IMG/VR virus record: IMGVR_UViG_3300008261_000001
Coordinates: 226,180 to 290,179 of that record
Strand: one strand, 5' to 3'
Length of the DNA: 64,000 bases
Positions within the stretch are counted from its first letter, which is position 1; the number at the start of each line of letters is the position of its first letter. Under the pieces are notes generated by a model. That model searched no databases. It worked only from the letters and a program-made list of their open reading frames with translations, and was not told the origin of the DNA. Of the stretch, positions 1 through 64,000 are shown piece after piece. The position numbers and the translations under genes are program-made.

Positions 1-4
1 TCTA

Positions 5-544
5 TTATTTGTCGTCATCTGTTTTGGGTATCCATTCGTTTATGACTTGGGGTAGGGTGACATCCTTTTCGCTTTTGGTCTTGATGGGGGGTTCACCGTT
101 GACGAAAATGGATAGTCGGTTAATGACGGCATTTTGGAGTTCGAAGACTTGTTCGCGTAGGAGTTGCATTTGTATCTGTGCATCTCTCAGTCGGGCAATA
201 AGTGCGGCTCTGTCTGCGTTAGCGGTGGCGAGTTTATCCTTTAGCTCTTCGACTTCGGAGGGGTCACGACCGCTTGCGATGGCGAGCATAGAGGATATGC
301 TCCCTGTGAGCATCCCTATGATGCCGATGAGGATATCCCTGTTTTGTTCTACGATCTGCACATAGGATAAGAAGATGATGAGTAGGACGATAAGGAGCAT
401 GAAGACCACGCTTGCCCACCAGCCCCTTTTTGCTTTTTCGGACTGAGTGAACTGCTTGTGGTTTGCGGATACGGAGTACGATTTTTGGTTGTCTGATTTT
501 TGGTCGTTACCTGATGACCCATTACCTGACATGAGCTTATTCAT
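5..544 (-). CDS. Two-TM membrane protein with C-terminal coiled coil, coupled to the cyclase
   Basis: Two hydrophobic segments (WWASVVFMLLIVLLIIFL; ILIGIIGMLTGSISSMLAIA) followed by a heptad-rich helix; ATGA overlap with the cyclase stop. Confidence 0.7.
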   Translation of the reverse strand: MNKLMSGNGSSGNDQKSDNQKSYSVSANHKQFTQSEKAKRGWWASVVFMLLIVLLIIFLSYVQIVEQNRDILIGIIGMLTGSISSMLAIASGRDPSEVEELKDKLATANADRAALIARLRDAQIQMQLLREQVFELQNAVINRLSIFVNGEPPIKTKSEKDVTLPQVINEWIPKTDDDK

Positions 545-1434
545 TTAGTGTTCCTCTGTATTTTTGAGAGATATTGGATAAGTGCTTCGAGGTAGACTTT
601 TAAGTCGTCTAACCAATCGAAGCCTTTGATTCCTAAAACATCTCTTAAAAATGGATATCGCAGTACATAATAATAAATGATAAAAATCCAGACGAGTACA
701 GATAACTTTGAGAGCTTATAGTAGACGATGAGCATCCGTTCTTTGCGGGTGAGGTTGACCCAACGGACTTTGATTCCGGAGTGGGAGACCCTTTTAGCTT
801 TTTCGGAGTCTGGTGGTGGTTTCAAGCATTCGAGGGTTTCACCGACTGCATAGATTTCTTGTGGTTGCCAAACACCTTTGAACTTGTATCTACCTACGCA
901 CACATATCTTGTACTTGGGGGAGTGTCTTTATTGGTACGGAAACGGATAACAGTCATGGCTTCTCTAGTAAGCAGAACTTGTCCTGCTTGGCAGAGGCTC
1001 ATGGTTCTAGCTGCTATGTTTTTGGCTAGACCTTCTAGTTCTATGCGTTTGGCGTTGGCGGCAACCCATACATCGTCTTGGTGTACTTCTACGACTACAT
1101 CCCAATGGATACCTATCCTTGCACCTATACCTGTCTTAGCAGGTATGGTTTTTTGATAGATAAGGGCGAAGTTTACAGCGTCTATTACATTCTCAAAGGA
1201 GCAAAGAAAGCCATCGGATCTGTCTATTTCTCTACCTCTAAATCTAAACAGAAGGGATCGTGTGGCTCTGTCGTGGTTTTGGAAGTGTAGAGCGGCATTT
1301 TTTGCCCCATGTTTTTGGACAAAAGCGGTGCTACCGATGAGGTCTAGGAGCAGAATGGCGAGCTTACGCTCGGTCATTTGTACATCTGCACCTACAGGCT
1401 TTTCTCCTTCAGTCCCTACAGGAAGGTTTTTCAA
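541..1434 (-). CDS. Class III nucleotide cyclase (EIDxSDG subtype) with C-terminal TM helix
   Basis: LLLDLIGST (Asp1), EIDRSDGF (Asp2), RIGIH, AKNIAAR, GQVLLT, YKFKGV; hydrophobic C-terminal segment. Confidence 0.85.
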   Translation of the reverse strand: MKNLPVGTEGEKPVGADVQMTERKLAILLLDLIGSTAFVQKHGAKNAALHFQNHDRATRSLLFRFRGREIDRSDGFLCSFENVIDAVNFALIYQKTIPAKTGIGARIGIHWDVVVEVHQDDVWVAANAKRIELEGLAKNIAARTMSLCQAGQVLLTREAMTVIRFRTNKDTPPSTRYVCVGRYKFKGVWQPQEIYAVGETLECLKPPPDSEKAKRVSHSGIKVRWVNLTRKERMLIVYYKLSKLSVLVWIFIIYYYVLRYPFLRDVLGIKGFDWLDDLKVYLEALIQYLSKIQRNTK

Positions 1435-1498
1435 TCTTTAGCCCTCCTTATACTCCCTTATGTACATAAGGTGGAGGGTTATAAATGGATAACTAAAG

Positions 1499-1678
1499 CT
1501 AGTATCCTCCCGTCTTGAACCAACCGCTTCCTTTTAGGATAAACGAACTCTGGCTGATGATCCTTTCGGTTTCACCTGAGCATTTTTCACAAACGGGTGG
1601 TGCGTCCTCAAACTTCTGTTGTTTGGTTTGGGTGTGTTGGCAGTTTGTGTCTTTGCACTTAAATGAGTATCTGGGCAT
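1499..1678 (-). CDS. FmdB-family zinc-ribbon protein (59 aa, below the ORF-track cutoff)
   Basis: Translates MPRYSFKCKDTNCQH...CEKCSGETERIISQSSFILKGSGWFKTGGY; MPxY..C..C/CxxC and FxLKGSGW signature; TAATG overlap with upstream stop. Confidence 0.85.
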   Translation of the reverse strand: MPRYSFKCKDTNCQHTQTKQQKFEDAPPVCEKCSGETERIISQSSFILKGSGWFKTGGY

Positions 1679-1920
1679 TATTTCTTTTCCTTATCGTTCT
1701 TGGGTTGGGTTTTTGTGATCTCAGAGGAGCGGATATTTCTCAATATTCTGTCTTGGTGTGAGATAAGGTTTTCCAAATCTCTTCTTACCCTTCTTAATAG
1801 GGCAGTATCCAAGTTCGCGTTCTTATACTTAGACCTACTTAGGACTGAGGTTATTCGCATAAGAGCGATGCTCAAGTCTTCAGTGTCCTTTTTCACCTCT
1901 TTTAAGGGATCGTCTGACAT
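1678..1920 (-). CDS. Hypothetical protein
   Basis: ORF with GGAG before ATG at 1920; coupled to the FmdB gene. Confidence 0.55.
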   Translation of the reverse strand: MSDDPLKEVKKDTEDLSIALMRITSVLSRSKYKNANLDTALLRRVRRDLENLISHQDRILRNIRSSEITKTQPKNDKEKK

Positions 1921-1984
1921 GGTTAAAACTCCAGATAAGAATATCATCACCGCATTATACTTGTTTGTAAGGGAGTACTTCAAT

Positions 1985-2386
1985 ATGACAAGCAGTTCGA
2001 TTGCTCCAGTGGATAAGACACAACCTCATTTCTGTATGTACACGATGGGCGAGCAGAAAAAGGATTGTTTTAACATCGAACTTGAGAAGCCCACTTGTTT
2101 ATCCAATCTCGACCCTATTAGTTGGGGGGATTGGGCGAATATGTCTCTCCAAAACAACCCCCTCTCCCACGGTTGTTTATTTTGGGGGGTGGTACATTTA
2201 AACTTCCCCACAGAGACACCCAATCCCCATGCCTTTTTAGCTATTTACGAGAGGGGTAAGCCTGTTATTTGTTTTTACTCCACCCTCGGTTTTAGCGAGC
2301 CCTTGAAGTTCTTGCCGTCTTCTTATTTATTCCCCGAGGGATGTTTTGATTTTGTAGACCACCTCTTAGAGTTCGCCCCTCAGTAA
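1985..2386 (+). CDS. Hypothetical protein
   Basis: 3' part of ORF 1700..2386; GGGAG before ATG at 1985. Confidence 0.55.
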   Translation: MTSSSIAPVDKTQPHFCMYTMGEQKKDCFNIELEKPTCLSNLDPISWGDWANMSLQNNPLSHGCLFWGVVHLNFPTETPNPHAFLAIYERGKPVICFYSTLGFSEPLKFLPSSYLFPEGCFDFVDHLLEFAPQ

Positions 2387-2389
2387 GTT

Positions 2390-3505
2390 TCAACCCCTAG
2401 TGGAAGGGTTCCAGTTTCCAATACGGGCATCGTAGTGCTTAATCTCTAGTTCTAATGAGTGTATATGGTTCTCAATAACCCCTGCTTTTCTGAGTTTCTC
2501 ACTCTTAACTGTTATGACTTCTTCCCTAGCCGCCTCTAGTTCTAACCTCAGCTTCAAAGATCTTTTTTCTTTGATCGTATCCTCCAGAAGCCTCTTTACG
2601 CCCTGTAGTCCTTCAACGGAGTCCTCTACGGGAGGGAACCCTGTACCGAAACAACCCGTAGAGGTTGTCCAATGCCTTATTATTTTATATCCGTGCTTTC
2701 GAATCATCTTATTAGCTGTGTTGACGGACCATACTTGAAAACAACCAGGACAAGTCCCTTCGTCTGCTCTCAATGTAGGTTTCTCGGTTGTGCCTACAAA
2801 TGAGCTACCCAAATAACTCTTTGCCTTTTCCACTCCGCCTTCCTTCACCACAAAGGCGATGAGCTTACTCAAGTCGAAGGATTGCAAACTATCCGTAATA
2901 GATAAGGTTAACTTAACCTTAGAAGATCCGCTAGATACAATCAGATTTTTAACGCCCTCTAAATAAGAGACATCATACCGTACATAAGTACTCCCAGATA
3001 CTTCAAAAATATCAACCTTCGAGGGGTCGAACACAAAGGCTATTTTTCCAAAAGGGATGCTCTTGGGCTTTGATCTGCTTACTGAAATGTTTGGGTCTTG
3101 TTCGTGTGTCCTTATTATGTGGCTTACAGCGGAGTTGGCACTCGCATTGTCCACCCTGTTCCTAAAAGGGATTGTATGTTGATCATGTTGTAACGACAAT
3201 CTATTGAAATCTATGTTGGGGTACAAACTTGGGAGTTGCTGATACAATCTGTTTATCAAATCCGACACTTCTTGTCTTTGTGCGACTTGTGTAGAATCTT
3301 CGGTTTTAACCCCGTATCCCAAAACGGTGAGAGCCTCTTGAAAGTGGTTTAGATTACCAACACTTGGCATCTTACTCGTCCTTGAGTGGTTTGCCAATGC
3401 TTGTATCATACCCTGTGCAGATGGGGATAGGCTATCACTAGCCTTACGCTCTAAACGAGCTAAACGATACTCAAGATTTCTTAAAACTTCGGATGCTGTT
3501 CTCAT
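2390..3505 (-). CDS. Hypothetical protein with MRTASEVLR leader and CxxC/H/C metal motif; possible virion-internal protein
   Basis: N-terminus shared with 51950..52273; CPGC...HGY...GCFG in the C-terminal part. Confidence 0.6.
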   Translation of the reverse strand: MRTASEVLRNLEYRLARLERKASDSLSPSAQGMIQALANHSRTSKMPSVGNLNHFQEALTVLGYGVKTEDSTQVAQRQEVSDLINRLYQQLPSLYPNIDFNRLSLQHDQHTIPFRNRVDNASANSAVSHIIRTHEQDPNISVSRSKPKSIPFGKIAFVFDPSKVDIFEVSGSTYVRYDVSYLEGVKNLIVSSGSSKVKLTLSITDSLQSFDLSKLIAFVVKEGGVEKAKSYLGSSFVGTTEKPTLRADEGTCPGCFQVWSVNTANKMIRKHGYKIIRHWTTSTGCFGTGFPPVEDSVEGLQGVKRLLEDTIKEKRSLKLRLELEAAREEVITVKSEKLRKAGVIENHIHSLELEIKHYDARIGNWNPSTRG

Positions 3506-3555
3506 ATTCATTACTCCAAGTTAGGGCATATCCTAACTGGAGTATAAAAAGATTA

Positions 3556-3840
3556 TCAGTAAGTGTGATCCCAAGATAGCCTAGCCTTACCTCGGAGCTT
3601 CTTAACAGCCCTCTCCGCTCTCATGGCTTCAGATCTGTTTGCATAGGTGCAATAGACACACATAAGCACCCACGGACGATACTTAGCTGTGTACTTAGCC
3701 CCACCAGCGATTTCTCCGTTGTGTTGCCTCAGTCGCCTCTCCACATTCGTCGTGCAACCCACATAATAAAAACCCTCTGCTGGCTTACCCTTCGCTGTGG
3801 TTCTCGGCATCTGACTTTGGATCACATAGACATACCACAT
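3556..3840 (-). CDS. GIY-YIG nuclease (Slx1/UPF0213-like)
   Basis: WYVYV...YYVGCTTNVERRLRQHNG..GGAKYT..RPW..SEAMRAE. Confidence 0.9.
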   Translation of the reverse strand: MWYVYVIQSQMPRTTAKGKPAEGFYYVGCTTNVERRLRQHNGEIAGGAKYTAKYRPWVLMCVYCTYANRSEAMRAERAVKKLRGKARLSWDHTY

Positions 3841-3892
3841 AGCATTCCTCCTATAATGGATAAGTAGATAGGACACCTATCCATTATAGAGA

Positions 3893-4498
3893 CTATCTGT
3901 GAAGCTGTCTGAGATATAGGTCGGCTATTTTTTGTGATGGACTCATGGGCTGTGTGGATCCAACCCTTCTTAGACTCGCCATGATTTGTCTGCCGTCTGC
4001 GTCTACCTCACGCTCAATCTTGAGAGCAGGTCTTCTGACTAAGTAGTTGGGCCACTTCTCAAACCACTTGGCGTAGAACTCGTCTTCCGCCACCTCACGA
4101 GTTGTCTTATCGGGGTTTGGGATATTGGGGTCTGCCACATGGACTATGTAGTTGCCCTTCTCTCCCGTCACATCGAAGATGAGGCTTGCATGGCTCCACT
4201 CTCGCCCCTCAGGGTTCCAAGCGATGAGGACTGGGTGTCCAGCGTCTGTCCACTCTTTGACTTGAGTGAGCGTAGCGGGAGTTGTGAGCGTTGCTCTACA
4301 ACCGAAGTACTGAGCACACGCTAGGACTTCTTCCCATCGAGCCCCTTGCATGGGTTTTGCACCGATGACCGAGTTTACTTCGTCTTCGGTGCATTTCACT
4401 CCTACTGCATTTAGTGCCATACAGGTGGAGGTGGCGACACAAGAGAACTGAGTTCTTTGGCGGATAGGACTTACATCTGCTTTGGCTAATCTTCTCAT
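3893..4498 (-). CDS. C39-like cysteine peptidase
   Basis: Q..QFSC, HAS, VADPN catalytic Cys/His/Asp arrangement. Confidence 0.8.
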   Translation of the reverse strand: MRRLAKADVSPIRQRTQFSCVATSTCMALNAVGVKCTEDEVNSVIGAKPMQGARWEEVLACAQYFGCRATLTTPATLTQVKEWTDAGHPVLIAWNPEGREWSHASLIFDVTGEKGNYIVHVADPNIPNPDKTTREVAEDEFYAKWFEKWPNYLVRRPALKIEREVDADGRQIMASLRRVGSTQPMSPSQKIADLYLRQLHR

Positions 4499-4562
4499 GC
4501 TAGTAGTCTCCTACTTGGACTTATGCTTATCCAATAGGTGATGTATAGAGACTCTAGTAGAT

Positions 4563-4991
4563 TTATCCAATCACTACGCAGTATCCAGAGCTTGGGTACT
4601 GCTTCTTTAAGGATTTCCAGACCCTATCCGCTTGCTCGGAGGTGGAGCCTCTAACGCTACATTTTTCTGGTATAATAACGAACGGCTTTCCAATCTCTTT
4701 CAGCCATCCTTTTATGAGTTGATTGTAGATTTCTGATCCAATGCCTTTTCCGTGATATTCTTTATTTAGGCTCACCACATTTACTTCGAGTATCCGTATG
4801 TCTTCTCCGTCCATGACTTTTGGATACTCGTAGCTAATGTCGATGAGGTCATCGGAGCAGGCGTAGGTGTGGACTACCTCCAACATGGATATGGAGTTTC
4901 CATAAGCCCTAGCAAGACCTATAGACTCACCATCGTCTTTCACCTCTACAAACACATTAGTTGGTGTTGTGGATATGGAGTAGGTGATCAT
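4563..4991 (-). CDS. GNAT-like acetyltransferase
   Basis: LNKEYHGKGIGSEIY acetyl-CoA motif A; ADRVWKSL. Confidence 0.65.
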   Translation of the reverse strand: MITYSISTTPTNVFVEVKDDGESIGLARAYGNSISMLEVVHTYACSDDLIDISYEYPKVMDGEDIRILEVNVVSLNKEYHGKGIGSEIYNQLIKGWLKEIGKPFVIIPEKCSVRGSTSEQADRVWKSLKKQYPSSGYCVVIG

Positions 4992-5660
4992 TTACTCTTC
5001 TTCTGTAGTGGTAGCGGTCTTCTTACCCCCTTTTGCAGAAGTCGAAGCACTAGATGAAGGGCTAGACTTGGTTGAGTACTTTAGCTCCATCTCCACAGCG
5101 TAGAGCTTCTTCTCTAAGTTCGACAGATCGGTGTCTACCTTGCTTTGAAGAGCGTCTGTTTTGCTCTGCACAGCGTCTAGCTTTTTGGATAAGCCATCTT
5201 GCTGTGTGGAGAGGGTGTCGAGCTGTTTTGACGCATTATTGGATAGTGTCTCGATCTCGCCTTTAAGAGTTCCGTAGGTCGCTTGAGCGATATCCATTTT
5301 CTCTAGATACTTTTTGCCCAAGAAGCCGACCACAAGGACAATGGCAAGCCACACATTGTCTCCAGCTAGGCGAACTACTTGTACAAGGTCTAGATCTCCG
5401 CCTTGTGTGTTCTGTTGAACCATTGGCTGTTGAACCATTGGCTGTTGTTGAGGGACACTTACAGGCTGATAAGTCTGTGGGGTGACAGCCACCACAGGTA
5501 CTTCTACGGGCTCTGTATCGCCAACAGAAGGTGCTTCCTCCTTAGAGGCATGGAGGAACTTGCACTCGGACAAGTCCGCCACCTTTGTCTTTCCGTCTAT
5601 GACCCAAAGGTTGCCCTCACGAGTGATGACGGGGTTTTTGGTTTTGATTACGCAAGTCAT
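4992..5660 (-). CDS. Membrane-anchored coiled-coil protein (paralogue of 9208..9873), possible lysis accessory
   Basis: Cys-bounded N-terminal domain, P/Q linker, one TM, coiled coil; overlaps the endolysin stop. Confidence 0.6.
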   Translation of the reverse strand: MTCVIKTKNPVITREGNLWVIDGKTKVADLSECKFLHASKEEAPSVGDTEPVEVPVVAVTPQTYQPVSVPQQQPMVQQPMVQQNTQGGDLDLVQVVRLAGDNVWLAIVLVVGFLGKKYLEKMDIAQATYGTLKGEIETLSNNASKQLDTLSTQQDGLSKKLDAVQSKTDALQSKVDTDLSNLEKKLYAVEMELKYSTKSSPSSSASTSAKGGKKTATTTEEE

Positions 5661-6100
5661 TTAGCCGCCCCCGATCTCTCGTCCCACCTTGCACCCTGCT
5701 TGTGTCCTGTAGCCTCACTTCTGACATCGTAGTGACAGAAATCGTCATAGACACCCAAGCCCCCATTGTACACCTTGCCCTCTTTGATGAGCTTGGTGAT
5801 GAGGGTGTGTACTTGTGTGGAGGTCATACCCTTGATTTTGATATCAGCGGCGGCGGCTTGTAGGTGGAGGGACTTGTCTTTCCCACCCACTGCCGCGTTG
5901 CGGGCGGCAGAACGATAACCACTTATGATGGTTATAGGTGCGTTAGCCGCTTCTCGGATAACCTGTAGGTTTTCCAATAGAAGGGTCGCGTTAGCCATAA
6001 ACTCAGGCGGGATTACATCGTAGAACTCAAGCTCTGAGTACTTGAAGTTCTTAGTGCAGGAAATATTTGTCTTTTGATCTTGAGAGAGGGGTGACGACAT
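5657..6100 (-). CDS. Peptidase M15A (Zn D-Ala-D-Ala peptidase family), putative endolysin
   Basis: ISGYRS..N..VGG..SLH...AADI, GLGVY..FCHYD. Confidence 0.9.
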   Translation of the reverse strand: MSSPLSQDQKTNISCTKNFKYSELEFYDVIPPEFMANATLLLENLQVIREAANAPITIISGYRSAARNAAVGGKDKSLHLQAAAADIKIKGMTSTQVHTLITKLIKEGKVYNGGLGVYDDFCHYDVRSEATGHKQGARWDERSGAAK

Positions 6101-6147
6101 GACTTACACTCCTATTGGGTTGTGTAAGTCCCCCCTATCATAAAAGG

Positions 6148-6549
6148 TTAATGATAAATATGTCCGAAGTCTGGGCAGTCACCACGGATGTCGAAGAACT
6201 CAGCTTTGGGGTTTTCGTTCTTTTCGAAGTCGATGAGGTCGAACTGATAAGACGAGACATTGTCTGACCCCTCGTTTTTGTAAATAGTAACGAGGACAAC
6301 CTCAGTGTTGTCCTCTTTGATTAAGATAGCCACCATCACGAAGCCTCCCTTCTCTAACAGAAGGTGTCTAGTGTAGTCCCCCCAACAGCAGATATCGGCA
6401 TGGACTTCCTCTGGAGCTTCGAGCCGTACTAGACCTTGAGAACCACCGAGTTTGAACATATACGGAGGCATATCGGATAGTTTTGGTGATTCTGGGCTGA
6501 CGAGTATCCCTCGAACTGCTTTTAAGATTTCCGCATTTGATGGGAGCAT
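6148..6549 (-). CDS. Hypothetical protein
   Basis: 133-aa ORF in the same orientation as its neighbours. Confidence 0.55.
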   Translation of the reverse strand: MLPSNAEILKAVRGILVSPESPKLSDMPPYMFKLGGSQGLVRLEAPEEVHADICCWGDYTRHLLLEKGGFVMVAILIKEDNTEVVLVTIYKNEGSDNVSSYQFDLIDFEKNENPKAEFFDIRGDCPDFGHIYH

Positions 6550-6622
6550 ATAACCAACTTTCTATTAAGAGCAACGACAGCAATATTACCCATTATAGCT
6601 ATCTAACGAGGATAAACCCGAG

Positions 6623-6655
6623 AAAAAGAAAAAGGGCTGATTTCTCAGCCCTTTT
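6623..6655 (-). terminator. Intrinsic (potentially bidirectional) terminator after tRNA-Lys
   Basis: aaaagggctga-tttc-tcagccctttt stem with T-runs on both strands. Confidence 0.8.
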
Positions 6656-6656
6656 A

Positions 6657-6729
6657 TGGGTCCTCTGGGGCTCGAACCCAGAACTAACGGATTAAAAGTC
6701 CGCTACTCTACCGATTGAGTTAAGAACCC
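6657..6729 (-). tRNA. tRNA-Lys(UUU), CCA not encoded
   Basis: GGGTTCT..AGGACCC acceptor stem, GCGGA-CTTTTAA-TCCGT anticodon arm, GTTCGAG T-loop. Confidence 0.95.
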
Positions 6730-6738
6730 TTGTTGTAG

Positions 6739-6768
6739 CCCTTATACCACATAAATCAAACCTAGCAA
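6739..6768 (-). promoter_or_regulatory. Sigma70-like promoter for tRNA-Lys
   Basis: TTGCTA...TGGTATAAGGG; the same TGGTATAAGGG lies upstream of tRNA-Thr (~7176-7186). Confidence 0.55.
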
Positions 6769-6777
6769 AAAAAATAG

Positions 6778-7091
6778 TCCAACCCCTCGCCAACTCCCGA
6801 AGGTTGACTGAGGGGTTGTGGGGTGGAGCGACTTCCCTGTCTATCTGAGTCCACATAACGCCCCTGTGTCGCCATACTGCTTCCCTTATCGTCTCCCCCT
6901 ATAGGTTGGGTTCAGAACCTCCCAACCTATAGGGCTTATCTAGCTTGCTTAGACACATTAAACACCTAGAGTCAGGATCTAGGTGCTTGGGGCTAGACAG
7001 ATCGATAAAGATATACATTTAGGTGTAAGCCCCTAAATGACGCATACCATCACCGCTTACTGCGTTTAAGGTGGCTTCTAGACCCCTTAAA
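6778..7091 (-). ncRNA. Unidentified highly structured RNA between the tRNAs
   Basis: At least six stems (one perfect 14 bp), cUUCGg tetraloop, crossing long-range pairings, G-U pairs favouring the minus strand, no ORF. Confidence 0.65.
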
Positions 7092-7092
7092 G

Positions 7093-7165
7093 TGCCACCT
7101 ACAGGATTTGAACCTGTGACATCCTGTTTACAAGACAGGTGCTCTACCAACTGAGCTAAGGGGGC
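7093..7165 (-). tRNA. tRNA-Thr(UGU), CCA not encoded, C4-U69 mismatch
   Basis: AGCTCAGTTGGTAGAGC D-arm, CCTGT-CTTGTAA-ACAGG anticodon arm, GTTCAAA T-loop. Confidence 0.93.
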
Positions 7166-7203
7166 GTGTGCTTACCCTTATACCAAACCCCTCCCCCTCA
7201 AAC

Positions 7204-7596
7204 TCAAATAAATTTATCTAGTATCGGCTTTCTGTCCTTTGGGTGGAGCTTGCAGTTAGAAAGATACGAGAACGGAACCCATTTCCACTCGTCATTTTCG
7301 TTATCCAATATGGGAGTAAACTTAGTCGATACTTCTGCCAAATAGAGCGTGTACCCCGAGCCATACAACTCGTCGTAAATCTGAAAAGGAACCTTCTCCA
7401 CTCCAATCAAGTTCTCTGAAGGATCTCCCCCTACCTCTTCGTAGAGTTCACGCATAGCTGTTTCGTAGTGCGTCTCCCCGCCCTCGGTTTTACCTCCAGG
7501 GAAGTTCCAATATCCGCTCCATCTGTCCTCTGTTTTGGATACCCTTCTTAGAATCAGCGTGTCCCCACCGCTTATGAACATAACACCTGCACCCAT
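7204..7596 (-). CDS. NUDIX hydrolase
   Basis: PGGKTEGGETHYETAMRELYEEVG Nudix box. Confidence 0.92.
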   Translation of the reverse strand: MGAGVMFISGGDTLILRRVSKTEDRWSGYWNFPGGKTEGGETHYETAMRELYEEVGGDPSENLIGVEKVPFQIYDELYGSGYTLYLAEVSTKFTPILDNENDEWKWVPFSYLSNCKLHPKDRKPILDKFI

Positions 7597-7684
7597 AGCG
7601 ACTCCTTTTATGTTTAGGTTGTAGGTTTTATTACCATAATAAACCTTTTATGTTTTTTCAGCCTAAACAATCGGAGAGAAAAAG

Positions 7685-8053
7685 ATGAAGTACTTATATC
7701 ACTACGAAGCTGAGGTGTTATCCGTTTACGATGGGGACACCTGTACCCTACAGATTTGCTGTGGGTTCGATATGTACACAAGGGTGACTTTTAGACTCAC
7801 AGGCATAGACACCGCTGAGATGAAGTCCAAAGACCCCTTAAAGAAAGAGGCAGCTCTACAAGCTAGAGACCACCTCAGAAGTCGTATCCTCGGCAAGAAG
7901 GTCATCGTCAACACTAGAGAGCGAGAGAAATACGGAAGGTGGCTTGGATACATTTGGGCAGACGAGGGACAAGATGAACTAGGGGAGTCCATCAACGACG
8001 AGATGATTCGTCTCGGTCATGCCAAGCCCTACGATGGTGGTAAGAAAGAATAA
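7685..8053 (+). CDS. Thermonuclease (SNase-like)
   Basis: VYDGDT, RLTGIDTAE, EKYGRWLG, GHAKPYDGG. Confidence 0.92.
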   Translation: MKYLYHYEAEVLSVYDGDTCTLQICCGFDMYTRVTFRLTGIDTAEMKSKDPLKKEAALQARDHLRSRILGKKVIVNTREREKYGRWLGYIWADEGQDELGESINDEMIRLGHAKPYDGGKKE

Positions 8054-8059
8054 ACTGCT

Positions 8060-8716
8060 CTATAGAGCTTTAGGGGAGGGTACTAAGGGTATTAGCTTAT
8101 CAAAGCCCTTAAAAGCAGACTTGTGGGTTACATCATTACTTTTAATCAGTGTGTCGCTATAGTTATCAGAGTCGTTTAAGACGCTAACATCTGCAATACC
8201 ACAGATGTAAAAATCTAGTCCCTCCTTCATTACGATCACTTGAGGGTACTCGTGCTTTTTAGCCGTGATAGAAGGTTTCTTCAGCAAAGGATAGTCGTAC
8301 TGATCCCCCTCTTTAGACCCAGTCTTAACGCCTATGGATAAACCACCACGCTCTAGATCTGGACTGTCGAAGTCAGCAGACTCACCCACAGAGAAATCTA
8401 CCACCTCTCTGTGGTCTAACCCAAGATACACACAGACTGCTATCTCACCTAGCTTTCCTGTAGTATGCCTCTTCCTTATAGACCCACCATCGTTTTTGTA
8501 CCCACCCTCACCCCTCTTTTTCTCTATGATGGGTGAGACCATCTCGGATACATACTGTTCAATATCTTCTGTTAGGGTGATTTTTGGTTTATCCGACACA
8601 TATTTCCAAATAGTATGTGGGTTGTTTTGTGACCACCTTGATTTGTTTAGCCTCTCCGCCCAATCGCCATTCTTGTCCTCATCCCCCAAGCTCTCTAGAA
8701 TCTTATCTAAGCTCAC
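8060..8716 (-). CDS. Putative PD-(D/E)xK-fold nuclease
   Basis: GKLGEIAV...SPDL...IGVKT; GTG start with AGGAGG. Confidence 0.45.
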   Translation of the reverse strand: MSLDKILESLGDEDKNGDWAERLNKSRWSQNNPHTIWKYVSDKPKITLTEDIEQYVSEMVSPIIEKKRGEGGYKNDGGSIRKRHTTGKLGEIAVCVYLGLDHREVVDFSVGESADFDSPDLERGGLSIGVKTGSKEGDQYDYPLLKKPSITAKKHEYPQVIVMKEGLDFYICGIADVSVLNDSDNYSDTLIKSNDVTHKSAFKGFDKLIPLVPSPKAL

Positions 8717-8827
8717 GCTGACCTCCTTTGGTTTCTCGTAGTTATTATGGGATTTAGGTGCTTAATAATTTGTTTATATACCCACAAAACATTGTCCAAA
8801 TAACCCCAACAAGAGAGTATATAGAGT

Positions 8828-9211
8828 ATGCCCCTAGTCCATCAGCACATCGTTGTCCGCTCCCATGTCATGAAGCCTCCCATGAGCGAGGAGGAGACGA
8901 AGAACTGGCTCAAAGAGCTTATTTCTAAAATCGACATGAAGATCCTAAACGGTCCTCATGCGACTTATTTAGATAAAGAGGGTAATAGGGGTGTGACGGG
9001 CGTCTGCATTATCGAGACTTCTCACATTGCAATCCATGTGTGGGATGAGGAGTCTCCAGGTCTTATTCAGCTTGATGTGTACTCGTGTAAGGACTTCGAC
9101 AAAGAGGTGGTGTTCAAGCACTTTGAGTGCTTTGAGCCTGTCTCGACCGAGTGGTTCATGCTCGACCGCACCGACAAGTTATCCATTACGGACGACATAC
9201 AGAAGAAATGA
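8828..9211 (+). CDS. speD: S-adenosylmethionine decarboxylase proenzyme
   Basis: GVTGVCIIETSHIAIHVW..QLDVYSC (pyruvoyl-forming Ser, catalytic Cys). Confidence 0.88.
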   Translation: MPLVHQHIVVRSHVMKPPMSEEETKNWLKELISKIDMKILNGPHATYLDKEGNRGVTGVCIIETSHIAIHVWDEESPGLIQLDVYSCKDFDKEVVFKHFECFEPVSTEWFMLDRTDKLSITDDIQKK

Positions 9212-9873
9212 GCGATCCTCGTTGTGTGATAGGTGCGGATGTAAAGCTCATCGAGAAAACCCCTGAGGGTTGGATTCTCGATGGGGCTGTGTATGTATCG
9301 GATATATCCGATTGCATAATCATGCCCTCACCACACGACAGAAGGATAGTCTTGTCCGTATTGGAAAAGAAGCCCATGCCCTCTAAGCCCAATAAAGTTA
9401 TCCCTCCTCTACCCCCTTTACCACCTAGCTCTGTGGGTGTGGCTGAAGTACCCCCACCCCCTCCTCACTTAACGGAGTACCCCTTGTTAAGTGAGGAGAT
9501 TGTAGAAGTCGTACAAGACACCTTATTGGATAAGTTAGGGGACAAGTTAGGAGAGAATATGTGGGCAGTAGGTTTAGCCATAGGTTTTACGCTGTTAAAG
9601 AAGTTAATGACTCAACAAGGTCAACAAGCGAGCAAGGCTCAAGAGGAAATGGATAAAAAGTGCAAGGGGAGGCACTCAGACTCAGAGAGCTATAAGGCTG
9701 AGATGGAAGCTCGCATAAAGGAGCTTACTGAGCAACTGCAAGCGAGGGACTTAGAGCTTAAGGGGTTCGCTTCGAGGCAATCCCTTAGAGCTACAGACGA
9801 GAGGTTAAAAGCCTTGTATGAGGAGTTCCATAAGTTCAAGAAGGAACTGCTCTTAAACATAGACGAGGACTAG
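9208..9873 (+). CDS. Membrane-anchored coiled-coil protein (paralogue of 4992..5660)
   Basis: CVI..W.LDG...V.D.S.C domain, Pro-rich linker, GEN.W TM, coiled coil; ATGA overlap with speD. Confidence 0.6.
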   Translation: MSDPRCVIGADVKLIEKTPEGWILDGAVYVSDISDCIIMPSPHDRRIVLSVLEKKPMPSKPNKVIPPLPPLPPSSVGVAEVPPPPPHLTEYPLLSEEIVEVVQDTLLDKLGDKLGENMWAVGLAIGFTLLKKLMTQQGQQASKAQEEMDKKCKGRHSDSESYKAEMEARIKELTEQLQARDLELKGFASRQSLRATDERLKALYEEFHKFKKELLLNIDED

Positions 9874-9902
9874 CCTCAGTCCTCATCCCCTCAAGAGCCG
9901 TA

Positions 9903-10775
9903 TTAGTATCCAAAGTCCTCTGAGTTTTGGGAGATGACTTTCTCGATTTGGTCGATGTGCTTTTTAAGCACCACTACTGAAACACCACGAGCCTCTGCCC
10001 AATCGTTCTGGTTTTGGAAAGTCTCGTCTACCTTGTCACGATAGATTTGGTAGCGGATACCCCCCTGCTCTTCACCGAACTTTTGGTTGAGAAGGCGTTG
10101 GACATGGTTAGAGACCGATTCAGCTTCGGCTATCTTTTCAGCCTCGGTGGAGTAGTCGGCATAGAAGTAGTCGGTTTCCGTTTTTTCAGGGTTGTCCTCG
10201 TTGGTTCGGATAACCTGCTTGGCTGAGTTTTCCGATATGTAGGCGTAGCGTGAGCCTCGCTTACACTCTTGTTGGGTCTTACGACCGCGTTGGCGTTGAA
10301 GAGCGTCTTGCCCCTCCACCATGCTCGCCCGCCAGATGAACTGCTTAAAGTGGTAGAAGATGCTGTTAAAGGTGGGGTCTTTGCCCTTAACCAACATTGG
10401 AGAGAGGTTGTCTTTCTCACACAGAAAGACAACAAAGTCGTGGTAGTAGTCCTCAAGGTCTTGCATTGCAAATGCGGTAGTGCTGTCCCTTGCCCCATGA
10501 CGGAGGCAAAAGTCCTTGAGCTTCTCGTAGTTTACAGACTTGCCCCCAAAGAGCCAATTTTCAGTCGCGTTCGTCTTACGCTTTTGACCGAAAGCCTTTG
10601 GTCTCTTAACTTGAGATGTGACCTCATAAGATGCCACCTGTAAGAGCACATCCGACCAATGCTCTTCCTTGAGAGTCGCCCTTGAGATTTGAGCCTCCAC
10701 TTGAGCGATCTGCTCTTTCAGAGCGTCCGCTTGGGCGTAGAGGCGGGTAAGAGTATCCTTTAAATTTTTCAACAC
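9903..10775 (-). CDS. Divergent sigma70-like factor / HTH transcription regulator
   Basis: Region-2-like LEDYYHDF..F.S.F, C-terminal HTH QNDWAEARGVS. Confidence 0.5.
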   Translation of the reverse strand: MLKNLKDTLTRLYAQADALKEQIAQVEAQISRATLKEEHWSDVLLQVASYEVTSQVKRPKAFGQKRKTNATENWLFGGKSVNYEKLKDFCLRHGARDSTTAFAMQDLEDYYHDFVVFLCEKDNLSPMLVKGKDPTFNSIFYHFKQFIWRASMVEGQDALQRQRGRKTQQECKRGSRYAYISENSAKQVIRTNEDNPEKTETDYFYADYSTEAEKIAEAESVSNHVQRLLNQKFGEEQGGIRYQIYRDKVDETFQNQNDWAEARGVSVVVLKKHIDQIEKVISQNSEDFGY

Positions 10776-10840
10776 TATGGGTCTCCTCGTACAGAGGGTT
10801 AGGTGTGCCTTAAGGGTTAGTCACCAGGCACGGGAGTACA

Positions 10841-10869
10841 CATAGTAGGTACATCGAACATAAAAATCA
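10841..10869 (-). promoter_or_regulatory. Host sigma70-type promoter for 9903..10775
   Basis: TTGATT-17 bp-TACTAT on the minus strand. Confidence 0.55.
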
Positions 10870-11000
10870 AGTTCAAAATCAACCCCCCCAGAAAAAAGAT
10901 CGTAGAGGTGTGGGTGTGGGGGGGAGACTCGAAAAAGATTTTTTTTTGTTTATACCCCTGCTCTTGCAAACGAAACCGATCTGAGAAATGGATACTTATA

Positions 11001-12608
11001 ATGGATAAGCAACTACAACGAGTGGGCATGATGTTGGAGCTTAGTGGTCTAGCTGAGACCAACAAGCAAGCCTCAGAAATCTTAGGGCTGTTACGCAAGC
11101 AAGCTGGAGTAGACAAGTTCGCCATGATGCCGACGAAGTGGAAAGACTCAAAAAAGAGTTATCATGGCACGATACCCTTAGACTCTTTACAGGGTTATTT
11201 CGTTCAGATGTGGTGGGGTGCTTTAAAGAAGCTAGGTTTGACAACTCTTGAGTGTCCACCTACATCGGACATAAAGGTACTCAGTCGTGCTTTGGGTGCG
11301 TCCTCTTTGTTCGGTAAGCTCATTAAGAATCCGCTTCCAGATTCAGACCCTCGTAAAGTCCTTTGGGCTTCATTAAGGGAGGCTTGGAACAAGCACAGCA
11401 CGGATTTCGAAACCTCTTGGAACAGGATTTTCGAGAGAGCTTATAACGCCACGAACTACATCAGAGGGGATAAAAGGATACCTGACTCTGAAACACGAAC
11501 ACAGCTTGAGATGGAGCAAGCCTCTGCGGTGTTCGATAGGTACTTTAAGGGCAATAAACTTTACACATTTGTGCAGAGTCTGAACCTTAGTAATCCCGAG
11601 TCTGTTTTTGAGCAAGCCTCGGCATTGGTGGTTTCTAATATCGCTAATGGGAACCACTCTTCAAAGTCAGTCTCTACAAAGCCCACGGACTTTGAGGCTC
11701 CAGAGGGTGGTGAGGCTTACAACTTCAGTGCTGAGGATGCCTTTATTCCTTACGGTTACACAAGGGACAGTGGCAACACTCCACTTACTGATGCTCAACT
11801 ACAAACCAACCAACAGATTTTGGAGGAGGCGGAGAAGCAAGAGGATTGGGCCGAGCTTGTTCGTGATATGCAAAAGAACGATCCAGATTTCTACAAGGAC
11901 TTAATGGATATTGTATCCGAAACTGTAGAGATCAAGAGGTTGTCTCCTGAGGCGGTTTTATCCACAAAGATTACTACTCTAGCACAGATGGAGATCCTTG
12001 CTACGCTCATAGACGACTGCTTATCGGCAGAATCTAGGGATAGGATAAAGAGGTCTGCTCTTTCAAGCATCAAGGCAGGCACATACGCGATTCTCTATGC
12101 GTATCTTGTGATGGCAGGTTTCACTTTTAGCACTCGTGAAGGGGAGAGCGTCACCATTAAGTTATCTGGAAACCCCTTCTTGGTTAACTACAGATCTTTC
12201 CAAAGGGATGTGGCAGTACCGCTAAGGTTAGCGGATGACTTTGAGAGGGTGGTCTCACGCTTGTGGGGGCTCATTGAGAAGTACATACCCAAAAAGCTCT
12301 TTAAGGCGGACTTAGAGACCTTTAGCACACAGATGCAGAAACTTGTGTTCGGTGGTGTTCACCCTGGTGTTGCTTTCCCTGAGATCACCCTAAAGGACAG
12401 CCGTTGGTTCTTGGTTTCTTGTCTTAAAGAGTTCATTCGTTTGAGGATGATTCTTGAAATCTCGGACGAGGATGTTTTAGAGGAGTTCGAGCCAGAGATG
12501 GATGGGGATTTGTGTATTAAGGCTCTTAGGGCTATCACGATTGCTCCCACACAGATTGTAGAGGAAGCGAGATTAGCCCTCATTAGTAGTATCGAGAAGA
12601 GAAGGTAA
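11001..12608 (+). CDS. Large hypothetical protein
   Basis: Long ORF; start probably at ATG 11001; N-terminal KQAS/KQAG motifs. Confidence 0.6.
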   Translation: MDKQLQRVGMMLELSGLAETNKQASEILGLLRKQAGVDKFAMMPTKWKDSKKSYHGTIPLDSLQGYFVQMWWGALKKLGLTTLECPPTSDIKVLSRALGASSLFGKLIKNPLPDSDPRKVLWASLREAWNKHSTDFETSWNRIFERAYNATNYIRGDKRIPDSETRTQLEMEQASAVFDRYFKGNKLYTFVQSLNLSNPESVFEQASALVVSNIANGNHSSKSVSTKPTDFEAPEGGEAYNFSAEDAFIPYGYTRDSGNTPLTDAQLQTNQQILEEAEKQEDWAELVRDMQKNDPDFYKDLMDIVSETVEIKRLSPEAVLSTKITTLAQMEILATLIDDCLSAESRDRIKRSALSSIKAGTYAILYAYLVMAGFTFSTREGESVTIKLSGNPFLVNYRSFQRDVAVPLRLADDFERVVSRLWGLIEKYIPKKLFKADLETFSTQMQKLVFGGVHPGVAFPEITLKDSRWFLVSCLKEFIRLRMILEISDEDVLEEFEPEMDGDLCIKALRAITIAPTQIVEEARLALISSIEKRR

Positions 12609-12676
12609 AATCCCTTATCTATTTATGATGACACCCATGTAGAGAAAACACACTCTTCGTGGAGTGACATCATATT

Positions 12677-13717
12677 ATGAGTAAAGACTTACAGATCGCA
12701 TATGCGTGTCCGCATTTGATACGATATGAAAGAGTTTCTTTGGACAGCGGTCGGTTTGTATCTGCCTCTAGTCCCATAGAGGGGGATAACCTACTTGTTC
12801 TTAGACGAGATGGTGTCGAACTGCCCGCTGAGGGACTCTTTAGGGAAGCATTTATCCAATGCCCTCTCAAAGGTCCTTATCGGATAAAGACGGATAAGAA
12901 CTCTCTTACGCTTGTCTTGGAGGGTGGTGCTACATATCAGGTGTCTATCCCACCTAAGATTTACAGCACTACGGCACTCGTGACTTTACTTAATGGAAAG
13001 TTCGGTGAGATTTCTGTTTTGGAGGATAACTTATCGGTTCGTTTTACGGATGAGCAAAGGGGTGTTGGTTTTAGTCTTTATGGGACAGCGATGGAGAGCT
13101 TGGGTTTTGTGGTATCCAAAGTCAGAGCAAAGCCTTTACGCCTAACGCCCTCTTGGAAACTGCGGAAAAGCACAACTGGGGGTTATTTAGTAGCTTTCGA
13201 TAAGCCTCTCGATCCGGAGGGCTTATTAGATGTCACCTATACGACCACAAAGAGCGAATGTCGTAGGTGCAACGCCACTGGGGTGGAGAACGACATAAGG
13301 TTCTCTATGGATGGTGATTTATCCACAATAGAGGGTTATGACTTATTGTATCAGAACATAGCAAAGACGCTTTTGACCATACAAGGGAGCAATCCTTATC
13401 ACGAGTGGTATGGGTCGAACGCTGTAGGTTTGGTGGGTAAGAAGTCCACCACTGCTTTACCTTCTCTGATCCGACAGAGCGTTAAAGAGGCATTGGATAG
13501 ATTTCAGGGTCTTCAGCGAGAGCAGGCGAAGTTACAGAGGGTATCTAATGAGGAACGCTTATTGAGCGTAGACAGCGTGACGGTGGAACGCATAGGGTCA
13601 GATGAGACATCTGTCTTGTGTACGGTCGTCGTTCGGGCGGCAAGTGGTTCGCCCGTTAACATAAACATTGTGTTTGCTGTACCTGGCAGTATTCCACTTG
13701 ATGGAGATCTAAGATGA
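12677..13717 (+). CDS. Baseplate wedge protein with C-terminal gp25-like domain
   Basis: LYQNIAKTLLTIQGSNPYHEWYGS is gp25-like; precedes baseplate J. Confidence 0.75.
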   Translation: MSKDLQIAYACPHLIRYERVSLDSGRFVSASSPIEGDNLLVLRRDGVELPAEGLFREAFIQCPLKGPYRIKTDKNSLTLVLEGGATYQVSIPPKIYSTTALVTLLNGKFGEISVLEDNLSVRFTDEQRGVGFSLYGTAMESLGFVVSKVRAKPLRLTPSWKLRKSTTGGYLVAFDKPLDPEGLLDVTYTTTKSECRRCNATGVENDIRFSMDGDLSTIEGYDLLYQNIAKTLLTIQGSNPYHEWYGSNAVGLVGKKSTTALPSLIRQSVKEALDRFQGLQREQAKLQRVSNEERLLSVDSVTVERIGSDETSVLCTVVVRAASGSPVNINIVFAVPGSIPLDGDLR

Positions 13718-16700
13718 GCCTTTTTGAAATAATCAAACCTGATGGGGTTAAGACTTCCAATCCCTCTGTCGTTTACTCTACTCTCAAAGACGAAGTGACC
13801 ATTAGGGGTAACATCGAGGGATACACGAGTATCGTCATAACTTTTAATGGAACCACCTACACTTCCACCGGTATAGACTCAGATATAAGCATATTGGATA
13901 ACTCTTGGTTATTCCCATCTGTTGGTGGTATAGACATCACTCAAGGTACGAACTCTTTTGAGATAGTAGCCTCAGGTGTGGGTTTATCCAATAAGTCCAT
14001 ACGGCTAGACATAGTATCTCCAGAGAACGAGCAGATATCTCCACCTGCTCCACCCACGAACATCAGAGTTTCTCGTCTCCAAAACGCTGTAGAGATTTCT
14101 TTTAACCACTCGGACACATCCGTGAGCTATTACAATGTGTATGGCTCATCAGCAAGTGGTGGGGGTCTTAATGGATACTTTTTGGTAAACGCGGTTCCTT
14201 TAGATCCAGTGACTTACGGTGTGCGTGTTGAGCAGTCTACAACACTTGGTGACTTGAGTGTGGATTTGAGTCCACAAGATGCCGACCCTTTATTTGTGGG
14301 GGTGCAGGCGTTGCAGAGTTCTAGTTCTCAAACCTTATCTACTACTAGCTTGGGGGATATTGAGATTCCAGAGGGTGCTATAAGGGTGAGGGTTACCTCT
14401 GTGGTTTCTTCTCTAACTCTTAATGAGACAGTTAAGTTTAAGCACTCTAGGACAGCCACCCCCAACTCACAACCACCGACCTATCAGATAGGTGAGTTCT
14501 CGACCTTACCCGCGACTACTCCCATTTATTATGTGGTCACAGCAGTTAAAGTGGCTGACGATGTTGAGATAGAGTCCTCTTACAGCATAGAAGTGGCAGG
14601 ACAGCCCATAGAGGTTCAATCCACCAATCTGAGCCTCCCCAATGTATCGGATAACGACATCACAACGAGTCTTATCCAATCAATCTACGCGGCGGACGAG
14701 GATGCGAGCGTTCAAGCTGGGTCTGCCATCCGAGACTTGATGATAGACCCTATGGTGTCTGAGCTATCTAGGGTGCGTTTTGTGTTGGACTACACCTATC
14801 GAGCCACGAGCTTTTTGAGCCTATTACGGATAGACGACCCCTTAAACACAGGTGCTTCCATTTCTGTGTCTGCGAGTTCTTACAAGCTCGCTCTGAAAGA
14901 CGCTTTGTTTTTACAAACGGATGCTCAGACACAGAACCTCATAGACTCTTCCTTTGACCGACTTGCCTCTAACTTTGGCTTGTCCCGCAGAATAGGCGTA
15001 AAGGCGAGGGGAGAGGTGGTGTTTTATGTTTCCGCTAAACCCACCTACACTATATCAGTTCCTCTAGGGACAGTTCTGACAGGCGGTGGAGTTTCCTTTA
15101 AGACGACTGAAACGGATAGCTTTAGTCCAGAGAACGCATCGAGCCTCTACAACCCTATCCGTAAACGATATGAGCTTACTTTACAAATAGAGGCGATAAA
15201 TGAGGGTTCAAGCGGAAATGTAACGAGCGGTCAGATCACACAAGGTGCTCCAGCAGGGTTGAGGGTTTCCAATACCGCACCAACTTTTGGGGGACAAGAC
15301 ACAGAGAGCAATAGTGATCTGTCCGCAAGAGCTTTGGGTTATTTATCTTCTGTGGATGTCGGCACTCGTAATGGATACTATCGCGTAGCACGAGAGACAG
15401 CAGGTGTATCCTCCGTCCTCATTATTGACGCAGACAGCCCCTACATGGTCAGAGATGATGGGATCGGTGGCAAAGTGGATGTGTGGGTAAGGGGTGAGAG
15501 CATAGCGAGTGTCACCGATGTGTACGCCCCCACCTACAAAACCAAACGCGGTGCTAGGTTCTTGCCCCTCATTAGCGAGGGGGCTTACATCTTCAAAGTG
15601 GCAGACATCTCGTCCCCCTCTATCTTTGAAATGATCGACAGAGAGGACTTGGGTCTTGGACTCCGTAACGCCACCACAAATGAGTTCTTCGACTTATCCA
15701 ATGTGGTCATATCTAATGGGAATACAATCACATTGGATAGTTCGATAGTACAGCCCTCTTATGTGTTTGGGGATGTGATACTAGGTGACTATAGGTCTAG
15801 CACCTCGGCAAATATCGTCTTAGATAGACAGCCTGTAAGAGAAGTCTTATCCGTGGCGAAAGAAGATGGGACACTCTTGGGTTTTGAGTTTGTTAAAGCT
15901 GAAGACCCCTTGAGGCTTGGGCAGTCAACTAGAGCTTCCGATTATGTGGTGGTGACGAATGATGGTTTGGATAAGTTTAAAGAAGTCTCCCAAGAGTCTC
16001 ATACGCTCATAGGATTTTACGGAGACCGTTTAGCCTATTTGGGTGTCGATGTGAACAGCATAGTGGTGACGAACACATCGGGTGTTGTGTTCGATAGCCC
16101 TCTCGACCCAAGTGTTTCCCAACCCCATTATGAGATCATCTCAGAAGTCGATCAGGTTTCTATACGCAGAACGAGCGTCAGTGGCGGTATAGCAGATGGG
16201 CAGATAGTGCTAGTCTCTTATCGTTACATAGAGAATATCACCATCACCTACAAGACGAACCTCGTTTTATCCAATCTACAATCAAACCTAGATGCGAATA
16301 AGCACTTAGGGGCGGATGTATTGGCTAAAGAGGTTTCTCCAGTATTTGTGGACATCAAAGCTGTGGTGGTCTTAGAGCGGGGTACACCCATCTCCACAGC
16401 GGACTCCCTCATACGCAACAACTTATCCAATCTTATCTTAGGGCAAGTACTCGGTGGGACGCTGAGAGTCTCAGATGTCATTAGGGAGATAGATAGCAGT
16501 ACAGGCGTTAGCTATGTCATCATGCCTCTCACACAACTCGCTCTACAGCAAGGGTCTAGTGTACTAAGAGAAGAAATCTTAGTGGGTTCTCTCCGAAACA
16601 TCACCCAACTTAACAACCCAACACATAACTTATGGTTATTGGATAGCCCTTTATCCAATGTGGTGGGGGTCGGAGGGGGTGCGACCGCTCGTGTGTTTTT

Positions 16701-17016
16701 AGATGGAGCGGAGATACCCCTCTTGAGCGTCTCACAGAGGGGACTCAAATCAAATTGGATAACCACGAGTGCATCGCTCATAGGTTTGGAGGGGTTGAGT
16801 GTTTACGACTCAACTATCTCTGCGTATGTGAACATAACAGCGAGCCAAAATAAGGTTTTGTTGTGTTTGCCTATAGGCGATCACCCTAGCAATCATCTTC
16901 TGAGTGCCAACTACACAACTGGAGACTCCACAGGTGTGGTGTCGGACATAGTGGTGAACGAGTTTTCTTATTTACAAGTGGGCGACTTGAGCTTTACTTA
17001 CGAGGAGGAACGATGA
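13714..17016 (+). CDS. Baseplate J-like wedge protein with Ig/FN3 insertions
   Basis: GSAIRDL, A.GEV.F, VPLGT, GSSGNV, GGQDTES..L..R, GKVDVW, LRVSDVI. Confidence 0.85.
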   Translation: MSLFEIIKPDGVKTSNPSVVYSTLKDEVTIRGNIEGYTSIVITFNGTTYTSTGIDSDISILDNSWLFPSVGGIDITQGTNSFEIVASGVGLSNKSIRLDIVSPENEQISPPAPPTNIRVSRLQNAVEISFNHSDTSVSYYNVYGSSASGGGLNGYFLVNAVPLDPVTYGVRVEQSTTLGDLSVDLSPQDADPLFVGVQALQSSSSQTLSTTSLGDIEIPEGAIRVRVTSVVSSLTLNETVKFKHSRTATPNSQPPTYQIGEFSTLPATTPIYYVVTAVKVADDVEIESSYSIEVAGQPIEVQSTNLSLPNVSDNDITTSLIQSIYAADEDASVQAGSAIRDLMIDPMVSELSRVRFVLDYTYRATSFLSLLRIDDPLNTGASISVSASSYKLALKDALFLQTDAQTQNLIDSSFDRLASNFGLSRRIGVKARGEVVFYVSAKPTYTISVPLGTVLTGGGVSFKTTETDSFSPENASSLYNPIRKRYELTLQIEAINEGSSGNVTSGQITQGAPAGLRVSNTAPTFGGQDTESNSDLSARALGYLSSVDVGTRNGYYRVARETAGVSSVLIIDADSPYMVRDDGIGGKVDVWVRGESIASVTDVYAPTYKTKRGARFLPLISEGAYIFKVADISSPSIFEMIDREDLGLGLRNATTNEFFDLSNVVISNGNTITLDSSIVQPSYVFGDVILGDYRSSTSANIVLDRQPVREVLSVAKEDGTLLGFEFVKAEDPLRLGQSTRASDYVVVTNDGLDKFKEVSQESHTLIGFYGDRLAYLGVDVNSIVVTNTSGVVFDSPLDPSVSQPHYEIISEVDQVSIRRTSVSGGIADGQIVLVSYRYIENITITYKTNLVLSNLQSNLDANKHLGADVLAKEVSPVFVDIKAVVVLERGTPISTADSLIRNNLSNLILGQVLGGTLRVSDVIREIDSSTGVSYVIMPLTQLALQQGSSVLREEILVGSLRNITQLNNPTHNLWLLDSPLSNVVGVGGGATARVFLDGAEIPLLSVSQRGLKSNWITTSASLIGLEGLSVYDSTISAYVNITASQNKVLLCLPIGDHPSNHLLSANYTTGDSTGVVSDIVVNEFSYLQVGDLSFTYEEER

Positions 17017-20000
17017 GCGTTTATCCGTATGACCCAAGATTCCAAAAAGACCCACTTGGGGCGACTACCAAGTCGAGTTCTAGGCGACTATTAGAGGATA
17101 TCCTATCCGAAAGGATAGTGTCCTCTCTAGCTCGTAGCACTGCTTCTAACTATATCACGGAGTCCTACGGATCTAACCACCGCATATTTTATGAGGGTGT
17201 AGCGAGCTTGCTCTCAGAGATCCTCGTGGACTCGGTGGACAACATAGACGACTCTGAACTGAGCCAACTTAGAGCAGAGTTCTTGTCCACCCGTTTGCTT
17301 TACTCGATTTTTCCACCTACGAACAACTCTGTACCTGAGACGGATACTATCGAGGAACTGCATAAGATACTTATTTTAGCCTTAGAATCTCTTTTTAGAG
17401 GTAGCACCCTAGAGTCCATAAAGCAAGCATTGGATAGTGTGTACTCAGAGAAGGTAGGTTTAGAGCTTGAGGGGTACATAGTCCGCCTCACATCGAGTAT
17501 ATTAAGCATCACAACGATTGAGGACAACCACCAACACTTCGTATTCACCCAATCTAAAGGTCTTGGCTCGACCACTTATCCAATAGGGCTGAAATGGGGT
17601 GATGATTTACACTCGCACCTGATCGTAGATGGTGTGGTGCAACCTTACACAGACGCAGAGGGTAACACACATACACACGAGGTCTCTTTAGGACTTATTC
17701 CGAATGTAGTACGCCTACAAGAAAACCTAAGGAAAGTCCTCTCGGTCATTAAACCTGCCCATATCAAGACAGGTACTATTTCATCGGTGTTGGAGGAAAA
17801 TGGAAACCTCGGTGTCTCCGAGGACGAGATGATCCTAAGCCTCGGTGGTCTTTATCAAGACGACATGAGACGAGTGAGGCTCGGCACTTGGGAAGATGTC
17901 TTATTTGGATACGCCTCGAATAAGACCTTGAGGGTCTATCGCACGAATATCACAAAACCCAACTCCCTCTTGGTCAAACCCAACGAAAACTCATCTACTG
18001 GTCAACGCACACGAGTCTTATCCATTTCCTCAAGCGTCCCTGCTAACGGAGAGTACACCTCTTGGAGCTTTCCATTAGACTCCGCCTCTGAAGCACTTTT
18101 TAGATCTACAGGTGTAGACACCCTCTCTGTAGATAATGGCTTCATCACAGGTAAAGACTCGTCAGACCCTAGCTCAGAACAAATACCAGCTTATTTCACC
18201 GATGGTAGCCTCGTTCTCTTAAATGGCGTGGCTTACTACATAGAACTGTTTCTGACCGAACCACCCAAGTACAAAGTCTCAGCACAAGTCATAACCACCG
18301 ACACACGCTTAAACGCAACAAACAGCGTTGTAGAAATCACCAATCTATCTAGTCCGTGGAAGGTTCGCCAAGACATACGCTATGAGACATACACCTTCAC
18401 TTACTATCCTCCAGCAGGCTCGGCTAACCTTTGGTTCAGCCTACCTCCTCTGAATGTACGGTTTTTCTACAAGGGCATTGCCCTCAACCCCACCAACTCT
18501 TTCTCGATATCCATTAATGGTGTGGCTGTCCCATCGAGCGTACTGAAGTTTTATAGCCACTACGACAACAACTTCTATCTGCTTAATGCGGGCGACTACT
18601 CGGCTGTACTCAATCCCCTTGATCGTGTGACGATCACCTACCCCTATGACGAAGATGAAGTTTATCGGTTTACATCACTCAATGACCCCCGCTTAGTCTT
18701 AAACGCCACACGCAAAGTAGGACAAGTCACCACCACCAACGGACGCAAGAGTTCTTACTTAGCTCCATCCGCTCCCCCTTACTACATTCGTCGCAAAAAC
18801 TATGTACTGAACAAAGTAGTGCCTATATCCCCTTACACTACAGAGTATCGTGATGCAACCTATGGGATAGGGTCTACCTCCACCACAAATACGATCACAC
18901 AAAAGATTAACAGCTCCTTTGTGTTAAACAGAGTTTCCCCTTCGTCTAAGGTGGCAAGTGTTTCCGCTCCCGCCACGAAAGTCATTACTACAAAAGATGG
19001 GGTTATCTCGTTTGTACAGCTTGGGTTCAAACCAGATTACATATTATCCATTTTTGATGGTGGTGGTACTGAGTACATAGGAGCATTGAGCAAAGGATAT
19101 CTCAGAGTAGCTGGGATAACCACCCCCACAACATTAACAATATCAGCCTTGAGTACTAGCCCCTTAACGGATAGTGGGACTTGGTATGAGGGCAGTAAAT
19201 ACTTAGAGGGACAAGCTCCCCTTAAAAAAACAGAACACTCGGTGAGCGGTCTGACTGAGAGTTCTGCCGATGAGATTATGGCTAACCCCTTAGGGTTGGC
19301 AGAACCTCAAGTGGGCGGAGGATTTAAAGACGCGGTAAGGAGCGTTATAGCCCGCTCTAGTTCGACTTCTATTGGCACTAGGGGTGAACCAGCCTTCTAT
19401 GAAGACCGACCCACCTCTTTTGCTGTTGGTGGATACCTCTCTGAAGTTCATACTGAGACTCAGTACTTGGACGAGGTCTTGTATGGGGATTATTCCCTCT
19501 ACCTTTTAGGACCCATCAGCACCACAGAGCTAACTACCCTTACAACTATCCCTACATATCTGTTTTTCCATTATAGCTTCCTCAGTACCTTCGGTGGAAA
19601 TGGATACTACTTTTCCATTTACCGTATAAGCTCAGACGGCATTAAGTACTATCAGACCCTTTATCCATTAGCCGATAGCGGAGCGTTTGAGTGTTTTGAA
19701 GAGCATCCAGCACCACCCAATGGGGCTCCGCTCGCTTATCGTTGGAAAGACGATGGGTCTGGAAGCGGTTTCTCTCTTAACTATCCCAATGGGAGCTTCC
19801 CTACTTATGAAGCCGACCCTAATGGGTACTTTAATCATATTCCCAATCAGACCTATTATGTAGAAGTGTACATGGAGCAGAATGGGGGCATAGACGAGCT
19901 TTACTTCTTCTCTAGTGGCACTAACGCCCCATACACGCTCGGTTCTTCATGGACGACTTCATCCGAAACATACGCCCTAGACGACCCAATGGATATGGGC

Positions 20001-23000
20001 TTCGGTAAAACCTACACCTTTCAAGTGACCTTCGCCACCAACCCAGGTGAGGTCACTTCTTGGTTGCAGATAGCAGACCCTGCTCCATCGGCTACAAAGA
20101 GTTCTGAGGAGGTCGGAGCTACCATAGAGATCATAGCGGATGTACTCTCACCTAGTGAGCCTCTCTACGGAGAGAGAGTATCTTTCATCCCTAATGGTGG
20201 CTTGTTTACTCCATTGGGGTTGCCATATTCTTTAGACCCAGTACCAGCCATATTGGATAGCGTTTCGATAGCTGAAACGAGGAACATTCAAGAGTTCTTA
20301 CCCACCACAGCAGACACTCTCTCTTTGAGTTACCTTTTATCGCCTTGTTCGATCACTGAGACGACCCAAGCTATAAACGACTCATTCACCTACACTTATA
20401 GGGTGGCTTTAGCCGATAGCTTATCTGTAAATGATGGGTCTACACAAGCCACCCAACTTATCCTAGAAGACAGCTTATTGTTGTTAGACGAGATAGACCA
20501 CAAACTCGGTCTTAACTTTTCTGACACATCTGTGGTCGTAGATACTATCCAAGCGAGCTTAGATATCAGTTTGACGCTTGAGGACTCTGTGTTTGTCGCG
20601 ACAAACACTGTCTCTACTACATATGGGTTCTCTCCCTCTATCTCTGTAGAGAGCGTTCCCTTGCCCTCTGATACGCTCACCACGAACCTAACACTCAGCA
20701 GAGGGGTACAAGACTCTCTATCTGAGATATTGGATAGTGTGGTTTTGAACCTATCAGGATATGACTTCTCGGATGTAGTACAGCCCGCAGATGACCAAGT
20801 GGCTGTACTTTATGCTTACGCCCCCACCGCTGTTCAAGACACGCTCGGTGGTATCTTAGATGATGTGCTGTTCAAGTACAGCGTACTTGAGGGAGACTCT
20901 GTTAGCCCCATATTGGATAGTGTATTAACGCAAGTTTCGGAGTATTTACTGCTCGACAGCGTGACCATTAGTGATGATGTAACCCTCAACTACGCCTACA
21001 CAAGCCAAGCTCTTCTTGATGCGGTTTTAGCCCTACAAGACGAAGTGACACATAGGGTGAGTTCCTTCAACCTAACGGATAGCTTGACGAATATCCTAGA
21101 TGAAGTGGGCGTACTAGAAACACGCTCTATCAGCCTATTGGATAGCTTGAGCTTAACCGACAGCGTGAGTACCTCTTATGTGTATGGGAACATCAACATA
21201 ACTGAGAGCGTTGCCTCTATTTTAGACTCTGTCTCGACCTCTTACTTGTTCTCGGCTTTGACGCTCTCGGATAGCGTGTCGGCTCAAGTGGACGCTGTAC
21301 AAGCGTACATAAAGAGCCTTCACATAAGCGACCAAGTGGGCGTGACGGATGAAGGCTCTGCCCGCATCTCGTCTTTTGGGGTGACTGACGACTTATCCAT
21401 TACTGATGTGGTGGGCATCACAGTACCTGTCATTTCTGTTTCTGACAGCACTAGCCTATCCGATGTTGGGCAAGCACATATATCCTCAATAAAGACATTG
21501 GATACTTTGTCTTGGGGGGACACAATAGAAACGAGTTTGAGTTTAACTTCTTTATTGGTTGAGGACTTGGTTGTATTGAACGACACGGTTCTAACAACTT
21601 ACGCACTTAATGGTTTGGATTTGGTGGATACCGTAGGTTTTAGCGACTCTGATGTAGAGATCACACCCATTGTTTATGTTTCGGATAGTGTTTCTGCCCC
21701 CACAGACGAAACAGATACAGTTCAGTTATTCGAACCTTTGGAAAAATCTGATAGCGTAGTGTTCTCAGACGGTGTTTTAACAAGCTATGTCTTATTACCC
21801 AGCTCAGTATCTGAGAGCGTACCTGATGTAGAAGACTCTACGGATTTGTCTTTGAGCTTAACCTCGACTTTGAATGAGGGGGCAGTGAGCGTTTTAGACA
21901 CGGGACTTGCTCGCATCTCCTCTAAGTTCTTGTCCGATACCCTAGATATGACGGACGATGTTTCGACCACTTATGAGGAGTCCTTGAGACTTGTAGATGG
22001 GAGCATAGCGTTTGCGGGTACAGACACGAGTTATCTTGTGGGTGCGGACATATCTGCGTTCGATACGGGTACTAATGCCTTCCGCATAGAGTGGTGGATG
22101 TATTTGGACAGCACAGGAGCTGGAAATAACCCTGTTGTGTTCTCAAGAAATCTTAGGGGGACATCGGATAGATTTAGGGTGAAGCTCCTCAATAAGACAG
22201 GTCTTCAACTGTCCCTTTCTACAGGTTCTGCCCTTGTAACCAACAGCTTTGGTTCCGTTGCGAATGACGAGTGGGTACACATCGCTATCGTTGGTCGTAG
22301 CTCGGTTGTAAGGGCTTATGTGAACGGAGTACAGCTTGGTTCGAGCTGGTCAACGACCTACAACATCACCAACGCAAGCACTGCCGCTTTCTACATAGGA
22401 AACGAGACAACCCCCATAGCAGATACTGCTTTCAAGGGCTACATCACCAACCTAAGGTATCTTTACCAAATCTCAGGTGCATCCGACCTCACCACACGAA
22501 CAGGAACATTCAGCATCCCCACAGCACCTTTACCATCTGTTTCTCTTAATGTGTTTAGGCTTGTAGCTACAGATTCGTCAACCGCGTTTACAGGAACAGG
22601 AACTACACTAACTAATACCTCTTCTGTGTCTTGGTCTAGCTCCGTACCTACAATCACTGACCCCATGAGTTCTCTGTCGTTAAATGGGGTTATATCTTTT
22701 CCCTATGCTAATGGATACTTGAGCAGACTGAGCGACAGCGACTTTAACTTGGGCTCTGGGGACTTTACCATAGAGTGGCATCAGTATTTAACGACCACAG
22801 AACTAGCCACCAGCTACTCTCATAGGGCTTATATCTTCGACCTAGACTACACCGCTGCTATAAAACAGATTTCTGTGTATTACGACTCCGCATTGGAAAA
22901 GATTGTTTTGTTCTATCGTGTGAACGGATCTACCTCTTACACGATTGGCTATCAAGTTAACAACATAAGGGACAGATGGTCTCACTTTGCCCTAAGCAGA

Positions 23001-24368
23001 CACAATGGTACTTTGTACCTTTACCAAAATGGATACTCTTTATCCGCCACCAAGATAGACGATGCCTTCTCTCTCGCAGACTTCTCTACTGGCAGTAGCG
23101 GTAGCTTCTACATAGGCACAGACAAAGCTCTAACATCAAACTACTTCTTTAATGGATACCTATCCAACTTTAGGTTGAGCGTGGGTATAGCGAGGCATAC
23201 AACAGCGGACGCTCCATTTACACCCCCCACGAGTGTTTTCACCACGGATGTCTACACTAAGCTCTTGCTTACTGCGGATAGCCTAAGCGATCTTGGTACA
23301 GATACAAGTGGTTCATCTAATACTATGACTTTATCCAATGTAGAGTGGGAGAGTTTCTCAAAATCCTACGCGGATAAGTCTCTGAGTGTGGCGGTGCAGA
23401 CGGGATCTTCTGTTTACGGTGCTTCTCAGTTCTTTGTCTATAGCTCTAACGATTACTACGCTAGACAAGCGAGGGGAAATAACTCGTACCCAACTCTTGT
23501 ATCGAGCTTGCCTAGATATAAAGAGCTACCCACGAACGCTTTGGCTTACGAGGGCAACTATAAAGGGGCATATGAGCCTGCTTTGAGTGCTGGGTACTCC
23601 AATACCACACCCACCCAACCCGACTTGGTATTTAAGGCATTAGCGACTAGCACTAGAAACAATGTGGTCGAGGAATACAACTCTCCCTCTCAACCCACAG
23701 AGTACAAAATCTTCTCTCGGTTGAATAACGATGCGAGTCCTACTCCAGAGTTCAACATCGCCTTCCGATACAAAAATAACACATGGGGTAGCTATTACAA
23801 TCTGTTCCCCTCCACAGGTGCCACTAACATCAGACGCAACTACCTACACACGCTAAGAGTAAACAGCGATGGCACGACCACATTTACACAAGACACCACA
23901 GGACAGACGGCACTTTATCCTTATTCGACAACCGTGAGGCTCTACGCTTATTTTAAGAACTTGGACAATGGCTTGGGGGCGAGTGCCACACCACAGTCCA
24001 CCGTGTTACTAAGGACTGACCCCTCGTTAGGTTCATTAACAGGGCAAGTGGCTTCTGTTCCTAGTGAGTACTCTTTTACAGGTGGTTTAATACCCAAGAC
24101 TTTGATTACAAACACGAATAATGTGTCTCAAATGTCTTGGCAGGTTGTTACAGGTACTAAGTATAGGTTGTACCTCGACAAAGCCACAGGAGTAGATTTA
24201 ATCCTTGCGTTTAGAGCGTACACCTACACAGCAGGTGCGACCGATTACAACACGCTGTATGACGCGAACAACCCCCCCAACTACAAGTCGTTCTCTAACG
24301 CTGTGTGTCAGCAAAACCTCTATCTTCAAGTGCTTGAAGATGGCTCAGTTCTTATCACTCAATCATAA
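17013..24368 (+). CDS. Giant baseplate/tail-fibre protein: tail-I-like N-terminus, ~20-aa repeat shaft, two LamG domains
   Basis: RGSTLESIK and IKPAH motifs; LxDSV repeats; F.IEW, W.H.A, F.GY..N LamG signatures. Confidence 0.75.
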   Translation: MSVYPYDPRFQKDPLGATTKSSSRRLLEDILSERIVSSLARSTASNYITESYGSNHRIFYEGVASLLSEILVDSVDNIDDSELSQLRAEFLSTRLLYSIFPPTNNSVPETDTIEELHKILILALESLFRGSTLESIKQALDSVYSEKVGLELEGYIVRLTSSILSITTIEDNHQHFVFTQSKGLGSTTYPIGLKWGDDLHSHLIVDGVVQPYTDAEGNTHTHEVSLGLIPNVVRLQENLRKVLSVIKPAHIKTGTISSVLEENGNLGVSEDEMILSLGGLYQDDMRRVRLGTWEDVLFGYASNKTLRVYRTNITKPNSLLVKPNENSSTGQRTRVLSISSSVPANGEYTSWSFPLDSASEALFRSTGVDTLSVDNGFITGKDSSDPSSEQIPAYFTDGSLVLLNGVAYYIELFLTEPPKYKVSAQVITTDTRLNATNSVVEITNLSSPWKVRQDIRYETYTFTYYPPAGSANLWFSLPPLNVRFFYKGIALNPTNSFSISINGVAVPSSVLKFYSHYDNNFYLLNAGDYSAVLNPLDRVTITYPYDEDEVYRFTSLNDPRLVLNATRKVGQVTTTNGRKSSYLAPSAPPYYIRRKNYVLNKVVPISPYTTEYRDATYGIGSTSTTNTITQKINSSFVLNRVSPSSKVASVSAPATKVITTKDGVISFVQLGFKPDYILSIFDGGGTEYIGALSKGYLRVAGITTPTTLTISALSTSPLTDSGTWYEGSKYLEGQAPLKKTEHSVSGLTESSADEIMANPLGLAEPQVGGGFKDAVRSVIARSSSTSIGTRGEPAFYEDRPTSFAVGGYLSEVHTETQYLDEVLYGDYSLYLLGPISTTELTTLTTIPTYLFFHYSFLSTFGGNGYYFSIYRISSDGIKYYQTLYPLADSGAFECFEEHPAPPNGAPLAYRWKDDGSGSGFSLNYPNGSFPTYEADPNGYFNHIPNQTYYVEVYMEQNGGIDELYFFSSGTNAPYTLGSSWTTSSETYALDDPMDMGFGKTYTFQVTFATNPGEVTSWLQIADPAPSATKSSEEVGATIEIIADVLSPSEPLYGERVSFIPNGGLFTPLGLPYSLDPVPAILDSVSIAETRNIQEFLPTTADTLSLSYLLSPCSITETTQAINDSFTYTYRVALADSLSVNDGSTQATQLILEDSLLLLDEIDHKLGLNFSDTSVVVDTIQASLDISLTLEDSVFVATNTVSTTYGFSPSISVESVPLPSDTLTTNLTLSRGVQDSLSEILDSVVLNLSGYDFSDVVQPADDQVAVLYAYAPTAVQDTLGGILDDVLFKYSVLEGDSVSPILDSVLTQVSEYLLLDSVTISDDVTLNYAYTSQALLDAVLALQDEVTHRVSSFNLTDSLTNILDEVGVLETRSISLLDSLSLTDSVSTSYVYGNINITESVASILDSVSTSYLFSALTLSDSVSAQVDAVQAYIKSLHISDQVGVTDEGSARISSFGVTDDLSITDVVGITVPVISVSDSTSLSDVGQAHISSIKTLDTLSWGDTIETSLSLTSLLVEDLVVLNDTVLTTYALNGLDLVDTVGFSDSDVEITPIVYVSDSVSAPTDETDTVQLFEPLEKSDSVVFSDGVLTSYVLLPSSVSESVPDVEDSTDLSLSLTSTLNEGAVSVLDTGLARISSKFLSDTLDMTDDVSTTYEESLRLVDGSIAFAGTDTSYLVGADISAFDTGTNAFRIEWWMYLDSTGAGNNPVVFSRNLRGTSDRFRVKLLNKTGLQLSLSTGSALVTNSFGSVANDEWVHIAIVGRSSVVRAYVNGVQLGSSWSTTYNITNASTAAFYIGNETTPIADTAFKGYITNLRYLYQISGASDLTTRTGTFSIPTAPLPSVSLNVFRLVATDSSTAFTGTGTTLTNTSSVSWSSSVPTITDPMSSLSLNGVISFPYANGYLSRLSDSDFNLGSGDFTIEWHQYLTTTELATSYSHRAYIFDLDYTAAIKQISVYYDSALEKIVLFYRVNGSTSYTIGYQVNNIRDRWSHFALSRHNGTLYLYQNGYSLSATKIDDAFSLADFSTGSSGSFYIGTDKALTSNYFFNGYLSNFRLSVGIARHTTADAPFTPPTSVFTTDVYTKLLLTADSLSDLGTDTSGSSNTMTLSNVEWESFSKSYADKSLSVAVQTGSSVYGASQFFVYSSNDYYARQARGNNSYPTLVSSLPRYKELPTNALAYEGNYKGAYEPALSAGYSNTTPTQPDLVFKALATSTRNNVVEEYNSPSQPTEYKIFSRLNNDASPTPEFNIAFRYKNNTWGSYYNLFPSTGATNIRRNYLHTLRVNSDGTTTFTQDTTGQTALYPYSTTVRLYAYFKNLDNGLGASATPQSTVLLRTDPSLGSLTGQVASVPSEYSFTGGLIPKTLITNTNNVSQMSWQVVTGTKYRLYLDKATGVDLILAFRAYTYTAGATDYNTLYDANNPPNYKSFSNAVCQQNLYLQVLEDGSVLITQS
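20240..21980 (+). repeat. Degenerate tandem protein repeat (LxD[S/T]V...D)
   Basis: Periodic ILDSV/LEDS/VSDS units about every 18-23 aa. Confidence 0.7.
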
Positions 24369-24421
24369 ACCCTTTATGATTGAGTGCATACAAAGGCAAC
24401 CCTCTAAATGGAGTATCCGAT

Positions 24422-25093
24422 ATGATGATCATCACAGGTAAAGTACACGCTATCGTCCGCAACACAGCAGGCGAGGTTATCCAAGAAGTCTTTGGACCTA
24501 ACGCTGTTGTGGAGATGTCGAATAATATCCTCATGGACTCGATTTTCCCCAAGCTCGGGACCAACGCATCCCCCACGGCTATTCCCAATAGACCCGAGGG
24601 TACGAACATGACGGATAACACGACCTTCCCTACAGGTGGCAACTACATCGGTGCAGGTGGAGCGAGCCAAACTATCCAAGAAGCGGCTCGTAATCACATT
24701 GCCTATATTGCTGTGGGCGATAACGAAGGCTCTAACGATACGGGTGTGGCGAATCAAAACCAAAAGGTCACGATGGTAGACACGAGTTTCGATCCTACGG
24801 ACGCTGTGACCGTGTATGCGAGGAGCGTGGACTCAGTCACTTTCCCTGCATACAACCAAGTCAAGTTCACCACAACTTACTCCACCGCACAAGGCAACCT
24901 CGCAGGTGGTATCTCTGAAATAGGTCTTTGGACAGCGGGCAATAACGCGGACGCAAATGGGTTCATCACCTCTGAAGTCCCCACAACCTCAACCAACATG
25001 AGATTGTTTGCCCGTAAGATCCTCGCTAATGCGATCACCAAGACCGACGATGGTACACTTGAGATTAACTACACTCTAACCTTTGGGGCGTAA
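24422..25093 (+). CDS. Tail/baseplate structural protein (tail-collar-like)
   Basis: N.VV, YIAVG, ISEIGL, LFARK, ITK..D.TL.I.Y pattern; GGAG before ATG 24422. Confidence 0.65.
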   Translation: MMIITGKVHAIVRNTAGEVIQEVFGPNAVVEMSNNILMDSIFPKLGTNASPTAIPNRPEGTNMTDNTTFPTGGNYIGAGGASQTIQEAARNHIAYIAVGDNEGSNDTGVANQNQKVTMVDTSFDPTDAVTVYARSVDSVTFPAYNQVKFTTTYSTAQGNLAGGISEIGLWTAGNNADANGFITSEVPTTSTNMRLFARKILANAITKTDDGTLEINYTLTFGA

Positions 25094-25185
25094 AGGTTAA
25101 TGGGTGGGGTTTAAACACGCTAGGTGTGTGGGGTTGTAGTTATTTAATACTCCATAACCTAGCCCCATAGGTCATGGAGGACAAT

Positions 25186-25842
25186 ATGATCAAATCTGTA
25201 ATCCCACCACCCAAGACTTCCAGTATCCAATTTGGCTTGGGCTTTTCTGAGCTAGGTGTCAAAGTCAAAGGTGATGTCTTTGGCGTACTGCTCCATGCCG
25301 ATGGGCGTGAAGAAGTCGTATTGGATAAGTCGAACATCTACACACTGGACGGTGGTGTGTTGGCGGCCTTGTTATTTTCTGGTGACTCCCGCTCTCGCCC
25401 CATAGATATGCTCGGTGTGGGTACAGGAGCGAGCGGAAACGCTCAGTCACCAGATGTGGCGGATAACCGTCAACGGAGGCTACAAACTCCCCTCTATCGC
25501 AAGGCTTTCTCTACGCCTATTTTCCGTACCGCCCTCGGAGAAATCTCGGAGGATGTAGATGGAAACTCTATCCCCACCAACATTGTGGACTTCACAACGA
25601 CCTTTGAGGCGAGCGAAGCTGTAGGTGCTTTGACGGAGATGGGTCTTTTATCTACGGCTGATGGGGTAGAGGGTTCAGTCTTTACTCCTGTTCAAGAAGA
25701 TGGCTCCGATGTCGTTTTCCCAAGCAGAGATACGACCGTAGATATATCCGATTACGACATACTTGTGAACTACTTGACCTTCCCTGTGATAAATAAACCC
25801 AGTGGATCAATCCTAGCCATCACTTGGCGACTCACCTTTTAA
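25186..25842 (+). CDS. Tail/baseplate structural protein (tail-collar-like)
   Basis: LGVGTG, EAVGALTEMGL, TFPVINK, ITWRLTF; GGAGG before ATG 25186. Confidence 0.7.
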   Translation: MIKSVIPPPKTSSIQFGLGFSELGVKVKGDVFGVLLHADGREEVVLDKSNIYTLDGGVLAALLFSGDSRSRPIDMLGVGTGASGNAQSPDVADNRQRRLQTPLYRKAFSTPIFRTALGEISEDVDGNSIPTNIVDFTTTFEASEAVGALTEMGLLSTADGVEGSVFTPVQEDGSDVVFPSRDTTVDISDYDILVNYLTFPVINKPSGSILAITWRLTF

Positions 25843-25863
25843 ATAGGGAAAGGGTTATCCATT

Positions 25864-28800
25864 ATGACTAAGTATCTATCTACGGTCAGTAGGAGCTTGT
25901 CCCCCACTGATTACGCTTGGGACTCGGTGGTTCATCAGTTTGCCCGCCCCCTCTTGGACAGCGAGCTAAACTTATCACAAGACATACTATCCGAAAAGAC
26001 ACGACCAGATCTCCCCTCAGGTATCTTAACTCGTTATCCAATAAACGATAACGAGGTTGGATTTGAGTTCTTAAAGCCAACAGATGGAGACTTTGAGCCG
26101 AATGTTCTGAGGCTCAAGCGTTTCAAAGCATTGGTGGCTGGAAAAATCCTCGATGTTAAAAGCACCTCATCCACGACCACGATAAATAAAGTCATTTTAC
26201 CTGACCCTGAGACCACAAGTGGTCCTGGCACCAACACCAAAAGAACCGACTTTGTGTTCTTAGAGATGTGGCTTCAAGAAGTCACCCCCTCCATGAACGC
26301 ACGAGCTAGACTTCGTGCCGTAGGCGTGTTAGCTGGAGATACGCTCACCATAGGTGATGGTGTTAATCCCGATGTAGTGCTGACGGCAGATACCGATTTC
26401 TCTGTGGGTGCCTCCAATCCACATACGGCAAGAAACATCTCTGAAGCCATAAACAACTATGACGGACTCAACCTCGGTTTAACGCTAGGTTCGGTGACGA
26501 TTACGGCTGAGACCAGAGGTTCTGACTTTCTGTTTATACTGATGACAGGTGGGGCTGACGGAAACAATATAACCTTTACGCCTAGCTCCTTGTCCTCCAT
26601 AGAGGTGACCAATACTTCTTCAGGTGGTACTACAGGTACGGGTAAACCCGATGCCAACCATGTGTACTATGCGGGAAATGTACTATCCGATAGTTCACTA
26701 TGGCTTGATGACGACATACAAGACCCCAACATAGCCACATCTAGCACAAGACGAGTGCAGGTGCAGTATCGCATAAGGGTCTACTCAAGCACCTTTTTTA
26801 ACCCAGTCACCACCCCCTTTGGTTTGGACGATGGGTCTATCTATGCACAAGGTGGAGCAGGTTCAGTAGTCTCCCCTTACATATTCTCTCGTCACGACAC
26901 CGACTATGGATTATGGATAGCTGGGAGTGGAGACTTAACCTCGGCTACGGACTTAAATACCGTAGACGGATTCGTTTATGCCATACCCCTTTGCTTTGTG
27001 TTTAGACGCAACCAAGCTGATGTGGGTAATGGATACGGATTCAACCCTTATGACGATGTAAACACGGGTCTGTTATCTACACATGACGGAACATTTACGA
27101 ACGCTGTTATCTGTGCCGACCCCATACCTGTAGGTGAATCGGATAGACCCGATGGGTTATTTGCCGATGAGATTTCTGAGGCTGATGTATTGGACTTGAG
27201 GAGGAGGGTCTTTCCACAGGGTGTGGACTACTCTTCTGCCTTAGAGTATCAGTTCCACTCATTATTGGATAACACCAACAGAACATGGTTCTTAGACGAG
27301 TCCGTGTTCAACACCTATGGCGACAGCACAGGTGGTATATCAACGACACCGATGGTGTGTGATGTGTTTGGGTTGGAGGATTTGTCTAGTGGAAACTACA
27401 AGAGAGACTTTGACCGCATAGCTCGTAGGTTCTCGACCGCTCCTTTAATCGAGAGAACGACAATAGTCGCGTACCCTCAAGACTCCTTTACGGTGGCACC
27501 TTTTTTTGTCTCTCCCAACGGAGTAAGCGTAACTTCAGCGGGGGGTGATCCAACGAAGTGGTTTGAGGGTGACGAGATCATCATAGACTTTCAGCAGTTA
27601 AATGCTCGCTCTAATGCCCTATGGGTCAACTTTGAACCTGGAGACCCACAGACTGATAATCCAAGTGATTATTGGATAAGTGGGACTAAGGTGTTGGATG
27701 TGGGGTTATGCTGGCATGACGACACTGATGGTAGCCCTACCTCCACCACGAACAATAGGGCTAAGTTTTCCAAAATAGAAATCTTGTCCGAAACTCAAGT
27801 GAAACTGACACTTGGTAGGAACGCACAACTTGCCAACAGAGGAAATGGGGTCACACCACCTGCACCGACTGAGTGCTTGGTGGGCGACTCTACAGGCAAC
27901 ACGGGCAGTGCATATGGGTTGTACATAGAGGTGATTTTGGAATATCCAGCTACGGATAAGGGCTTGACCGAGACACCCATAGGTTCTCTAGAGCCAAGTG
28001 TGACGGCTTATCCAACAGGAGCAGTGCTTAATCTACCCGTAGGGACAATGCCTCATGATGACGCTGAAAACGAAAAGCCTTTGGTTTATCTAGCTGATCA
28101 AAGGCGAGAGGTATCCATTGAGTACATAGGGCAAGCTATCACGACAGAGCTTGTGTCTATAAGCGGAACGGCTGTTAGACTTCCTTACAGGGTGTACTAC
28201 GACGGAATAACGCCTCCCACGGTAGAGGACATATCTGGAGGTGCTGAGGATGGGACTCTTAAGACGCTCATCTTATCGGAGTGTAAGTTTGGACAAGCGG
28301 AGACGCTTCTCGTTTGGGTGGCGGATACGATAACAACACCTAGATTGGTGAGCGTTACGGCTTATCCATTATTGCCCTGTGTGCCAACAAAGGTGAGTTA
28401 TTATCTCTACTACCGAGCGGTGTGTCCTCAGACTTGTGGGACAAAGGTGGGTTCGGTAAGTGGATATTGTCCTGACGAGTTAGAGCTACAGCCCTTGAGT
28501 GTATCGAGGAACATCACAACCTTATTGCAAGGTGCTGGGGCAAGCACATCTGGTTATCCATTTTATGCCCCTTATGAGCAACTAGGTACGAGTTCTTTGG
28601 CAGAGACGACTTATGTGTACACCGAGTGGGGGGTGTTAAATGGGACCGAGGTGTACTTAGATGATTTACGGATAAACACGGGCATGGTGGATTTGCCGAG
28701 CTTTGTGCCTTTTGTGAGTTCTGTGAACATCACACTAGGTGAGATTACAGGCGGTGGAGTTCCGACAAAGGATAACGAGGGTCGTGTGGTTTATCCAACT

Positions 28801-29064
28801 CTAGAGAACGCGAGCTATTTCCCATCAGCTTTTGCCAAGAACTTGAGTGCGTTTTATCGGGACTACAAGACCTGTTTGCCTGCTTTGATGAAAATCACTT
28901 CGGACGAACACACGCTTTATCGCAAGGGTGAAGTAGTCCTTGTGGTGTTTGTTAAGACTAATCCGTGGGGTCAAGGGGTGTCTGTGGATATGAGAGAAGA
29001 TGAAACAAACCTCGTAGTGGCTTGTGTCTATCGCACACGCCATCTCATGTTGTTGGGAGACTGA
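25864..29064 (+). CDS. Tail fibre/baseplate protein (paralogue of 35472..40640)
   Basis: VVHQFARPLLDSELN, RTDFVFLE, RVQVQYRIRV, RPDGLFADEI. Confidence 0.7.
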   Translation: MTKYLSTVSRSLSPTDYAWDSVVHQFARPLLDSELNLSQDILSEKTRPDLPSGILTRYPINDNEVGFEFLKPTDGDFEPNVLRLKRFKALVAGKILDVKSTSSTTTINKVILPDPETTSGPGTNTKRTDFVFLEMWLQEVTPSMNARARLRAVGVLAGDTLTIGDGVNPDVVLTADTDFSVGASNPHTARNISEAINNYDGLNLGLTLGSVTITAETRGSDFLFILMTGGADGNNITFTPSSLSSIEVTNTSSGGTTGTGKPDANHVYYAGNVLSDSSLWLDDDIQDPNIATSSTRRVQVQYRIRVYSSTFFNPVTTPFGLDDGSIYAQGGAGSVVSPYIFSRHDTDYGLWIAGSGDLTSATDLNTVDGFVYAIPLCFVFRRNQADVGNGYGFNPYDDVNTGLLSTHDGTFTNAVICADPIPVGESDRPDGLFADEISEADVLDLRRRVFPQGVDYSSALEYQFHSLLDNTNRTWFLDESVFNTYGDSTGGISTTPMVCDVFGLEDLSSGNYKRDFDRIARRFSTAPLIERTTIVAYPQDSFTVAPFFVSPNGVSVTSAGGDPTKWFEGDEIIIDFQQLNARSNALWVNFEPGDPQTDNPSDYWISGTKVLDVGLCWHDDTDGSPTSTTNNRAKFSKIEILSETQVKLTLGRNAQLANRGNGVTPPAPTECLVGDSTGNTGSAYGLYIEVILEYPATDKGLTETPIGSLEPSVTAYPTGAVLNLPVGTMPHDDAENEKPLVYLADQRREVSIEYIGQAITTELVSISGTAVRLPYRVYYDGITPPTVEDISGGAEDGTLKTLILSECKFGQAETLLVWVADTITTPRLVSVTAYPLLPCVPTKVSYYLYYRAVCPQTCGTKVGSVSGYCPDELELQPLSVSRNITTLLQGAGASTSGYPFYAPYEQLGTSSLAETTYVYTEWGVLNGTEVYLDDLRINTGMVDLPSFVPFVSSVNITLGEITGGGVPTKDNEGRVVYPTLENASYFPSAFAKNLSAFYRDYKTCLPALMKITSDEHTLYRKGEVVLVVFVKTNPWGQGVSVDMREDETNLVVACVYRTRHLMLLGD

Positions 29065-29067
29065 GCC

Positions 29068-32000
29068 ATGCCTAAGAAATCCATAAACCGCAACGATGTG
29101 GTCATCTCTTCCAATAGGGGTACAGACGAGTCCTCTTGGTTGATTAATATCTTTAATAATCAGTCTGGGTCTTCTTCTGCTGATCAAGTCTCTAGCACTA
29201 ACCCTTTTGGGGCTTATCTAGGAGAAACTGTACAGTTCAACCTAGACGACTTAAGCTCTTCTGCTTTACAAAACCAACCTCCTCGTATTGGATACTCCCC
29301 CATAACATACACCAACCGCTTGGGTATGACCGCTTCCCATGACGGCAGACCCGATTGGGGTGGTGCCAAGATAAACGATCTGCCTACTTGGAAGTACTTA
29401 GGAAAGAAGTGGGCTGAAGAACGCGAAATGCCCCATAAGGGTGTGGGTGTGAAGCAGAGTGATGGATTGTATGGAGACTCAGCAGAGGAGCAATACAAAT
29501 ACATCAACGAAGGGGGCGTTTATGACACACTTTCCATTTCCTACAGGGACGAGGGTGCTAACTCCTTTTATGGGGTAGTCACACCCACAACACCTTTGCT
29601 TCCTCAGTTTAGCTCTGGGTTAAACACCGACATCCGACACGCTGTACCAAGACAAGCCTTTAACCTCGGATTAATGGATAACACCATCTATCCATTCTTG
29701 TACGGTTCATCAGGTATATCAGAGACACAATCGGATTTGTTCAACTCAGCCACAGGGTTAACTTTAGGCTTCACTGGAGACATAGCCACGGCATCGTTGG
29801 GTGTTAAGAACTCGTTAGAACCCTCTATGGTGGTAGTCCCATCGGCTCAGTCTTATGACCCCCTCAAGGCATATGACCTTTTAGATGCGACCGCTACGGA
29901 TAACGGCTTGGATAATGTAGGGCTTGTGGTGTCCGGCATAGTGTTCCCCGCAGATAGGGGTACGCTCGCTCTCATTAGATTTCCATCAGAAGAAGATGGT
30001 GTTAGTGGGTCTATCCTAACACCTGCGACTACAACTCAAGACATATTGGATAGAGTCGTAGCAGCGATAAATCTAGGACAAGGGGTAGGTCTTAATGACG
30101 GACAGCCAGGTGGGGATCTCTTTACTGACTTATCCAATATGGACTTCCCAAGTAGGATAACAGGTCAGTATGACCTATACGAGCTACACACGGGCAACTA
30201 TATTCCTCACTCGACCCGAACGGGATCTATCAGCGGGCTAACTGGTGATAAGTTCAAGGGGCAGGTAAGGCTTCTATCCGACCCTATGGCTTTCAATGTA
30301 AGCTCCCCCACAATAACAGGTGGGATACCAGTTCTGTTCTCTCCTTATGTGTGGGACACAGCGGGCGGAACACAAACGCTTAAAGAAGACCGCAACTTTC
30401 TGAGCTATAGGTTGCCGTTGTTGGCGGATTATTCCCCACAAGGCTTAAAGACCCCTAGCGTAGAGAGAGACAGATACTTCACCAAAAACCGACCCAATAA
30501 GGACGAGTACTTGGGGGACTATAATCCAGTCTTTGATACAGCGGGTGGTTATGTGACCTTTGGTGAAGCGGATAACTACAGCTATCAAGTGGCGAGATAC
30601 CGCCATGTGGTGACCCTCATTGAGGACTACATAGACCACATGACCAACACCGCAGGTGTGGAGGGTGAAAGCAACTTCGGTAGCTTTGCACTTATTCATT
30701 TTAAGACTGAGAGTGCCTTTGAACGCTTGGTTCGAGATGGTGTTTCACCTTCGGACAGCGAGGTTTACAGCAGAAATCTAATATCCTATTCTGACATTAA
30801 GCAGAACATTGGATACTCTTTAGGCACTACAGGTGATGATGGTTTATTGGATAGTTCTGAGTCTTTTGAGCGTAGTGCGAGCTTATCGGTTTTTAGGGCG
30901 AATGTGAGTTTTGAGCGTAGGGCGAATCCCCCATTGAAGTCCGCCATATCACACGAGACAAAGACAAGGGCTTATCATCCCACAATAGCGACTGCGACCA
31001 CATTGGATAGACTGAACAGCTATTTCATGTTCATGTCTGGGGTGGTTTACACACATCCCACAACACATACAGGCTACACAGGGCATAAAGCCACACGAGA
31101 TGACGATGCTGAGTTTGTTCTACCTGAGAGTATCCGTTATAGCCGTATGTCAACCAAGATAGGTGTTTGGCAAGAGGTCGTTCCCAACTTCGGTGGGACT
31201 TCTTACTCTTACACCTATTGGGACGGCACAGCGGAGTCTTCATCTACTCCCTTCGCCACAATCAGACCGCTCGCTCAAGCTCTATTGAGCGACTACACAG
31301 CACAAGACAACCTCTACGCCAACAGCTATGACTATCTTAGCGGTGATGCCTTCGCCACCGAGTTCGATTTCTCACCTAAGCACCAACAGATGTGGATCAC
31401 CTTACAGGGGTTCAATGGAGAGGACATAACAGCGGGGTATGTCTTTACTGAAGTTTATCCAACAGGTGACGCACCGAGAGCCATAGACGACTTGACCCTT
31501 TGGGATAAAAAGGACGGCTTGTGTGTGATGAGTTCTGTAGGTGGTAGGGCAAGTCTTTTGGTTAATAATCCGTATGTACAGCACAGCAACTCAGGTGTGG
31601 ACTATGTAAAAGACAGCGTAGAGTACTCGAACATACCCAAGACCCTCTACCATAGCTCGCGTAAGGTGTCCCTATTAGAACTTTATGGACACAGACTCGA
31701 CCCACAAGGCACAACAAGCTCTTTCGATGGGGCTACAGCGAGCATAGCACCCATAACGAGCGTGACCTATAGGGAAAACCCTGACTATCCATTTGGTGCT
31801 TATATTTGGGGTTCTAACGGCACAGACATTGTGTACAACGAGTTCAATCAGAACTTCAAGTATGTGTATTTATGGATAGATTGGGGTACGAATATATCCT
31901 TACCTTCGCCTAAGGCTATGGGGCAGTCTTTCGCTATCTACCGCTATGATGATGAGGGCTATAAGGTGTATCAAGACCTTGAGCTTTTACCCATAGGTGG

Positions 32001-34656
32001 TGATGAAGATAATGGATATGCTTTAGAGGCGTGTGCGGGTTGGGATTGGGTGTCCTCGTTGGACTTAGACTTAAATGTGAACTATCCATTTCGTTATCCA
32101 AACGACCGACCTGTGTTCAGGCCTACGGAGAACTCCAATACGGCTAGGTCTTCACTAAAGACTCATGCAGACGCTCGGTTCTTGGGTGTTTTGGGTGTGA
32201 CTTATTACATAGAGGTGTTGCCCTCTATTGATACGGATACATACAACAACCCTAGCGTTTGGGACGAGGTGACCCAAGTCTTGACTGTAAGGGACTCTGC
32301 AACGGCTACCTCAGCGGACGACTTATGTTTGGGCTTTAGTAGTGCTTTAGATACCCCTGCTAGTACCTATTACAACCTCTATTATCAGTACTCCACTATT
32401 GCTCTTACACAGCTTGAGACTCTCATCGCTAGTCCCCTATCTGCGGATCATCCATCTGCCAATACGGGTGCAATACTAGCTTTAAGAAAACTATCCATTA
32501 ACCCATCCACAGGGTCTTTGTCTTACACAGCGAGTCCTGTGGCGAACCCTCATCCCTATGCGACTTCGGTCAATAGCGATGGGACGATGAACTATGGATA
32601 CCGCATAATAGAAATCGCACCTACGGGTAGGAGACAACTGCCTGAGTATGGAAACCTCACAATGGATACAAGGGGTTTCATTAGCGTGTGTGGTGTGGGC
32701 AATCCGCCCGCTGATATAGGTGACGACATATTAGCTGTGTCGGATCCTTCTTACGCTCGCAGAGTTCCATTAAGGTCTTTGTTTACACTAAGGAAGGACA
32801 CACAAGAGAGGTTCTTAGACGAGTCCTACCGCGTAGAGTCATTGTTTACGAACTTGAACTCGGATACGCTCTCTTCGAGGTACAGCGTAAATATGGAGGA
32901 AAACCTAAGGGGACCAGGTGTACCCTATCCTACTGAGGGAGAGAACATAGCTGGTTACATCAGCTTCCCTGTAAGGGACGACTACTTTATTACAGCTTCA
33001 AACCCACAGAGTGGCGTACACGACTCAGAGTATAGCGTAGCCCCTCATGGAAAGGCTGGGTATTTGAGGAACAGCCTGCACTTACGGAGAATATCGAGCG
33101 ACTTTAGAGAAGCACAAGTGATGGGATTTCCCAATGCCACGAGAAATCTCTTAAGTGGCTCTCAGTATGGAACACCGCCACGAGGTGTCTTGGTTTATCC
33201 ATTTAATGATTTCCAAGACGCAACGAGCGTGTTTTTGGGAGAGGACTTAACGACCAACACGATGTTGCTTGCTAATCAGGGTTTTCACGCACCGAACTCT
33301 GAGGTCGCGAATGTAAACGCAGGAGATGGTTGGATAGACGACTTGGTTGCGACAGACCCCATTTTACGCCATGCCCAACCTCAGTACAACAACTTACCTC
33401 AAGGGGACTTAACGAGCGTAGATGTGAACTATGTGAGGGCTTTCGATGCCAACTTTGGAAAAGACCCTCGTTTAACCCCTCAACAGCCTTATTGGAATAA
33501 GGATTGGACAGAGACGACCACAAGTGGGGCTCTCGTCTATAGATCAGCCGAGTCCGCCCAAAACTCAGGCTTGATTGAAAAGGGCGACCTACAGCGTGTT
33601 AGCCTAGATGCAAGCGGAGTTATCCAATTTGCACCCTTAAAGCTAAGGCTTGTGGGTGTGGATTGGGACATGATTTCTTATGTGGATCCCAAGTTTCCAT
33701 TACAGCGTAGAGACGGATATGTGCATGAGATAGGTTCGGACTTGTATCTTATGCGTAAGAGGGTCATGCGTGTATTCGTTAAAGTGCCTGGCTTAACTTG
33801 TTGGTTAGATGTTGGTGTGATGGATGGGCAAGAGGGCGAGTCCTACTTACACTATGATGCTGACGAGAGCTTAATAGGTGGACGAGACCCCAATGGTTCA
33901 ACCTCTGAGAAGTCTCACCCCACAACAGACGGAGCTGGATGTTGTGTTCGCTATGTAGAGAAGTATCTACCTGCGGAGGGTGTGGTGTGCTTAGACTTGG
34001 ACTTAAATGTGGGGTTCATACCCTCGTTCAACAGCCGTTCAGTCACGAGCGAAGACACTTATTTGGGGATAACCACAACAATCGACTTACGCAAAGACAA
34101 CGCCATATCGGATACTTTGTTTGGGTTTGAGCCTGCACAAGACGAGTACATCATAGAGGCGAGGAGGGCATCGAACTACGAGGCACCTGTCTTGGTTAAG
34201 GTGATCTTATCCGACACTTCTTATCCAAAATACGAGGTGGATGGTGGGGGTGATCTTCTCGGACTCGGTGGGTTCACAACTTATCCAATAGGTGATTTGG
34301 GTGTGACGATAAAGGATATTAAGCCTGCACCGAACAAGAGCTATGTGGGTCAATCTTATCCGCCAGACGATAGGGCTCCTACATGGGCTAGGCGTGGTTT
34401 GATGGGTGTAGAAATCCTAAGACCAGATGGGAAGAACTACGATGGTGATTTGGCGGTGGATAGACCCGACTTTTGTGGTGTAAATCTGCATGACGATGTG
34501 GGGTTGTACTATTGGAAACAATCGGCAATAGGGACTTACGAGTGGTACTCGAAGGCTGAGTCTTCGATGACAAACGCGGTGACTTACACACATGAAACAG
34601 ATGCGGACACGCAAGTGTCTAGCTTAGACTCGCTAACCAATAAGGGAGAGGGTTAA
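29068..34656 (+). CDS. Large virion structural protein
   Basis: 1862-aa G/S/T/D/Y-rich ORF within the tail module. Confidence 0.6.
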   Translation: MPKKSINRNDVVISSNRGTDESSWLINIFNNQSGSSSADQVSSTNPFGAYLGETVQFNLDDLSSSALQNQPPRIGYSPITYTNRLGMTASHDGRPDWGGAKINDLPTWKYLGKKWAEEREMPHKGVGVKQSDGLYGDSAEEQYKYINEGGVYDTLSISYRDEGANSFYGVVTPTTPLLPQFSSGLNTDIRHAVPRQAFNLGLMDNTIYPFLYGSSGISETQSDLFNSATGLTLGFTGDIATASLGVKNSLEPSMVVVPSAQSYDPLKAYDLLDATATDNGLDNVGLVVSGIVFPADRGTLALIRFPSEEDGVSGSILTPATTTQDILDRVVAAINLGQGVGLNDGQPGGDLFTDLSNMDFPSRITGQYDLYELHTGNYIPHSTRTGSISGLTGDKFKGQVRLLSDPMAFNVSSPTITGGIPVLFSPYVWDTAGGTQTLKEDRNFLSYRLPLLADYSPQGLKTPSVERDRYFTKNRPNKDEYLGDYNPVFDTAGGYVTFGEADNYSYQVARYRHVVTLIEDYIDHMTNTAGVEGESNFGSFALIHFKTESAFERLVRDGVSPSDSEVYSRNLISYSDIKQNIGYSLGTTGDDGLLDSSESFERSASLSVFRANVSFERRANPPLKSAISHETKTRAYHPTIATATTLDRLNSYFMFMSGVVYTHPTTHTGYTGHKATRDDDAEFVLPESIRYSRMSTKIGVWQEVVPNFGGTSYSYTYWDGTAESSSTPFATIRPLAQALLSDYTAQDNLYANSYDYLSGDAFATEFDFSPKHQQMWITLQGFNGEDITAGYVFTEVYPTGDAPRAIDDLTLWDKKDGLCVMSSVGGRASLLVNNPYVQHSNSGVDYVKDSVEYSNIPKTLYHSSRKVSLLELYGHRLDPQGTTSSFDGATASIAPITSVTYRENPDYPFGAYIWGSNGTDIVYNEFNQNFKYVYLWIDWGTNISLPSPKAMGQSFAIYRYDDEGYKVYQDLELLPIGGDEDNGYALEACAGWDWVSSLDLDLNVNYPFRYPNDRPVFRPTENSNTARSSLKTHADARFLGVLGVTYYIEVLPSIDTDTYNNPSVWDEVTQVLTVRDSATATSADDLCLGFSSALDTPASTYYNLYYQYSTIALTQLETLIASPLSADHPSANTGAILALRKLSINPSTGSLSYTASPVANPHPYATSVNSDGTMNYGYRIIEIAPTGRRQLPEYGNLTMDTRGFISVCGVGNPPADIGDDILAVSDPSYARRVPLRSLFTLRKDTQERFLDESYRVESLFTNLNSDTLSSRYSVNMEENLRGPGVPYPTEGENIAGYISFPVRDDYFITASNPQSGVHDSEYSVAPHGKAGYLRNSLHLRRISSDFREAQVMGFPNATRNLLSGSQYGTPPRGVLVYPFNDFQDATSVFLGEDLTTNTMLLANQGFHAPNSEVANVNAGDGWIDDLVATDPILRHAQPQYNNLPQGDLTSVDVNYVRAFDANFGKDPRLTPQQPYWNKDWTETTTSGALVYRSAESAQNSGLIEKGDLQRVSLDASGVIQFAPLKLRLVGVDWDMISYVDPKFPLQRRDGYVHEIGSDLYLMRKRVMRVFVKVPGLTCWLDVGVMDGQEGESYLHYDADESLIGGRDPNGSTSEKSHPTTDGAGCCVRYVEKYLPAEGVVCLDLDLNVGFIPSFNSRSVTSEDTYLGITTTIDLRKDNAISDTLFGFEPAQDEYIIEARRASNYEAPVLVKVILSDTSYPKYEVDGGGDLLGLGGFTTYPIGDLGVTIKDIKPAPNKSYVGQSYPPDDRAPTWARRGLMGVEILRPDGKNYDGDLAVDRPDFCGVNLHDDVGLYYWKQSAIGTYEWYSKAESSMTNAVTYTHETDADTQVSSLDSLTNKGEG

Positions 34657-34660
34657 TCTA

Positions 34661-35458
34661 ATGCCAGCGATATTTGAACGCTCAACTGAAAGGTTGATCC
34701 AAGTCATCCCCAACTATCCATCTTCTTTGGAAATGGTAGGGAAGTATGTGGTGGATTATCCAGACTATATGAACCTAGACATAGATGGGTTGGACATCAC
34801 AGCGAGCGTGGTCGCAATAAAGGCAGATATCCTATCGGCTAAGGACACGATTATGGAGTCTACTTTTAGCAACTACAAACACATATTAACCAACAACTTA
34901 GAGGACTTAGCGTCTGTGGATCCTAGCTCTGATTTGGGTTTTGAGTTAGACCAAGTTTTTCCGTGGGCTACAACAGGAGAGTTTTTGGAGAGTGGGGTAA
35001 AGATATCTGACTCCCCCAACTGTGTGGCGGTTATGGGTCGTTATCCAACTGTGAACCATGTGTCCGCTGGGGTGGCTGTAAACGACGACACCCTTACAGG
35101 TGGACACGCTTTGATTACTAAAGAAATAGACATAACGAGCTATACTGCTGATGGTTTGGGACGGTCTGACTATATGGTGTATTTTAGGGGTGCTTTGAAG
35201 TCTTATGTTAAAGACATAACGCCTTTAGAGGGCGTTAACAGTGAAGGGGTGAGGGGGGGTTTGTTTTACACCCAAACGGATAAGTCTTCTGAGTTAAAAC
35301 TTAGATTGTTTATATCGGCAGATAATGGAAACAGCTACCAAGAAATGGATAGTTTAAGTCCATTTCAGTTTCCATCGAGTAAGGACAAGATAAGGTTAGC
35401 TTTTGTGAACTTCACGAATGTAGACCTACACCTCCTCTCTTTCACATTGATGTTCTGA
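34661..35458 (+). CDS. Putative structural protein
   Basis: ISADNGNSY motif; lies in the tail operon. Confidence 0.55.
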   Translation: MPAIFERSTERLIQVIPNYPSSLEMVGKYVVDYPDYMNLDIDGLDITASVVAIKADILSAKDTIMESTFSNYKHILTNNLEDLASVDPSSDLGFELDQVFPWATTGEFLESGVKISDSPNCVAVMGRYPTVNHVSAGVAVNDDTLTGGHALITKEIDITSYTADGLGRSDYMVYFRGALKSYVKDITPLEGVNSEGVRGGLFYTQTDKSSELKLRLFISADNGNSYQEMDSLSPFQFPSSKDKIRLAFVNFTNVDLHLLSFTLMF

Positions 35459-35471
35459 AAGGGCAGATAAC

Positions 35472-38400
35472 ATGGCGAATGACAACTATGGATCGAGCGT
35501 AAGTAGAACACTAGCCACGGACAACACTCGTTTTTCTGGCGTTGTGTGGCAAGCAGGGAAACCACCCCTCGACTCAGAGCTAAACCTCGTGGGTCAACTC
35601 GCTTGGGAAAACCAAGCGGATATGCTCAGAACTCTGACGCATAGCGGATTTTTACTAGACCCTCGCAACCCACAACAAGATTTTGTATTCGACCCCCTCT
35701 GGTCGAACTACTTTGAAGTGGGGAACTCGACAACACCACTTCATGCCTTAGTTAACGGTTGGGTTATCCCCTTAGCAGGAAGCGACTCCGACAACTCTGT
35801 TCTACCGCTGTCTATTAAGCTACCTCCGCCCCCAGCCACAGGCTCTAGAACTGACTTTGTGTTCCTAGAGGTGTGGAAGGCTATCATACCTGAGGGTGTG
35901 GCGAGCGTGATTAAGCCTGCTGACGGATTCATTTACGAGAGAGGAAATGTCGTAAATGGAAAGGCAGTAGAAGACGAGCTAGTCGATCCTGAGGTTGGCT
36001 TTGAAACCACAAAGCGTGTGCAAGTGCAGTACCGCATAAGGGTCGAAGCAGGTGTGGACTTAACCACCTATGTGGAAGGCTTCTACCCTAGCCTCTATGG
36101 GCAAGGTCCTAGCTCGGTAGCCAGTGGGGGGGAGTTCTTAAATGACACCTCGGATAAAGGACTTTGGAGGTCTGTACACACAGATACGGCAGATGGCTAT
36201 GTGTACGCCTTGCCCATAGGGGCTGTCTTTAGACGGAACTCAACTCCGTATTTAATGAAAGACCCCACAGGTGGTAATCAAAACGGAGCGGTCAATCGCA
36301 AGCCCTCATCATCTTCTGTAGATGACGCAACTATCCTTGTGCAAGCAGAGCTAGGTTCTCAACTATCCGCTTCGTACACGGGTAGCTTTGGTTTATCCAA
36401 TTTGGAGAACTCTGGTATAGATGACGCGGACTTTATGGATACAAATCCTCGTTTGTTGGTCATAGGTGAGGGTTTGGAAGCTGAAGTGGTGGCTATAACG
36501 GCAGTAGGTAGTACCTCTGTGACTATATCGGAGAGGGGCAGAGCAGGAACTCAAGCGAAGCTACACACAGCAGGTGCAAAAGTATCCGTTTATAACGGCA
36601 GACCAGATGGTAAGTACGCGGACGAGATACACCCACTAGATTTCTTAGACATGAGACACGCAGTTCGTGTGGGCGAGTGGGACTATCAGTCCATGCTTGT
36701 TAACGCTGTCTCAGATTTGTTAAATAACAATTTACGCACTACACAGAAGCAGAACTCTTTAGGGGCGGATAGTAGGGGTGTGTGTGTAGAGGAGGTGAGC
36801 CTATTGCACCATACGGCAGTGAACAATACGCATAAGCTAGATGCTCCGAACGGCATAAGAAGCGTATGGTCAGATGGTGCAGTAGCTCAGTATGGGATAA
36901 CGCTGTATTTAGACCCAAGTGTGGCTGTGGACACAAGGGGTTTATCTACCGCAACTCTGGACTCTACAGAGGCAGGATTCTGGGCTATTGGTGCTGATGT
37001 ACAACCCAATGCCTTCTTATATCCATCAGGTTTGGATAAGGGCTCGGTTATATTCCTCTCTTTGGATAACTCAGAGGGCAATATATCTTATGGGGTGAAG
37101 GGTACTACGCCCAACAAAAGGGGTGTGAGGCTCATCTCTCCTCTAGAGAACTCTTATGAGAGTCGTTATTACAACACAGCACCTCCTGTAAAGATAGAGC
37201 TAAAGGGCGATGAAACCGAGTATTATCCAAAATCTACGGAGCAGTACGAAGCTCCGTTTGTCGTGTTGGGAGATCAGCTTAGTTCTGTAGACTTCTTAGC
37301 GGATACGACCAACAACATAGCGACTCTGTATTTGTCTGAGGTTAACTACTCTTCAGCGAGCCATGAGTCTCTTGGGACATTCGACAATCAGATTAAGGTG
37401 TATGCTTTTAAGACGGGGACCACTTACAACTCCGTGTGGGCATCCACGAGCCTATACAGTGGAGAGACAACTTACACTGATCTGATTCTTAAGAGTGGAG
37501 AGGACTTATCTGGTCGTAGTTCTGAGCTTTATGCTTTGGTGTATGGAGATCCGAACAATCAAGACAACAATGGCTTGTTTAGGGTTATCTCAGCGGGCGT
37601 GGTAAACGAGACAACCTTTTACACCAATACTTCGGGTGCGGTATGGACACCTGCGGACAGAGAAGAATGGATAGTTTGTTTACCTGTGGGTGACAACTCG
37701 GCAAGAACACCCGTTAACTCTGGTGTGAGTTTGACTTTGGAACTGAGGACTCAGCACCTCAGAGACACGGATACTTCGGCAGTTATTGCCATCACCTCTT
37801 CTGATTTAGCCACCTCAGATCCGTTTTACTTGAGCTTTGCTATCCAATATCCTGCGGGACTCGGTGGTACAGCGAGCGTAGCGGATGACATTCACTTCAT
37901 AGGTGTCCAACCATCGGATACAACTTCGTTTCTTAGGAACGCTATTTCCGCTTTAGACCCAACACCAGGTGAAGTACCCTCTCTCAATACAGATGAGATC
38001 GCCTTACCAAGTAAGAATCACATCAGCTTCTGGAACAGACTTGGGAGCAATGGATGGGGTACGAGAGCTGGTTTGAACTTGGTTTATGGCGGTCGTGTTG
38101 TAAATAACGAGATAGACAGAGAGAGCGAAGCGTTTTATGATGCGGGAAGTAAGACGCTTTTATTACAGGCTTATCAGAATAAGTCTGTTATTCTCCACAC
38201 AAAGCAACAGGCGAGTGCTGTAATCCCCTCTGCATATGCAGACTCAACCCCAACGGATGACGCTGGTATCTTCGAGACGACTCATAGGGGTGTGTTTATC
38301 CTCCCTCAGACGGTCATGCCTCGGTTTGGCAGACAAGATATCCCAATGCACACCTATTTAGGGAGTGGGGACTCGTTTTTGAGTGGGCTTAACCACTTAT

Positions 38401-40640
38401 TTACGGATGTGAGTGGAAACACAGACACTGTGTTTAACCTGATCGGTGGGCGTGATAACAACGGAACAGCCAATGTGTATCCAATGTTGTTCGACACAGC
38501 AGGTACAACCTATGGCTTGTACGACTCGACCTTATCCTCGGGTGCTTTTACGCTCACGAGTCGTAAGGTGAGCTTATCTGTGCCTTCAAGCGATTTTGGA
38601 GCTATCCTAAAGGGCATAGAGTTACCTGCCTTCGTAGGGATTGCCCGTGTGTATGGTGTGTATGAGAGATCAAACTACGATGCCAATCTAGGTCAAGGCG
38701 GTGGACATGACTCGACTAGGATAAACCCTGTCGTAGCCGTCACAAACGGAACCGTAGTGAATCTGCTGAGAACCGATGCTTCTGAGTTCACCATGTACAT
38801 CAGAGAGGGCGGTGCAGATGCCGATGTGGGCGAGACAGGTTGCCACACCTATGTGCTTACTGAACACGCGGTGGACATAACACGCATCCCCACATGGAGC
38901 GAGGGTACTGCTTTTGAGGACTATGACTATGTTGTAGAGGCGGTGGTGTTCGGTTTTGCTCAGAACTTCATCAACGAGAACCGTTTTGTGATGATGAGGA
39001 ACCACAGCGGTCTTGGCACAACGCTATCCTCAACAGACGACATAACTGCTCGCATAGGTGCTTGCATACCCTACGCTTTACCTTTGGGGGCAGAGGTGGG
39101 TGTGGCTTACAGAAGAACTCCCTATCAAGGAAATGTGTATCACACACAGACAAGTGTGGGGTTGAATGATGACGATCAGATGGTTCCATATGGGAGAATA
39201 GACAGGGATGACGCATACAGCTTTAGTTCCCCTCGTCTACAAGACACCCCCACAACGGAAAACATCAACTTATCCAATCCCAAAAAGCTCCAAGTCCTCG
39301 CCACGATGGATTTCTACACGACCCTCGGTACGGGCGGAATCGGAGGGAGTTTCTATCCCTCTACGCTACACGATATTGGATACCACACATTGGATAGAAT
39401 CCCAAGTAGTGTTGGGTCACTTCACCCTCAGACCTTGAGTGGTGCTTTCAACACAGCAACCGCAGGGGTTAAGGGTTTTGTGTCTTTGTTCTTGATGGCG
39501 AACGCACACGGACGCTATAACGATGCCTCCGATGGTCTTGTCGTCACCTTAACGGATAGTAAACTCAACACCACGAATACTATCCAATATAACACACTAG
39601 GGGCAACGACCGTAGAAGAGGCAGTGCTTCTTATTCAAAAAGAGATGTTGTTGTTAGAGCCCTCTTACAAGGCATACATCATAAAGGGCTTTACAGAGGC
39701 GGATACGAAGAAATACTTCTGCCTTTTAATCGAGGCACCTACTTCAGACAAGACACATGAGATAAGCGTATCCCTATCTATTGGTGGAAAGACCTCCCCT
39801 TATGTGGGGCAAGATTTTCAGTTATTTGAGGGCATAAGAGAAATGCCCTTACAGATGTTATTTAACTCGTATGTTGAGGCTCGTTTACCAAGCGTTCTGA
39901 GAACCGCAACTAGGGCGAGTTTTGTAGAGTCTAAGCCCATAGTATCCAATGCTGGGACTGGAGACATCCCCCTCTCTCTTGTAGGACTAACAAGTCGTCT
40001 TCCTCTTGGGGTATTGGTGCGTGACTTCGATTTCTTATGTGAGGACATCTTAAACGATGGTTCGAGCTATCTTGGATCTAGTTTGGGGCAAGTGGGTGTA
40101 AGAGCTTTATCTGTACCCGTGAACGAGTTCGGTCTCCCCTACACTCAAATAGGTGGTTTGGTTGGAGATGTTATCCATTTATGTGACGGAGATCGGCTCG
40201 TTTATAATAAGTGGAATGGTTTGAGCGGTAGCAAGAACTATCTTATTGCCCGAGGTGGGGGTAGCGTCTATGGAATCAGCGGAGATAATCCAGGTGCTCC
40301 TTTATCCTATTCTGTCACCTCGTTTGGGCAGTCGGATAACCCTGTACTTAAGGGTTCGGCTTTAGCTTGTCGTGCTATGCTCGTTCGGAACTACGAGGAG
40401 ACCAACCCTGTATCTGGAGGACTTGTCTCTAGGGGTGATGAGATACAGCTTGTGATTGTAACAAATTGTGTTGATGGCACAACCTCGACAGGGGTATCTC
40501 TCAGTGGAGAGATTTCTCCATCTGGTTATGGAGAGGGGTATGCTTCAGCGGATAGATTTAGAGTAAAGGGTTTGCCTTTAGTAAAGACACACTCAGACCT
40601 CGGTGCTAGTAGCGTAAGACCTGCTCCATATAACCCTTAA
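35472..40640 (+). CDS. Tail fibre/baseplate protein (paralogue of 25864..29064)
   Basis: VVWQAGKPPLDSELN, RTDFVFLEVW, RVQVQYRIRV, RPDGKYADEI. Confidence 0.7.
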   Translation: MANDNYGSSVSRTLATDNTRFSGVVWQAGKPPLDSELNLVGQLAWENQADMLRTLTHSGFLLDPRNPQQDFVFDPLWSNYFEVGNSTTPLHALVNGWVIPLAGSDSDNSVLPLSIKLPPPPATGSRTDFVFLEVWKAIIPEGVASVIKPADGFIYERGNVVNGKAVEDELVDPEVGFETTKRVQVQYRIRVEAGVDLTTYVEGFYPSLYGQGPSSVASGGEFLNDTSDKGLWRSVHTDTADGYVYALPIGAVFRRNSTPYLMKDPTGGNQNGAVNRKPSSSSVDDATILVQAELGSQLSASYTGSFGLSNLENSGIDDADFMDTNPRLLVIGEGLEAEVVAITAVGSTSVTISERGRAGTQAKLHTAGAKVSVYNGRPDGKYADEIHPLDFLDMRHAVRVGEWDYQSMLVNAVSDLLNNNLRTTQKQNSLGADSRGVCVEEVSLLHHTAVNNTHKLDAPNGIRSVWSDGAVAQYGITLYLDPSVAVDTRGLSTATLDSTEAGFWAIGADVQPNAFLYPSGLDKGSVIFLSLDNSEGNISYGVKGTTPNKRGVRLISPLENSYESRYYNTAPPVKIELKGDETEYYPKSTEQYEAPFVVLGDQLSSVDFLADTTNNIATLYLSEVNYSSASHESLGTFDNQIKVYAFKTGTTYNSVWASTSLYSGETTYTDLILKSGEDLSGRSSELYALVYGDPNNQDNNGLFRVISAGVVNETTFYTNTSGAVWTPADREEWIVCLPVGDNSARTPVNSGVSLTLELRTQHLRDTDTSAVIAITSSDLATSDPFYLSFAIQYPAGLGGTASVADDIHFIGVQPSDTTSFLRNAISALDPTPGEVPSLNTDEIALPSKNHISFWNRLGSNGWGTRAGLNLVYGGRVVNNEIDRESEAFYDAGSKTLLLQAYQNKSVILHTKQQASAVIPSAYADSTPTDDAGIFETTHRGVFILPQTVMPRFGRQDIPMHTYLGSGDSFLSGLNHLFTDVSGNTDTVFNLIGGRDNNGTANVYPMLFDTAGTTYGLYDSTLSSGAFTLTSRKVSLSVPSSDFGAILKGIELPAFVGIARVYGVYERSNYDANLGQGGGHDSTRINPVVAVTNGTVVNLLRTDASEFTMYIREGGADADVGETGCHTYVLTEHAVDITRIPTWSEGTAFEDYDYVVEAVVFGFAQNFINENRFVMMRNHSGLGTTLSSTDDITARIGACIPYALPLGAEVGVAYRRTPYQGNVYHTQTSVGLNDDDQMVPYGRIDRDDAYSFSSPRLQDTPTTENINLSNPKKLQVLATMDFYTTLGTGGIGGSFYPSTLHDIGYHTLDRIPSSVGSLHPQTLSGAFNTATAGVKGFVSLFLMANAHGRYNDASDGLVVTLTDSKLNTTNTIQYNTLGATTVEEAVLLIQKEMLLLEPSYKAYIIKGFTEADTKKYFCLLIEAPTSDKTHEISVSLSIGGKTSPYVGQDFQLFEGIREMPLQMLFNSYVEARLPSVLRTATRASFVESKPIVSNAGTGDIPLSLVGLTSRLPLGVLVRDFDFLCEDILNDGSSYLGSSLGQVGVRALSVPVNEFGLPYTQIGGLVGDVIHLCDGDRLVYNKWNGLSGSKNYLIARGGGSVYGISGDNPGAPLSYSVTSFGQSDNPVLKGSALACRAMLVRNYEETNPVSGGLVSRGDEIQLVIVTNCVDGTTSTGVSLSGEISPSGYGEGYASADRFRVKGLPLVKTHSDLGASSVRPAPYNP

Positions 40641-40647
40641 GAGGCTT

Positions 40648-40857
40648 ATGAGAACCGCCAACGATAAACAAAGACCATTAGACCATTGCACAGGTTGTGG
40701 TAAGAGACTTCCCGAAACAAGGAGAGGTTGGGGGCTTGTTTGGGACGATGGGTCCGGATTTTGTGCAAAATGCTTATACGACATAAGGGTAAAAATAGGA
40801 TACTTTGAGCGTATAGATAAGACCTACGCTCCTAAAAGACGCAAGGATTATAAGTAA
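40648..40857 (+). CDS. Small zinc-finger protein
   Basis: CTGC...CAKC; GAGG RBS. Confidence 0.55.
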   Translation: MRTANDKQRPLDHCTGCGKRLPETRRGWGLVWDDGSGFCAKCLYDIRVKIGYFERIDKTYAPKRRKDYK

Positions 40858-40910
40858 AATGTGGAGTCTCGGTAAGGTATAAAATACATACCTTCTTTAG
40901 AGAGCCCCAC

Positions 40911-41216
40911 ATGACAAAATGGATAACACCCCTAGCTAGTAGTAATCAGATTTACGATGTTGTCTCTTCCATGTTCTCACAGCCCTATGAGAAATCTAGT
41001 CTAAGTCGCTTATCCGTCTTGGGCTTCTCTATCAGTAGAACAGATAGGGGCGTTATCTTAATGAGTAGGGGATTATCCACCTACATAAATGAGGTGACCG
41101 AAAATGAAAACGCCTTGTATGTTGGCTCAGACGGCAGAACATACAAGGCGTTAGAAGAGGCGATTGTGGGGCTATTCGAGCCTCATCTGAGGGCTGAGGT
41201 GTCTAGGAGGCTTTAG
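40911..41216 (+). CDS. Hypothetical protein
   Basis: 101-aa ORF with upstream GGTATAAAA. Confidence 0.55.
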   Translation: MTKWITPLASSNQIYDVVSSMFSQPYEKSSLSRLSVLGFSISRTDRGVILMSRGLSTYINEVTENENALYVGSDGRTYKALEEAIVGLFEPHLRAEVSRRL

Positions 41217-41572
41217 TCCTCGTCAATAATGCTCTCGACCTTAGCGTCTTGAATATTAGCGTCTTGAACCTTCGAGGGTGCTGGCAAGAGCTTCACATCG
41301 AGGGTAGCACCGAACAACTGACGCTTAGAGAGCATACGGATAGTGTCCGAGTCCCACTCCTCGACATTGTAGTAGTCCGTGTCCTCAAAGTCGAACATAT
41401 CCGTATTCGTGAGGGGGAGCTTCAGAGCCTCGATCTTGGAGGGGGCAAAGTCGGTGCGGAGGATCTTGTACTCCCCCTCGTCATCGGACTTGGCTGAAAG
41501 CACAATCCCAAAGGAAAACTGATCCTTGTTCGCTGTGTTTAAGAAAAAGGATAAACCGCGTCTAGGCTTCAT
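41213..41572 (-). CDS. Hypothetical protein
   Basis: GAGG RBS, C-rich third codon positions. Confidence 0.6.
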   Translation of the reverse strand: MKPRRGLSFFLNTANKDQFSFGIVLSAKSDDEGEYKILRTDFAPSKIEALKLPLTNTDMFDFEDTDYYNVEEWDSDTIRMLSKRQLFGATLDVKLLPAPSKVQDANIQDAKVESIIDED

Positions 41573-41669
41573 AAAACCTCGCTCAAGGGTTAAGGGTTCG
41601 TGCTTTTACTTATAGAAAAAGCAGAATCCAACCACCGAAAACTCGAACTTGAAAACTTGTACTTTTTTC

Positions 41670-41696
41670 ATCCCAACCCTCGAAGCTCTATATTAG
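41670..41696 (+). promoter_or_regulatory. ATCCCAAC-N14-ATTAG promoter-like element, copy 1
   Basis: Identical boxes and spacing at 41670, 45886 and 52353. Confidence 0.7.
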
Positions 41697-41730
41697 AGGG
41701 GGCAACCAACAGACACACAAAGGATGTTGC

Positions 41731-42042
41731 ATGGCTACGAAACGCAAGCTCCCCCTCCCCCTCAAGGATCACAACCCCACAGCCGACTCTTTTTGGCAGA
41801 GTCGCCCACGCACCATGTCTTCAGAGCAGGCTTTTTACGCTGTTTATCTGTGGGCGACGAACACATGGAGCTGGCAGGAGTTTTGCCTCAAGGGCGACCC
41901 AGTCCTCTCAGCCCTCAACCCCTTAAGCAAGGATCAAACTAAGCTCTTCCTTGAGGTGACGGACGACTCCCGTTGGGAGTGGGGCGACATCTCTAAGATT
42001 GCAGAGGAGAACTATGCTCGCCTCGTATCTCCCCACCCCTAA
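41731..42042 (+). CDS. Hypothetical protein
   Basis: AAGGA RBS, downstream of the promoter motif. Confidence 0.6.
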   Translation: MATKRKLPLPLKDHNPTADSFWQSRPRTMSSEQAFYAVYLWATNTWSWQEFCLKGDPVLSALNPLSKDQTKLFLEVTDDSRWEWGDISKIAEENYARLVSPHP

Positions 42043-42063
42043 GACCACCAACGACTATGGCAT

Positions 42064-42408
42064 CTAAGGGTTAAGGGGCTTCTGACACCACAAGGTGCGT
42101 ATAGTCTCTAACACCCTATTGCCAAAGTCTTCTGTGTCTTGAGCAATGTGATCGTACTCAAGGATGAACTGAGTTTTTCCATTATATACGCTCACGACTA
42201 GCTCCTCACTATCTGGGTCGAAGTCTGGGTCGTGGTCGGAGCGGAAAACTATTTGCACCCATACAGTGTTCTGTAGGTGCATGGTCAGCAAGGGTAGGCT
42301 TTGGTCTAGGATAAATCCAGCTTCACCGAGCATGAGGGGTAAAGCTCTGATGTAAAAGAGGGGTGTGCAGACCCTCTTTCCATTTTCTATTTTGCTGAAG
42401 TTAGTCAT
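42064..42408 (-). CDS. Hypothetical protein, GKRV family
   Basis: K..NGKRV, E.GF, C-terminal ..R..W like 63228 and 63617. Confidence 0.55.
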   Translation of the reverse strand: MTNFSKIENGKRVCTPLFYIRALPLMLGEAGFILDQSLPLLTMHLQNTVWVQIVFRSDHDPDFDPDSEELVVSVYNGKTQFILEYDHIAQDTEDFGNRVLETIRTLWCQKPLNP

Positions 42409-42694
42409 CTAAGAGCTTTAAGAGGCAGTCATTGAGCCTCTCTCCAGACACGGACTTGTTGTTGAATATAACCACCCAACGATAGTCTTCGAAGGCTAGT
42501 GAAAACACCTCGGGTTGCCGAGATAGCAGAAGGGATAGAAGGCAGCCTGTGTTAGCAGGGTCAAGGGGGTCTATTCCGTTTGGTCTCCACTTTTGAGCGT
42601 CTTGGTTTCCATTAGAGGCTCTCCAAGTTCCATCGAAGTTTTGTTGGTGTACTCTCCACCCATTAGCGTCTAACATACCAGCAAGAAATCTCAT
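42401..42694 (-). CDS. Hypothetical protein
   Basis: DPANTGCLL motif; AGGA RBS. Confidence 0.55.
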   Translation of the reverse strand: MRFLAGMLDANGWRVHQQNFDGTWRASNGNQDAQKWRPNGIDPLDPANTGCLLSLLLSRQPEVFSLAFEDYRWVVIFNNKSVSGERLNDCLLKLLDD

Positions 42695-42721
42695 GGTGTT
42701 TATCCTATTGGTGAGTTTATT

Positions 42722-43393
42722 TTAATAGAAGAGCTTTTTGAGGGCTTGTAGCCCACCAGCTTTCCAAACTTCCCCAGGGTCTTTTCCTCTGTACTTCCAT
42801 TGTACGGATCGGATGCCGATGTCTGTCATTTGCTTGTGTAGCCAAGCTGATTTTTTACGACCTGTTTCATCGTTATCGTAGCAGATATATATAGTGGACA
42901 GAGGCGTGTAAAACTGAGCAATGGTAGCTAGGGTGTTTGAGTCCATACCTGCTCTGAGTGTGGAACACACAGCGTCTGTGGGGGGTATGGATTTCTCGAC
43001 TGCTATAAGGTCAAAAACGCCTTCGACTATCCAAAGGTCGTTTCCCTCCCACAAAGCGTTCAGTGCTTTTTCACTGCCGAGTAGGTAGGGGTTCCATTGG
43101 GATTTTGGTGTTCTGTACTGAAGAACTTTCTTTTGTCCCTCAGCGTCTATGGAACGCACCTCAAGACCGAGTATCTCACCACGGGGGGATGTGATCGGAA
43201 TAATCAGATGGTCTTTGATGCGTTCGCCTAAAGAGCCGAACATGGCTTTGAAGCGTGGGTCTTGGATCTGATCGTGGGGTATCCAAGAGTGAAAGGATAT
43301 TGAAGATTGGCTATCTACACCCCTAGAGGCTAGATAGGGCTTGTAAGCCTCTAGGGGTGAACCGAGTCCTTTTCGTAGCCAACCATCGTCCAT
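42722..43393 (-). CDS. DNA primase catalytic (Toprim) domain protein
   Basis: YLASRG, IIPI, IVEGVFD, CYDNDETG, KDPGE. Confidence 0.88.
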   Translation of the reverse strand: MDDGWLRKGLGSPLEAYKPYLASRGVDSQSSISFHSWIPHDQIQDPRFKAMFGSLGERIKDHLIIPITSPRGEILGLEVRSIDAEGQKKVLQYRTPKSQWNPYLLGSEKALNALWEGNDLWIVEGVFDLIAVEKSIPPTDAVCSTLRAGMDSNTLATIAQFYTPLSTIYICYDNDETGRKKSAWLHKQMTDIGIRSVQWKYRGKDPGEVWKAGGLQALKKLFY

Positions 43394-43396
43394 TTT

Positions 43397-44152
43397 TTAT
43401 CCGTTATTCTGACTAACCGCCCAAGAAGGAGCCTCGGCTTCTCCTTTTTTAACTTTAAGGGCGAGTTCGTATCCCGCTTTATAGACATCGGCTTGAGAGT
43501 TCATTGGTTTTCCTTGAATACCATCTAGATAGCCTTGAACCATCTCTACGGGGGTAGCGGAGGCGGGGGTGCCTGTTCTCATCATAGCCATGTTTTGTAC
43601 TCCTTTATCTGAGCAGGTGACGATTTTATATTGGAAGTAGGTTATCCAATAATCGAGTCTCTTTTTATACCAAGCATCGCAAGTGCCGTTGATACCACTC
43701 TGATGGTGGCACGGATGTAAGTCCTTATCGTCGAACAAAGTTAAGAACTTTTTCATCACTTCGACTGAGTACTTGGTGTTGGGGTTTTTGAGCTTAACGC
43801 ACTCCTTTTGGATAGCGTCTTTATGCTCTTCTGGTTTCCAACCGTTCCAATGCCCCCTAGTGAACTGAGGGTACGAGTACCTAGCGTGTATTTGAAACAC
43901 ACCGCAAGCTCGTCCATTATCTCCTCTGTTCACATTAGGACGGATACGGCTTTCCATCCAAGCGAGAGCGAGAAGTCTGGGGTCTGGGTTTCCATCTTCC
44001 CATGCGTGTTGGAGCAATCGAATCTGATCGGAGTAGTTCGCAGGCTTAGAGTAGTGGAACTTCCAATTTGGTTCGATGTTTACCCGAGACGCATACTGAA
44101 GGGAATCCATCATACAATGGAAAGATAGGGTTAAGATTAAGAGATGAGGCAT
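43397..44152 (-). CDS. SLT/lysozyme-like transglycosylase with in-frame C-terminal small protein
   Basis: LALAWMESR, ACGVFQI; internal AAGGAG-ATG at 43591. Confidence 0.65.
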   Translation of the reverse strand: MPHLLILTLSFHCMMDSLQYASRVNIEPNWKFHYSKPANYSDQIRLLQHAWEDGNPDPRLLALAWMESRIRPNVNRGDNGRACGVFQIHARYSYPQFTRGHWNGWKPEEHKDAIQKECVKLKNPNTKYSVEVMKKFLTLFDDKDLHPCHHQSGINGTCDAWYKKRLDYWITYFQYKIVTCSDKGVQNMAMMRTGTPASATPVEMVQGYLDGIQGKPMNSQADVYKAGYELALKVKKGEAEAPSWAVSQNNG

Positions 44153-44153
44153 C

Positions 44154-44336
44154 TCATTCCTCGTGGGGATTTGGGAGCTTCTCTGATGTATGTGATCGAA
44201 AATGGAAATCCTCACGGGGTACGCGGAGGGGGGTACGCTTCCATATTCCTTTGTATTTCAGTCCGAGCAACACCCCATTTGAGTACTTCTCGGAGCTTGG
44301 ATACATCGTGTCGGCTAGTTGAAAGAGCATAAGCAC
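44154..44336 (-). CDS. Small hypothetical protein
   Basis: 60-aa ORF abutting the RBS of the SLT gene. Confidence 0.35.
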   Translation of the reverse strand: MLMLFQLADTMYPSSEKYSNGVLLGLKYKGIWKRTPLRVPREDFHFRSHTSEKLPNPHEE

Positions 44337-44607
44337 CTTATGGTGAGATAGTCAGGTGCTTATATAAGATATGGGGCATCAACCCCACATCTAGACTAGT
44401 GTTCATCGCTATCTCGAAAAGACTTCGGATAGTCTTCGGATTGTTTAACTCCTTTACGCTGAGATCGGTTGTGGCGGTGTTAAAAAGGGGTTTAGTCTGC
44501 ATCTAACTAGAACCTTGCTTCATTTTAGATTTGACTCCCCTTGATTTATGGTTAATAACCTCGTATCCATTTCATACCCCTACCCCCCCACCATAAGAGA
44601 GTAAAGC

Positions 44608-45231
44608 ATGGATTGTGTTGTGGACTATACCCAAGTGCAACCAACCAAGCGTTGGCATTTGGGTGTGTGTACGATTCTTACATTTAACTTTAAGCAGATT
44701 TCACTTAAAAACAAAAAGAAACTAGGGATAGACATAGACAAAAAGCGTGAAGATATAAGACTTCTCTTTTACAAGAGGCAAGCCAAGCAGGTGGCTCGTT
44801 TGGGGCTAGACCCAGAGGATGTACTTCAAGAGGTCTACAAGGGCTTGATTATCCGCAACGAGGGTACTTGCCCTTACGACCCAAAGAAATCTGCCTTCTC
44901 CACCTATGTTGTCATGGTCATGAACTGCGTAGTCATGAACATCGTCAAAAAGCGTAAGCTCTACAACGATAGAGAGGTTGTCGGTGAAGAGGACGATGCC
45001 GCCACCTATAATGTTGCTTCCCATTATCAGAACCAAGACGAAGAGTTATTACTAGAGCAAGTTCGTGGGTCTTTTAACGGAGATTTGCTTAAGGTATATG
45101 ACGCTCTGATGGAGGGTACAAAACACGCCCATATTGCAAACGAGCTTGGTTGGGAGATTCGTAAGGTGAATATGTGCATTAAAGAGATCAGAACGAAGGT
45201 AGCTAACTACTTGGGGCGGTCTGCGGACTAA
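44608..45231 (+). CDS. Phage sigma70/ECF-like sigma factor
   Basis: EDVLQEV..YDPKKSAFSTYV (region 2), HIANELG HTH (region 4). Confidence 0.8.
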   Translation: MDCVVDYTQVQPTKRWHLGVCTILTFNFKQISLKNKKKLGIDIDKKREDIRLLFYKRQAKQVARLGLDPEDVLQEVYKGLIIRNEGTCPYDPKKSAFSTYVVMVMNCVVMNIVKKRKLYNDREVVGEEDDAATYNVASHYQNQDEELLLEQVRGSFNGDLLKVYDALMEGTKHAHIANELGWEIRKVNMCIKEIRTKVANYLGRSAD

Positions 45232-45818
45232 ACAGAGAACTTGTAAAGCCCAAAGACCCTCCTCGAAACAGGTAGGTATCCAAAACCTGGGTCTATAGAA
45301 GTACCTTGTGTGATCTGCTGTCCAAGCTCGTCTATCTTCATGTTAAAAGTAGCCCTCTCTGCTTTATTCGAATCAGACCCTACACCAAAAGTGGAAATCT
45401 CTTCGATATTGTCAGCCCAAGCCATAAGATAAATACTGCCCTCAAAAGGTTCACCCTTAAAGTCGGTTCTAAGCCCGTAAGCGAACACAGGTATCTGTAG
45501 TTCGTCTGCAATACGAGTAAGACCCAAGACTTGGTCTTTACTCAAGAACTGAGCCTCATCCACGAATAAGACTTTGATGGGTTTATCCAATACTGCTAGG
45601 TAGGGACATTCTGAGGAGCTTAAGGATTGAGCCTTCTGTGTGAAGCCGATGCGGGAAGCGACTTTGGATACTTCGTCTCTCTGTGAAGCGACATGAGGCA
45701 CTAAGACCTCGTATGGGATTTCTCGCTCAAAGCATGAGTGAGCCCTCATGATAAGGTTGGCACTCTTACCAGCGTTGACGGTGGAGTAGATGAAGGTGAG
45801 CATCGTTTTTCTTTCCAT
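45228..45818 (-). CDS. tdk: Thymidine kinase (type II), zinc ligands lost
   Basis: YSTVNAGKS, SRIG, VDEAQF, YGLRTDFKGEPFEGS. Confidence 0.92.
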   Translation of the reverse strand: MERKTMLTFIYSTVNAGKSANLIMRAHSCFEREIPYEVLVPHVASQRDEVSKVASRIGFTQKAQSLSSSECPYLAVLDKPIKVLFVDEAQFLSKDQVLGLTRIADELQIPVFAYGLRTDFKGEPFEGSIYLMAWADNIEEISTFGVGSDSNKAERATFNMKIDELGQQITQGTSIDPGFGYLPVSRRVFGLYKFSV

Positions 45819-45885
45819 TTCTAGTTTTCTTACCTTTATACACCTCCAGCACTTATGTGAAATAAAGATTATCCGAAAAAAGATT

Positions 45886-45912
45886 ATCCCAACTCGTGAT
45901 GTTCTCTATTAG
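45886..45912 (+). promoter_or_regulatory. ATCCCAAC-N14-ATTAG promoter-like element, copy 2
   Basis: Exact box match and spacing. Confidence 0.7.
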
Positions 45913-45947
45913 GGGGGTGTACACACCCACACCACAGAGAGAACACC

Positions 45948-46523
45948 ATGACCAAGCTCGACATCCTCAACATCATCATCAAGCTCCTTGTCCTCGACAA
46001 CGCAGTCGGGCTCGACAACCCTAAGGTCAAGACGCACCTGGACGCGGTCGCCACCGCCATCCATGCCGAGGCTGGTGAGGTTCCCGCCTCACGCCTCATC
46101 AGCCTCGCTTATAACGAGTCTCGATTTGGATATAAAGAGATCAAGCTCGACTCTTACCCCACCACCTCGTGGGGGGCTTGTGGCATCTATCAGCAGGTGG
46201 CGAAGTTCTCCACCATCCCCACCACCTGCCACAAGCTGGGGACAGATGTTCGTCACGCCACGAAGGTGGCTGTGGCTTACCTCAAGTACATGAAGGGTCG
46301 GTGGAAGGTCACGACCTCCACCGAGAAGATGGACGACCTCATGTGCCACTACTACAGCGGAAACACCTGTGATCGAGAGGCTAAGGCTTACGCCAAGAGG
46401 CATAAGAAAATCCGCGAGAAGGCGAGCGAGCTTCTAGCTTCTAAGGCTAAGGGGCTGAAGAAGCCTAAGTCTAAGGGGCTGATGGTAGCTTCTCGTAAGG
46501 GGCTTCCCCCTCGCACCATCTAA
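45948..46523 (+). CDS. SLT-like lytic transglycosylase with N-terminal hydrophobic segment
   Basis: LISLAYNESR, GACGIYQ, YLK, HYYSG. Confidence 0.65.
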   Translation: MTKLDILNIIIKLLVLDNAVGLDNPKVKTHLDAVATAIHAEAGEVPASRLISLAYNESRFGYKEIKLDSYPTTSWGACGIYQQVAKFSTIPTTCHKLGTDVRHATKVAVAYLKYMKGRWKVTTSTEKMDDLMCHYYSGNTCDREAKAYAKRHKKIREKASELLASKAKGLKKPKSKGLMVASRKGLPPRTI

Positions 46524-46536
46524 GAGGAGTGTACAC

Positions 46537-47058
46537 ATGAAGATACATAGCAATGCGGGTATCACTCATTGGTCTAAAGAGATCGAGGACGACACCCTCT
46601 TAGGTTCCCTAGAAATGGGTCTAGGGGAGGATGGCAAGAGGGTGGTGGTTTCTTGGAAAGAGGGGGAATCTGCCTTCAAGGTCTTCGGATCTTGGTTCTT
46701 GCAGATGGGGCTACAAGACTTAATCTTGATCGTTAATGGGACATACGATTGTCGTGTGAACACCCTAGAGGGTGGTACACACAAAGGCGAGGGGGGTATG
46801 GTACTGAGGGTAGAGTGGTCTACAGGGAACGACCCAGATAGGAATGTGATCGTTTATAACGACTTGAAGGATAAGGAAAGCTACACGGGTCATAACTTTC
46901 AGAAGCAAGAGGGGTATCTGAGGGTTGTACTTATCCGTGGTACTCAGGTACATCTTGGGACATGGGGTGGAGGTTATCCGACTGCTGATTTTGGGGCTTT
47001 AGGTTCTCATATGAACTCTATAATGGATTGGATTAGGTATATCTACAAAGCCAACTGA
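46537..47058 (+). CDS. Hypothetical protein
   Basis: GAGGAG RBS. Confidence 0.6.
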   Translation: MKIHSNAGITHWSKEIEDDTLLGSLEMGLGEDGKRVVVSWKEGESAFKVFGSWFLQMGLQDLILIVNGTYDCRVNTLEGGTHKGEGGMVLRVEWSTGNDPDRNVIVYNDLKDKESYTGHNFQKQEGYLRVVLIRGTQVHLGTWGGGYPTADFGALGSHMNSIMDWIRYIYKAN

Positions 47059-47069
47059 GGAGGGCTTTA

Positions 47070-48281
47070 ATGTTTGAGTATGACAGAGAAAAGGGCTTCA
47101 AGACACTTGCGGAGTACAAGCTGTTTGAGGACGGAGAAATCTACATACCACCGCATATATGGAAAGAGATTAAGGATCAGTTCCCTCGTGATGAGGTGAT
47201 ACTACACTTATCCAATCTTTTGAGGGCTATGCCTTTTCCTTTGACGCAGTATTCGGCGGCGGAGGTTCTATCCGATTGGAACAGCTTGAAGAACACCCCT
47301 CAAAATGTCGAGATGACTGAATGGACTTGTCATAGGTTGTTCGACAGTATTCCCCTTCTGTACCGAGGAAAGCCTTGCCTTATCCAATCTAACACGAAGG
47401 GCAGAAAGGTATCCAATCAGTTTACTGAGTCTGTTAGGATGGAGTGTGGTTCAAAAGCATTTCCATCCCCTATTTCGTACTGGACGGAAAACAAGGTCAT
47501 GTATTGGCTCAGATCTCTTTGGACTCTCTTAGACGATAAAGAGGGGTTAAACGGAAGGAGTATTCAACAATGCATCGCCTTAAGTTCTTATGTGGCGAGT
47601 CAGTTTAATCCTAGCACAGCTAAGTGCATTTATGACTTCTTTGGGGCTAAGAAGGTCTTGGACTTATCTATGGGTTGGGGGGATAGACTCGTAGGGTTTC
47701 TAGCTAGTGGTGCGGATAGTTATGTGGGCATAGACCCCAACACTAAGCTCCACACGCCCTATCAGAGCATCTGCGATTGGACAGAGAACAAGGGGGGCTT
47801 GGATAAGCCTAAAACGACTCGGTTCATCTGTTCACCTGCTGAGGAGGCGGACTTATCCAATATGAAGTTCGACTTTGTGTTTACCTCGCCTCCGTACTTC
47901 AACATAGAGAGGTACTCCGAGGATGGAACACAGAGCTGGAAACGCTATAAGCAGTTATCCGCTTGGCATGAGGGCTTTTTGTTCCCGTCTTTGAAGAAGG
48001 CTTGGGACAGCTTAGAGGAGGGCGGTCGGATAGCCATCAACATCGCAGACAGCTTGAGAGATAAGCATAACATCTGTACGCCCATGTTATCCTATATGGA
48101 GTCGATAGGTGCAACTTACGAGGGTGTTATGGGGTATCGTATGTCTAAGCGACCTGGGAACTTTTCTCAGTACACGGATGATATAAAAGAGATCGGTGTG
48201 TTTGGTGAGCCGATATTTATATGGAGTAAGGGGGAAGCCCCTGAGCCCAAGTGGAACCAAGATAACTTCTTTGGAGTCTGA
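47070..48281 (+). CDS. SAM-dependent DNA amino-methyltransferase-fold protein, copy 1
   Basis: VLDLSMGWGDRL (motif I), YVGIDPN, FTSPPYF (motif IV). Confidence 0.88.
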   Translation: MFEYDREKGFKTLAEYKLFEDGEIYIPPHIWKEIKDQFPRDEVILHLSNLLRAMPFPLTQYSAAEVLSDWNSLKNTPQNVEMTEWTCHRLFDSIPLLYRGKPCLIQSNTKGRKVSNQFTESVRMECGSKAFPSPISYWTENKVMYWLRSLWTLLDDKEGLNGRSIQQCIALSSYVASQFNPSTAKCIYDFFGAKKVLDLSMGWGDRLVGFLASGADSYVGIDPNTKLHTPYQSICDWTENKGGLDKPKTTRFICSPAEEADLSNMKFDFVFTSPPYFNIERYSEDGTQSWKRYKQLSAWHEGFLFPSLKKAWDSLEEGGRIAINIADSLRDKHNICTPMLSYMESIGATYEGVMGYRMSKRPGNFSQYTDDIKEIGVFGEPIFIWSKGEAPEPKWNQDNFFGV

Positions 48282-48991
48282 TGATGTACCATATAACAGC
48301 AAAAAATTGTGCAGAGGCATGGGTGAAAGCCACACAAGATATTCTCGACAAAGGGGAGGATATGGGGGGGTTGTACGAGATATTAAATATGGGGATAGAG
48401 ATAACCTCTTCTGAAGTGTGTCCTTTGTTTGACGAGGAGTTTCGTAAGGTTTTTGGGGACGAGAGAATAGACTATGCGAAGTCTGTGACTTTCGTGCGTC
48501 CTGAGCCTAATGTGCTTTTCCCTCAAATGATGGATTATAGACAGAACCAAGAAGGGAAATGGACTAATAGTTATTGGGGTCGTATGATCTCTTGGAACGG
48601 TGGATATAATCAGATAGAGCAGGCGATAAAGAGGCTTCAACAAAACAAGCAGTCTAAAACCATCGTCATTGGTGTTTTCGATCCTCAGACGGATGGGAAA
48701 AAACAAATGGGTGGTATGCCCTGCTTACTGACAATAGACTTAAAGCCTAGAGGTGGGAAGCTCAATCTCACAGCAAACTTTAGAAGCCAAGCGGTATCTA
48801 AGTCTGGCTATGCCGATTATATGGCGTTAGTAGAGTTGTGTGATTTCTTGTGCAAAGAGAGCGGTTGTCTCGACTTTGGACTTGTCACTTCATTCGCTCA
48901 CTCTTGCCATGTACGCACCGAAAACAACGAGCTGAAAAACTCAAAGCGACTTATGGAGCAGTATGGAAACCGAATGGGTGAACTCGTTTAA
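48281..48991 (+). CDS. Thymidylate-synthase-family enzyme, dCMP-hydroxymethylase-like
   Basis: YWGR, MPCL (catalytic Cys), FRSQ, GYAD (Asp at the specificity position), HSCHV. Confidence 0.8.
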   Translation: MMYHITAKNCAEAWVKATQDILDKGEDMGGLYEILNMGIEITSSEVCPLFDEEFRKVFGDERIDYAKSVTFVRPEPNVLFPQMMDYRQNQEGKWTNSYWGRMISWNGGYNQIEQAIKRLQQNKQSKTIVIGVFDPQTDGKKQMGGMPCLLTIDLKPRGGKLNLTANFRSQAVSKSGYADYMALVELCDFLCKESGCLDFGLVTSFAHSCHVRTENNELKNSKRLMEQYGNRMGELV

Positions 48992-49883
48992 GACACTCAT
49001 CTATGAGTCGATAAAATCGTTACCTGACGAGGTGAGCTTGTCTTTTAGCGGAGGTATTGACTCCTCTATGATCTTATTCACTATGATTGATTTAGGGAAG
49101 CCCCCCAAAGAACTCATCACATTTGAGATAGAGGGAGAGCCGTCTAAAGATTTAGAATATGCTAAAAAGATTGCACAGCATTACGATCTGCCTTTGAAGG
49201 TTGCGAAGATCCCATCTTCTCCGAGTCGTGACGACTTATTAGGGGAAGTTAAAGAAGTTATTAAGACCACACGCACCACGAGGAACATTGAAACTCAAGT
49301 GTGCTACGCATATTCCTACATGATACCCCTTATTACAACAGAGCATCTGGTCACAGGGTTTTACGAAGACATACTGTTCGCCACGAATGCAAACATCTCT
49401 TCAAAGTACAGCAAACACCTTAAAGGTTTAATGTCCAAAGAGGATTTTGATGATGAATATAAACTGATTAGAAAACAAGTATTTGAGGGGAAATACAAAT
49501 CTGGTGCGGAACACAACTACCTTGTGATTATGAGGTACTTGGAGGCGAAAGGCATTAAAGTAGAATGTCCTTATAATACGGATTGTATATACAATTTATT
49601 TCAATCCCTCACTTTTAAACAAACGAACTATAATCCCAATACAGGTAAGAAACATAAAAAGTGGTTCATCACAGAAGAAACGCATAAAGATTTTTTTGCT
49701 CTGTTCAATAACCATAAAAACATCAATAATATGCACACAACAGGTAAAGATGGCGGGCTTAAAGGTCTACATAGGCGTGTGTTATTAACAGGGACATCTT
49801 TTAAGGACACAAGGGCTATTTATAACGAGGTACTGAAAGAAATTGAGTTTGAAGAAAAGGCTATGTTCGATGTTAAACTTTAA
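48963..49883 (+). CDS. Asparagine-synthetase-like PP-loop ATP pyrophosphatase, no glutaminase domain
   Basis: SFSGGIDSS, DLEYAKKIA, VTGFYEDILF, ECPY, KWF. Confidence 0.8.
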   Translation: METEWVNSFKTLIYESIKSLPDEVSLSFSGGIDSSMILFTMIDLGKPPKELITFEIEGEPSKDLEYAKKIAQHYDLPLKVAKIPSSPSRDDLLGEVKEVIKTTRTTRNIETQVCYAYSYMIPLITTEHLVTGFYEDILFATNANISSKYSKHLKGLMSKEDFDDEYKLIRKQVFEGKYKSGAEHNYLVIMRYLEAKGIKVECPYNTDCIYNLFQSLTFKQTNYNPNTGKKHKKWFITEETHKDFFALFNNHKNINNMHTTGKDGGLKGLHRRVLLTGTSFKDTRAIYNEVLKEIEFEEKAMFDVKL

Positions 49884-50703
49884 TACGCCTTTAGAGACTT
49901 ACACTGTGGCTCACAAAAACATAGATGTGAAGCGAGATGACTTGCTTAATGGAGACCTCGATCTGCCTCCGTGGGCTAAACTTGAAGGGGTTCGCAGACT
50001 GCTCGAATCGGATTACTATAAGAAGGATAAACCGATTGTGCATCTGACCGTTAGGGGGAGTTACACAGGGTGGGTGTTGTCTTATTGGGGGAAACAAATG
50101 GGGTACGACATAAAGATTGCTTACCCTAACACAAAAAACTACGGACAAGTTATGCTCGATAAGATCACCCAGTATGGCGGAGAACTTATCCCTCTTAAAC
50201 ACAACATGGTAGCTGTTCTTTCGGCACAAACTAAAAAAATGGCTTCTGAAAATGATTGGCAGATGAGCCCAGACGCTTTTAATCATCCGATCTATATAGA
50301 CTATTGGACACAACGCTCGACTGAGTTTTTCAAAGAAAACGAGTACGATACTCTTGTCGTACAAGGAGGGAGTGGAGTCACATCTGTTGGACTCATCAAA
50401 GGGTTTTTAGGTGTGGATTACATCTCAGGGTCTCTATTTGAATCGGATTACGGAAAGAAGAAAATCGTCCTCGTGGCTACCTCAAGTGTTAAGACCGTCA
50501 CAAACGCTCTGATCTCTAATCTAGGTGCTGTGCCTTCTTGTCTCAAGGTCTATAAGTCTGAGTACGACTTTTACGATGAAATGGAACACCTAACGACCCC
50601 ATTCCCTTGCAACCCTTATTGGGACAAGAAAGCGTGGGGCTGGATTCAAGATAACCCAGATAAGATGAAAGGTCGTACCCTGTTTTGGAATCTAGGAGCT
50701 TAA
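49870..50703 (+). CDS. PLP-dependent fold-type-II enzyme
   Basis: NTPLE, VKRDDL, AKL (Schiff-base Lys), GGSGVTSVG, YWDKKAW, LFWNLG. Confidence 0.82.
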   Translation: MLNFNTPLETYTVAHKNIDVKRDDLLNGDLDLPPWAKLEGVRRLLESDYYKKDKPIVHLTVRGSYTGWVLSYWGKQMGYDIKIAYPNTKNYGQVMLDKITQYGGELIPLKHNMVAVLSAQTKKMASENDWQMSPDAFNHPIYIDYWTQRSTEFFKENEYDTLVVQGGSGVTSVGLIKGFLGVDYISGSLFESDYGKKKIVLVATSSVKTVTNALISNLGAVPSCLKVYKSEYDFYDEMEHLTTPFPCNPYWDKKAWGWIQDNPDKMKGRTLFWNLGA

Positions 50704-50724
50704 ACCTTTTTTCGGGGTCTAGTT

Positions 50725-51945
50725 ATGTTTTTTGATTATGAGCGAACAAAGTTATCTTCTCTAGATGACTATGAACTGACGACCGACTCTAAGATTTCTA
50801 TTCCTCCCCACATATGGCGTGAGATTACAACGACTTTCAGTAAGAAAGATATCATTGAACATCTGTCCAATCTTATTGAAGTGGGGAAACTCCCTTTTCC
50901 GCTGAGGGAGTACTCATCAGCGGGGTTGGATCTTGACTTCAAGATGCTGAAAAACGAGGATTGCTTAGTAAAGCTAGGTGATTGGGAGTGCCTAAGGACA
51001 ATCCCCAACCAAGAGCTGAGTTATCGTGGGCGTAGGTGTTATTTTAACCCTTCTTCTAATGGATTAAGCGTTTCGGATAACTTCACTCAGCTTGAAAGGA
51101 TGGAGTGTTCTCACTTTGAACATAAGAGTCCAATGAGGGAATGGACGAGGGAAGGTTGTAGGTCAAAGACACGCTATATGCTGAGGGTCTTATGGACACT
51201 TAACGAGAAGGACGCTTTAGAGAACGGTGTTAGCAATAAGCAGTTAAGAGACTGCATACGGCTTGGAAACTACCAAGCAAGTCAGTTCAAGCCCTCATGT
51301 GCTAAGACGATTTATGACTTCTTTGGGGCTAAGAAGGTCTTGGACTTTTCAGCAGGTTGGGGGGACAGACTCGTTGGCTTCCTAGCGTCTAGTGCCGAGA
51401 GCTATGTGGGCATAGATCCTAACTCAAAACTAACGGATAAGTATAGAGCCATATCTAGCTTTTGCTCTACGGATAAACAGACAAGTTTCATCTGCTCCCC
51501 CGCAGAAGACGCTGACTTATCCAATATGAGATTCGACTTTGTGTTTACCTCCCCCCCTTACTTCAACATCGAGAGGTATTCAGAGGAGAGTACTCAGTCT
51601 TGGAAACGCTATAAGACGGAGAGCGACTGGTTGGAGTTTTTCTTGTTGGTCGCTTTAAAGAAATCTTGGGACAGCTTAGAAGACGGTGGGAGGATAGCTA
51701 TCAACATCGCGGATAAGGGTCATTCAAGGACAGATGTCATTTCTTCTATCTGTACGCCTATGCTGTCTTATATGGAGTCTTTAGGTGCGGTGTTTGAGGG
51801 GGTGATAGGATATAGGATGAATAAAAGACCTGGTGACAGAATGGGTTCTGTAGGTGGTTCGGTGTTCGGTGAACCTATATTCGTGTGGTCTAAAGGTGTT
51901 GCCACCGAACCCAAGTGGAAGCAAGACAACTTCTTTGGGATCTGA
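50725..51945 (+). CDS. SAM-dependent DNA amino-methyltransferase-fold protein, copy 2
   Basis: VLDFSAGWGDRL, FTSPPYF; collinear paralogue of 47070..48281. Confidence 0.88.
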   Translation: MFFDYERTKLSSLDDYELTTDSKISIPPHIWREITTTFSKKDIIEHLSNLIEVGKLPFPLREYSSAGLDLDFKMLKNEDCLVKLGDWECLRTIPNQELSYRGRRCYFNPSSNGLSVSDNFTQLERMECSHFEHKSPMREWTREGCRSKTRYMLRVLWTLNEKDALENGVSNKQLRDCIRLGNYQASQFKPSCAKTIYDFFGAKKVLDFSAGWGDRLVGFLASSAESYVGIDPNSKLTDKYRAISSFCSTDKQTSFICSPAEDADLSNMRFDFVFTSPPYFNIERYSEESTQSWKRYKTESDWLEFFLLVALKKSWDSLEDGGRIAINIADKGHSRTDVISSICTPMLSYMESLGAVFEGVIGYRMNKRPGDRMGSVGGSVFGEPIFVWSKGVATEPKWKQDNFFGI

Positions 51946-51949
51946 GCGT

Positions 51950-52273
51950 TTAACTATTCACGATGAAGTTAAACTGAGGCAACATCTGAGCGATCTTTTG
52001 AAGGCAATCGCTATCCGACCCACAAGAGACATAAATCTCTTTCATAGATCCAGCGTTTGAAGTTTCGGTCTTGTACCCTGCCTTCATGATAGTTCTCTCA
52101 ATAGTCGTAGCATCCCATGACGCTACGATGAGATTTAAGTCGTTCATACCCTCAAAGTTCACAAGCACAGGAGCTTTGACCTTATGGATGTTTCGTGAGG
52201 CAACCTTACGACCACCTTCGAGGGCGGCGAGGCGGACTTCAAGACTTCTTAATACTTCACTTGCTGTTCTCAT
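51950..52273 (-). CDS. Small protein with MRTASEVLR leader
   Basis: Leader and RBS shared with 2390..3505. Confidence 0.65.
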   Translation of the reverse strand: MRTASEVLRSLEVRLAALEGGRKVASRNIHKVKAPVLVNFEGMNDLNLIVASWDATTIERTIMKAGYKTETSNAGSMKEIYVSCGSDSDCLQKIAQMLPQFNFIVNS

Positions 52274-52352
52274 GTCATTACTCCAAGATGGGGGGTGGTA
52301 TGTTAGGTGGTTATTCCACCTATCCAAGACTACAGATTATAAACCTTTTATT

Positions 52353-52379
52353 ATCCCAACTCTAAGAGTAGCTCATTAG
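52353..52379 (+). promoter_or_regulatory. ATCCCAAC-N14-ATTAG promoter-like element, copy 3
   Basis: Exact box match and spacing. Confidence 0.7.
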
Positions 52380-52412
52380 TGGGCTAGAACCCCACAAGCT
52401 AGGAGACAGAAT

Positions 52413-52637
52413 ATGATTATCAAAGGACTCGACCCCAAGTTTTACGGAGAGAACGAGGTTGAAAACAGCCTCTCCCTTATCTACCCCCGCCTCACCCCCC
52501 GCGAAGCATTGCTTGAAGCCGTGGACGATTGGAACCGACTCAACGCTCGGAAAATCCCCCCAATGATGAAGGGCATGACGGCTTATGAGAAGTGCCTCAT
52601 ATTAGATACCCTGTTCGACCAACTTAACGAGTTTTAA
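52413..52637 (+). CDS. Hypothetical protein
   Basis: AGGAG RBS. Confidence 0.6.
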   Translation: MIIKGLDPKFYGENEVENSLSLIYPRLTPREALLEAVDDWNRLNARKIPPMMKGMTAYEKCLILDTLFDQLNEF

Positions 52638-52705
52638 GAAAAACCCTTTACATCTCAAGCCTTTTCTGCTAAAGGGCTGGCGACTATCTAAATAGGAGCT
52701 TTGAG

Positions 52706-52795
52706 ATGTGCAATCTAACCCTATGGGCGGTGCTCTCTGTAATATATGGCTGGTATGTAGTGGAGGCGTACAAGTCGTACAAGGGAAAGCACTAG
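52706..52795 (+). CDS. Putative 29-aa membrane peptide
   Basis: AGGAG RBS; MCNLTLWAVLSVIYGWYVVEAYKSYKGKH. Confidence 0.45.
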   Translation: MCNLTLWAVLSVIYGWYVVEAYKSYKGKH

Positions 52796-52829
52796 GAGGG
52801 GTGAGCTAGTAGGAGGGGTGAGCTAGTAG
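52793..52829 (+). repeat. 17-bp tandem duplication
   Basis: taggaggggtgagctag twice, then tag. Confidence 0.85.
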
Positions 52830-52871
52830 ATTGTTTATGAGCCAAACACCTACAAGAAAGGTGCGTGGCTC

Positions 52872-53258
52872 ATGAAGAAATCTTCTGCTCAACTGAAAGA
52901 GATTTTATCCAATATGGACGAGGATATTATTTCCAAGTCGAGGGACTTGGTGTCCTCGGTGGTGGGTTCGTTCGAGGAACAGCTTTTAAAAAGCCCTTTA
53001 ACTTTTAGGGTTGGGGACTACGAGGTTTTGGTGGAGGCGAAGAGCGGAAGTCTTAGTGGTGGGGATTTGGATATTTATCTGTCGTGTAGCTGTGGTTATT
53101 GGCAGTATCAGGGACCAGAATATCACGCTAAACAAAATGGATACTTGTTTGGTAAAGCGAGGGGTACGGCTGAGAAGCCTACGAGTAAAGACCCCAACGG
53201 TACACATAAGCTATGTAAGCACTCTTATGTTGTACTTAAAGACTATTTTGGAGCTTGA
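52872..53258 (+). CDS. SWIM-type zinc-finger protein
   Basis: CSC..W...CKH. Confidence 0.7.
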   Translation: MKKSSAQLKEILSNMDEDIISKSRDLVSSVVGSFEEQLLKSPLTFRVGDYEVLVEAKSGSLSGGDLDIYLSCSCGYWQYQGPEYHAKQNGYLFGKARGTAEKPTSKDPNGTHKLCKHSYVVLKDYFGA

Positions 53259-53260
53259 TT

Positions 53261-53641
53261 ATGCCAACCTATGATTTCTCATGTACCTCTTGCGAGGCTC
53301 ACTACACCAAATCCCTTCGTATGTCTGAGCGTGACTCAGAGACTCGTTGTCCTGAGTGTGGAGACTTAGGGCGTAGGGTTCCCTCTTTACCTCAGTTCAT
53401 CCTTGTGGGTGATGGGTGGACAGGTAAGAACCTTAGGGTGAAGCAGCAGATGCAAGAGAAGAACAACAAGCTAGAGACACGGCAGAATGAAATGAAGCGT
53501 GATGCTCCCGCAGTGACTCTTGCACCGAATGTGGATGGGGAGAGGGTGGACTCTTGGTCTGACGCACAAAAGCTCGCCAAGTCAAAGGGCAAGAACGCAG
53601 ATAGCTACAACGCACTCGTGCAGAAAGAGCAGGCTAAATAA
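53261..53641 (+). CDS. FmdB-family zinc-ribbon protein
   Basis: MPTYDFSCTSC..CPECG..FILVGDGW. Confidence 0.8.
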   Translation: MPTYDFSCTSCEAHYTKSLRMSERDSETRCPECGDLGRRVPSLPQFILVGDGWTGKNLRVKQQMQEKNNKLETRQNEMKRDAPAVTLAPNVDGERVDSWSDAQKLAKSKGKNADSYNALVQKEQAK

Positions 53642-54351
53642 TGTCTAGGGGTCGCTTAATACCAAGCCTTAACTATCGCTCCAAAGGACTGATAGATGTC
53701 TCTATACCGAATGCCTCATTAAGGGGTATGGACGAGATAAGGGTTTATGGAGCGTCAAATCTAAATGACGCTTTCAACAACCCCTTAGAAATCTTACGCA
53801 CTAAGTACGATGTGAACTTTAAGAGTTCGTCTATTTTATCTCAGCGGTTGAGGGTCGAGGAGAGCAATAGAGACTTAACTCGTATGGTTTTTAACCTCAA
53901 CGACTTCTCTACAGCACCTGCAAACCCTCGTATCCCAACTGACGAAGAGGTGTGTTTTATCCGACTGAGGGGTCGCATGAAGGCTACTGGGGAGCTTACT
54001 GACTTTGGTCCTGTGGTCGTAGTCGTACCCTATGACTTCTTTAGCGTGACTGCACCCATATTTACGGTTGTAGGTACTGCACCGGACATAAACTCTGGTG
54101 GGGTACCAGATAACTTGGGTATTGGATCTATGAATATCCATTTACCTTACTTCAGTCAGACGATAAGCGTTCAGAATCTAGACGATACGGACAGCTTGTA
54201 TGTGTCTTGTGCTCCAGGAATGAGTCCAACGATTATTCGCCCCTTGGATACTTTGGGCATAACGGGTGGTGCAGTGCCTGAGTTCTTTTTAGCTGGTGAT
54301 GGAGCGACTCCTCAGTTCACCATAAGGGCGAGTCTTGTAAATAGAGGTTAA
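53641..54351 (+). CDS. Hypothetical, probably structural protein
   Basis: Beta-rich 236-aa ORF in the late cluster. Confidence 0.5.
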   Translation: MSRGRLIPSLNYRSKGLIDVSIPNASLRGMDEIRVYGASNLNDAFNNPLEILRTKYDVNFKSSSILSQRLRVEESNRDLTRMVFNLNDFSTAPANPRIPTDEEVCFIRLRGRMKATGELTDFGPVVVVVPYDFFSVTAPIFTVVGTAPDINSGGVPDNLGIGSMNIHLPYFSQTISVQNLDDTDSLYVSCAPGMSPTIIRPLDTLGITGGAVPEFFLAGDGATPQFTIRASLVNRG

Positions 54352-54371
54352 TAATGGATAAGTGGTGTTAA

Positions 54372-54387
54372 TAATAGTTCGTTTATA
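54372..54387 (+). promoter_or_regulatory. Candidate late promoter TAATAG-N3-GTTTATA
   Basis: Near-identical copies at 61079, 8763 and 52338 (minus strand). Confidence 0.6.
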
Positions 54388-54435
54388 ACAAGGCGTATTG
54401 TTAACGGATAACGATAACCCTCTAGGAGAGACAAT

Positions 54436-55143
54436 ATGCCATACATCATCGCAAGGCGTTCTGAGATTCAAAATGGCTCGGTGCAGATCACGGACTTGTT
54501 CCCTAATCAGAGCCAAGCCAACCCCATGATAGACCCTGCACCTCAAGGTCCTTTCTATGTAAGAGTTCCCAATATTGGGGATACAGGTAAGTATCGTCCT
54601 GTGTTGGTGACTTTAGGTGATGGCTCGATTGTGTTTGGTCGTGAGTCTCATGGCTTAACATCTTACATCATCAAAAACATAGACGCATCTCCAGCGGGCG
54701 GTGACACCACCGTAACCGTCACACAAGCAGAAGAAATCGCTTCTGCCCTTTTAACAAGGGCGAGGGGTGGTTTGGCACTCGCTGAGGCGAATATCAACGC
54801 GGTCTTGGTGGCGACTCTAGGTGCAGGAGCCGCGATAGATGCAGGTGACTCTACTGCGAGCGTAGATGTTATCCTTCAGATCCTTTCTGGTGAGTCTTAT
54901 GTTGTGCCTTATGGCTACACCGTTCAGACAGCCGGTGGTGACCATGTGGTTGTCATTTCGGATAGTAGCCTCGGCTCTACCGTTAGAAGGCTCGTGGAGA
55001 GGGATACCTCGTGGCAAGTATCTTTCAATGAGGGTTGCCTTGCAGGTTTAGTGGCGGCTCGTCCTAATGGCTTTGCAGGCAATACAGCCACCACCCCCCT
55101 CGTTGCTGTCTATAACGCTGACGGCACCATCTACAACGGATAA
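54436..55143 (+). CDS. Putative virion protein, paralogue 1 of 3
   Basis: QITDLFPNQSQANP..DPAPQGP ... VYNADG. Confidence 0.6.
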   Translation: MPYIIARRSEIQNGSVQITDLFPNQSQANPMIDPAPQGPFYVRVPNIGDTGKYRPVLVTLGDGSIVFGRESHGLTSYIIKNIDASPAGGDTTVTVTQAEEIASALLTRARGGLALAEANINAVLVATLGAGAAIDAGDSTASVDVILQILSGESYVVPYGYTVQTAGGDHVVVISDSSLGSTVRRLVERDTSWQVSFNEGCLAGLVAARPNGFAGNTATTPLVAVYNADGTIYNG

Positions 55144-55154
55144 GGAGTCTAACC

Positions 55155-55850
55155 ATGCCTTTCGTATGCACACCTAGAGTCACCAACTCAACGGATAGTG
55201 GCGTTGCACTTCAGATTACTGACTTGTTCCCCCACAAGACTCAGTCCAACGCTGTCATTACCCCCCGCTTTCAAGGTCCTCGCTACCTTTACGCTCATGG
55301 CAGAGCTTTGACTCAGACCGTAGCCCTCAATGGTGCTTTCAACACGACCGCAGCATTTACGGGTCTAGCGGCTTATATTCTCGCCACCATCGAGAACACC
55401 GCCGCCGCAGGCGTGTGCTTAACTGCCGCACAAGCGAATAACATCGCTTCGGACATCCTCTCTCTCATGGAAGCGGGAGAGGCTCTTACTGTATCCGCTA
55501 TCAACGCTGAGATTAGTGACCGCACGGGTGGTGGAGCCAACGGTATTGGTCTAGGGGACTCGACCGCTACCGTCTTGCAGATCCTTCAGATTGTGTCAGG
55601 CTACAAGGTATTCACCCTCCCCAACAACACCTCTGTAGGTGGTGTCGGTGGTGCCTTCGAGGCACCTGCTGTGGGTGGGTTCTTTGCTGACCCTGCGGAT
55701 GTAGCGAGCCTTTGGACCTCGTTCGATTCGAGCTTCTACCTCTCCGCTCGTAGTGGACAGCTAAAGAAAGCTCAGACCCGCGTGGACGCTAACGGAAACT
55801 CGGCTCCCTTCGTTGTCTGTTATGCAGATGACGGCACACTCATTCAGTAA
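55155..55850 (+). CDS. Putative virion protein, paralogue 2 of 3
   Basis: QITDLFP..QSN...QGPRY ... YADDG. Confidence 0.6.
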   Translation: MPFVCTPRVTNSTDSGVALQITDLFPHKTQSNAVITPRFQGPRYLYAHGRALTQTVALNGAFNTTAAFTGLAAYILATIENTAAAGVCLTAAQANNIASDILSLMEAGEALTVSAINAEISDRTGGGANGIGLGDSTATVLQILQIVSGYKVFTLPNNTSVGGVGGAFEAPAVGGFFADPADVASLWTSFDSSFYLSARSGQLKKAQTRVDANGNSAPFVVCYADDGTLIQ

Positions 55851-55863
55851 GGACTAAGACACC

Positions 55864-56490
55864 ATGAATAACCCCGTTATTTGCTTACGCGATGCGAATA
55901 TCCCCAACGGCTCACTTATGATTAAGGATATGTGGCCAAACAGGTCACAAGCGAACCCTGTGGTCGATCCAGCACCTCAGGGTCCTCGTTATATCCGTCA
56001 GCCTGAGAACACCCTTCCTGTGGTAAATGCTTTAGCTGTGGCTAGAGAAGTAAGTGGTCTTGCCGCTTATCTCTTAGTCACCGTAGATGCAGACGGTGCC
56101 AACTTCACAGGTGCAGAAGCCAAAGAAGCGGCTGACGCCATCATCACCGCCATGAGAGCGGGCGATGCACTTGCGGAAGCAGACCTCAACGACATCCTCG
56201 ATGGTGTTGTTGCGGGAGCAGGTATTGTCGGCACAGGGAACTCCACCGCCACCGTGGGGAACATCCTCGCTGTCCTCGGTGGGGCTAAGTTCGTAGTACC
56301 AGCCGGTACCGATGTAGACGATGCTTATCTGACTGAGGCAGAGCAAGAGGCTTTGTTCGATACAGGTGCCTATGCTCCCATCGTTAACGAGGACTCTAGC
56401 TTTTGGATTTCTTTAGAGCAAGGGAATCTCTTTAAGGCTAAGACTAACGACTTCGTAGTCGTTTACGATGTCGATGGTTCTGTTCTCTGA
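55864..56490 (+). CDS. Putative virion protein, paralogue 3 of 3
   Basis: IKDMWPNRSQANPVVDPAPQGPRY ... VYDVDG. Confidence 0.6.
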   Translation: MNNPVICLRDANIPNGSLMIKDMWPNRSQANPVVDPAPQGPRYIRQPENTLPVVNALAVAREVSGLAAYLLVTVDADGANFTGAEAKEAADAIITAMRAGDALAEADLNDILDGVVAGAGIVGTGNSTATVGNILAVLGGAKFVVPAGTDVDDAYLTEAEQEALFDTGAYAPIVNEDSSFWISLEQGNLFKAKTNDFVVVYDVDGSVL

Positions 56491-56506
56491 GATTGGATAG
56501 GATAGA

Positions 56507-56731
56507 TTGAAAGTATCATTATCCGATAAAAAAGCTGTGGGTGCGTTCCTTCAAGGTGAGAGCTTTGAAGGAAGGGTGTTAGTATCCACGGGTAAAGAGC
56601 TAAGAGCCACATGGGGCAATAAGCCTTTAGTGGCACATTGGAAAGACGGAAAAGTTATCCAATGTGTCTCTGAGGACAAGGGAGTTAAGAGGGCATTGGA
56701 AATAATGGATAGTTTGGGGATAAAGGGCTGA
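56507..56731 (+). CDS. Hypothetical protein
   Basis: TTG start, AGGA RBS. Confidence 0.5.
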   Translation: MKVSLSDKKAVGAFLQGESFEGRVLVSTGKELRATWGNKPLVAHWKDGKVIQCVSEDKGVKRALEIMDSLGIKG

Positions 56732-56735
56732 GTTT

Positions 56736-56990
56736 ATGGACTTCGAGCCTGCGGAGCTTTACAAGACTTCGGACTTGTATTTTGCCGCGTTCTTGAAGTC
56801 TGCGGGCTTAGACCTACTTACCTCTGAGGTATTGGATAAGAAGGTCGTTTTTGTCTTTGAGAAAATAGATTTAATAAAAGACCTCAAACGCGAGTACTTC
56901 AACCGCACCGCTCGCGTATCTGCTTTGACCTTTGTGGACGAAATAAGAAATCTTAAATCTCTCACCCACATGACTAGAGAAGGTTCTTAA
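56736..56990 (+). CDS. Small phage protein (DUF5659-like)
   Basis: YKTSDLYFAAFL...VVFVF...LKS pattern. Confidence 0.55.
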   Translation: MDFEPAELYKTSDLYFAAFLKSAGLDLLTSEVLDKKVVFVFEKIDLIKDLKREYFNRTARVSALTFVDEIRNLKSLTHMTREGS

Positions 56991-57040
56991 AGGCTTTATA
57001 CCCCTTGTATTGGATAAAACCTAGAGGGGGTTTAAGCAAT

Positions 57041-57400
57041 ATGACACCAGCAGTTATTCATGTAGAAGAGGGCAAGTCTGTTCCATGTTCGGTGGGGTGG
57101 ACGGACTCTATTGGTCGTCCATTAGAGGTGGAGGATGTTCAAGCGTCACTTTACACCTATAACGGAAATGTAAGGAGCGTATTGGTCGAGCCAGCGTTGA
57201 TGATACAGACGGATCAGACGCATAGGTACATACTGAGGTTTGTGATACCTGAGGGGTACTTGGGCAAGTACTTGTATGTGGAGTTTACGGCTAATCTCGT
57301 ATCGGATAACTCAGCTTTGTCCTCTGATTTAATCCTTTATGTGATAGACCCATTATCCGATGGGGGTATAACCCCTAGCCCCATCGTAAGGGTTTTGTAA
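57041..57400 (+). CDS. Ig-like putative structural protein
   Basis: Beta-strand pattern; GAGGGG RBS before ATG 57041. Confidence 0.5.
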   Translation: MTPAVIHVEEGKSVPCSVGWTDSIGRPLEVEDVQASLYTYNGNVRSVLVEPALMIQTDQTHRYILRFVIPEGYLGKYLYVEFTANLVSDNSALSSDLILYVIDPLSDGGITPSPIVRVL

Positions 57401-57467
57401 ATCGTTTATATTTAGCTATATAAGCCTATCTCTACAAAGATAGTCCTCTACACAAAGGATAATAAAA

Positions 57468-57779
57468 ATGAGCGTAAGAAAAGAACTGATTCGTATTGCC
57501 AACGAGAACCCTCACCTTCGTTCAGTGATCATCCCTGCGTTAAAGAAGAACGATCAGAGTGAGCTTGTTAGGGTTGCTCAGAGTATCTTGGCTGAAGAAG
57601 AGGCTGAAGCTCCTACATCGGCACCTGCTCCTGTAGAGCCAGAGGCTAAGACGGCATCTCAAGCTAAGACCGCTAAGGCTGATTTGGATGCGAATCTTCG
57701 CAAGCAGATTATCCGTTTGGCTTCTGAGCGTCCTGATCTTAGGGAAGTGCTTGTCCCTTTACTCAAGGCAACCAAGTGA
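57468..57779 (+). CDS. Small protein with duplicated RKxxIRxA.E.PxLR helix; possible scaffold or internal head protein
   Basis: Two copies of the motif separated by an acidic/Ala-Pro linker. Confidence 0.55.
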   Translation: MSVRKELIRIANENPHLRSVIIPALKKNDQSELVRVAQSILAEEEAEAPTSAPAPVEPEAKTASQAKTAKADLDANLRKQIIRLASERPDLREVLVPLLKATK

Positions 57780-58100
57780 ATGTCGGTTGTCTTTAGACAG
57801 AGGCAGGTGCTTGGTCCAAACGACCTTCGGATAGAGTTTTATCTGTCTGATGGGAGTCCTTTTGAGCCTTACTCTATCACTTATGCTTTTTATGGTGACG
57901 ATCCTTTGATGGGTAAATGGCGTGTAGGGAGTGCGGGTCGTATCCCCTTTCAAGAAGCTGAGGGTAAGTACTTTGTAGCAGAGACGCTCACCACAGCGTT
58001 TAAGCCTGGTGCTTACTACATAGAGTGGACTATGCAGAGGACAAGCACCTCTCCTTTAGAAATCGCTAAGAAGCAAGAGTTTGCGTTTGTAGCCGAGTAG
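57780..58100 (+). CDS. Ig-like putative structural protein
   Basis: GKYF...PGAYYIEW. Confidence 0.5.
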   Translation: MSVVFRQRQVLGPNDLRIEFYLSDGSPFEPYSITYAFYGDDPLMGKWRVGSAGRIPFQEAEGKYFVAETLTTAFKPGAYYIEWTMQRTSTSPLEIAKKQEFAFVAE

Positions 58101-58163
58101 ATTTTATCCATATTTCGTTTATATCTTTTACCTTTTTCAAACAGAAAGAGGTAGGTGATATAA

Positions 58164-58532
58164 ATGGGAAACTTTTGGATTAGAGAAAATGGTGTGAACA
58201 CGCTCAAGGGTGTAGAGGGCGAAGAGGGTAACTTTCCAATCTTGCCAGCCATTCTCATCGTCACCATGCTAAATGAAAATCAGCAGGCGAGAGACGACTT
58301 TGAGAAGTTGTTTCCGATGATGTCCCCCACAGAGCAAGAGCGTTTAACCGAGTTATTTTCTTTTACACGACCGCCCTTAGAGTATCCGCAGGTGGTTGAG
58401 GATAAGTTCCAAAAGGGTTTAAATAACCTAGTAGTAAGGAGTGTCACAAACCTACCGAGGAACATAAACAGGTCTGAAAATAAGTACTCGGGTACGGTCG
58501 TTAGGCTCTCAAGCCCTCCGAGGAGTAGATAG
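58164..58532 (+). CDS. Hypothetical protein
   Basis: GAGGTAGGTG RBS inside a hairpin. Confidence 0.55.
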   Translation: MGNFWIRENGVNTLKGVEGEEGNFPILPAILIVTMLNENQQARDDFEKLFPMMSPTEQERLTELFSFTRPPLEYPQVVEDKFQKGLNNLVVRSVTNLPRNINRSENKYSGTVVRLSSPPRSR

Positions 58533-58535
58533 TTT

Positions 58536-58889
58536 ATGTTGCTCACACCGCCACCCAAAAAGACTGAACCTAAAGACGAGGGTTTTGACTTGGAGGATCT
58601 GAACAGACTGCCCTTAAAGAGTAAAAAGTTCTTGGCTTATCTGATATCCGAGGTAGGTTGGAAATGCTCCCTTTTTGGGGTTTTATATCTCTATCGTGCT
58701 GAGATAGATTACTATGCTTTCTTTCTGTTGTTAGCCATCGTAGTGACGAATGGTTTCCTACAAATCGGATACATTTTGGGGGAGGTCGCTTTAGACAAGT
58801 ACAGCCGAGTAGCGGTTCAGGCAGTTAAAGGCAGAAAACAAAAGGGTGAGAAGTGGGATAAAGTCGTCATAGACGAGGAAGAGGATTAA
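58536..58889 (+). CDS. Two-TM membrane protein (holin-like)
   Basis: KSKKFLAYL followed by two hydrophobic helices, charged tail. Confidence 0.5.
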   Translation: MLLTPPPKKTEPKDEGFDLEDLNRLPLKSKKFLAYLISEVGWKCSLFGVLYLYRAEIDYYAFFLLLAIVVTNGFLQIGYILGEVALDKYSRVAVQAVKGRKQKGEKWDKVVIDEEED

Positions 58890-58893
58890 AGCC

Positions 58894-60261
58894 ATGAGTG
58901 CATCCACATCTTACGCTAATAAGACAACTAAAGCCCTAAAAGCCCTCGCTTTATCCCTAAGGCATTACAAGAAGCCATTACCATCATCGGATAAAGAAGA
59001 GCAAAGGGTTCACATCAAGGGCATATTGGATAAGATTAAAGAACTGCCGAATGTGGTTTTATTTTTAGATTCACACATAGGGAAAACACAAGTGAAGCCC
59101 GTTAAGTCGGGTCGGGCAGGTGCTGTAAGGCTACTTGCTCAGTACTTGGGTGGGAAGTTTTCTATTGTAGAGATGGAGGAGGCGGCGGTCGGTTTTTTCC
59201 AAAAGAACTACGAAGCTAGGGCTATTCATAGGGGGCAAGCTCCACTAAATGAAACGATACCCGAGAAGATTAAAGCGTTCCTACCACCTAAAATAGTGAT
59301 TAAATTGGATAACGATGGGTACATAAAGGAAATAACCGATATGTACGACAACGAGTCGTATGGGCTTTTAGAAAAAATAAACGCACAACAAAAGATACTG
59401 CGGGAGTACAAAACCATACAGAGGAAAGTATGGAATGGATTCGATTCAAAAGACGAGGCAGTTAAAAACTTATCCATTATTTTGGGTGTTATAATAGAGA
59501 CAGGGATTAGACCTGGGAGTAGGTCTAATGGGATAAAAGAGATACTGAGTGGTAAAGAGGTGAGAAAAGAGACTTTTGGTGCGGTCTCGTTGAAGAGAAA
59601 GCACTTGGTTTTATCCAAAGACGAAATCAAGCTAGAGTTCGAAGGAAAAAAGGGGACTATCAATAGGGCGACTATCAAGGATAAAAGACTTCTGATGGCT
59701 CTCAAAGGTGTCTGTGCGGAGAGGCGAGGGGGAGATCTGTACTTGTTTCCAGATGTGGAATATGAGGACTTAGCCAAGTTCTTCAAAAAGAACTTCGAGG
59801 GGTTGAAGATAACGGACTTTAGGAAGCTAAGAGCCACTAAAGAAGTTTACGATGGGTTAAAGGCAGAACAAGCTCGTTTGTTTAAGACCATTAAGGGGTT
59901 CGTTGGGTTAGAAGTAAAGAAGCAAGAGGAGATGGTGATTGACGCTATAGCCGATACGCTTAAGAGCGTACACTCAAAGGCTCAAACGGCACTCAGCCAT
60001 GAGTCCTCCAAAACCACTGAAAAGTCTTATATCAACCCACAGATCTTGTTGTCGTTTTTATCCAATGGTGGGCTTTTACCCTCTATCGAAGAGTGTGTCT
60101 TAGAGGGGAAAACACGACTTGTATTCGACATACAATCATTTCTTAAAAACTCTAAGCGTGTCGCCTCGGTTGGGGGGGTAAAATACCCTATAATGACTAC
60201 ATCTAAGGGACTCGACAGAAACCTATCGGATATCTTGTTCGATCTGATTGAGTGCCTCTAG
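58894..60261 (+). CDS. DNA topoisomerase IB (poxvirus/bacterial-type catalytic domain)
   Basis: ETGIRPG (R), FGAVSLKRKH, FEGKKG (K), DFRK (R), LSHE (H), KSYINP (Y). Confidence 0.85.
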   Translation: MSASTSYANKTTKALKALALSLRHYKKPLPSSDKEEQRVHIKGILDKIKELPNVVLFLDSHIGKTQVKPVKSGRAGAVRLLAQYLGGKFSIVEMEEAAVGFFQKNYEARAIHRGQAPLNETIPEKIKAFLPPKIVIKLDNDGYIKEITDMYDNESYGLLEKINAQQKILREYKTIQRKVWNGFDSKDEAVKNLSIILGVIIETGIRPGSRSNGIKEILSGKEVRKETFGAVSLKRKHLVLSKDEIKLEFEGKKGTINRATIKDKRLLMALKGVCAERRGGDLYLFPDVEYEDLAKFFKKNFEGLKITDFRKLRATKEVYDGLKAEQARLFKTIKGFVGLEVKKQEEMVIDAIADTLKSVHSKAQTALSHESSKTTEKSYINPQILLSFLSNGGLLPSIEECVLEGKTRLVFDIQSFLKNSKRVASVGGVKYPIMTTSKGLDRNLSDILFDLIECL

Positions 60262-60275
60262 TTAGGAGTAATGTA

Positions 60276-60485
60276 ATGAACCGCCATATGTTCTTATCCA
60301 TTTTATTTGTCTGTTCTGTGGTGTTTGTGTACTACGCCACATCAACATCTCTAGCCCACGATCTAACACAGCCTTGTACTGATCTTCTCGAAAACAAGTT
60401 TGAGCAAGAAAAGCCAAAAGAGATAGACTATGGGCTTGAGGACTCGGATATGTACTCAGACGAAGATTTTAGGTGTGATTGTTAA
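60276..60485 (+). CDS. Small secreted or membrane protein
   Basis: N-terminal hydrophobic segment; AGGAG RBS. Confidence 0.5.
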   Translation: MNRHMFLSILFVCSVVFVYYATSTSLAHDLTQPCTDLLENKFEQEKPKEIDYGLEDSDMYSDEDFRCDC

Positions 60486-60487
60486 TC

Positions 60488-61081
60488 ATGAGTTCAGATA
60501 AAAATCCATTTGGGGGCGGTAACGCTGTCTCCCTTTACATACCCATCACCGACATCGAACAAGAGTTCTTAGCTCGTTTAACTGAGAGCAAAGACATAAT
60601 GCTTATTGTTCACGAGTGGGGCTACATAGAGTCACCGAGGATTACCTTTGGTGATAAGAACCTCCATGTACACTTCAAGATGTTGTTTGACCGACCTGAC
60701 CCACCGATGGGTGTGAGAGCGTTCGACCTAGAACTTAAGACGAGAAGTGGACTTTCTCTTTTTCGTCAAAAGATGAGCGTAGAGTACGATGGAGAACCGC
60801 TCTTGGTAGGTGCTGGTTTAGAGTTCGACATGGTGTGGGATATAGCCATCCGATACATAGACCCAAAAGTCATTAAAGCCCTTATGCCTCATACGATTGG
60901 GATGACATCTAGGCTCCAAGACACCGCCACACACGATATGACCGTAACAGGTAATATGAAGCTCACCCAAGACCTTGTTCGTAAGGCACACGCTCTAAGA
61001 GAGACAGAGCTACTACTGCCTTCCTTGATCGAAAAGGCAAAGCAAGAGGCGAGGGTGAAGGCAAGTAAGAAGAAGTCTTAA
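60488..61081 (+). CDS. Hypothetical protein
   Basis: ~200-aa ORF; AGGTG RBS. Confidence 0.6.
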   Translation: MSSDKNPFGGGNAVSLYIPITDIEQEFLARLTESKDIMLIVHEWGYIESPRITFGDKNLHVHFKMLFDRPDPPMGVRAFDLELKTRSGLSLFRQKMSVEYDGEPLLVGAGLEFDMVWDIAIRYIDPKVIKALMPHTIGMTSRLQDTATHDMTVTGNMKLTQDLVRKAHALRETELLLPSLIEKAKQEARVKASKKKS

Positions 61082-61129
61082 TAGTGCGTTTATAACCCCC
61101 TTAAGGCACAACTTTAAGGAGGGTATTAA

Positions 61130-61564
61130 ATGCTCTTAAATCGCATAGCCTCACTACATAGGCGTATCTTAGCACTAGAAGAGGTAGCTCCTAGTGCAGA
61201 AGAGCACTTCTTCGATAACCCACAATATAAAAGCGTGAGGGAGTTCGGAAACTCTGAGGCTATATCCAATAAGCCCGATGTGGCTACCAAAGCCGTCAAA
61301 GAGTCCGATGCTCCAGATAGAAGCGTCACTGAGGCTAAAAGGGAAAGCCTTCAAGCACCTCCTCCTCCTGAGGAAATAATAGAAAAGCCAGGTGGTAAAG
61401 ACTTCTCTACGCTCACTCAGCTTCTGATCGAAACCGAAGAGCCTGTCAAGGGTGTTCCTGAGGGGTATGAAGACGCACCAAAAGCACAACCTGTCCCCCC
61501 TCACAGCGAGGAAGTCAAAAAACAGGCTGTTAAACAAGCCATGCGGAAACTCGGATACCGCTAA
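61130..61564 (+). CDS. Acidic/Pro-rich protein with RIAS leader; possible internal head protein
   Basis: NRIASLHRRILALE; late-motif promoter and RBS hairpin upstream. Confidence 0.55.
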   Translation: MLLNRIASLHRRILALEEVAPSAEEHFFDNPQYKSVREFGNSEAISNKPDVATKAVKESDAPDRSVTEAKRESLQAPPPPEEIIEKPGGKDFSTLTQLLIETEEPVKGVPEGYEDAPKAQPVPPHSEEVKKQAVKQAMRKLGYR

Positions 61565-61582
61565 CCATCACCTAAGGAGTAC

Positions 61583-62152
61583 ATGATGACTATAGATAAC
61601 TTGATGGCAACGGCTCATGACTTAGATGTAATCGTCATGGGGGATAGATTCCCCGTCGTAGCTGGTCCTTTACTCAGAGCGAGTAAATGGAAATCTGGAA
61701 CATGGGTGCGTTATGTCGAGGACGAGAACAACACCAATAACTGGACTGTAGAGAAATCTAACGGCATATATGCGGCAGGTTTTCTCATCTATGGTAGTGA
61801 GGATTATTCCAACGCTCGTAGATCGAGCTATAGGAACTTCACCTCGTATCAGAACGCTGGCGAGTTATCCGAAGCCTCTGGTACTGCCGTTGTCACTATG
61901 ATTACAGGTGGGGGTAGGTTCCTCTTTGCTAACTACGAAACCGTAGCCCTCAACGGAGCAGGTGAGCGTTCCGGTGGTCCAATCACTTATGTGTTGGGTG
62001 AGTATCTAAAGGTATCCGAAAATGGACTGTTGTGTAACGATACGGACGCTAACCTATTAGCCGCTACAGGTGGAACAGAGACAATAACAGTGGGGGTGTG
62101 TTCCAAGCTACCTGTAAATGGTGGGAAAATAGGCTTCGACCTCAAGTACTGA
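61583..62152 (+). CDS. Putative head decoration/structural protein
   Basis: Y.LG..L.VSENGLL..VG.C pattern typical of capsid cement proteins. Confidence 0.45.
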   Translation: MMTIDNLMATAHDLDVIVMGDRFPVVAGPLLRASKWKSGTWVRYVEDENNTNNWTVEKSNGIYAAGFLIYGSEDYSNARRSSYRNFTSYQNAGELSEASGTAVVTMITGGGRFLFANYETVALNGAGERSGGPITYVLGEYLKVSENGLLCNDTDANLLAATGGTETITVGVCSKLPVNGGKIGFDLKY

Positions 62153-62429
62153 GGGATAACCTATTTCGGATAGTTTTCTCACAAACTCCGTACCTCTGAG
62201 CGATCTTTTTGTGAGTGAACCCTAGCTCCCTTAACCTCTTTATTTCCTCCAAGTCTAGGGGTATGGGCTTTCGGTTAGATGGGCAACCTTGTTTGCGTAG
62301 AGGTTCTCCAGCACCCACTAAACGATTTCTTATGGTGTTGGTTGAAACCCCATACTTGCGGGCTATAACGCTCATGCTATGCCCATCTCTGTACTCTTGA
62401 AGTAAGGCGGATATGGAAAGCTGTATCAT
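62142..62429 (-). CDS. Tandem helix-turn-helix DNA-binding protein
   Basis: IARKYGVSTNTIRNRL and IAQRYGVCEKTIRNRL. Confidence 0.8.
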   Translation of the reverse strand: MIQLSISALLQEYRDGHSMSVIARKYGVSTNTIRNRLVGAGEPLRKQGCPSNRKPIPLDLEEIKRLRELGFTHKKIAQRYGVCEKTIRNRLSLST

Positions 62430-62866
62430 AGGTTGTCTTTTAGCCAAGACAAGTCGAGCGTCCACTCGAACCTAGAGCGGTCTGTCCACACATTAAAGAC
62501 CCCTTGTATGTAAGCAGCAAGCTGTGCATCGTCTAGTTCGTTCACTTTGGATAAGTGAATCAAAACACGAGCTGGATCGTCTCCTATGCTCAAGGTACGC
62601 CCGAGGTGCTTTGCCTTGTGACAGAGCGGACAGAGAGCGATGAGACCCATGAGCTTTTGAATATGGTTCTCATCGTCATATTCCCAAATCTCGTGGCACT
62701 CCACTGGATGGTTTCGACCGACTCCGTTGCATATTTCACACCGATGAGAAGCCTTAGCGTAGCAAGCCTTGCGGAGCTTGTCCCACTCTGATGTTTTAAG
62801 GTTAGCATCGCTACGGAGATTGTTTCCCCAAGAAGTTTTGGGTACTAACTCTATCTTTAGTCTCAT
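62426..62866 (-). CDS. HNH endonuclease-like protein
   Basis: CEIC..ECHE.W..LCPLCHKAKH; GGAGGT RBS. Confidence 0.8.
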   Translation of the reverse strand: MRLKIELVPKTSWGNNLRSDANLKTSEWDKLRKACYAKASHRCEICNGVGRNHPVECHEIWEYDDENHIQKLMGLIALCPLCHKAKHLGRTLSIGDDPARVLIHLSKVNELDDAQLAAYIQGVFNVWTDRSRFEWTLDLSWLKDNL

Positions 62867-62927
62867 AAACACTACCTCCTCATGTATGATTGCACTTATA
62901 GAGAGGCACATCGGAAAGGATGAAAAA

Positions 62928-63245
62928 ATGAACCCTTTAAATAACCCTAAGTTTTACCTCAAGGCGGGCATGGAGTTTATGTCCAAAGCAGAGATGGGAG
63001 ATCTACATATAGTCGTACTGCGTGACGAGTCCGAGGATCCTACTATCCAAGCTCAAGACCTACCCACTAAGAAAGAAATGACAATGAGCTTGTCGAATCT
63101 AAAAGAAAACTTCATATACACGGCTTGTCCAGCTAATCTCACTTTCTTGAGAGCATATATCCGTCAAGAGGGTGTGGAGCCTTGCTCCTCAACGGACAAG
63201 ATTGCCCTTTTAAATCAGCTTTATCGGTTATGGGTTAGCTATTAA
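62928..63245 (+). CDS. Hypothetical protein
   Basis: AAGGA RBS before ATG 62928. Confidence 0.5.
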   Translation: MNPLNNPKFYLKAGMEFMSKAEMGDLHIVVLRDESEDPTIQAQDLPTKKEMTMSLSNLKENFIYTACPANLTFLRAYIRQEGVEPCSSTDKIALLNQLYRLWVSY

Positions 63246-63611
63246 AGCCCAAGACTCACGAAGGAAACCTAGTATATTCTCCCCCATAGTAATGAAAAAA
63301 TCCTCAGTGCCCTGAGCATCGTCTTTGAGGTACAAGTTGGGTGGGTTTTTCAAATCCGTGTAAAATATGATTAAATGCCCAGGGGATCCTCCCCCTGCAA
63401 TAACAAGTGGTGGGTAGCTAGGGTGGGTGAAGTTTGCAGACATAGCAGACATAGATTTGCTTACGGTTACTTGCTCTTGTATGAAACCACACTCCTCGAT
63501 GAGTTTAACACAGAATGAGAAGACCGATTGTGAGTTTACTTCGGATAAGTAAACTTGCAGATCGTCCGTTATGACCACTCGCTTTCCGTTAACTTTAGCT
63601 GTTATGGTCAT
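63228..63611 (-). CDS. Hypothetical protein, GKRV family
   Basis: GKRVV, ECGF, F.HPSYP.L, FLRESW. Confidence 0.65.
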   Translation of the reverse strand: MTITAKVNGKRVVITDDLQVYLSEVNSQSVFSFCVKLIEECGFIQEQVTVSKSMSAMSANFTHPSYPPLVIAGGGSPGHLIIFYTDLKNPPNLYLKDDAQGTEDFFITMGENILGFLRESWALIANP

Positions 63612-63616
63612 GGGCG

Positions 63617-63994
63617 TTAACCTTTAGTGGAAAATAAATCCCAAGACTCCCTCAAGAAAAGCAGTAACTCTACCCCCAATCTTTTGTAGAACTGAGCTTT
63701 AGTTTCAGTAGGTATGATGGGTGGCACGGTCAGCCTCTTATCCACACCTTCCCAAGTGAACACCACATAGAAGCTGGGTTCGTTATGGCTGAAACCATAA
63801 AGAGTAGGATAGCTTGGGTGGTTGAACGACAGTTCTCTACTACTCTCATCTAACGACAATGAACACATCTTTAAGTAAAAACCGCACTCATGCAACACCC
63901 CCTGTAGAAATGCCCAACAGGTCGTTTGATTTAATGATTTCTCGTCTAACTCGACCACTACACGCTTGCCCTCTACAACCTTTGTGTATTGCAT
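63617..63994 (-). CDS. Hypothetical protein, GKRV family
   Basis: GKRVV, ECGF, F.HPSYP.L, FLRESW. Confidence 0.65.
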   Translation of the reverse strand: MQYTKVVEGKRVVVELDEKSLNQTTCWAFLQGVLHECGFYLKMCSLSLDESSRELSFNHPSYPTLYGFSHNEPSFYVVFTWEGVDKRLTVPPIIPTETKAQFYKRLGVELLLFLRESWDLFSTKG

Positions 63995-64000
63995 GGCTTA

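What the first reader, a model, noticed from the sequence alone, without database searches (positions are those of the whole stretch)
6778..7091. ~310-nt pseudoknotted non-coding RNA co-transcribed with tRNA-Thr
Seen: ORF-free DNA directly 3' of tRNA-Thr with stems at 7065-7091, 7040-7065, 7016-7039, 6963-6985, 6897-6934 (perfect 14 bp) and 6780-6818 (cUUCGg loop, followed by a U-run). Two long-range helices cross in A-B-A'-B' order: ctttatcg 7010-7003 with cgataagg 6891-6884, and ctgtcta 7000-6994 with tagacag 6843-6837. G-U pairs and the UUCG loop point to the minus strand. Known: large phage ncRNAs such as GOLLD and ROOL sit next to tRNAs but are longer. Inference: an undescribed structured RNA or ribozyme released by tRNA processing.
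Basis: partly seen in the sequence, partly recalled or inferred. Interest (0 to 1): 0.75.

Follow-up and report, generated by a model that had tools for sequence, protein, structure and literature searches.

The report
New structured RNA in phage tRNA operon
A freshwater jumbo phage encodes, between its tRNA-Thr and tRNA-Lys genes, a roughly 315-base folded non-coding RNA that matches no known RNA family, turns up in environmental RNA libraries and keeps its helices in a diverged relative, but its function is unknown and it is confined to a narrow phage clade.

Summary
The sequence features are real. On the minus strand, 7091 to about 6767, directly after tRNA-Thr(UGU), lies a non-coding stretch that ends in a cUUCGg hairpin plus U8. 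It matches no Rfam family and no GenBank phage.

Four metatranscriptomes from three studies hold contigs lying wholly inside it (6823-7080, 0-1 mismatch), with none on 2 kb of flanking genes.

A diverged homologue sits in the same tRNA-Thr/tRNA-Lys slot of a related phage. Three closer variants were also recovered.

Comparison supports these parts:
- a 5' hairpin;
- a hairpin whose loop pairs with an upstream strand;
- a second crossing helix pair around an invariant 17-nt loop;
- a terminator.

There is no evidence for a ribozyme.

Best reading: a new, clade-restricted, stable structured RNA made as the 3' part of the tRNA-Thr transcript and probably acting in trans. Its target and function are unknown.

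The parts
7175..7185 (-). Extended -10-like promoter box TGGTATAAGGG, 10 nt upstream of tRNA-Thr. Inferred start of the tRNA-Thr plus RNA transcript.
   Evidence: The 11-mer occurs only three times in the 290-kb genome, each 10-11 nt upstream of a tRNA (Glu, Thr, Lys). TGGTATAAT and TGGTATAGT boxes precede two other tRNA groups. Promoter function is inferred.
7092..7165 (-). tRNA-Thr(UGU), no encoded CCA.
   Evidence: ARAGORN; Rfam tRNA model, 72.8 bits.
7065..7091 (-). P1: 5' hairpin that starts right after the tRNA 3' end (7091-7085 pairs with 7071-7065).
   Evidence: I8. Kept in the diverged homologue with one G-C to A-U compensatory pair and a different distal part.
7055..7060 (-). Strand a (GUAAGC), complementary to the loop of the next hairpin (7030-7025).
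   Evidence: Read. The homologue has CUAGUAGC pairing with GCUACUAG at the same places, including a matched loss of one A-U pair. Either a loop pseudoknot or an alternative pairing.
7016..7039 (-). Hairpin b/b' (7039-7032 pairs with 7023-7016). Its 8-nt loop holds strand a' (7030-7025).
   Evidence: Five of 8 pairs changed on both sides in the homologue, none broken.
7003..7010 (-). P3 5' strand.
   Evidence: The 93 % variants change U.G to C-G and C-G to U.G against an invariant partner. The homologue keeps 7 of the 8 pairs (4 + 3 around one unpaired U). The L057 and G001 minimum-energy folds predict it independently.
6938..6998 (-). P4 arm: helix 6998-6992 with 6944-6938, enclosing the variable hairpin 6985-6978/6970-6963.
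   Evidence: The homologue has an 11-bp perfect helix at the same place, with one compensatory pair. The A-to-G change in the 93 % variants adds a C-G pair.
6897..6934 (-). P5: 14-bp hairpin with a 10-nt loop. The loop carries the invariant UCUGA at 6916-6912.
   Evidence: I1. Two to eight pairs changed on both sides in the homologue, depending on alignment. The loop sequence is conserved.
6884..6894 (-). Invariant block AGACGAUAAGG (junction plus P3 3' strand).
   Evidence: Identical in all six sequences.
6825..6864 (-). S1 helix (6864-6859 pairs with 6830-6825), enclosing a 21-nt loop.
   Evidence: Two pairs changed on both sides in the homologue, none broken.
6839..6856 (-). Invariant single-stranded block AUGUKGACUCAGAUAGAC. 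UCAGA at 6848-6844 is the exact complement of the P5 loop UCUGA.
   Evidence: 17 of its 18 bases are identical across about 45 % diverged sequences. The possible loop-loop contact is inferred; both sides are invariant, so covariation cannot test it.
6820..6838 (-). S2: GGG at 6837-6835 pairs with CCC at 6823-6821, crossing S1. Either a pseudoknot or an alternative pairing.
   Evidence: The G-C pair becomes A-U in the 93 % variants and in the homologue, where the helix is GAGGG with CCCUC.
6767..6818 (-). Intrinsic-terminator-like hairpin (6818-6780, cUUCGg loop) followed by U8 (6774-6767). Inferred 3' end of the RNA.
   Evidence: I13. The hairpin plus U-rich tail is kept in all three sequence types with many compensatory changes.
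6739..6749 (-). Second TGGTATAAGGG box, the tRNA-Lys gene's own promoter-like site. It shows that the RNA is not a leader of tRNA-Lys.
   Evidence: (D1).
6657..6729 (-). tRNA-Lys(UUU), followed by its own terminator at 6655-6630.

Best explanation
The stretch 7091 to about 6767 (minus strand) is a gene for a previously undescribed structured non-coding RNA of about 315-325 nt, carried by a clade of uncultivated freshwater jumbo phages.

Shown:
- It is conserved in position and in helices between diverged phages.
- It has no conserved reading frame.
- It is present in environmental RNA libraries in which the neighbouring phage genes were not seen.

Inferred:
- Transcription starts at the extended -10 box upstream of tRNA-Thr, so tRNA and RNA are made as one precursor.
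- Host 3' tRNA processing (RNase Z or RNase E type; the tRNA has no encoded CCA) frees the RNA.
- The RNA is capped by hairpin P1 at its 5' end and by the terminator hairpin at its 3' end, which would explain why it accumulates.

Proposed fold:
- P1;
- a hairpin whose loop can pair with an upstream strand;
- a three-way junction (P3, P4, P5);
- a second crossing pair of helices (S1, S2) that displays an invariant 17-nt loop;
- the terminator.

Most likely mode of action (inference, roughly 30 % of my belief): it acts in trans in the infected cell as a folded binding platform or decoy for a host or phage protein or RNA. Recognition would go through the invariant unpaired blocks: UCUGA in the P5 loop and GACUCAGAUAGAC in the S1 loop.
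For: Expression:
- Four metatranscriptomes from three studies each hold a contig lying wholly inside the element (6823-7051, 6884-7080, 6867-7055, 6836-6998; 0-1 mismatch).
- Depth is zero over 5600-6600 and 7200-8100 in all four.

Conservation:
- A related 110-kb phage record has a roughly 400-nt spacer in the same tRNA-Thr/tRNA-Lys slot, upstream of the same two genes. It shares only short blocks of sequence.
- A covariance model of the three-way junction built from the window type alone finds that spacer full length (23.6 bits, E = 4e-4).

Helices:
- 97.9 % of cells are paired, against 29-49 % when partners are slid. Nine pairs change on both sides (0 of 500 shuffles reach this).
- Hairpin b/b' has 5 compensatory pairs and S1 has 2, with none broken.
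- S2 has a G-C to A-U change already among 93 % identical variants.
- The consensus nested fold costs only +1.0 to +1.4 kcal/mol over the minimum-energy fold in the window types.

Transcription unit:
- The promoter box is found only before tRNAs.
- There is a terminator-like hairpin plus U8.
- tRNA-Lys has its own box and its own terminator.

Strand:
- G.U pairs in P3, P4 and S1, and the U.G/C-G exchanges in P3, are pairs only on the minus strand.

Novelty:
- No Rfam match and no blastn match in 50,697 GenBank phages.

Non-coding:
-.
Against: - Only three effective lineages exist (window type, 93 % variants, one diverged type), so no formal covariation statistic is possible. The alignment used was fitted to the model.
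- The RNA evidence comes from assembled contigs without strand or end information. The tool warns that a hole in coverage proves nothing.
- No RNA run was listed for the diverged type.
- A close relative (94 % identical neighbouring peptidase) has tRNA-Thr and tRNA-Lys but no element, so the element is dispensable.
- Co-transcription, processing and every functional statement are inferred.
- No target was found. The phage genome holds no good complement of the invariant loop, and the host is unknown.
Confidence: 0.6

Rival explanations
1. It is a passive 3' trailer or spacer of the tRNA-Thr transcript. On this view it is a run of hairpins plus a terminator that insulates neighbouring tRNA units, is stable only because it is well folded, and has no activity of its own.
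For: It is absent from a close relative that keeps both tRNAs. Its distribution is very narrow. The P4 interior and the P1 tip are freely variable.
Against: Blocks of 11 and 17 nt stay invariant while the rest is about 45 % diverged. Compensatory changes keep long-range and crossing helices, not just local hairpins. A plain terminator does this job in the relative with only about 50 nt.
Confidence: 0.17
2. It is an RNA that assembles with itself or docks tRNAs, a small analogue of the GOLLD and ROOL cages found beside phage tRNA islands. It would use the complementary invariant loops UCUGA and UCAGA between molecules.
For: It has the same genomic habitat as GOLLD and ROOL, which lie near tRNA islands in phages and assemble through kissing loops (10.1101/2024.12.08.627333). 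Two invariant, exactly complementary pentamers lie in loops.
Against: There is no homology to either family. The RNA is half their size or less. The two pentamers could equally pair within one molecule. Nothing tests assembly.
Confidence: 0.1
3. It is a self-cleaving or otherwise catalytic RNA.
For: It has a complex fold with probable pseudoknots and invariant unpaired nucleotides.
Against: No ribozyme family matches even at E<=10. RNA contigs run unbroken over 6823-7080. No conserved catalytic-core motif was recognised.
Confidence: 0.05
4. It is a cis-acting attenuator that sets read-through from tRNA-Thr into tRNA-Lys. The competing pairings (a/a' against b/b', S1 against S2) would act as a switch.
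For: Two pairs of mutually crossing helices are both conserved. A terminator lies at the 3' end.
Against: tRNA-Lys has its own promoter-like box and its own terminator. The crossing helices lie 30-250 nt from the terminator and do not overlap it. The RNA accumulates as a product.
Confidence: 0.05
5. It encodes a small protein (39-56 aa frames) or is a decayed tRNA gene.
For: Mechanical ORFs exist. There is a 21-nt, 76 % resemblance between the P5 3' half and the 5' end of tRNA-Lys (D2).
Against: The 39-aa frame is broken by a 1-nt deletion in a 99.4 % variant, and no frame is shared with the homologue. Local alignment to the neighbouring tRNAs is no better than shuffles (53-241 of 300 reach the score). 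ARAGORN and the tRNA model find nothing in the spacer.
Confidence: 0.02

Closest known systems
ROOL and GOLLD RNAs (large ornate non-coding RNAs of phages and prophages)
   Same: They are encoded by phages, often next to tRNA islands, are highly structured with pseudoknots and kissing loops, and have no known function (10.1101/2024.12.08.627333).
   Different: There is no match to either covariance model. This RNA is about 315 nt rather than about 580 to over 800 nt, has roughly nine helices rather than dozens, and is confined to one narrow phage clade. Multimer formation is untested.
tRNA-precursor spacer RNAs such as E. coli 3'ETS-leuZ (recalled from the literature, not checked here)
   Same: They are functional RNAs cut out of a tRNA operon transcript. 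They lie between the last processed tRNA and the operon's intrinsic terminator, which forms their 3' end.
   Different: 3'ETS-leuZ is about 50 nt and acts as a simple base-pairing sponge. This RNA is six times longer, has a conserved multi-domain fold, and no pairing target was found.
Phage T4 stable RNAs 'species 1 and 2' (rnaC, rnaD) in the T4 tRNA cluster (recalled from the literature, not checked here)
   Same: They are stable small RNAs of unknown function, encoded inside a phage tRNA gene cluster and matured from tRNA precursor transcripts.
   Different: The T4 RNAs are about 120-140 nt. No sequence similarity to T4-like phages was seen in the blastn searches.
Catalogue of candidate structured RNAs from IMG/VR (PMC10690425)
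   Same: It draws on the same data source, and its candidates are also defined by covariation in phage intergenic regions.
   Different: Its candidates are 29-151 nt and needed at least three unique regions. This element is longer and has only two sequence types in IMG/VR. I could not check whether a fragment of it is listed, because no supplement is held.

Membership tests
GOLLD / ROOL | Significant match to the family's covariance model. | tested here: not met
   No hit at gathering score in the window, nor at E<=10 in 6500-7400 or in the homologue.
GOLLD / ROOL | Length of about 580 to over 800 nt with a many-helix ornate fold. | tested here: not met
   About 315-325 nt from the tRNA 3' end to the U-run, with about nine helices.
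GOLLD / ROOL | Encoded by phages or prophages beside tRNA genes. | tested here: met
   It lies between tRNA-Thr and tRNA-Lys of a 290-kb virus record and of a related record.
GOLLD / ROOL | RNA-only multimeric cage. | not testable with these tools
   This needs native gels or cryo-EM. The only lead is a pair of complementary invariant loops.
Self-cleaving ribozymes (hammerhead, twister, pistol, hatchet, HDV-like and others) | Match to a ribozyme covariance model or conserved catalytic core. | tested here: not met
   None listed at E<=10.
Self-cleaving ribozymes (hammerhead, twister, pistol, hatchet, HDV-like and others) | Site-specific self-cleavage. | tested here: inconclusive
   RNA contigs are continuous over 6823-7080, but contigs do not show ends.
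tRNA, tRNA-like element, tmRNA | Cloverleaf or tRNA-like domain recognised by ARAGORN or the Rfam models. | tested here: not met
   ARAGORN and RF00005 find only the two flanking tRNAs. Similarity to them is at shuffle level.
Intrinsic (Rho-independent) terminator (3' module only) | G+C-rich hairpin followed by a U-run. | tested here: met
   Hairpin 6818-6780 with U8 at 6774-6767. The simple scan missed it because the U-run starts 5 nt after the stem. It is conserved with compensatory changes.
tRNA-operon spacer RNA (3'ETS type) | Lies between a tRNA 3' end and the unit's terminator, without a promoter of its own. | tested here: inconclusive
   The position is met. No sigma-70-type site was found inside 6780-7091, and the promoter box lies upstream of the tRNA. 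Transcript ends were not mapped.
tRNA-operon spacer RNA (3'ETS type) | Acts by base-pairing with a target RNA. | tested here: inconclusive
   No convincing complement of the invariant loop exists in the phage genome. The host genome is unknown.
Structured non-coding RNA gene (general) | Helices kept by compensatory change, evidence of a transcript, and no conserved ORF. | tested here: met
   covariation; RNA contigs; ORFs.

The most novel reading that the evidence does not exclude
A new class of phage tRNA-island RNA that works as an RNA machine in its own right. Either it self-assembles through the complementary invariant loops (UCUGA and UCAGA) into an RNA-only complex, as ROOL and GOLLD do, or it docks phage or host tRNAs to shield them from tRNA-targeting defence nucleases or to deliver them.
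Probability: 0.1. Interest if true: 0.8.

Novelty: new variant of a known kind. Interest (0 to 1): 0.5.

Why it matters
Phage tRNA islands repeatedly harbour large folded RNAs whose function is still unknown (GOLLD, ROOL, and the T4 stable RNAs).

This adds a much smaller, independently evolved example:
- its transcription unit is clear (tRNA promoter to terminator);
- there is direct evidence of accumulation in lake metatranscriptomes;
- it has a compact set of invariant loops to mutate.

At about 315 nt it is small enough for SHAPE, crystallography or cryo-EM and for pull-downs. That could make the general question of what tRNA-island RNAs do for phages more tractable.

Against this, it is confined to a narrow clade of uncultivated phages with no known host, and a close relative does without it. 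Its reach is therefore limited.

Tried and rejected
Searches for homologues that gave nothing new:
- Exact-pattern scans with 18-20-mers of the element found only an identical contig.
- Two- and three-block pattern scans of viral, metagenome and genome collections found only the window type, the one diverged type and chance coding hits.
- Synteny through the NUDIX gene reached relatives that carry other tRNAs or none.
- Synteny through the M15 peptidase gave one useful variant (L036). Otherwise it gave contigs without the element or broken at tRNA-Lys.
- A DNA-polymerase-based search for relatives found only near-identical records, because the patterns came from the N-terminus.
- The nearest GenBank record (485-kb uncultured phage, 47 % DNA polymerase identity) lacks the element.

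Ideas tested and not supported:
- tRNA-derived origin.
- An antisense target inside the phage genome.
- Small-ORF coding.
- RNase P-like and T-loop resemblances were noticed by eye. They are not conserved in the homologue, or are too degenerate to count.

Alignment limits:
- MAFFT alignments of the two types are out of register for P1, a/a', P4, P5 and S2. Those helices were therefore checked with a model-based alignment or by hand.

Steps not run:
- I did not run complex prediction. An RNA-only prediction against shuffles would only restate the 5-nt complementarity.

Full report
**Context.** The window is the last 64 kb of a 290-kb IMG/VR virus record (93 % complete, 47 % G+C). Fourteen freshwater, lake or drinking-water metagenome runs hold 66-100 % of the sampled words of the region, so the phage is widespread. 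Its family A DNA polymerase is only 47 % identical to the nearest GenBank record, a 485-kb uncultured phage. On the minus strand the order is:
- a NUDIX gene (7596-7204);
- tRNA-Thr(UGU) (7165-7092);
- a 362-nt spacer;
- tRNA-Lys(UUU) (6729-6657);
- a terminator (6655-6630);
- a 133-aa ORF and an M15 peptidase.

**Observation.** The stretch folds better than shuffles (z = -4.96 and -3.28). The opposite strand also folds well. Long-range 7-8-bp complementarities occur at chance frequency. The local hairpins were therefore a sound observation. The two crossing long-range helices could not be judged from one sequence.

**Transcription unit.** The 11-mer TGGTATAAGGG, an extended -10-like box, occurs three times in the whole genome, each 10-11 nt upstream of a tRNA (Glu, Thr, Lys). 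Close variants precede two other tRNA groups. The spacer ends in a 39-nt hairpin with a cUUCGg loop, then U8 (6818-6767). tRNA-Lys then has its own box and its own terminator. The simplest reading is one transcript holding tRNA-Thr plus the spacer RNA, ended by the terminator. This is inference.

**Expression.** I laid four metatranscriptome runs from three studies on 5600-8100.
- Each run holds one contig of 163-229 nt lying wholly inside the spacer (6823-7051, 6884-7080, 6867-7055, 6836-6998; 0-1 mismatch).
- None has any depth on the 1 kb of coding sequence on either side.
- The tRNA matches are 90-95 % partial hits from other organisms.
- DNA contamination would cover the flanks as well, so this looks like an RNA far more abundant than the neighbouring mRNAs.

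Caveats: these are assembled contigs without strand or ends, and the tool warns that holes prove nothing.

**Homologues.**
- Blastn against 50,697 GenBank phages finds nothing outside the tRNAs.
- A related 110-kb record (NUDIX 64 %, DNA polymerase 88 %, M15 peptidase 88 % identical) gave two short collinear matches. These lie in a roughly 400-nt spacer between its own tRNA-Thr(UGU) and tRNA-Lys(UUU), upstream of the same two genes.
- The two spacers share only short blocks: AGACGAUAAGG, AUGUKGACUCAGAUAGAC, UCUGAACCC and CUUU(A)UCGAU.
- Contigs found through neighbouring proteins gave three closer variants at 99.4, 93.7 and 93.1 % identity.
- Pattern scans of viral, metagenome and genome collections found no further type.
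- A close relative (M15 peptidase 94 %) has tRNA-Thr followed only by a short terminator, and its tRNA-Lys sits in a tight four-tRNA cluster. A covariance model finds no element there or in the 485-kb phage.

The element is therefore clade-restricted and dispensable.

**Structure.** Independent minimum-energy folds of the 93.7 % variant and of the diverged type both give P1, hairpin b/b', a three-way junction (P3 closing P4 and P5) and the terminator.

A covariance model of the junction, built from window-type sequences only, aligns the diverged spacer full length (23.6 bits, E = 4e-4). On that alignment:
- 97.9 % of cells are paired, against 29-49 % when partners are slid;
- nine pairs change on both sides (note that the alignment is fitted to the model).

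RNAalifold on a plain MAFFT alignment shows 5 compensatory pairs in b/b' and 2 in S1, with none broken.

Reading the sequences by hand shows the following:
- P4 is 7 bp in the window, 8 bp in the 93 % variants and 11 bp in the diverged type.
- S2 (GGG with CCC, crossing S1) changes G-C to A-U in the 93 % variants and in the diverged type.
- The loop of b/b' is complementary to an upstream strand in both types (6 and 8 bp), with a matched loss of one A-U pair.

The consensus nested fold costs +1.0, +1.4 and +7.6 kcal/mol over the respective minimum-energy folds. The G.U pairs and the U.G/C-G exchanges are pairs only on the minus strand.

The invariant P5 loop pentamer UCUGA is the exact complement of UCAGA in the invariant 17-nt loop. 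I estimate post hoc a chance of about 3 % for this. Since both sides never vary, it cannot be tested by covariation.

**What it is not.**
- No Rfam family matches at gathering score or at E<=10 for either type.
- There is no tRNA-like or tmRNA element.
- Similarity to the flanking tRNAs is at shuffle level.
- The 39-aa frame is broken in a 99.4 % variant, and no frame is shared with the diverged type.
- No complement of the invariant loop exists in the phage genome.

**Mechanism.** I consider it shown that this is a conserved, folded, non-coding RNA present in RNA libraries.

I infer three further steps:
- It is made with tRNA-Thr from the tRNA promoter.
- It is freed by 3' tRNA processing.
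- It is stabilised by its terminal hairpins.

My preferred function is a trans-acting folded platform or decoy that presents the invariant loops to a protein or RNA partner. I give this about 30 %. The rivals are listed separately: a passive spacer, a self-assembling or tRNA-docking RNA, a ribozyme, an attenuator, and a coding region or tRNA relic.

**Comparison and novelty.** The closest things functionally are the tRNA-island RNAs ROOL and GOLLD, tRNA-operon spacer RNAs such as 3'ETS-leuZ, and the T4 stable RNAs. The last two are recalled from the literature and were not checked here. The element fails the membership test for GOLLD and ROOL, having no model match and the wrong size. I rate it as a new variant of a known kind, that is, a new RNA family in a known habitat. 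Interest is moderate: it is real, expressed and undescribed, but narrow in distribution, dispensable and of unknown function.

Noticed in passing
window 7175-7185 and 6739-6749; genome position 183125 (outside the window): The 11-mer TGGTATAAGGG occurs only three times in the 290-kb genome, each 10-11 nt upstream of a tRNA gene (Thr, Lys, Glu). TGGTATAAT and TGGTATAGT precede tRNA-Val and tRNA-Arg. The phage tRNAs seem to have their own dedicated extended -10 promoters.
   Followed up: partly
L033:1671-1996 and L034:1022-1094 (record IMGVR_UViG_3300035670_000160): A close relative has the same tRNA-Thr and tRNA-Lys at different places. tRNA-Thr is followed by a short terminator, and tRNA-Lys sits in a four-tRNA cluster. 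tRNA islands are reshuffled between near relatives.
   Followed up: partly
L035, L056, L058, L060 (Logan contigs): Several independent assemblies of relatives break about 160 nt upstream of the 133-aa ORF, at tRNA-Lys. This is probably because tRNA sequence is shared with other organisms. It explains why few public contigs span the element.
   Followed up: no
window 6730-7091: CTAG occurs 6 times in 362 nt (about 17 per kb), against 3.3 per kb in the genome. The sites are mostly inside the stems.
   Followed up: partly
window 3556-9211: The neighbourhood is a mix of small accessory genes: a GIY-YIG nuclease-like ORF, a C39-like peptidase, an M15 peptidase (DUF882-like), NUDIX, a staphylococcal-nuclease-like ORF and an AdoMet-decarboxylase-like ORF. 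NUDIX is next to the element only in the window type.
   Followed up: no
L061:221-238 and L063:8418-8435: Two unrelated viral contigs carry ATGTAGACTCAGATAGAC in an intergenic spot just upstream of a terminator-like hairpin. I judged this a chance match to the invariant block, with no other similarity.
   Followed up: partly

What the first reader, a model, noticed from the sequence alone, without database searches (positions are those of the whole stretch)
41670..52379. Second promoter class: ATCCCAAC-N14-ATTAG, three exact copies
Seen: identical 8-nt and 5-nt boxes with an exact 14-nt variable spacer at 41670, 45886 and 52353. Each lies about 33-35 nt before an ATG, and the downstream genes favour C-ending codons unlike the structural genes. 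Copy 2 heads the run of + strand genes that contains the modification cluster. Known: bipartite AAC-containing -35 boxes are typical of ECF sigma promoters. Inference: an early/middle regulon read by an ECF-type sigma.
Basis: partly seen in the sequence, partly recalled or inferred. Interest (0 to 1): 0.6.

Follow-up and report, generated by a model that had tools for sequence, protein, structure and literature searches.

The report
Jumbo-phage early promoter class, sigma-type
The three repeats are real members of a family of about 30 near-identical two-box promoters in an uncultured 290-kb freshwater phage. They are probably read by the host RNA polymerase carrying the phage's own small sigma factor, which is a known strategy with a new sigma and motif.

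Summary
Observation confirmed and extended. ATCCCAAC-N14-ATTAG occurs three times in the window, with none expected by chance. The window is the end of a 290,179-bp IMG/VR jumbo-phage record that holds 30 sites of TCCCAA-N15-ATTA.

All 30 sites point at the next gene, mostly 29-58 nt before its start. The spacing is fixed. Each site has an A/T-rich tract upstream, a G-run downstream and a T-poor leader. The general consensus is TTATCCCAA[G>C>A]-N12-(C)TT-ATTAG-N-GGGG. The 'AAC' seen in the window is therefore not general.

Relatives whose sigma is 68-83% identical keep the boxes and the spacing while spacers and flanks differ. Relatives at about 50% identity carry other motifs at orthologous positions.

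The first genes behind these sites are C-ending and A3-poor (C3 0.41 against 0.25, p 5e-13). The phage's 13 tRNAs mostly read A-ending codons. Together these fit an early class.

The gene at 44608-45231 is the only sigma-like gene. It is a divergent two-domain ECF-type sigma, modelled to dock on beta-prime clamp helices, and it sits behind a conserved TTGAC-type host promoter. No phage RNA polymerase was detected.

That this sigma reads this class is inferred, not shown, because no RNA data exist. Verdict: real promoters (about 0.9); sigma assignment about 0.55; a new member of a known kind.

The parts
41670..41696 (+). Class A promoter copy 1 (ATCCCAAC-N14-ATTAG). An A/T-rich tract lies upstream and AGGGGG follows.
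   Evidence: The site is identical in the relative whose sigma is 83% identical (L261:960). In two lake metagenomes the 71 nt upstream are replaced, and likeness resumes exactly at 41670.
41731..42042 (+). First gene behind copy 1 (103 aa, no family match). C3 0.41, A3 0.11.
44531..44558 (+). Host sigma-70-type promoter candidate of the sigma gene: TTGACT, 16 nt, TAATAA.
   Evidence: A TTGAC[A/T] box stands at the same place before the sigma gene in at least 9 relatives whose sigma is 37-77% identical.
44608..45231 (+). Phage sigma factor, 207 aa, ECF-type architecture (sigma-2 plus sigma-4) with an N-terminal extension of about 55 aa. It is the only sigma-like gene of the genome.
   Evidence: PF04542 E 0.0036. 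phrog_1740 'RNA polymerase sigma factor' E 2.9e-6. TIGR02937 E 2.6e-6 over residues 56-202, model positions 15-165 of 165, below the cut-off. AlphaFold2 model pLDDT 78.6. Top Foldseek hits are SigH, sigma-E, SigW and AlgU. No paralogue in the genome. Docking on beta-prime residues 271-298 scored 0.72 against a best control of 0.00.
45886..45912 (+). Class A promoter copy 2. It heads the 7-gene + run that contains the base-modification cluster.
   Evidence: The orthologous site in L261 keeps both boxes with 2 changes in the spacer. In L126 (sigma 77% identical) the first box is kept and the second reads ATTAA.
45948..46523 (+). First gene behind copy 2 (191 aa). C3 0.43, A3 0.06. It is conserved in G004, G005 and G007, where it is preceded by each lineage's own motif.
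46537..51945 (+). Six further genes of the run: two N6/N4-methylase-like, one thymidylate-synthase-like, one Asn-synthase/PP-loop-like, one PLP enzyme and one unknown. Their codon usage is ordinary.
52353..52379 (+). Class A promoter copy 3. It heads a run of 19 + strand genes (52413-62152).
52413..52637 (+). First gene behind copy 3 (74 aa). C3 0.44.

Best explanation
The three sites belong to a genome-wide class of about 30 strong early or middle promoters of an uncultured freshwater jumbo phage. I propose that the bacterial host's multisubunit RNA polymerase core reads them when it carries the phage's own ECF-type sigma (window 44608-45231). Proposed order of events (inferred): the host sigma-70 holoenzyme transcribes the sigma gene from its TTGACT-N16-TAATAA promoter. 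The new sigma docks on the beta-prime clamp helices. Its region 4 then reads TCCCAA (the -35 place) and its region 2 reads the ATTAG block 14-15 nt downstream. The A/T tract upstream would serve as an UP-like contact for the alpha subunit. Transcription would start about 6-9 nt after ATTAG, in or just after the G-run. This gives T-poor, A/C-rich leaders of about 40 nt and a first gene written in C-ending codons that host tRNAs can read. Shown here: the motif, its spacing, orientation and conservation, the codon class, the sigma fold, and the absence of a detectable phage RNA polymerase. Inferred: which factor reads the sites, which box is -35 and which is -10, the start site and the timing.
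For: The motif is real. There are 3 exact copies against 0 expected, and 26-30 sites in the genome against 0 in the reversed control. The spacing is fixed. All 30 sites face the next gene, and in 26 of them ATTAG ends 29-58 nt before my crude start call. The 21 nt upstream are 72% A+T, against 57% for intergenic DNA in general, and the column pattern is A-run, T-run, A-run.

The boxes and spacing persist in relatives while spacers and flanks change. G001-G003 have 9, 5 and 9 sites with 0 in the control. L261 and L259 keep them, with TTCCCAA replacing ATCCCAA at 68% sigma identity. The motif is absent at or below 53% sigma identity. There, orthologous genes carry other motifs with the same codon signature.

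The sigma has both domains and is the only sigma-like gene. Region 2 is nearly invariant across the family, while the region-4 recognition helix varies between lineages. Docking on beta-prime clamp helices scored 0.72 against a best control of 0.00. That mark was reached by 51 of 78 solved complexes and 2 of 108 mismatched pairs. The runs agree in at least 85% of contacts and the partner pLDDT is at least 81. The pass may reflect likeness to solved sigma-core complexes rather than binding by this copy.

A TTGAC-type box is conserved before the sigma gene in at least 9 relatives. No T7-type RNA polymerase was found, and the T7 positive control matched. No beta-prime domain or DFDGD motif was found.

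There is precedent. Phage 7-11 sigma gp47, which has region 4, reads a bipartite GTAAtg-N16-aCTA. The phiEco32 sigma gp36, which lacks region 4, reads a single element (PMC8948821). ECF promoters adhere closely to consensus and use spacers of 14-17 bp (PMC5758882).
Against: There is no transcript data, so no start site and no dependence on the sigma is shown. The sigma's family scores lie below the curated cut-offs. The ECF hallmark AAC is present in only 9 of 30 sites.

The sigma gene itself has ordinary codon usage (C3 0.26), not that of the early class. This is odd for a protein that must be made first.

A second promoter-like class, TTTATA (often preceded by TAATAG), stands co-oriented in about 55 upstream regions. 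It is better conserved across lineages than class A, as is sigma region 2, so the sigma could read that class instead.

The downstream boxes also differ between lineages (ATTAG, ATATAAG, CTATAG) although sigma region 2 hardly changes. In G005 the equivalent motif is a contiguous block of about 20 nt, which looks more like a phage-polymerase promoter.

The co-divergence of motif and sigma follows phylogeny, so it would be seen for any lineage-specific factor.
Confidence: 0.55

Rival explanations
1. The sites are promoters read by host core polymerase, but through a different specificity factor. This could be a host alternative sigma or an unrecognised phage protein, possibly delivered with the DNA. 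The sigma at 44608 would then serve the TTTATA class (middle or late), as T4 gp55 or phiEco32 gp36 serve single-element promoters.
For: The codon bias and the tRNA set suggest that class A genes are the very first to be expressed. That is hard to reconcile with a need to make a sigma first. The sigma gene has no early-type codon bias. The TTTATA class and sigma region 2 are both conserved across lineages. phiEco32 shows that a phage sigma can read a single element (PMC8948821). A 423-aa multi-HTH protein in the early region (genome 55270-56541, - strand) also sits behind a sigma-70-like promoter, TTGACA-N16-TATAAG.
Against: The sigma keeps a conserved region-4 helix-turn-helix in every homologue, including distant ones. 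In the 7-11 and phiEco32 pair, presence of region 4 goes with bipartite promoters (PMC8948821). The TTTATA class has no conserved box at the -35 place. No other sigma was found, and no MotA or AsiA homologue (which lacked a positive control). The multi-HTH protein has no homologue in the relatives, including those that share the motif, although those records are fragments. The pattern is not multiplied in any bacterial genome stretch scanned.
Confidence: 0.25
2. The sites are promoters of an unrecognised phage-encoded RNA polymerase, single-subunit or highly divergent and possibly packaged in the virion. Transcripts would start at the G-run, as in T7-type GGG starts.
For: The block CTTATTAG-N-GGGG and the semi-conserved first transcribed bases resemble phage-polymerase promoters. 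The equivalent motif in G005 is contiguous and ends in CTATAG. The genome has giant ORFs with no family match, such as the 2898-aa ORF next to the early region. Sigma-70-like promoters are very few.
Against: PF00940 is absent from G000, G001, G004, G005 and G007, while the T7 control matches at 1e-109. There is no beta-prime domain or catalytic DFDGD motif. A conserved box about 30 nt upstream with a variable 12-nt gap, together with an UP-like A/T tract, does not fit a T7-type footprint. A conserved sigma implies use of a bacterial core enzyme.
Confidence: 0.08
3. The repeat is not primarily a promoter. It could be an RNA-level 5'-leader signal or a DNA hairpin (as in N4-type promoters), or the boundary of mobile gene cassettes.
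For: C-rich bases before ATTAG and the G-run after it can pair. Folding energy is -6.7 against -5.7 kcal/mol for spacer shuffles, p 0.005. In lake populations, likeness breaks exactly at the upstream edge of copies 1 and 2, as at the promoter/stem-loop cassettes of T4-type phages.
Against: There is no covariation in any of four pairing registers (permutation p 0.16-0.65). The relative G001 has non-complementary bases there. Two boxes at fixed distance, an upstream A/T tract and strict co-orientation with genes are DNA-level promoter features. Cassette boundaries at promoters are compatible with the promoter reading.
Confidence: 0.05

Closest known systems
Late promoters of Salmonella phage 7-11 read by host core plus phage sigma gp47 (GTAAtg-N16-aCTA); phiEco32 gp36 as the single-element counterpart (PMC8948821)
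   Same: A phage-encoded, very divergent sigma-70-family protein with region 4 is paired with a near-invariant bipartite motif scattered before operons. The sigma gene is first reached by host sigma-70 transcription. Starts lie 6-9 bp from the motif, which is the same prediction made here.
   Different: There is no sequence likeness in either the sigma or the motif. The spacing differs (14-15 against 16). Here there are about 30 sites in a 290-kb myovirus-like jumbo phage, and they serve early or middle genes rather than late structural genes. A further single-element class coexists. Nothing here has been tested at the bench.
Bacterial ECF (group 4) sigma promoters: AAC in -35, short group-specific -10, spacer 14-17 bp (PMC5758882)
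   Same: The sigma has two domains. The promoters are bipartite, adhere closely to consensus and have a fixed short spacer within the reported range.
   Different: AAC is not conserved: the box is CCCAA followed by G, C or A. The -10 block ATTAG plus G-run is unlike CGT-type elements. There is no autoregulatory site before the sigma gene, and no anti-sigma was identified. Family scores are below the curated cut-offs.
Bacillus phage SPO1 gp28 middle promoters and the T7 host-to-phage switch (own knowledge, not checked here)
   Same: A few host-type promoters express one phage specificity factor, which then redirects transcription to many phage-specific promoters before replication and nucleotide-modification genes.
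   Different: The proteins and motifs are unrelated. T7 uses its own polymerase.
T4 middle promoters (MotA box at about -30 plus sigma-70 -10, with AsiA)
   Same: If TATTAG is taken as the -10 element, a conserved box lies centred near -30, about 13 bp upstream of it. This is an early-to-middle switch.
   Different: The -10-like hexamer ends in G in 24 of 30 sites instead of the required T. No MotA C-terminal domain or AsiA family match was found.
Promoter-early stem-loop cassettes of T4-type phages (own knowledge)
   Same: Many small early genes each have their own strong promoter. Population variants break at the promoter edges.
   Different: There is no supported stem-loop, and the promoters are not of the sigma-70 type.

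Membership tests
Sigma-dependent bipartite bacterial-type promoter | Two conserved boxes at a fixed distance compatible with sigma-4 and sigma-2 reach | tested here: met
ATCCCAA and ATTAG pair 24 times at N15, twice at N16 and never at N12-14 or N17-18.
Sigma-dependent bipartite bacterial-type promoter | Located upstream of genes and co-oriented with them | tested here: met
   All 30 sites face the next gene. In 26 of them ATTAG ends 29-58 nt before the called start (the other four: 4, 5, 58 and 86 nt). Six touch the end of a called ORF, and three of those ORFs are doubtful at 36-62 aa. The gene calls are my own crude ones.
Sigma-dependent bipartite bacterial-type promoter | Transcripts start a few nt downstream of the -10 box | not testable with these tools
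   No RNA run holds the phage. All holders are DNA contigs.
Sigma-dependent bipartite bacterial-type promoter | Transcription depends on the cognate sigma | not testable with these tools
   This needs a reporter or in vitro transcription. Only co-occurrence and co-divergence were seen.
ECF-type promoter | Conserved AAC in the -35 box | tested here: not met
   The base after CCCAA is G in 15, C in 9 and A in 6 of 30 sites. AA is invariant.
ECF (group 4) sigma factor (protein 44608-45231) | Only regions 2 and 4 are present, both folded | tested here: met
   The protein is 207 aa. The TIGR02937 alignment covers residues 56-202. The model has helices at 47-124 and 143-202. Foldseek aligns 160-190 columns with SigH, sigma-E, SigW and AlgU; TM scores are low because the two domains are hinged.
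ECF (group 4) sigma factor (protein 44608-45231) | Scores above curated family cut-offs | tested here: not met
   TIGR02937 scored 27.2 bits against a cut-off of 42.9. PF04542 scored 17.5 bits against 24.
ECF (group 4) sigma factor (protein 44608-45231) | Region 2.2 docks on the beta-prime clamp helices | tested here: met
   Complex prediction scored 0.72 against a best control of 0.00. That mark was reached by 51 of 78 solved complexes and 2 of 108 mismatched pairs. Sigma residues 66-85 contact E. coli beta-prime 271-298. The runs agree in at least 85% of contacts and the partner pLDDT is at least 81. The pass may come from likeness to solved complexes, and the true host is unknown.
ECF (group 4) sigma factor (protein 44608-45231) | Autoregulatory promoter before the sigma gene and an adjacent anti-sigma | tested here: not met
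   No class A site stands before the sigma gene. The upstream region carries a TTGAC-type box instead. The neighbouring genes were not examined for an anti-sigma.
T7-type single-subunit polymerase promoter | A single-subunit polymerase gene is present | tested here: not met
   PF00940 is absent from G000 and four relatives. The T7 control matched at 9.9e-110.
T7-type single-subunit polymerase promoter | A contiguous conserved block of about 20 bp ending at the start site | tested here: inconclusive
   In G000 a 12-nt weakly conserved gap separates the boxes. The equivalent motif in G005 is contiguous.
T4 middle promoter (MotA/AsiA) | A sigma-70 -10 element (TAnnnT) plus MotA and AsiA genes | tested here: not met
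   The last base of TATTAG is G in 24 of 30 sites. PF09158 and PF09010 gave no match, but without a positive control.
N4-type hairpin promoter | A conserved DNA hairpin supported by compensatory changes | tested here: not met
   Four pairing registers were tested, with permutation p of 0.16-0.65.

The most novel reading that the evidence does not exclude
A large clade of uncultured huge phages (contigs up to 618 kb) carries one conserved two-domain sigma whose region-4 helix has diversified together with lineage-specific early promoters. The motifs are ATCCCAA..ATTAG here, TTCCCAA..ATTAG at 68% sigma identity, a GTAACCCC..CTATAG block in G005 and C-run..ATATAAG in G004. This would be a natural set of orthogonal sigma/promoter pairs. 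In each lineage the promoter also marks genes recoded into host-readable C-ending codons, while the rest of the genome leans on phage tRNAs for A-ending codons.
Probability: 0.35. Interest if true: 0.65.

Novelty: new member of a known kind. Interest (0 to 1): 0.45.

Why it matters
It gives a concrete, testable transcription programme for a widespread but uncultured freshwater jumbo phage, which is present in metagenomes of 16 studies. The programme has three parts: a handful of host-type promoters, one phage sigma, and about 30 dedicated promoters.

Because the sigma family is shared by many huge phages while the motifs differ, it could supply orthogonal sigma/promoter pairs. It is also a clean system for studying how promoter specificity evolves.

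The tight link between promoter class, first-gene codon usage and the phage tRNA set is a ready-made test of the idea that phage tRNAs serve later genes. Otherwise the mechanism is a familiar one.

Tried and rejected
- **Hairpin around ATTAG (C-run pairing with G-run).** The energy gain is small and there is no covariation. Rejected.
- **T7-type polymerase, beta-prime domain and DFDGD motif.** None found.
- **Giant ORFs as a virion polymerase.** PHROGs and PDB sequence searches gave only structural or no matches. Left open; no folds were made.
- **MotA and AsiA.** No match, but the searches had no positive control.
- **The 423-aa multi-HTH early protein as activator.** No homologue in the relatives. 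Not pursued.
- **Collection scans with the motif.** With 14 specified bases the scan gave only chance single hits. With 17 bases it gave six single hits, and one of them (L125) is another fragment of the same phage. The genome-contig scan gave only chance-level single hits.
- **Phage-collection searches.** Megablast of the region against cultured-phage records found nothing. tblastn of the sigma found one unannotated 485-kb uncultured phage only.
- **Canonical sigma-70 promoter scan.** 8 hits, 7 of them inside genes. The tool's scan of 40500-54500 found fewer than its shuffles (13 against 19.5).
- **RNA evidence.** None exists. Read laying could use DNA contigs only.
- **Region-4-less homologues as a natural test.** None exist; all keep the helix-turn-helix.
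- **Host identity.** Not determined.


Full report
**1. The observation**

The pattern ATCCCAAC-N14-ATTAG matches at 41670, 45886 and 52353, all on the + strand. None of 100 dinucleotide-preserving shuffles gave a match. With 3 mismatches allowed the pattern dissolves into background: 28 found against 18 expected. An alignment of the three regions shows that only the two boxes, a G-run after ATTAG and the ATG are shared. ATTAG ends 33-35 nt before the ATGs at 41731, 45948 and 52413.

**2. Genome-wide picture**

The window is bases 226180-290179 of a 290,179-bp IMG/VR virus record, which CheckV rates 93% complete.
- The record has 7 exact and 19 one-mismatch sites. The reversed pattern gives none.
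- The core TCCCAA-N15-ATTA gives 30 sites.
- The two boxes co-occur 24 times at N15, twice at N16 and never at N12-14 or N17-18.
- The column counts give the consensus TTATCCCAA[G15/C9/A6][T/C]..(C-rich)..TT-ATTAG-[T/G/A]-GGGG.
- The 21 nt upstream are 72% A+T, against 57% for intergenic DNA, and run as an A-run, a T-run and an A-run.
- The leaders down to the start codon contain 11% T, against 23.5% before other genes. Their median length is about 41 nt, and their first bases are semi-conserved (GGGGACAGCGA.. or GGGGCAACC..).
- All 30 sites face the next gene of my own crude gene calls. Fifteen crowd into 38-61 kb among small divergent genes.

This is a promoter class.

**3. Other promoter-like classes**

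A single-element class TTTATA stands co-oriented in about 55 upstream regions. In its best copies it is preceded by TAATAG four or five bases upstream. These regions include those of the DNA polymerase, a UvrD-like helicase and structural genes. Five sites lie inside the 19-gene run behind copy 3.

Canonical sigma-70 promoters are nearly absent. Two exceptions stand out: TTGACT-N16-TAATAA before the sigma gene, and TTGACA-N16-TATAAG before a 423-aa multi-HTH protein.

**4. The sigma**

The gene at 44608-45231 is the only sigma-like gene.
- It scores weakly against Sigma70_r2, phrog_1740 and TIGR02937. The last of these aligns end to end, including region 4.
- Forty-six homologues exist, all from metagenomic contigs. 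None is from a cultured phage.
- The family alignment shows a nearly invariant region 2 and a C-terminal helix-turn-helix whose recognition helix differs between lineages.
- The AlphaFold2 model (pLDDT 78.6) has the two helical bundles. Its best Foldseek matches are ECF sigmas: SigH, sigma-E, SigW, AlgU, SigK and CnrH.
- A complex test of residues 40-128 with E. coli beta-prime 230-345 scored 0.72 against a best control of 0.00. That mark was reached by 51 of 78 solved complexes and 2 of 108 mismatched pairs. The runs agree in at least 85% of contacts and the partner pLDDT is at least 81. Sigma residues 66-85 lie on beta-prime 271-298. This shows likeness to known sigma-core interfaces; it does not prove that this copy binds.
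- Before the sigma gene, a TTGAC[A/T] box about 70-80 nt from the start codon recurs in at least nine relatives whose sigma is 37-77% identical. I read the sigma as a host-transcribed early gene.

**5. No phage polymerase detected**

PF00940 is absent from this genome and four relatives, while T7 matched at 9.9e-110 as a control. No beta-prime domain and no catalytic DFDGD motif were found. The giant ORFs gave tail-fibre, sheath, structural or no matches.

**6. Relatives**

- Contigs whose sigma is 77% identical hold 9, 5 and 9 sites with the same boxes and spacing but other spacers.
- A contig at 83% keeps the orthologous copies 1 and 2, with 2 changes in the spacer of copy 2.
- A contig at 68% has four sites reading TTCCCAA-N15-ATTAG.
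- Five records at 37-53% have only chance-level matches.
- In G004 (sigma 49%, 297 kb) about 13 sites read A-tract, C-run, then ATT[C/G]ATATAAGT.
- In G005 (sigma 51%, 376 kb) 57 sites read YGTAACCCCTTATCTATAG.
- The 191-aa first gene behind copy 2 has orthologues in G004 and G005, and each is preceded by that lineage's own motif.

The classes are therefore functionally equivalent and have diverged. All distant homologues keep region 4.

**7. Codon class and tRNAs**

The first genes behind the 30 sites have C3 of 0.41 and A3 of 0.11. The other 308 genes have 0.25 and 0.22 (Mann-Whitney p 5e-13). The bias is mostly limited to the first gene, or to the first few small genes. The modification genes behind copy 2 are ordinary.

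The same bias follows the G005 motif (p 4e-16) and the G004 motif (A3 p 2e-4). It does not follow the TAATAG..TTTAT class.

The phage encodes 13 tRNAs, mostly for A-ending codons: GAA, AGA, GGA, GUA, UUA, AAA and ACA. I infer that class A genes are expressed early and strongly on host tRNAs. The sigma gene itself does not share the bias, which counts mildly against the proposed order of events.

**8. Mechanism and rivals**

The best reading is host core plus the phage sigma. TCCCAA would be the -35 box, the ATTAG block the -10 region and the A/T tract an UP-like element, with starts 6-9 nt after ATTAG.

It rests on five points:
- the geometry of the boxes;
- the presence and conservation of region 4;
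- the only-sigma argument;
- the absence of a detectable phage polymerase;
- the precedent of phage 7-11, where a sigma with region 4 reads a bipartite motif, while the phiEco32 sigma without region 4 reads a single element (PMC8948821).

The ECF literature reports spacers of 14-17 bp and close adherence to consensus (PMC5758882).

The main rival is that the sigma serves the TTTATA class and another factor reads class A. This cannot be excluded without transcripts. A hairpin reading was tested and rejected.

**9. Population data**

DNA contigs of four lake and water metagenomes were laid on 41400-47300.
- In two runs the 71 nt before copy 1 are replaced by 74 other letters, and likeness resumes exactly at 41670.
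- In one run likeness breaks at 45814 and resumes at 45884, two bases before copy 2.
- The G-run after copy 1 varies in length.
- None of the 40 listed substitutions lies in the boxes. A further 99 were not shown, so this point is weak.

**10. Verdict**

The finding is a new member of a known kind, namely a phage sigma-directed promoter regulon. The promoter-linked codon class, and the motif diversification across a clade of huge phages, are worth follow-up.

Noticed in passing
whole genome; in the window e.g. 45835-45840 (+), 54382 (+), 56995 (+), 57405 (+), 58118 (+), 61089 (+), 8773 (+), 52338-52343 (-): A second promoter-like class. TTTATA, often preceded by TAATAG four or five bases upstream, stands co-oriented in about 55 upstream regions, 40-65 nt before start codons. 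These include the regions of the DNA polymerase, a UvrD-like helicase and structural genes. A like motif (TAATAG-N-TTATCA or TTTAT) is present in G004 and G005. The reading factor is unknown.
   Followed up: partly
genome 183147-197282 (11 tRNAs); window 6657-6729 (-) Lys(ttt) and 7092-7165 (-) Thr(tgt): There are thirteen phage tRNA genes, mostly for A-ending codons. These are the codons avoided by the first genes behind class A promoters (A3 0.11 against 0.22).
   Followed up: partly
window 45948-46523 against 46537-51945; genome-wide table: The C-ending codon bias stops after the first gene, or the first few small genes, of each class A unit, even where the next gene starts 13 nt later. Either the first genes form a separately selected set or transcription is attenuated. 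This is unexplained.
   Followed up: partly
window 41599-41669 and 45815-45883: In other lake populations the DNA just upstream of copies 1 and 2 is replaced by unrelated sequence, and likeness resumes at the promoter's first bases. A 16-nt duplication of the decoy AAGATTATCCGA lies before copy 2 in one run. This suggests cassette-like exchange at promoter edges.
   Followed up: no
window 46537-51945 with 45228-45818 (-): A base-modification cluster: thymidylate-synthase-like (probably a pyrimidine hydroxymethylase), PP-loop/Asn-synthase-like, a PLP enzyme and two 400-aa N6/N4-methylase-like proteins, next to a thymidine kinase. The same cluster is present in the relative L261. It suggests a hypermodified pyrimidine in the phage DNA.
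   Followed up: no
genome 55270-56541 (-) and its paralogue 40943-41776 (+) (L154:15270-16541 and L154:943-1776): A 423-aa protein built of repeated helix-turn-helix units (HTH_23, sigma-70 region-4-like) sits behind one of the very few sigma-70-like promoters (TTGACA-N16-TATAAG). It has no homologue in the relatives searched.
   Followed up: partly
genome 128841-131516 (-) (L158:10841-13516): The ribonucleotide reductase large subunit is interrupted by a LAGLIDADG domain, probably an intein.
   Followed up: no
genome 149748, 150403, 159534, 21958, 224968 (leaders after TTTATA): Several TTTATA sites share a conserved leader of about 50 nt (CTCCAAGATAGGGGATAGGTT..AACCCTTAACCCAACCCC). It may be a repeated 5' UTR of highly expressed late genes.
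   Followed up: no
L187-L210 (sigma homologues on contigs of 200-618 kb): Distant members of the sigma family carry an extra conserved N-terminal domain of 100-200 aa (motif YFAR.EHGGH.V) that is absent from the 207-aa protein here.
   Followed up: no
genome 28001-36697 (-) (L153:8001-16697): A 2898-aa ORF beside the early region has no PHROG or PDB sequence match. Its function is unknown, and a virion-delivered enzyme is not excluded.
   Followed up: partly

What the first reader, a model, noticed from the sequence alone, without database searches (positions are those of the whole stretch)
47070..51945. Candidate novel DNA base-hypermodification operon: MTase, dCMP-type TS homologue, AsnB-like ligase, PLP enzyme, MTase
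Seen: five co-oriented genes, the first four overlapping. Known: TS-family hydroxymethylases make 5-hydroxymethyl pyrimidine nucleotides; in hmU phages PLP fold-II enzymes decarboxylate amino acids attached to the base, with attachment by a kinase plus amino-acid:DNA transferase; AsnB-like PP-loop enzymes activate a substrate with ATP for attack by an amine. Here the TS homologue looks cytosine-specific, no kinase/transferase or glycosyltransferase is visible, and a glutaminase-less PP-loop ligase takes their place. Inference: an undescribed route to an amino-acid- or amine-substituted cytosine, in which the TS enzyme makes the handle, the ligase attaches a group, the PLP enzyme trims or supplies it, and the MTase-fold proteins methylate or transfer an aminoalkyl group.
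Basis: partly seen in the sequence, partly recalled or inferred. Interest (0 to 1): 0.85.

Follow-up and report, generated by a model that had tools for sequence, protein, structure and literature searches.

The report
Phage cytosine hypermodification gene module
An uncultured freshwater jumbo phage carries five tightly packed genes that most likely build an undescribed, amino-acid-derived decoration on the cytosines of its DNA, using an unusual thymidylate-synthase relative whose chemistry cannot yet be predicted.

Summary
The middle three recur together. The thymidylate-synthase (TS) relative has the catalytic Cys and the Asn177-to-Asp change that selects dCMP. It lacks the folate-anchoring Asp169 (Ala here, Arg in relatives) and the Asn169 mark of 5-hydroxy-dCMP synthases. 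It defines a rare clade: about 13 representatives among 1.84 billion proteins. The PP-loop protein is a glutaminase-less asparagine-synthetase domain related to CmoY, the phage ligase that amidates 5-carboxymethylcytosine in DNA. The PLP protein is a homologue of phage M6 gp52, a decarboxylase of amino acids attached to DNA bases.

In 11 independent phage contexts, the TS relative always sits beside or is fused to a gp52-type PLP enzyme (7) or a B12-type radical SAM enzyme (4), never both. A CmoY-type ligase is present in 8 and an SPPY methyltransferase-like domain in 7.

The flanking methyltransferase-like genes belong to a large viral family that also forms arrays without the trio, so their role in the pathway is uncertain.

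Verdict: a new variant of phage DNA hypermodification acting on cytosine C5. The product and the order of steps are inferred, not shown. The AsnB-like ligase step has a 2025 precedent. A plain hydroxymethyl handle is doubtful.

The parts
47070..48281 (+). Methyltransferase-like protein A (403 aa). It has a novel N-terminal domain of about 170 aa and a class I SAM-dependent transferase domain. Motif I (VLDLSMGWGDR) precedes motif IV (TSPPYF).
   Evidence: Pfam N6_N4_Mtase is weak and PHROG 12517/498 match. It is 55% identical to gene 5. The AF2 model has pLDDT 90.8. Against PDB, Foldseek matches only generic class I methyltransferases for the C-terminal half. Full-length matches go to viral proteins, several named N4-cytosine methyltransferases. 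More than 800 homologous clusters exist.
48281..48991 (+). Atypical thymidylate-synthase-family enzyme (236 aa), predicted to modify C5 of dCMP. It has Cys148 (E. coli C146), Arg168-Ser169 (R166-S167), Asp179 (N177 to D), Ala171 (D169 to A) and Gly145 (L143 to G).
   Evidence: Pfam PF00303 scores above its cut-off. NCBIfam archaeal-type TS matches at 1.3e-20. The best PDB relatives are MilA CMP hydroxymethylase and 9iqu/9iqc. The clade has about 13 representatives in 1.84e9 proteins, with a score gap to the next tier.
48963..49883 (+). PP-loop ATP pyrophosphatase of the asparagine-synthetase synthetase-domain type, without a glutaminase domain (306 aa; SFSGGIDSS motif). It is a predicted ATP-dependent carboxylate-amine (amide) ligase of the CmoY kind.
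   Evidence: Pfam and NCBIfam matches. The AF2 model has pLDDT 90.9. Foldseek top hits are ASNS, AsnB, beta-lactam synthetase and carbapenam synthetase. It is 27% identical (E 8e-15) over the full length to the ligase of the CmoA/CmoX cluster of Staphylococcus phage vB-SscS-F1. hhalign to S-B43 CmoY gives probability 96%.
49843..50703 (+). Fold-type II PLP-dependent enzyme (286 aa from the TTG; the likely start is the ATG at 49870). It is a homologue of phage M6 gp52, with Lys46 aligned to the gp52 Schiff-base Lys36.
   Evidence: PHROG 7093 matches at 2.7e-23. tblastn hits in cultured phages go only to M6/YuA-like and related phages. The alignment shows a conserved Lys and a C-terminal PFPCNP...KAW.W...FWN motif. 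The gp52 function comes from PMC8989533.
50725..51945 (+). Methyltransferase-like protein B (406 aa), a paralogue of gene 1 with the same motifs.
   Evidence: It has a weak CmoB match confined to the SAM-binding region (NCBIfam 2e-5). In the tree it groups with paralogues of contig L012, which has no trio in the 21 kb seen.

Best explanation
The locus is a DNA base-hypermodification module aimed at C5 of cytosine. Its core is the middle trio of genes, and it sits inside a pair of SAM-dependent amino-methyltransferase-like genes.

Step 1 (supported at residue level by homology): the TS-family enzyme adds its catalytic Cys to C6 of dCMP. Asp at position 177 selects cytosine, and C5 becomes able to attack an electrophile. 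The folate-anchoring Asp169 is lost in the whole clade. Every relative is adjacent to, or fused with, a gp52-type PLP enzyme or a B12-type radical SAM enzyme. I therefore think the product is not plain 5-hydroxymethyl-dCMP. It is more likely a C5 side chain that carries, or soon acquires, a carboxylate or amino-acid-like group (inferred).

Step 2 (inferred from homology to CmoY): the glutaminase-less AsnB-type ligase adenylates a side-chain carboxylate and joins it to an amine by an amide bond. As for CmoY, this probably happens on the polymer after replication.

Step 3 (inferred from homology to M6 gp52): the PLP enzyme forms a Schiff base with a free alpha-amine of the appended amino acid and removes its alpha-carboxylate, leaving a terminal, positively charged amine. 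For steps 2 and 3 to coexist, the joined amino acid must be linked through a side-chain group. Examples are a diamino acid joined through its distal amine, or Asp/Glu joined through the side-chain carboxylate.

Step 4 (least certain): the two SPPY-motif methyltransferase-like proteins either N-methylate an amino group (a side-chain amine or N4/N6 of bases) or transfer a larger SAM-derived group.

The likely biological role is protection of phage DNA from host nucleases.

Probabilities: the trio is a cytosine hypermodification cassette, about 0.7. The particular order ligase-then-decarboxylase, about 0.3.
For: TS-like enzyme:
- C146, R166, S167, H207 and D177 are invariant in 40 family clusters, and position 169 is A/R/T/P, never D or N.
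- All full-length high-scoring representatives (200 bits or more) carry the signature Cys146-Arg166-Ser167-[Ala/Arg]169-Asp177. The next tier falls below about 150 bits and is mostly classical, with Asp169 followed by Asn177 or Asp177.
- It was aligned directly with T4 gp42, E. coli ThyA and RB69 gp48.

Ligase:
- It has the AsnB synthetase fold.
- It is homologous to ligases of bona fide CmoA/CmoX clusters.
- In sister modules, the ligase next to the TS-like gene is 34% identical to the characterised S-B43 CmoY (L019) or 41% identical to PaBG gp180 (L020).

PLP enzyme:
- It belongs to the gp52 family and keeps the catalytic Lys.
- The gp52 activity is described in PMC8989533.

Module behaviour:
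- Between the window and contigs L004/L010, identities are TS 87%, PLP 78% and ligase 57-61%, while flanking genes show no similarity.
- Across 11 contexts, the PLP or radical SAM partner is present 11 of 11 times and the two are mutually exclusive. The ligase is present in 8 of 11 and the methyltransferase-like domain in 7 of 11.
- Fusions exist: TS-like::radical SAM (P0183) and radical SAM::methyltransferase-like (L007).
- A PdxH-like PLP-forming oxidase lies directly after the PLP gene in L020.
- The module usually lies among replication genes such as DnaB, primase and polymerase.
Against: - No chemical data of any kind are available, and no cultured phage carries this TS-like clade.
- The window ligase is only distantly related to CmoY (25% over 142 aa by BLAST).
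- CmoA and CmoX, which make CmoY's carboxylate substrate, are absent from the scanned neighbourhood. The source of any carboxylate is therefore unexplained.
- Ligase and decarboxylase would compete for the same carboxylate unless a bifunctional amino acid is used. That is an assumption.
- Two contexts (L021, L025) show the TS-like and PLP genes without a detectable ligase, so the ligase is not obligatory.
- The gp52 family could perform beta-replacement rather than decarboxylation in this setting.
- Only 64 kb of a 290-kb genome is visible. A dNMP kinase, a dCTPase or further pathway genes were neither seen nor excluded.
Confidence: 0.7

Rival explanations
1. Scope rival. Only the trio (TS-like, ligase, PLP) is the hypermodification cassette. 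The two flanking 400-aa genes are ordinary sequence-specific DNA amino-methyltransferases (N4-methylcytosine or N6-methyladenine) belonging to an anti-restriction array into which the cassette was inserted.
For: - The family has more than 800 clusters against 14 for the ligase.
- Arrays of 2 to at least 11 paralogues occur after DnaB in related contigs that show no TS-like gene or ligase in the stretch seen (L012, L014).
- Orthologues of the methyltransferases that flank the trio in L004 are present in L012, and the window's A and B copies are not positional orthologues of those in L004.
- All copies keep the SAM motif I and the SPPY motif IV typical of amino-methyltransferases.
- Automatic names in BFVD and the ESM Atlas are 'N4-cytosine methyltransferase'.
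- L019, L021 and L025 have no such gene within view.
Against: - A divergent domain of the same family sits next to the TS-like gene again in distant modules (L020, L024, L027). In L007 it is fused to the radical SAM enzyme.
- In the arrays, the paralogues are interleaved with enzymes that would have no substrate on a methyl group: PALP paralogues, a 2OG oxygenase and a GNAT.
Confidence: 0.4
2. Carboxymethyl route, modelled on tRNA cmo5U. The TS-like enzyme makes 5-hydroxy- or 5-hydroxymethyl-dCMP. A methyltransferase-like protein uses host carboxy-SAM to carboxymethylate that hydroxyl (or N4). The CmoY-like ligase amidates the new carboxylate, and the PLP enzyme trims the appended amino acid.
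For: - Weak CmoB similarity of the methyltransferase-like proteins (PDB 4p7c; NCBIfam CmoB 2e-5; Foldseek CmoB entries).
- The TS-like clade shares Gln168 with the verified 5-hydroxy-dCMP synthase RB69 gp48, and scores similarly against 9iqu/9iqc and MilA.
- The ligases of sister modules are close to CmoY, whose substrate is a C5 carboxymethyl group.
Against: - The CmoB matches cover only the generic SAM-binding half.
- No CmoA is seen in the window.
- The diagnostic Asn169 of 5-hydroxy-dCMP synthases is absent.
- L019 has a CmoY-like ligase but no methyltransferase-like gene in view.
- The CmoX study found no N6/N4 carboxymethyltransferases associated with CmoA (PMC12783734).
Confidence: 0.15
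3. Aminocarboxypropyl route. The methyltransferase-like proteins transfer the 3-amino-3-carboxypropyl group of SAM to a base. The PLP enzyme decarboxylates it to aminopropyl or the ligase amidates it, and the TS-like enzyme provides the acceptor or a second modification.
For: - Every tailoring enzyme found beside this methyltransferase family would have a substrate in such a group: gp52-like PLP, amide ligase, GNAT and an Asp/Arg-hydroxylase-like oxygenase.
- Fusion to radical SAM.
- A 699-aa Satyrvirus protein named 'glutathione synthase' aligns over its full length to the model (unverified).
- Precedent recalled from memory, not tested here: MccD plus the MccE PLP domain aminopropylate microcin C.
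Against: - Nothing in the sequence distinguishes methyl transfer from aminocarboxypropyl transfer.
- The SPPY motif is the classical amino-methyltransferase motif.
- The model does not explain why the TS-like gene is the constant partner of the PLP or radical SAM enzyme when no methyltransferase-like gene is present (L019, L021, L025).
Confidence: 0.12
4. No hypermodification. The genes are unrelated auxiliary metabolic genes: a thymidylate synthase for dTMP, an asparagine synthetase, a threonine/serine dehydratase and DNA methyltransferases. Alternatively, they modify tRNA.
For: Database names of the nearest families, and the weak similarity of the PP-loop region to TilS and QueC.
Against: - Asp177 excludes dUMP as the preferred substrate.
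- The ligase lacks a glutaminase domain, and its closest relatives sit in CmoA/CmoX DNA-modification clusters.
- The PLP enzyme's only homologues in cultured phages are the gp52 family.
- Overlapping genes, fusions and 11 recurrent contexts argue for one pathway.
Confidence: 0.05

Closest known systems
CmoA/CmoX/CmoY system of Synechococcus phage S-B43 (5-carboxymethylcytosine and its glycine amide; PMC12783734)
   Same: It targets C5 of cytosine. It uses a glutaminase-less AsnB-like, ATP-dependent amide ligase as the tailoring step. The window ligase is homologous to it (hhalign probability 96%). Ligases of sister modules are 34-41% identical to CmoY or PaBG gp180. It also sits next to replication genes.
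   Different: There is no CmoA and no C5-methyltransferase homologue here. A TS-family enzyme that acts on the mononucleotide takes their place. A PLP or radical SAM enzyme is always present, which is not a described part of the Cmo system. The nature of the carboxylate handle is unknown.
Thymidine hypermodification pathways of phages M6 and ViI (5-hmdU, 5-HMUDK kinase, amino-acid:DNA transferase, radical SAM gp53, PLP decarboxylase gp52/gp226; PMC8989533)
   Same: It starts with a pre-replicative TS-family enzyme and continues with amino-acid-derived tailoring. The PLP enzyme is a true homologue of gp52 with the same catalytic Lys. Radical SAM enzymes occur in the sister form.
   Different: The predicted base is cytosine rather than uracil (Asp177). 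No kinase or aGPT-Pplase transferase is present. The radical SAM enzymes are B12-type (PhpK/BchE-like), not spore-photoproduct-lyase-like, and show no BLAST similarity to M6 gp53. PLP and radical SAM enzymes are alternatives here rather than consecutive.
dCMP/CMP hydroxymethylases (T4 gp42, MilA) and flavin-dependent 5-hydroxy-dCMP synthases (RB69 gp48; PMC13326640)
   Same: They share the TS fold, catalytic Cys146, Arg166-Ser167 and Asp177. Sizes are similar (230-250 aa), and the C-terminal folate-closing tail is absent. Gln168 is shared with RB69 gp48.
   Different: Position 169 is Ala or Arg, not Asp (hydroxymethylases) or Asn (hydroxylases). Position 143 is Gly or Lys, not Asp/Glu. A clade-specific FGDERIDY motif is present. 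The invariable partners are PLP or radical SAM enzymes rather than glycosyltransferases.
Viral beta/gamma-class amino-methyltransferases (N4-cytosine / N6-adenine)
   Same: Class I SAM fold, motif I and the SPPY motif IV. The family is restricted to viruses.
   Different: The roughly 170-aa N-terminal domain has no match in PDB. Pfam scores fall below the gathering threshold. The family shows unusual tandem expansion and sits beside, or is fused to, tailoring enzymes. The transferred group and the target are untested.

Membership tests
Thymidylate synthase superfamily (Pfam PF00303) | Profile match above the curated cut-off | tested here: met
   27.7 bits against a cut-off of 24.3. PHROG 160 matches at 5e-12.
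Thymidylate synthase superfamily | Catalytic Cys146 and the phosphate/pyrimidine-binding Arg166-Ser167 | tested here: met
   Cys148 and Arg168-Ser169 are invariant in 40 family clusters.
dCMP-specific TS homologues | Asp instead of Asn at E. coli position 177 | tested here: met
   Asp179 aligns with T4 gp42 Asp179 and RB69 gp48 Asp, and is invariant in the family.
Folate-dependent dCMP hydroxymethylase (T4 gp42 / MilA type) | Asp169 (pterin anchor) retained, and an acidic residue at position 143 | tested here: not met
   Position 169 is Ala (Arg, Thr or Pro in relatives). Position 143 is Gly (Lys or Arg in relatives).
5-hydroxy-dCMP synthase (RB69 gp48 type) | The diagnostic Asp169-to-Asn change (PMC13326640) | tested here: not met
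   Ala in the window. Asn does not occur at this position in any member of the clade.
AsnB-type synthetase domain / CmoY-type amide ligase | PP-loop motif SGGxDS and the AsnB synthetase fold, without a glutaminase domain | tested here: met
   The SFSGGIDSS motif. Foldseek to ASNS, AsnB and beta-lactam synthetase gives E 3e-9 and TM 0.62. The protein is 306 aa and matches only the synthetase half.
CmoY-type amide ligase | Sequence homology to the characterised S-B43 CmoY | tested here: met
   hhalign probability 96%, E 2e-9 over 183 columns. BLAST gives 25% over 142 aa. The relationship is distant.
CmoA/CmoX/CmoY system | Co-occurrence with carboxy-SAM synthase CmoA and the C5-methyltransferase homologue CmoX | tested here: not met
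   Neither was found among the scanned window ORFs or in any of the 11 TS-like contexts. Both are present in vB-SscS-F1, PaBG and S-B43.
CmoY-type amide ligase | ATP-dependent amide formation on a DNA-borne carboxylate | not testable with these tools
   This needs an enzyme assay.
M6 gp52 / ViI gp226 PLP decarboxylase family | Fold-type II PLP enzyme homologous to gp52 that keeps the Schiff-base Lys | tested here: met
   PHROG 7093 at 2.7e-23. It is 27% identical at E 7e-22 in a pairwise comparison. Lys46 aligns with gp52 Lys36, and a C-terminal motif is shared. Pfam PALP alone falls below its cut-off (31.5 against 35).
Thymidine-type hypermodification cluster | 5-hmU DNA kinase (P-loop) and aGPT-Pplase amino-acid:DNA transferase | tested here: not met
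   No such domains were found among the scanned window ORFs or in the related loci.
N6/N4 DNA amino-methyltransferases | SAM-binding motif I and the catalytic (D/N/S)PP(Y/F) motif IV on a class I fold | tested here: met
   D198, G202, G204 and S273-P-P-Y276 are invariant in 42 sequences. Class I fold.
N6/N4 DNA amino-methyltransferases | Pfam PF01555 above the gathering score, and methyl transfer to DNA | tested here: inconclusive
   24.5 and 25.0 bits against 26.7. Activity and the transferred group were not testable.

The most novel reading that the evidence does not exclude
The Asp169-less TS clade catalyses a reaction new to the thymidylate-synthase superfamily. It would attach a non-folate, carboxylate- or amino-acid-bearing carbon unit, supplied or matured by its obligatory PLP or radical SAM partner, directly to C5 of dCMP. 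This would give an amino-acid-substituted cytosine without the kinase and transferase steps of the known thymidine pathways. In addition, the expanded SPPY methyltransferase-like family may transfer groups larger than methyl (carboxymethyl or aminocarboxypropyl) to DNA.
Probability: 0.2. Interest if true: 0.9.

Novelty: new variant of a known kind. Interest (0 to 1): 0.72.

Why it matters
Phage DNA hypermodifications decide the outcome of restriction, CRISPR and other nuclease defences, and they have supplied tools for epigenetic sequencing and DNA labelling.

Most of the known chemistry starts from a hydroxymethyl group, a 5-hydroxyl group or, since 2025, a carboxymethyl group. This module combines one enzyme from each of three separately described pathways around a TS-family clade with a different active-site signature. 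It probably encodes a cytosine derivative not yet seen, and possibly a fourth reaction type for the TS fold.

The phage is common. The cluster is near-identical in at least 20 freshwater, lagoon and drinking-water metagenomes from 12 studies. Sister modules occur in T4-like and other phages. The base would therefore be environmentally widespread.

The module is small enough (3-5 genes) to be tested directly by heterologous expression.

Tried and rejected
- Nucleotide search of cultured phages with the cluster: no match.
- tblastn of the TS-like protein: only distant TS homologues at 22-25% identity, so no cultured phage has this clade.
- PP-loop protein as TilS, QueC or LarE: only the PP-loop region matches, and the whole-model fold is AsnB-like.
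- Methyltransferase-like protein as CmoB: the matches are limited to the SAM-binding half and were not accepted as membership.
- The 264-aa gene after the PLP gene in L021 as a hidden ligase: hhalign probability 0.1%.
- Unknown neighbours (window 173-aa and 191-aa ORFs; L007 179 aa; L024 447 aa; L027 395 aa): no family and no mutual similarity.
- PALP genes of L012: only marginally related to gp52 (E 0.002-0.009), so they were not counted as gp52-type.
- Reads: every run that holds the phage (X1-X20) is kept only as assembled contigs, so no base-calling signal of modification could be read. The RNA run of the same sample does not hold the locus.
- Promoter and terminator scan: no more sites than in shuffled sequence.
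- Literature searches found no paper describing this gene combination.

Full report
**What is there**

The window is the last 64 kb of a 290-kb viral contig, IMGVR_UViG_3300008261_000001. It carries a baseplate and tail-fibre block with giant ORFs, so this is a jumbo tailed phage. Near-identical sequence is present in at least 20 freshwater, lake, lagoon and drinking-water metagenomes from 12 studies.

The overlaps are 1, 29 and 41 nt, or 14 nt if the PLP gene starts at the ATG at 49870 as in relative L010. A 21-nt gap follows. Contigs from four independent studies cover the stretch without indels or joints and bridge the gene junctions.

**Gene 2, the TS relative**

- It passes the Pfam cut-off. 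Its best solved relatives are MilA CMP hydroxymethylase and the 234-238-aa entries 9iqu/9iqc.
- I aligned it with E. coli ThyA, T4 gp42 and RB69 gp48. It keeps Cys146, Arg166, Ser167 and His207. It has Asp at position 177, the switch from dUMP to dCMP cited in PMC8670742 and PMC13326640.
- Position 169 is Ala. It is Asp in folate-dependent enzymes and Asn in all tested 5-hydroxy-dCMP synthases (PMC13326640). Position 143, acidic in hydroxymethylases, is Gly.
- This is a clade property. In 40 clusters, position 169 is A/R/T/P and position 177 is always D.
- A profile search of 1.84 billion representatives gave about 13 full-length members at 200 bits or more, all with the signature Cys146-Arg166-Ser167-[Ala/Arg]169-Asp177. 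Scores then drop to a next tier that is mostly classical, with Asp169.
- Cytosine specificity is therefore supported. The product (hydroxymethyl, hydroxyl or something else) cannot be read from the sequence.

**Gene 3, the PP-loop protein**

- It has the SGGxDS motif.
- A confident model (pLDDT 90.9) matches the synthetase domain of asparagine synthetases, beta-lactam synthetase and carbapenam synthetase over its whole length. All of these adenylate a carboxylate. There is no glutaminase domain.
- Its nearest relative in cultured phages lies in Staphylococcus phage vB-SscS-F1 between a CmoA (TIGR00740, 9e-49) and a C5-methyltransferase. This is the CmoA/CmoX/CmoY arrangement. In that system, CmoY ligates glycine to 5-carboxymethylcytosine in DNA (PMC12783734).
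- A profile of the window family matches S-B43 CmoY itself at 96% probability.

**Gene 4, the PLP enzyme**

- It matches PHROG 7093 over its full length.
- Among cultured phages it hits only M6/YuA-like, Bordetella, Sphaerotilus and Stenotrophomonas phages. That is the family of M6 gp52, which decarboxylates an amino acid attached to thymine in DNA (PMC8989533).
- The Schiff-base Lys and a C-terminal motif are conserved.

**Genes 1 and 5, the methyltransferase-like proteins**

- They are 55% identical paralogues. Motif I precedes an invariant TSPPYF motif IV.
- The model (pLDDT 90.8) matches only generic class I methyltransferases in PDB, and only through its C-terminal half.
- It matches viral proteins over its full length, several of them named N4-cytosine methyltransferases.
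- The family is large, with more than 800 clusters.

**Comparative evidence**

The ligase family is rare: 14 clusters in 5.8 billion proteins.

I collected 11 independent contexts of the TS-like clade:

| Context | Gene order |
|---|---|
| Window | MT-TS-ligase-PLP-MT |
| L004-6 | MT-MT-MT-TS-ligase-PLP-MT |
| L010-11 | DnaB-MT-MT-TS-ligase-PLP-MT |
| L020 | MT(489 aa)-TS-ligase-PLP-PdxH-like |
| L019 | TS-PLP-ligase |
| L021 | TS-PLP-unknown |
| L025 (a T4-like phage) | TS-PLP, 0.4 kb from the contig start |
| L007-9 | ligase-179 aa-TS-radical SAM::MT fusion |
| L024 | ParB-like-MT-TS-447 aa-ligase-radical SAM |
| L027 | MT-ligase-395 aa-TS::radical SAM fusion |
| Contig of P0172 | 297 aa-TS-radical SAM |

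- Every context has either a gp52-type PLP enzyme (7) or a B12-type radical SAM enzyme (4), never both.
- The ligase is present in 8 contexts and the MT-like domain in 7.
- Between the window and L004/L010, the cluster is 57-87% identical while flanking genes show no similarity. It therefore behaves as a module.
- The ligases were recruited from different CmoY subgroups. L019's is 34% identical to S-B43 CmoY and L020's is 41% identical to PaBG gp180. This argues that the ligase job here is CmoY-like.

**What the methyltransferase-like genes are doing is open**

- In a tree, the paralogues form orthogroups shared by L004, L010 and L012. L012 carries at least 11 copies in 21 kb with no trio in view. 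The window's two copies are not positional orthologues of those flanking the trio in L004. This favours independent DNA methyltransferases with the trio inserted among them.
- Against that, divergent members sit next to the TS-like gene in distant modules, and one is fused to the radical SAM enzyme.
- In the arrays, they are interleaved with PALP paralogues, a 2OG oxygenase and a GNAT. None of these would have anything to do on a methyl group.

**Mechanism**

Shown by homology: a Cys-dependent C5-activating enzyme for dCMP, a carboxylate-adenylating amide ligase and a Schiff-base-forming PLP enzyme of a DNA-acting family.

Inferred: the side chain built on C5 carries a carboxylate. The ligase joins it to an amine. 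The PLP enzyme then removes the alpha-carboxylate of the appended amino acid, leaving an amine. This requires linkage through a side-chain group.

Three alternatives remain open and are listed as rivals: a cmo5U-like carboxymethyl route, an aminocarboxypropyl route, and a non-folate electrophile for the TS-like enzyme. The loss of Asp169 and the TS::radical SAM fusion make me doubt a plain hydroxymethyl handle.

**Comparison and novelty**

The module shares one enzyme family each with three described systems:
- the Cmo system (ligase);
- the M6/ViI thymidine pathways (PLP, and radical SAM as a class);
- the T4/RB69 cytosine pathways (the TS homologue).

It lacks the defining partners of each: CmoA/CmoX, kinase/transferase and glycosyltransferases. 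Six literature searches found no description of this combination. The CmoX paper states that no N6/N4 carboxymethyltransferases were found.

I rate it a new variant of a known kind, namely phage DNA hypermodification gene clusters. It contains a TS clade that may hide new chemistry.

Noticed in passing
window 58894-60261 (+): A 455-aa protein with a eukaryotic-type topoisomerase IB catalytic core (Pfam PF01028, 1.8e-10). A 451-aa counterpart lies in related contig L014 near its DNA polymerase.
   Followed up: no
window 52242-52273 (5' end of minus-strand ORF 51950-52273): In all four metagenome runs, contigs break on both sides of this 30-nt stretch. It is therefore a short repeat shared with other loci, probably a conserved N-terminus of a multi-copy small gene family.
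   Followed up: partly
window 54436-55143 and 55155-55850 (+): Tandem paralogues (31% identity) with no family match. The whole 52.8-58 kb stretch downstream of the module is unannotatable apart from a zinc-ribbon protein.
   Followed up: no
window 13714-40640 (+): A baseplate and tail-fibre block with ORFs of 1100, 2451, 1066, 1862 and 1722 aa. Only the first two have PHROG matches.
   Followed up: no
window 44608-45231 (+) and 45228-45818 (-): A sigma-factor-like gene and a thymidine kinase lie just upstream of the module. A Toprim-domain gene lies at 42722-43393 (-).
   Followed up: no
L012 1-21206 (GCA_001757045.1 contig MDTC01012631.1): At least 11 paralogues of the 400-aa methyltransferase-like gene lie within 21 kb around DnaB. 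They are interleaved with two PALP paralogues and a 693-aa Asp/Arg-hydroxylase-like oxygenase. This is a second, different candidate modification island.
   Followed up: partly
L014 7323-12680: An island after DnaB holds two methyltransferase-like paralogues, a Dam-like gene, a 254-aa N6_N4 methyltransferase, a 383-aa P-loop/GNAT protein and a T5orf172 (GIY-YIG-like) gene.
   Followed up: no
L027 7088-9118 (protein P0183) and L007 10278-12539: Two natural fusions: TS-like::radical SAM (676 aa) and radical SAM::methyltransferase-like (753 aa). They link three of the module's families.
   Followed up: yes
L020 10402-11013: A PdxH-like pyridoxine/pyridoxamine 5'-phosphate oxidase gene lies directly after the PLP gene. 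It looks like a phage-encoded supply of the cofactor.
   Followed up: partly
proteins P0201, P0210, P0220 (next-tier TS homologues): TS-family domains fused to MtrA plus a pterin-binding domain, to NUDIX, or to a class I methyltransferase. These are outside the clade studied here.
   Followed up: no
BFVD A0A3G5AD75 (Satyrvirus, 699 aa): A giant-virus protein named 'glutathione synthase' aligns to the whole methyltransferase-like model (TM 0.74). If the remainder is an ATP-grasp ligase, this would be another methyltransferase-ligase link. The sequence could not be fetched.
   Followed up: no
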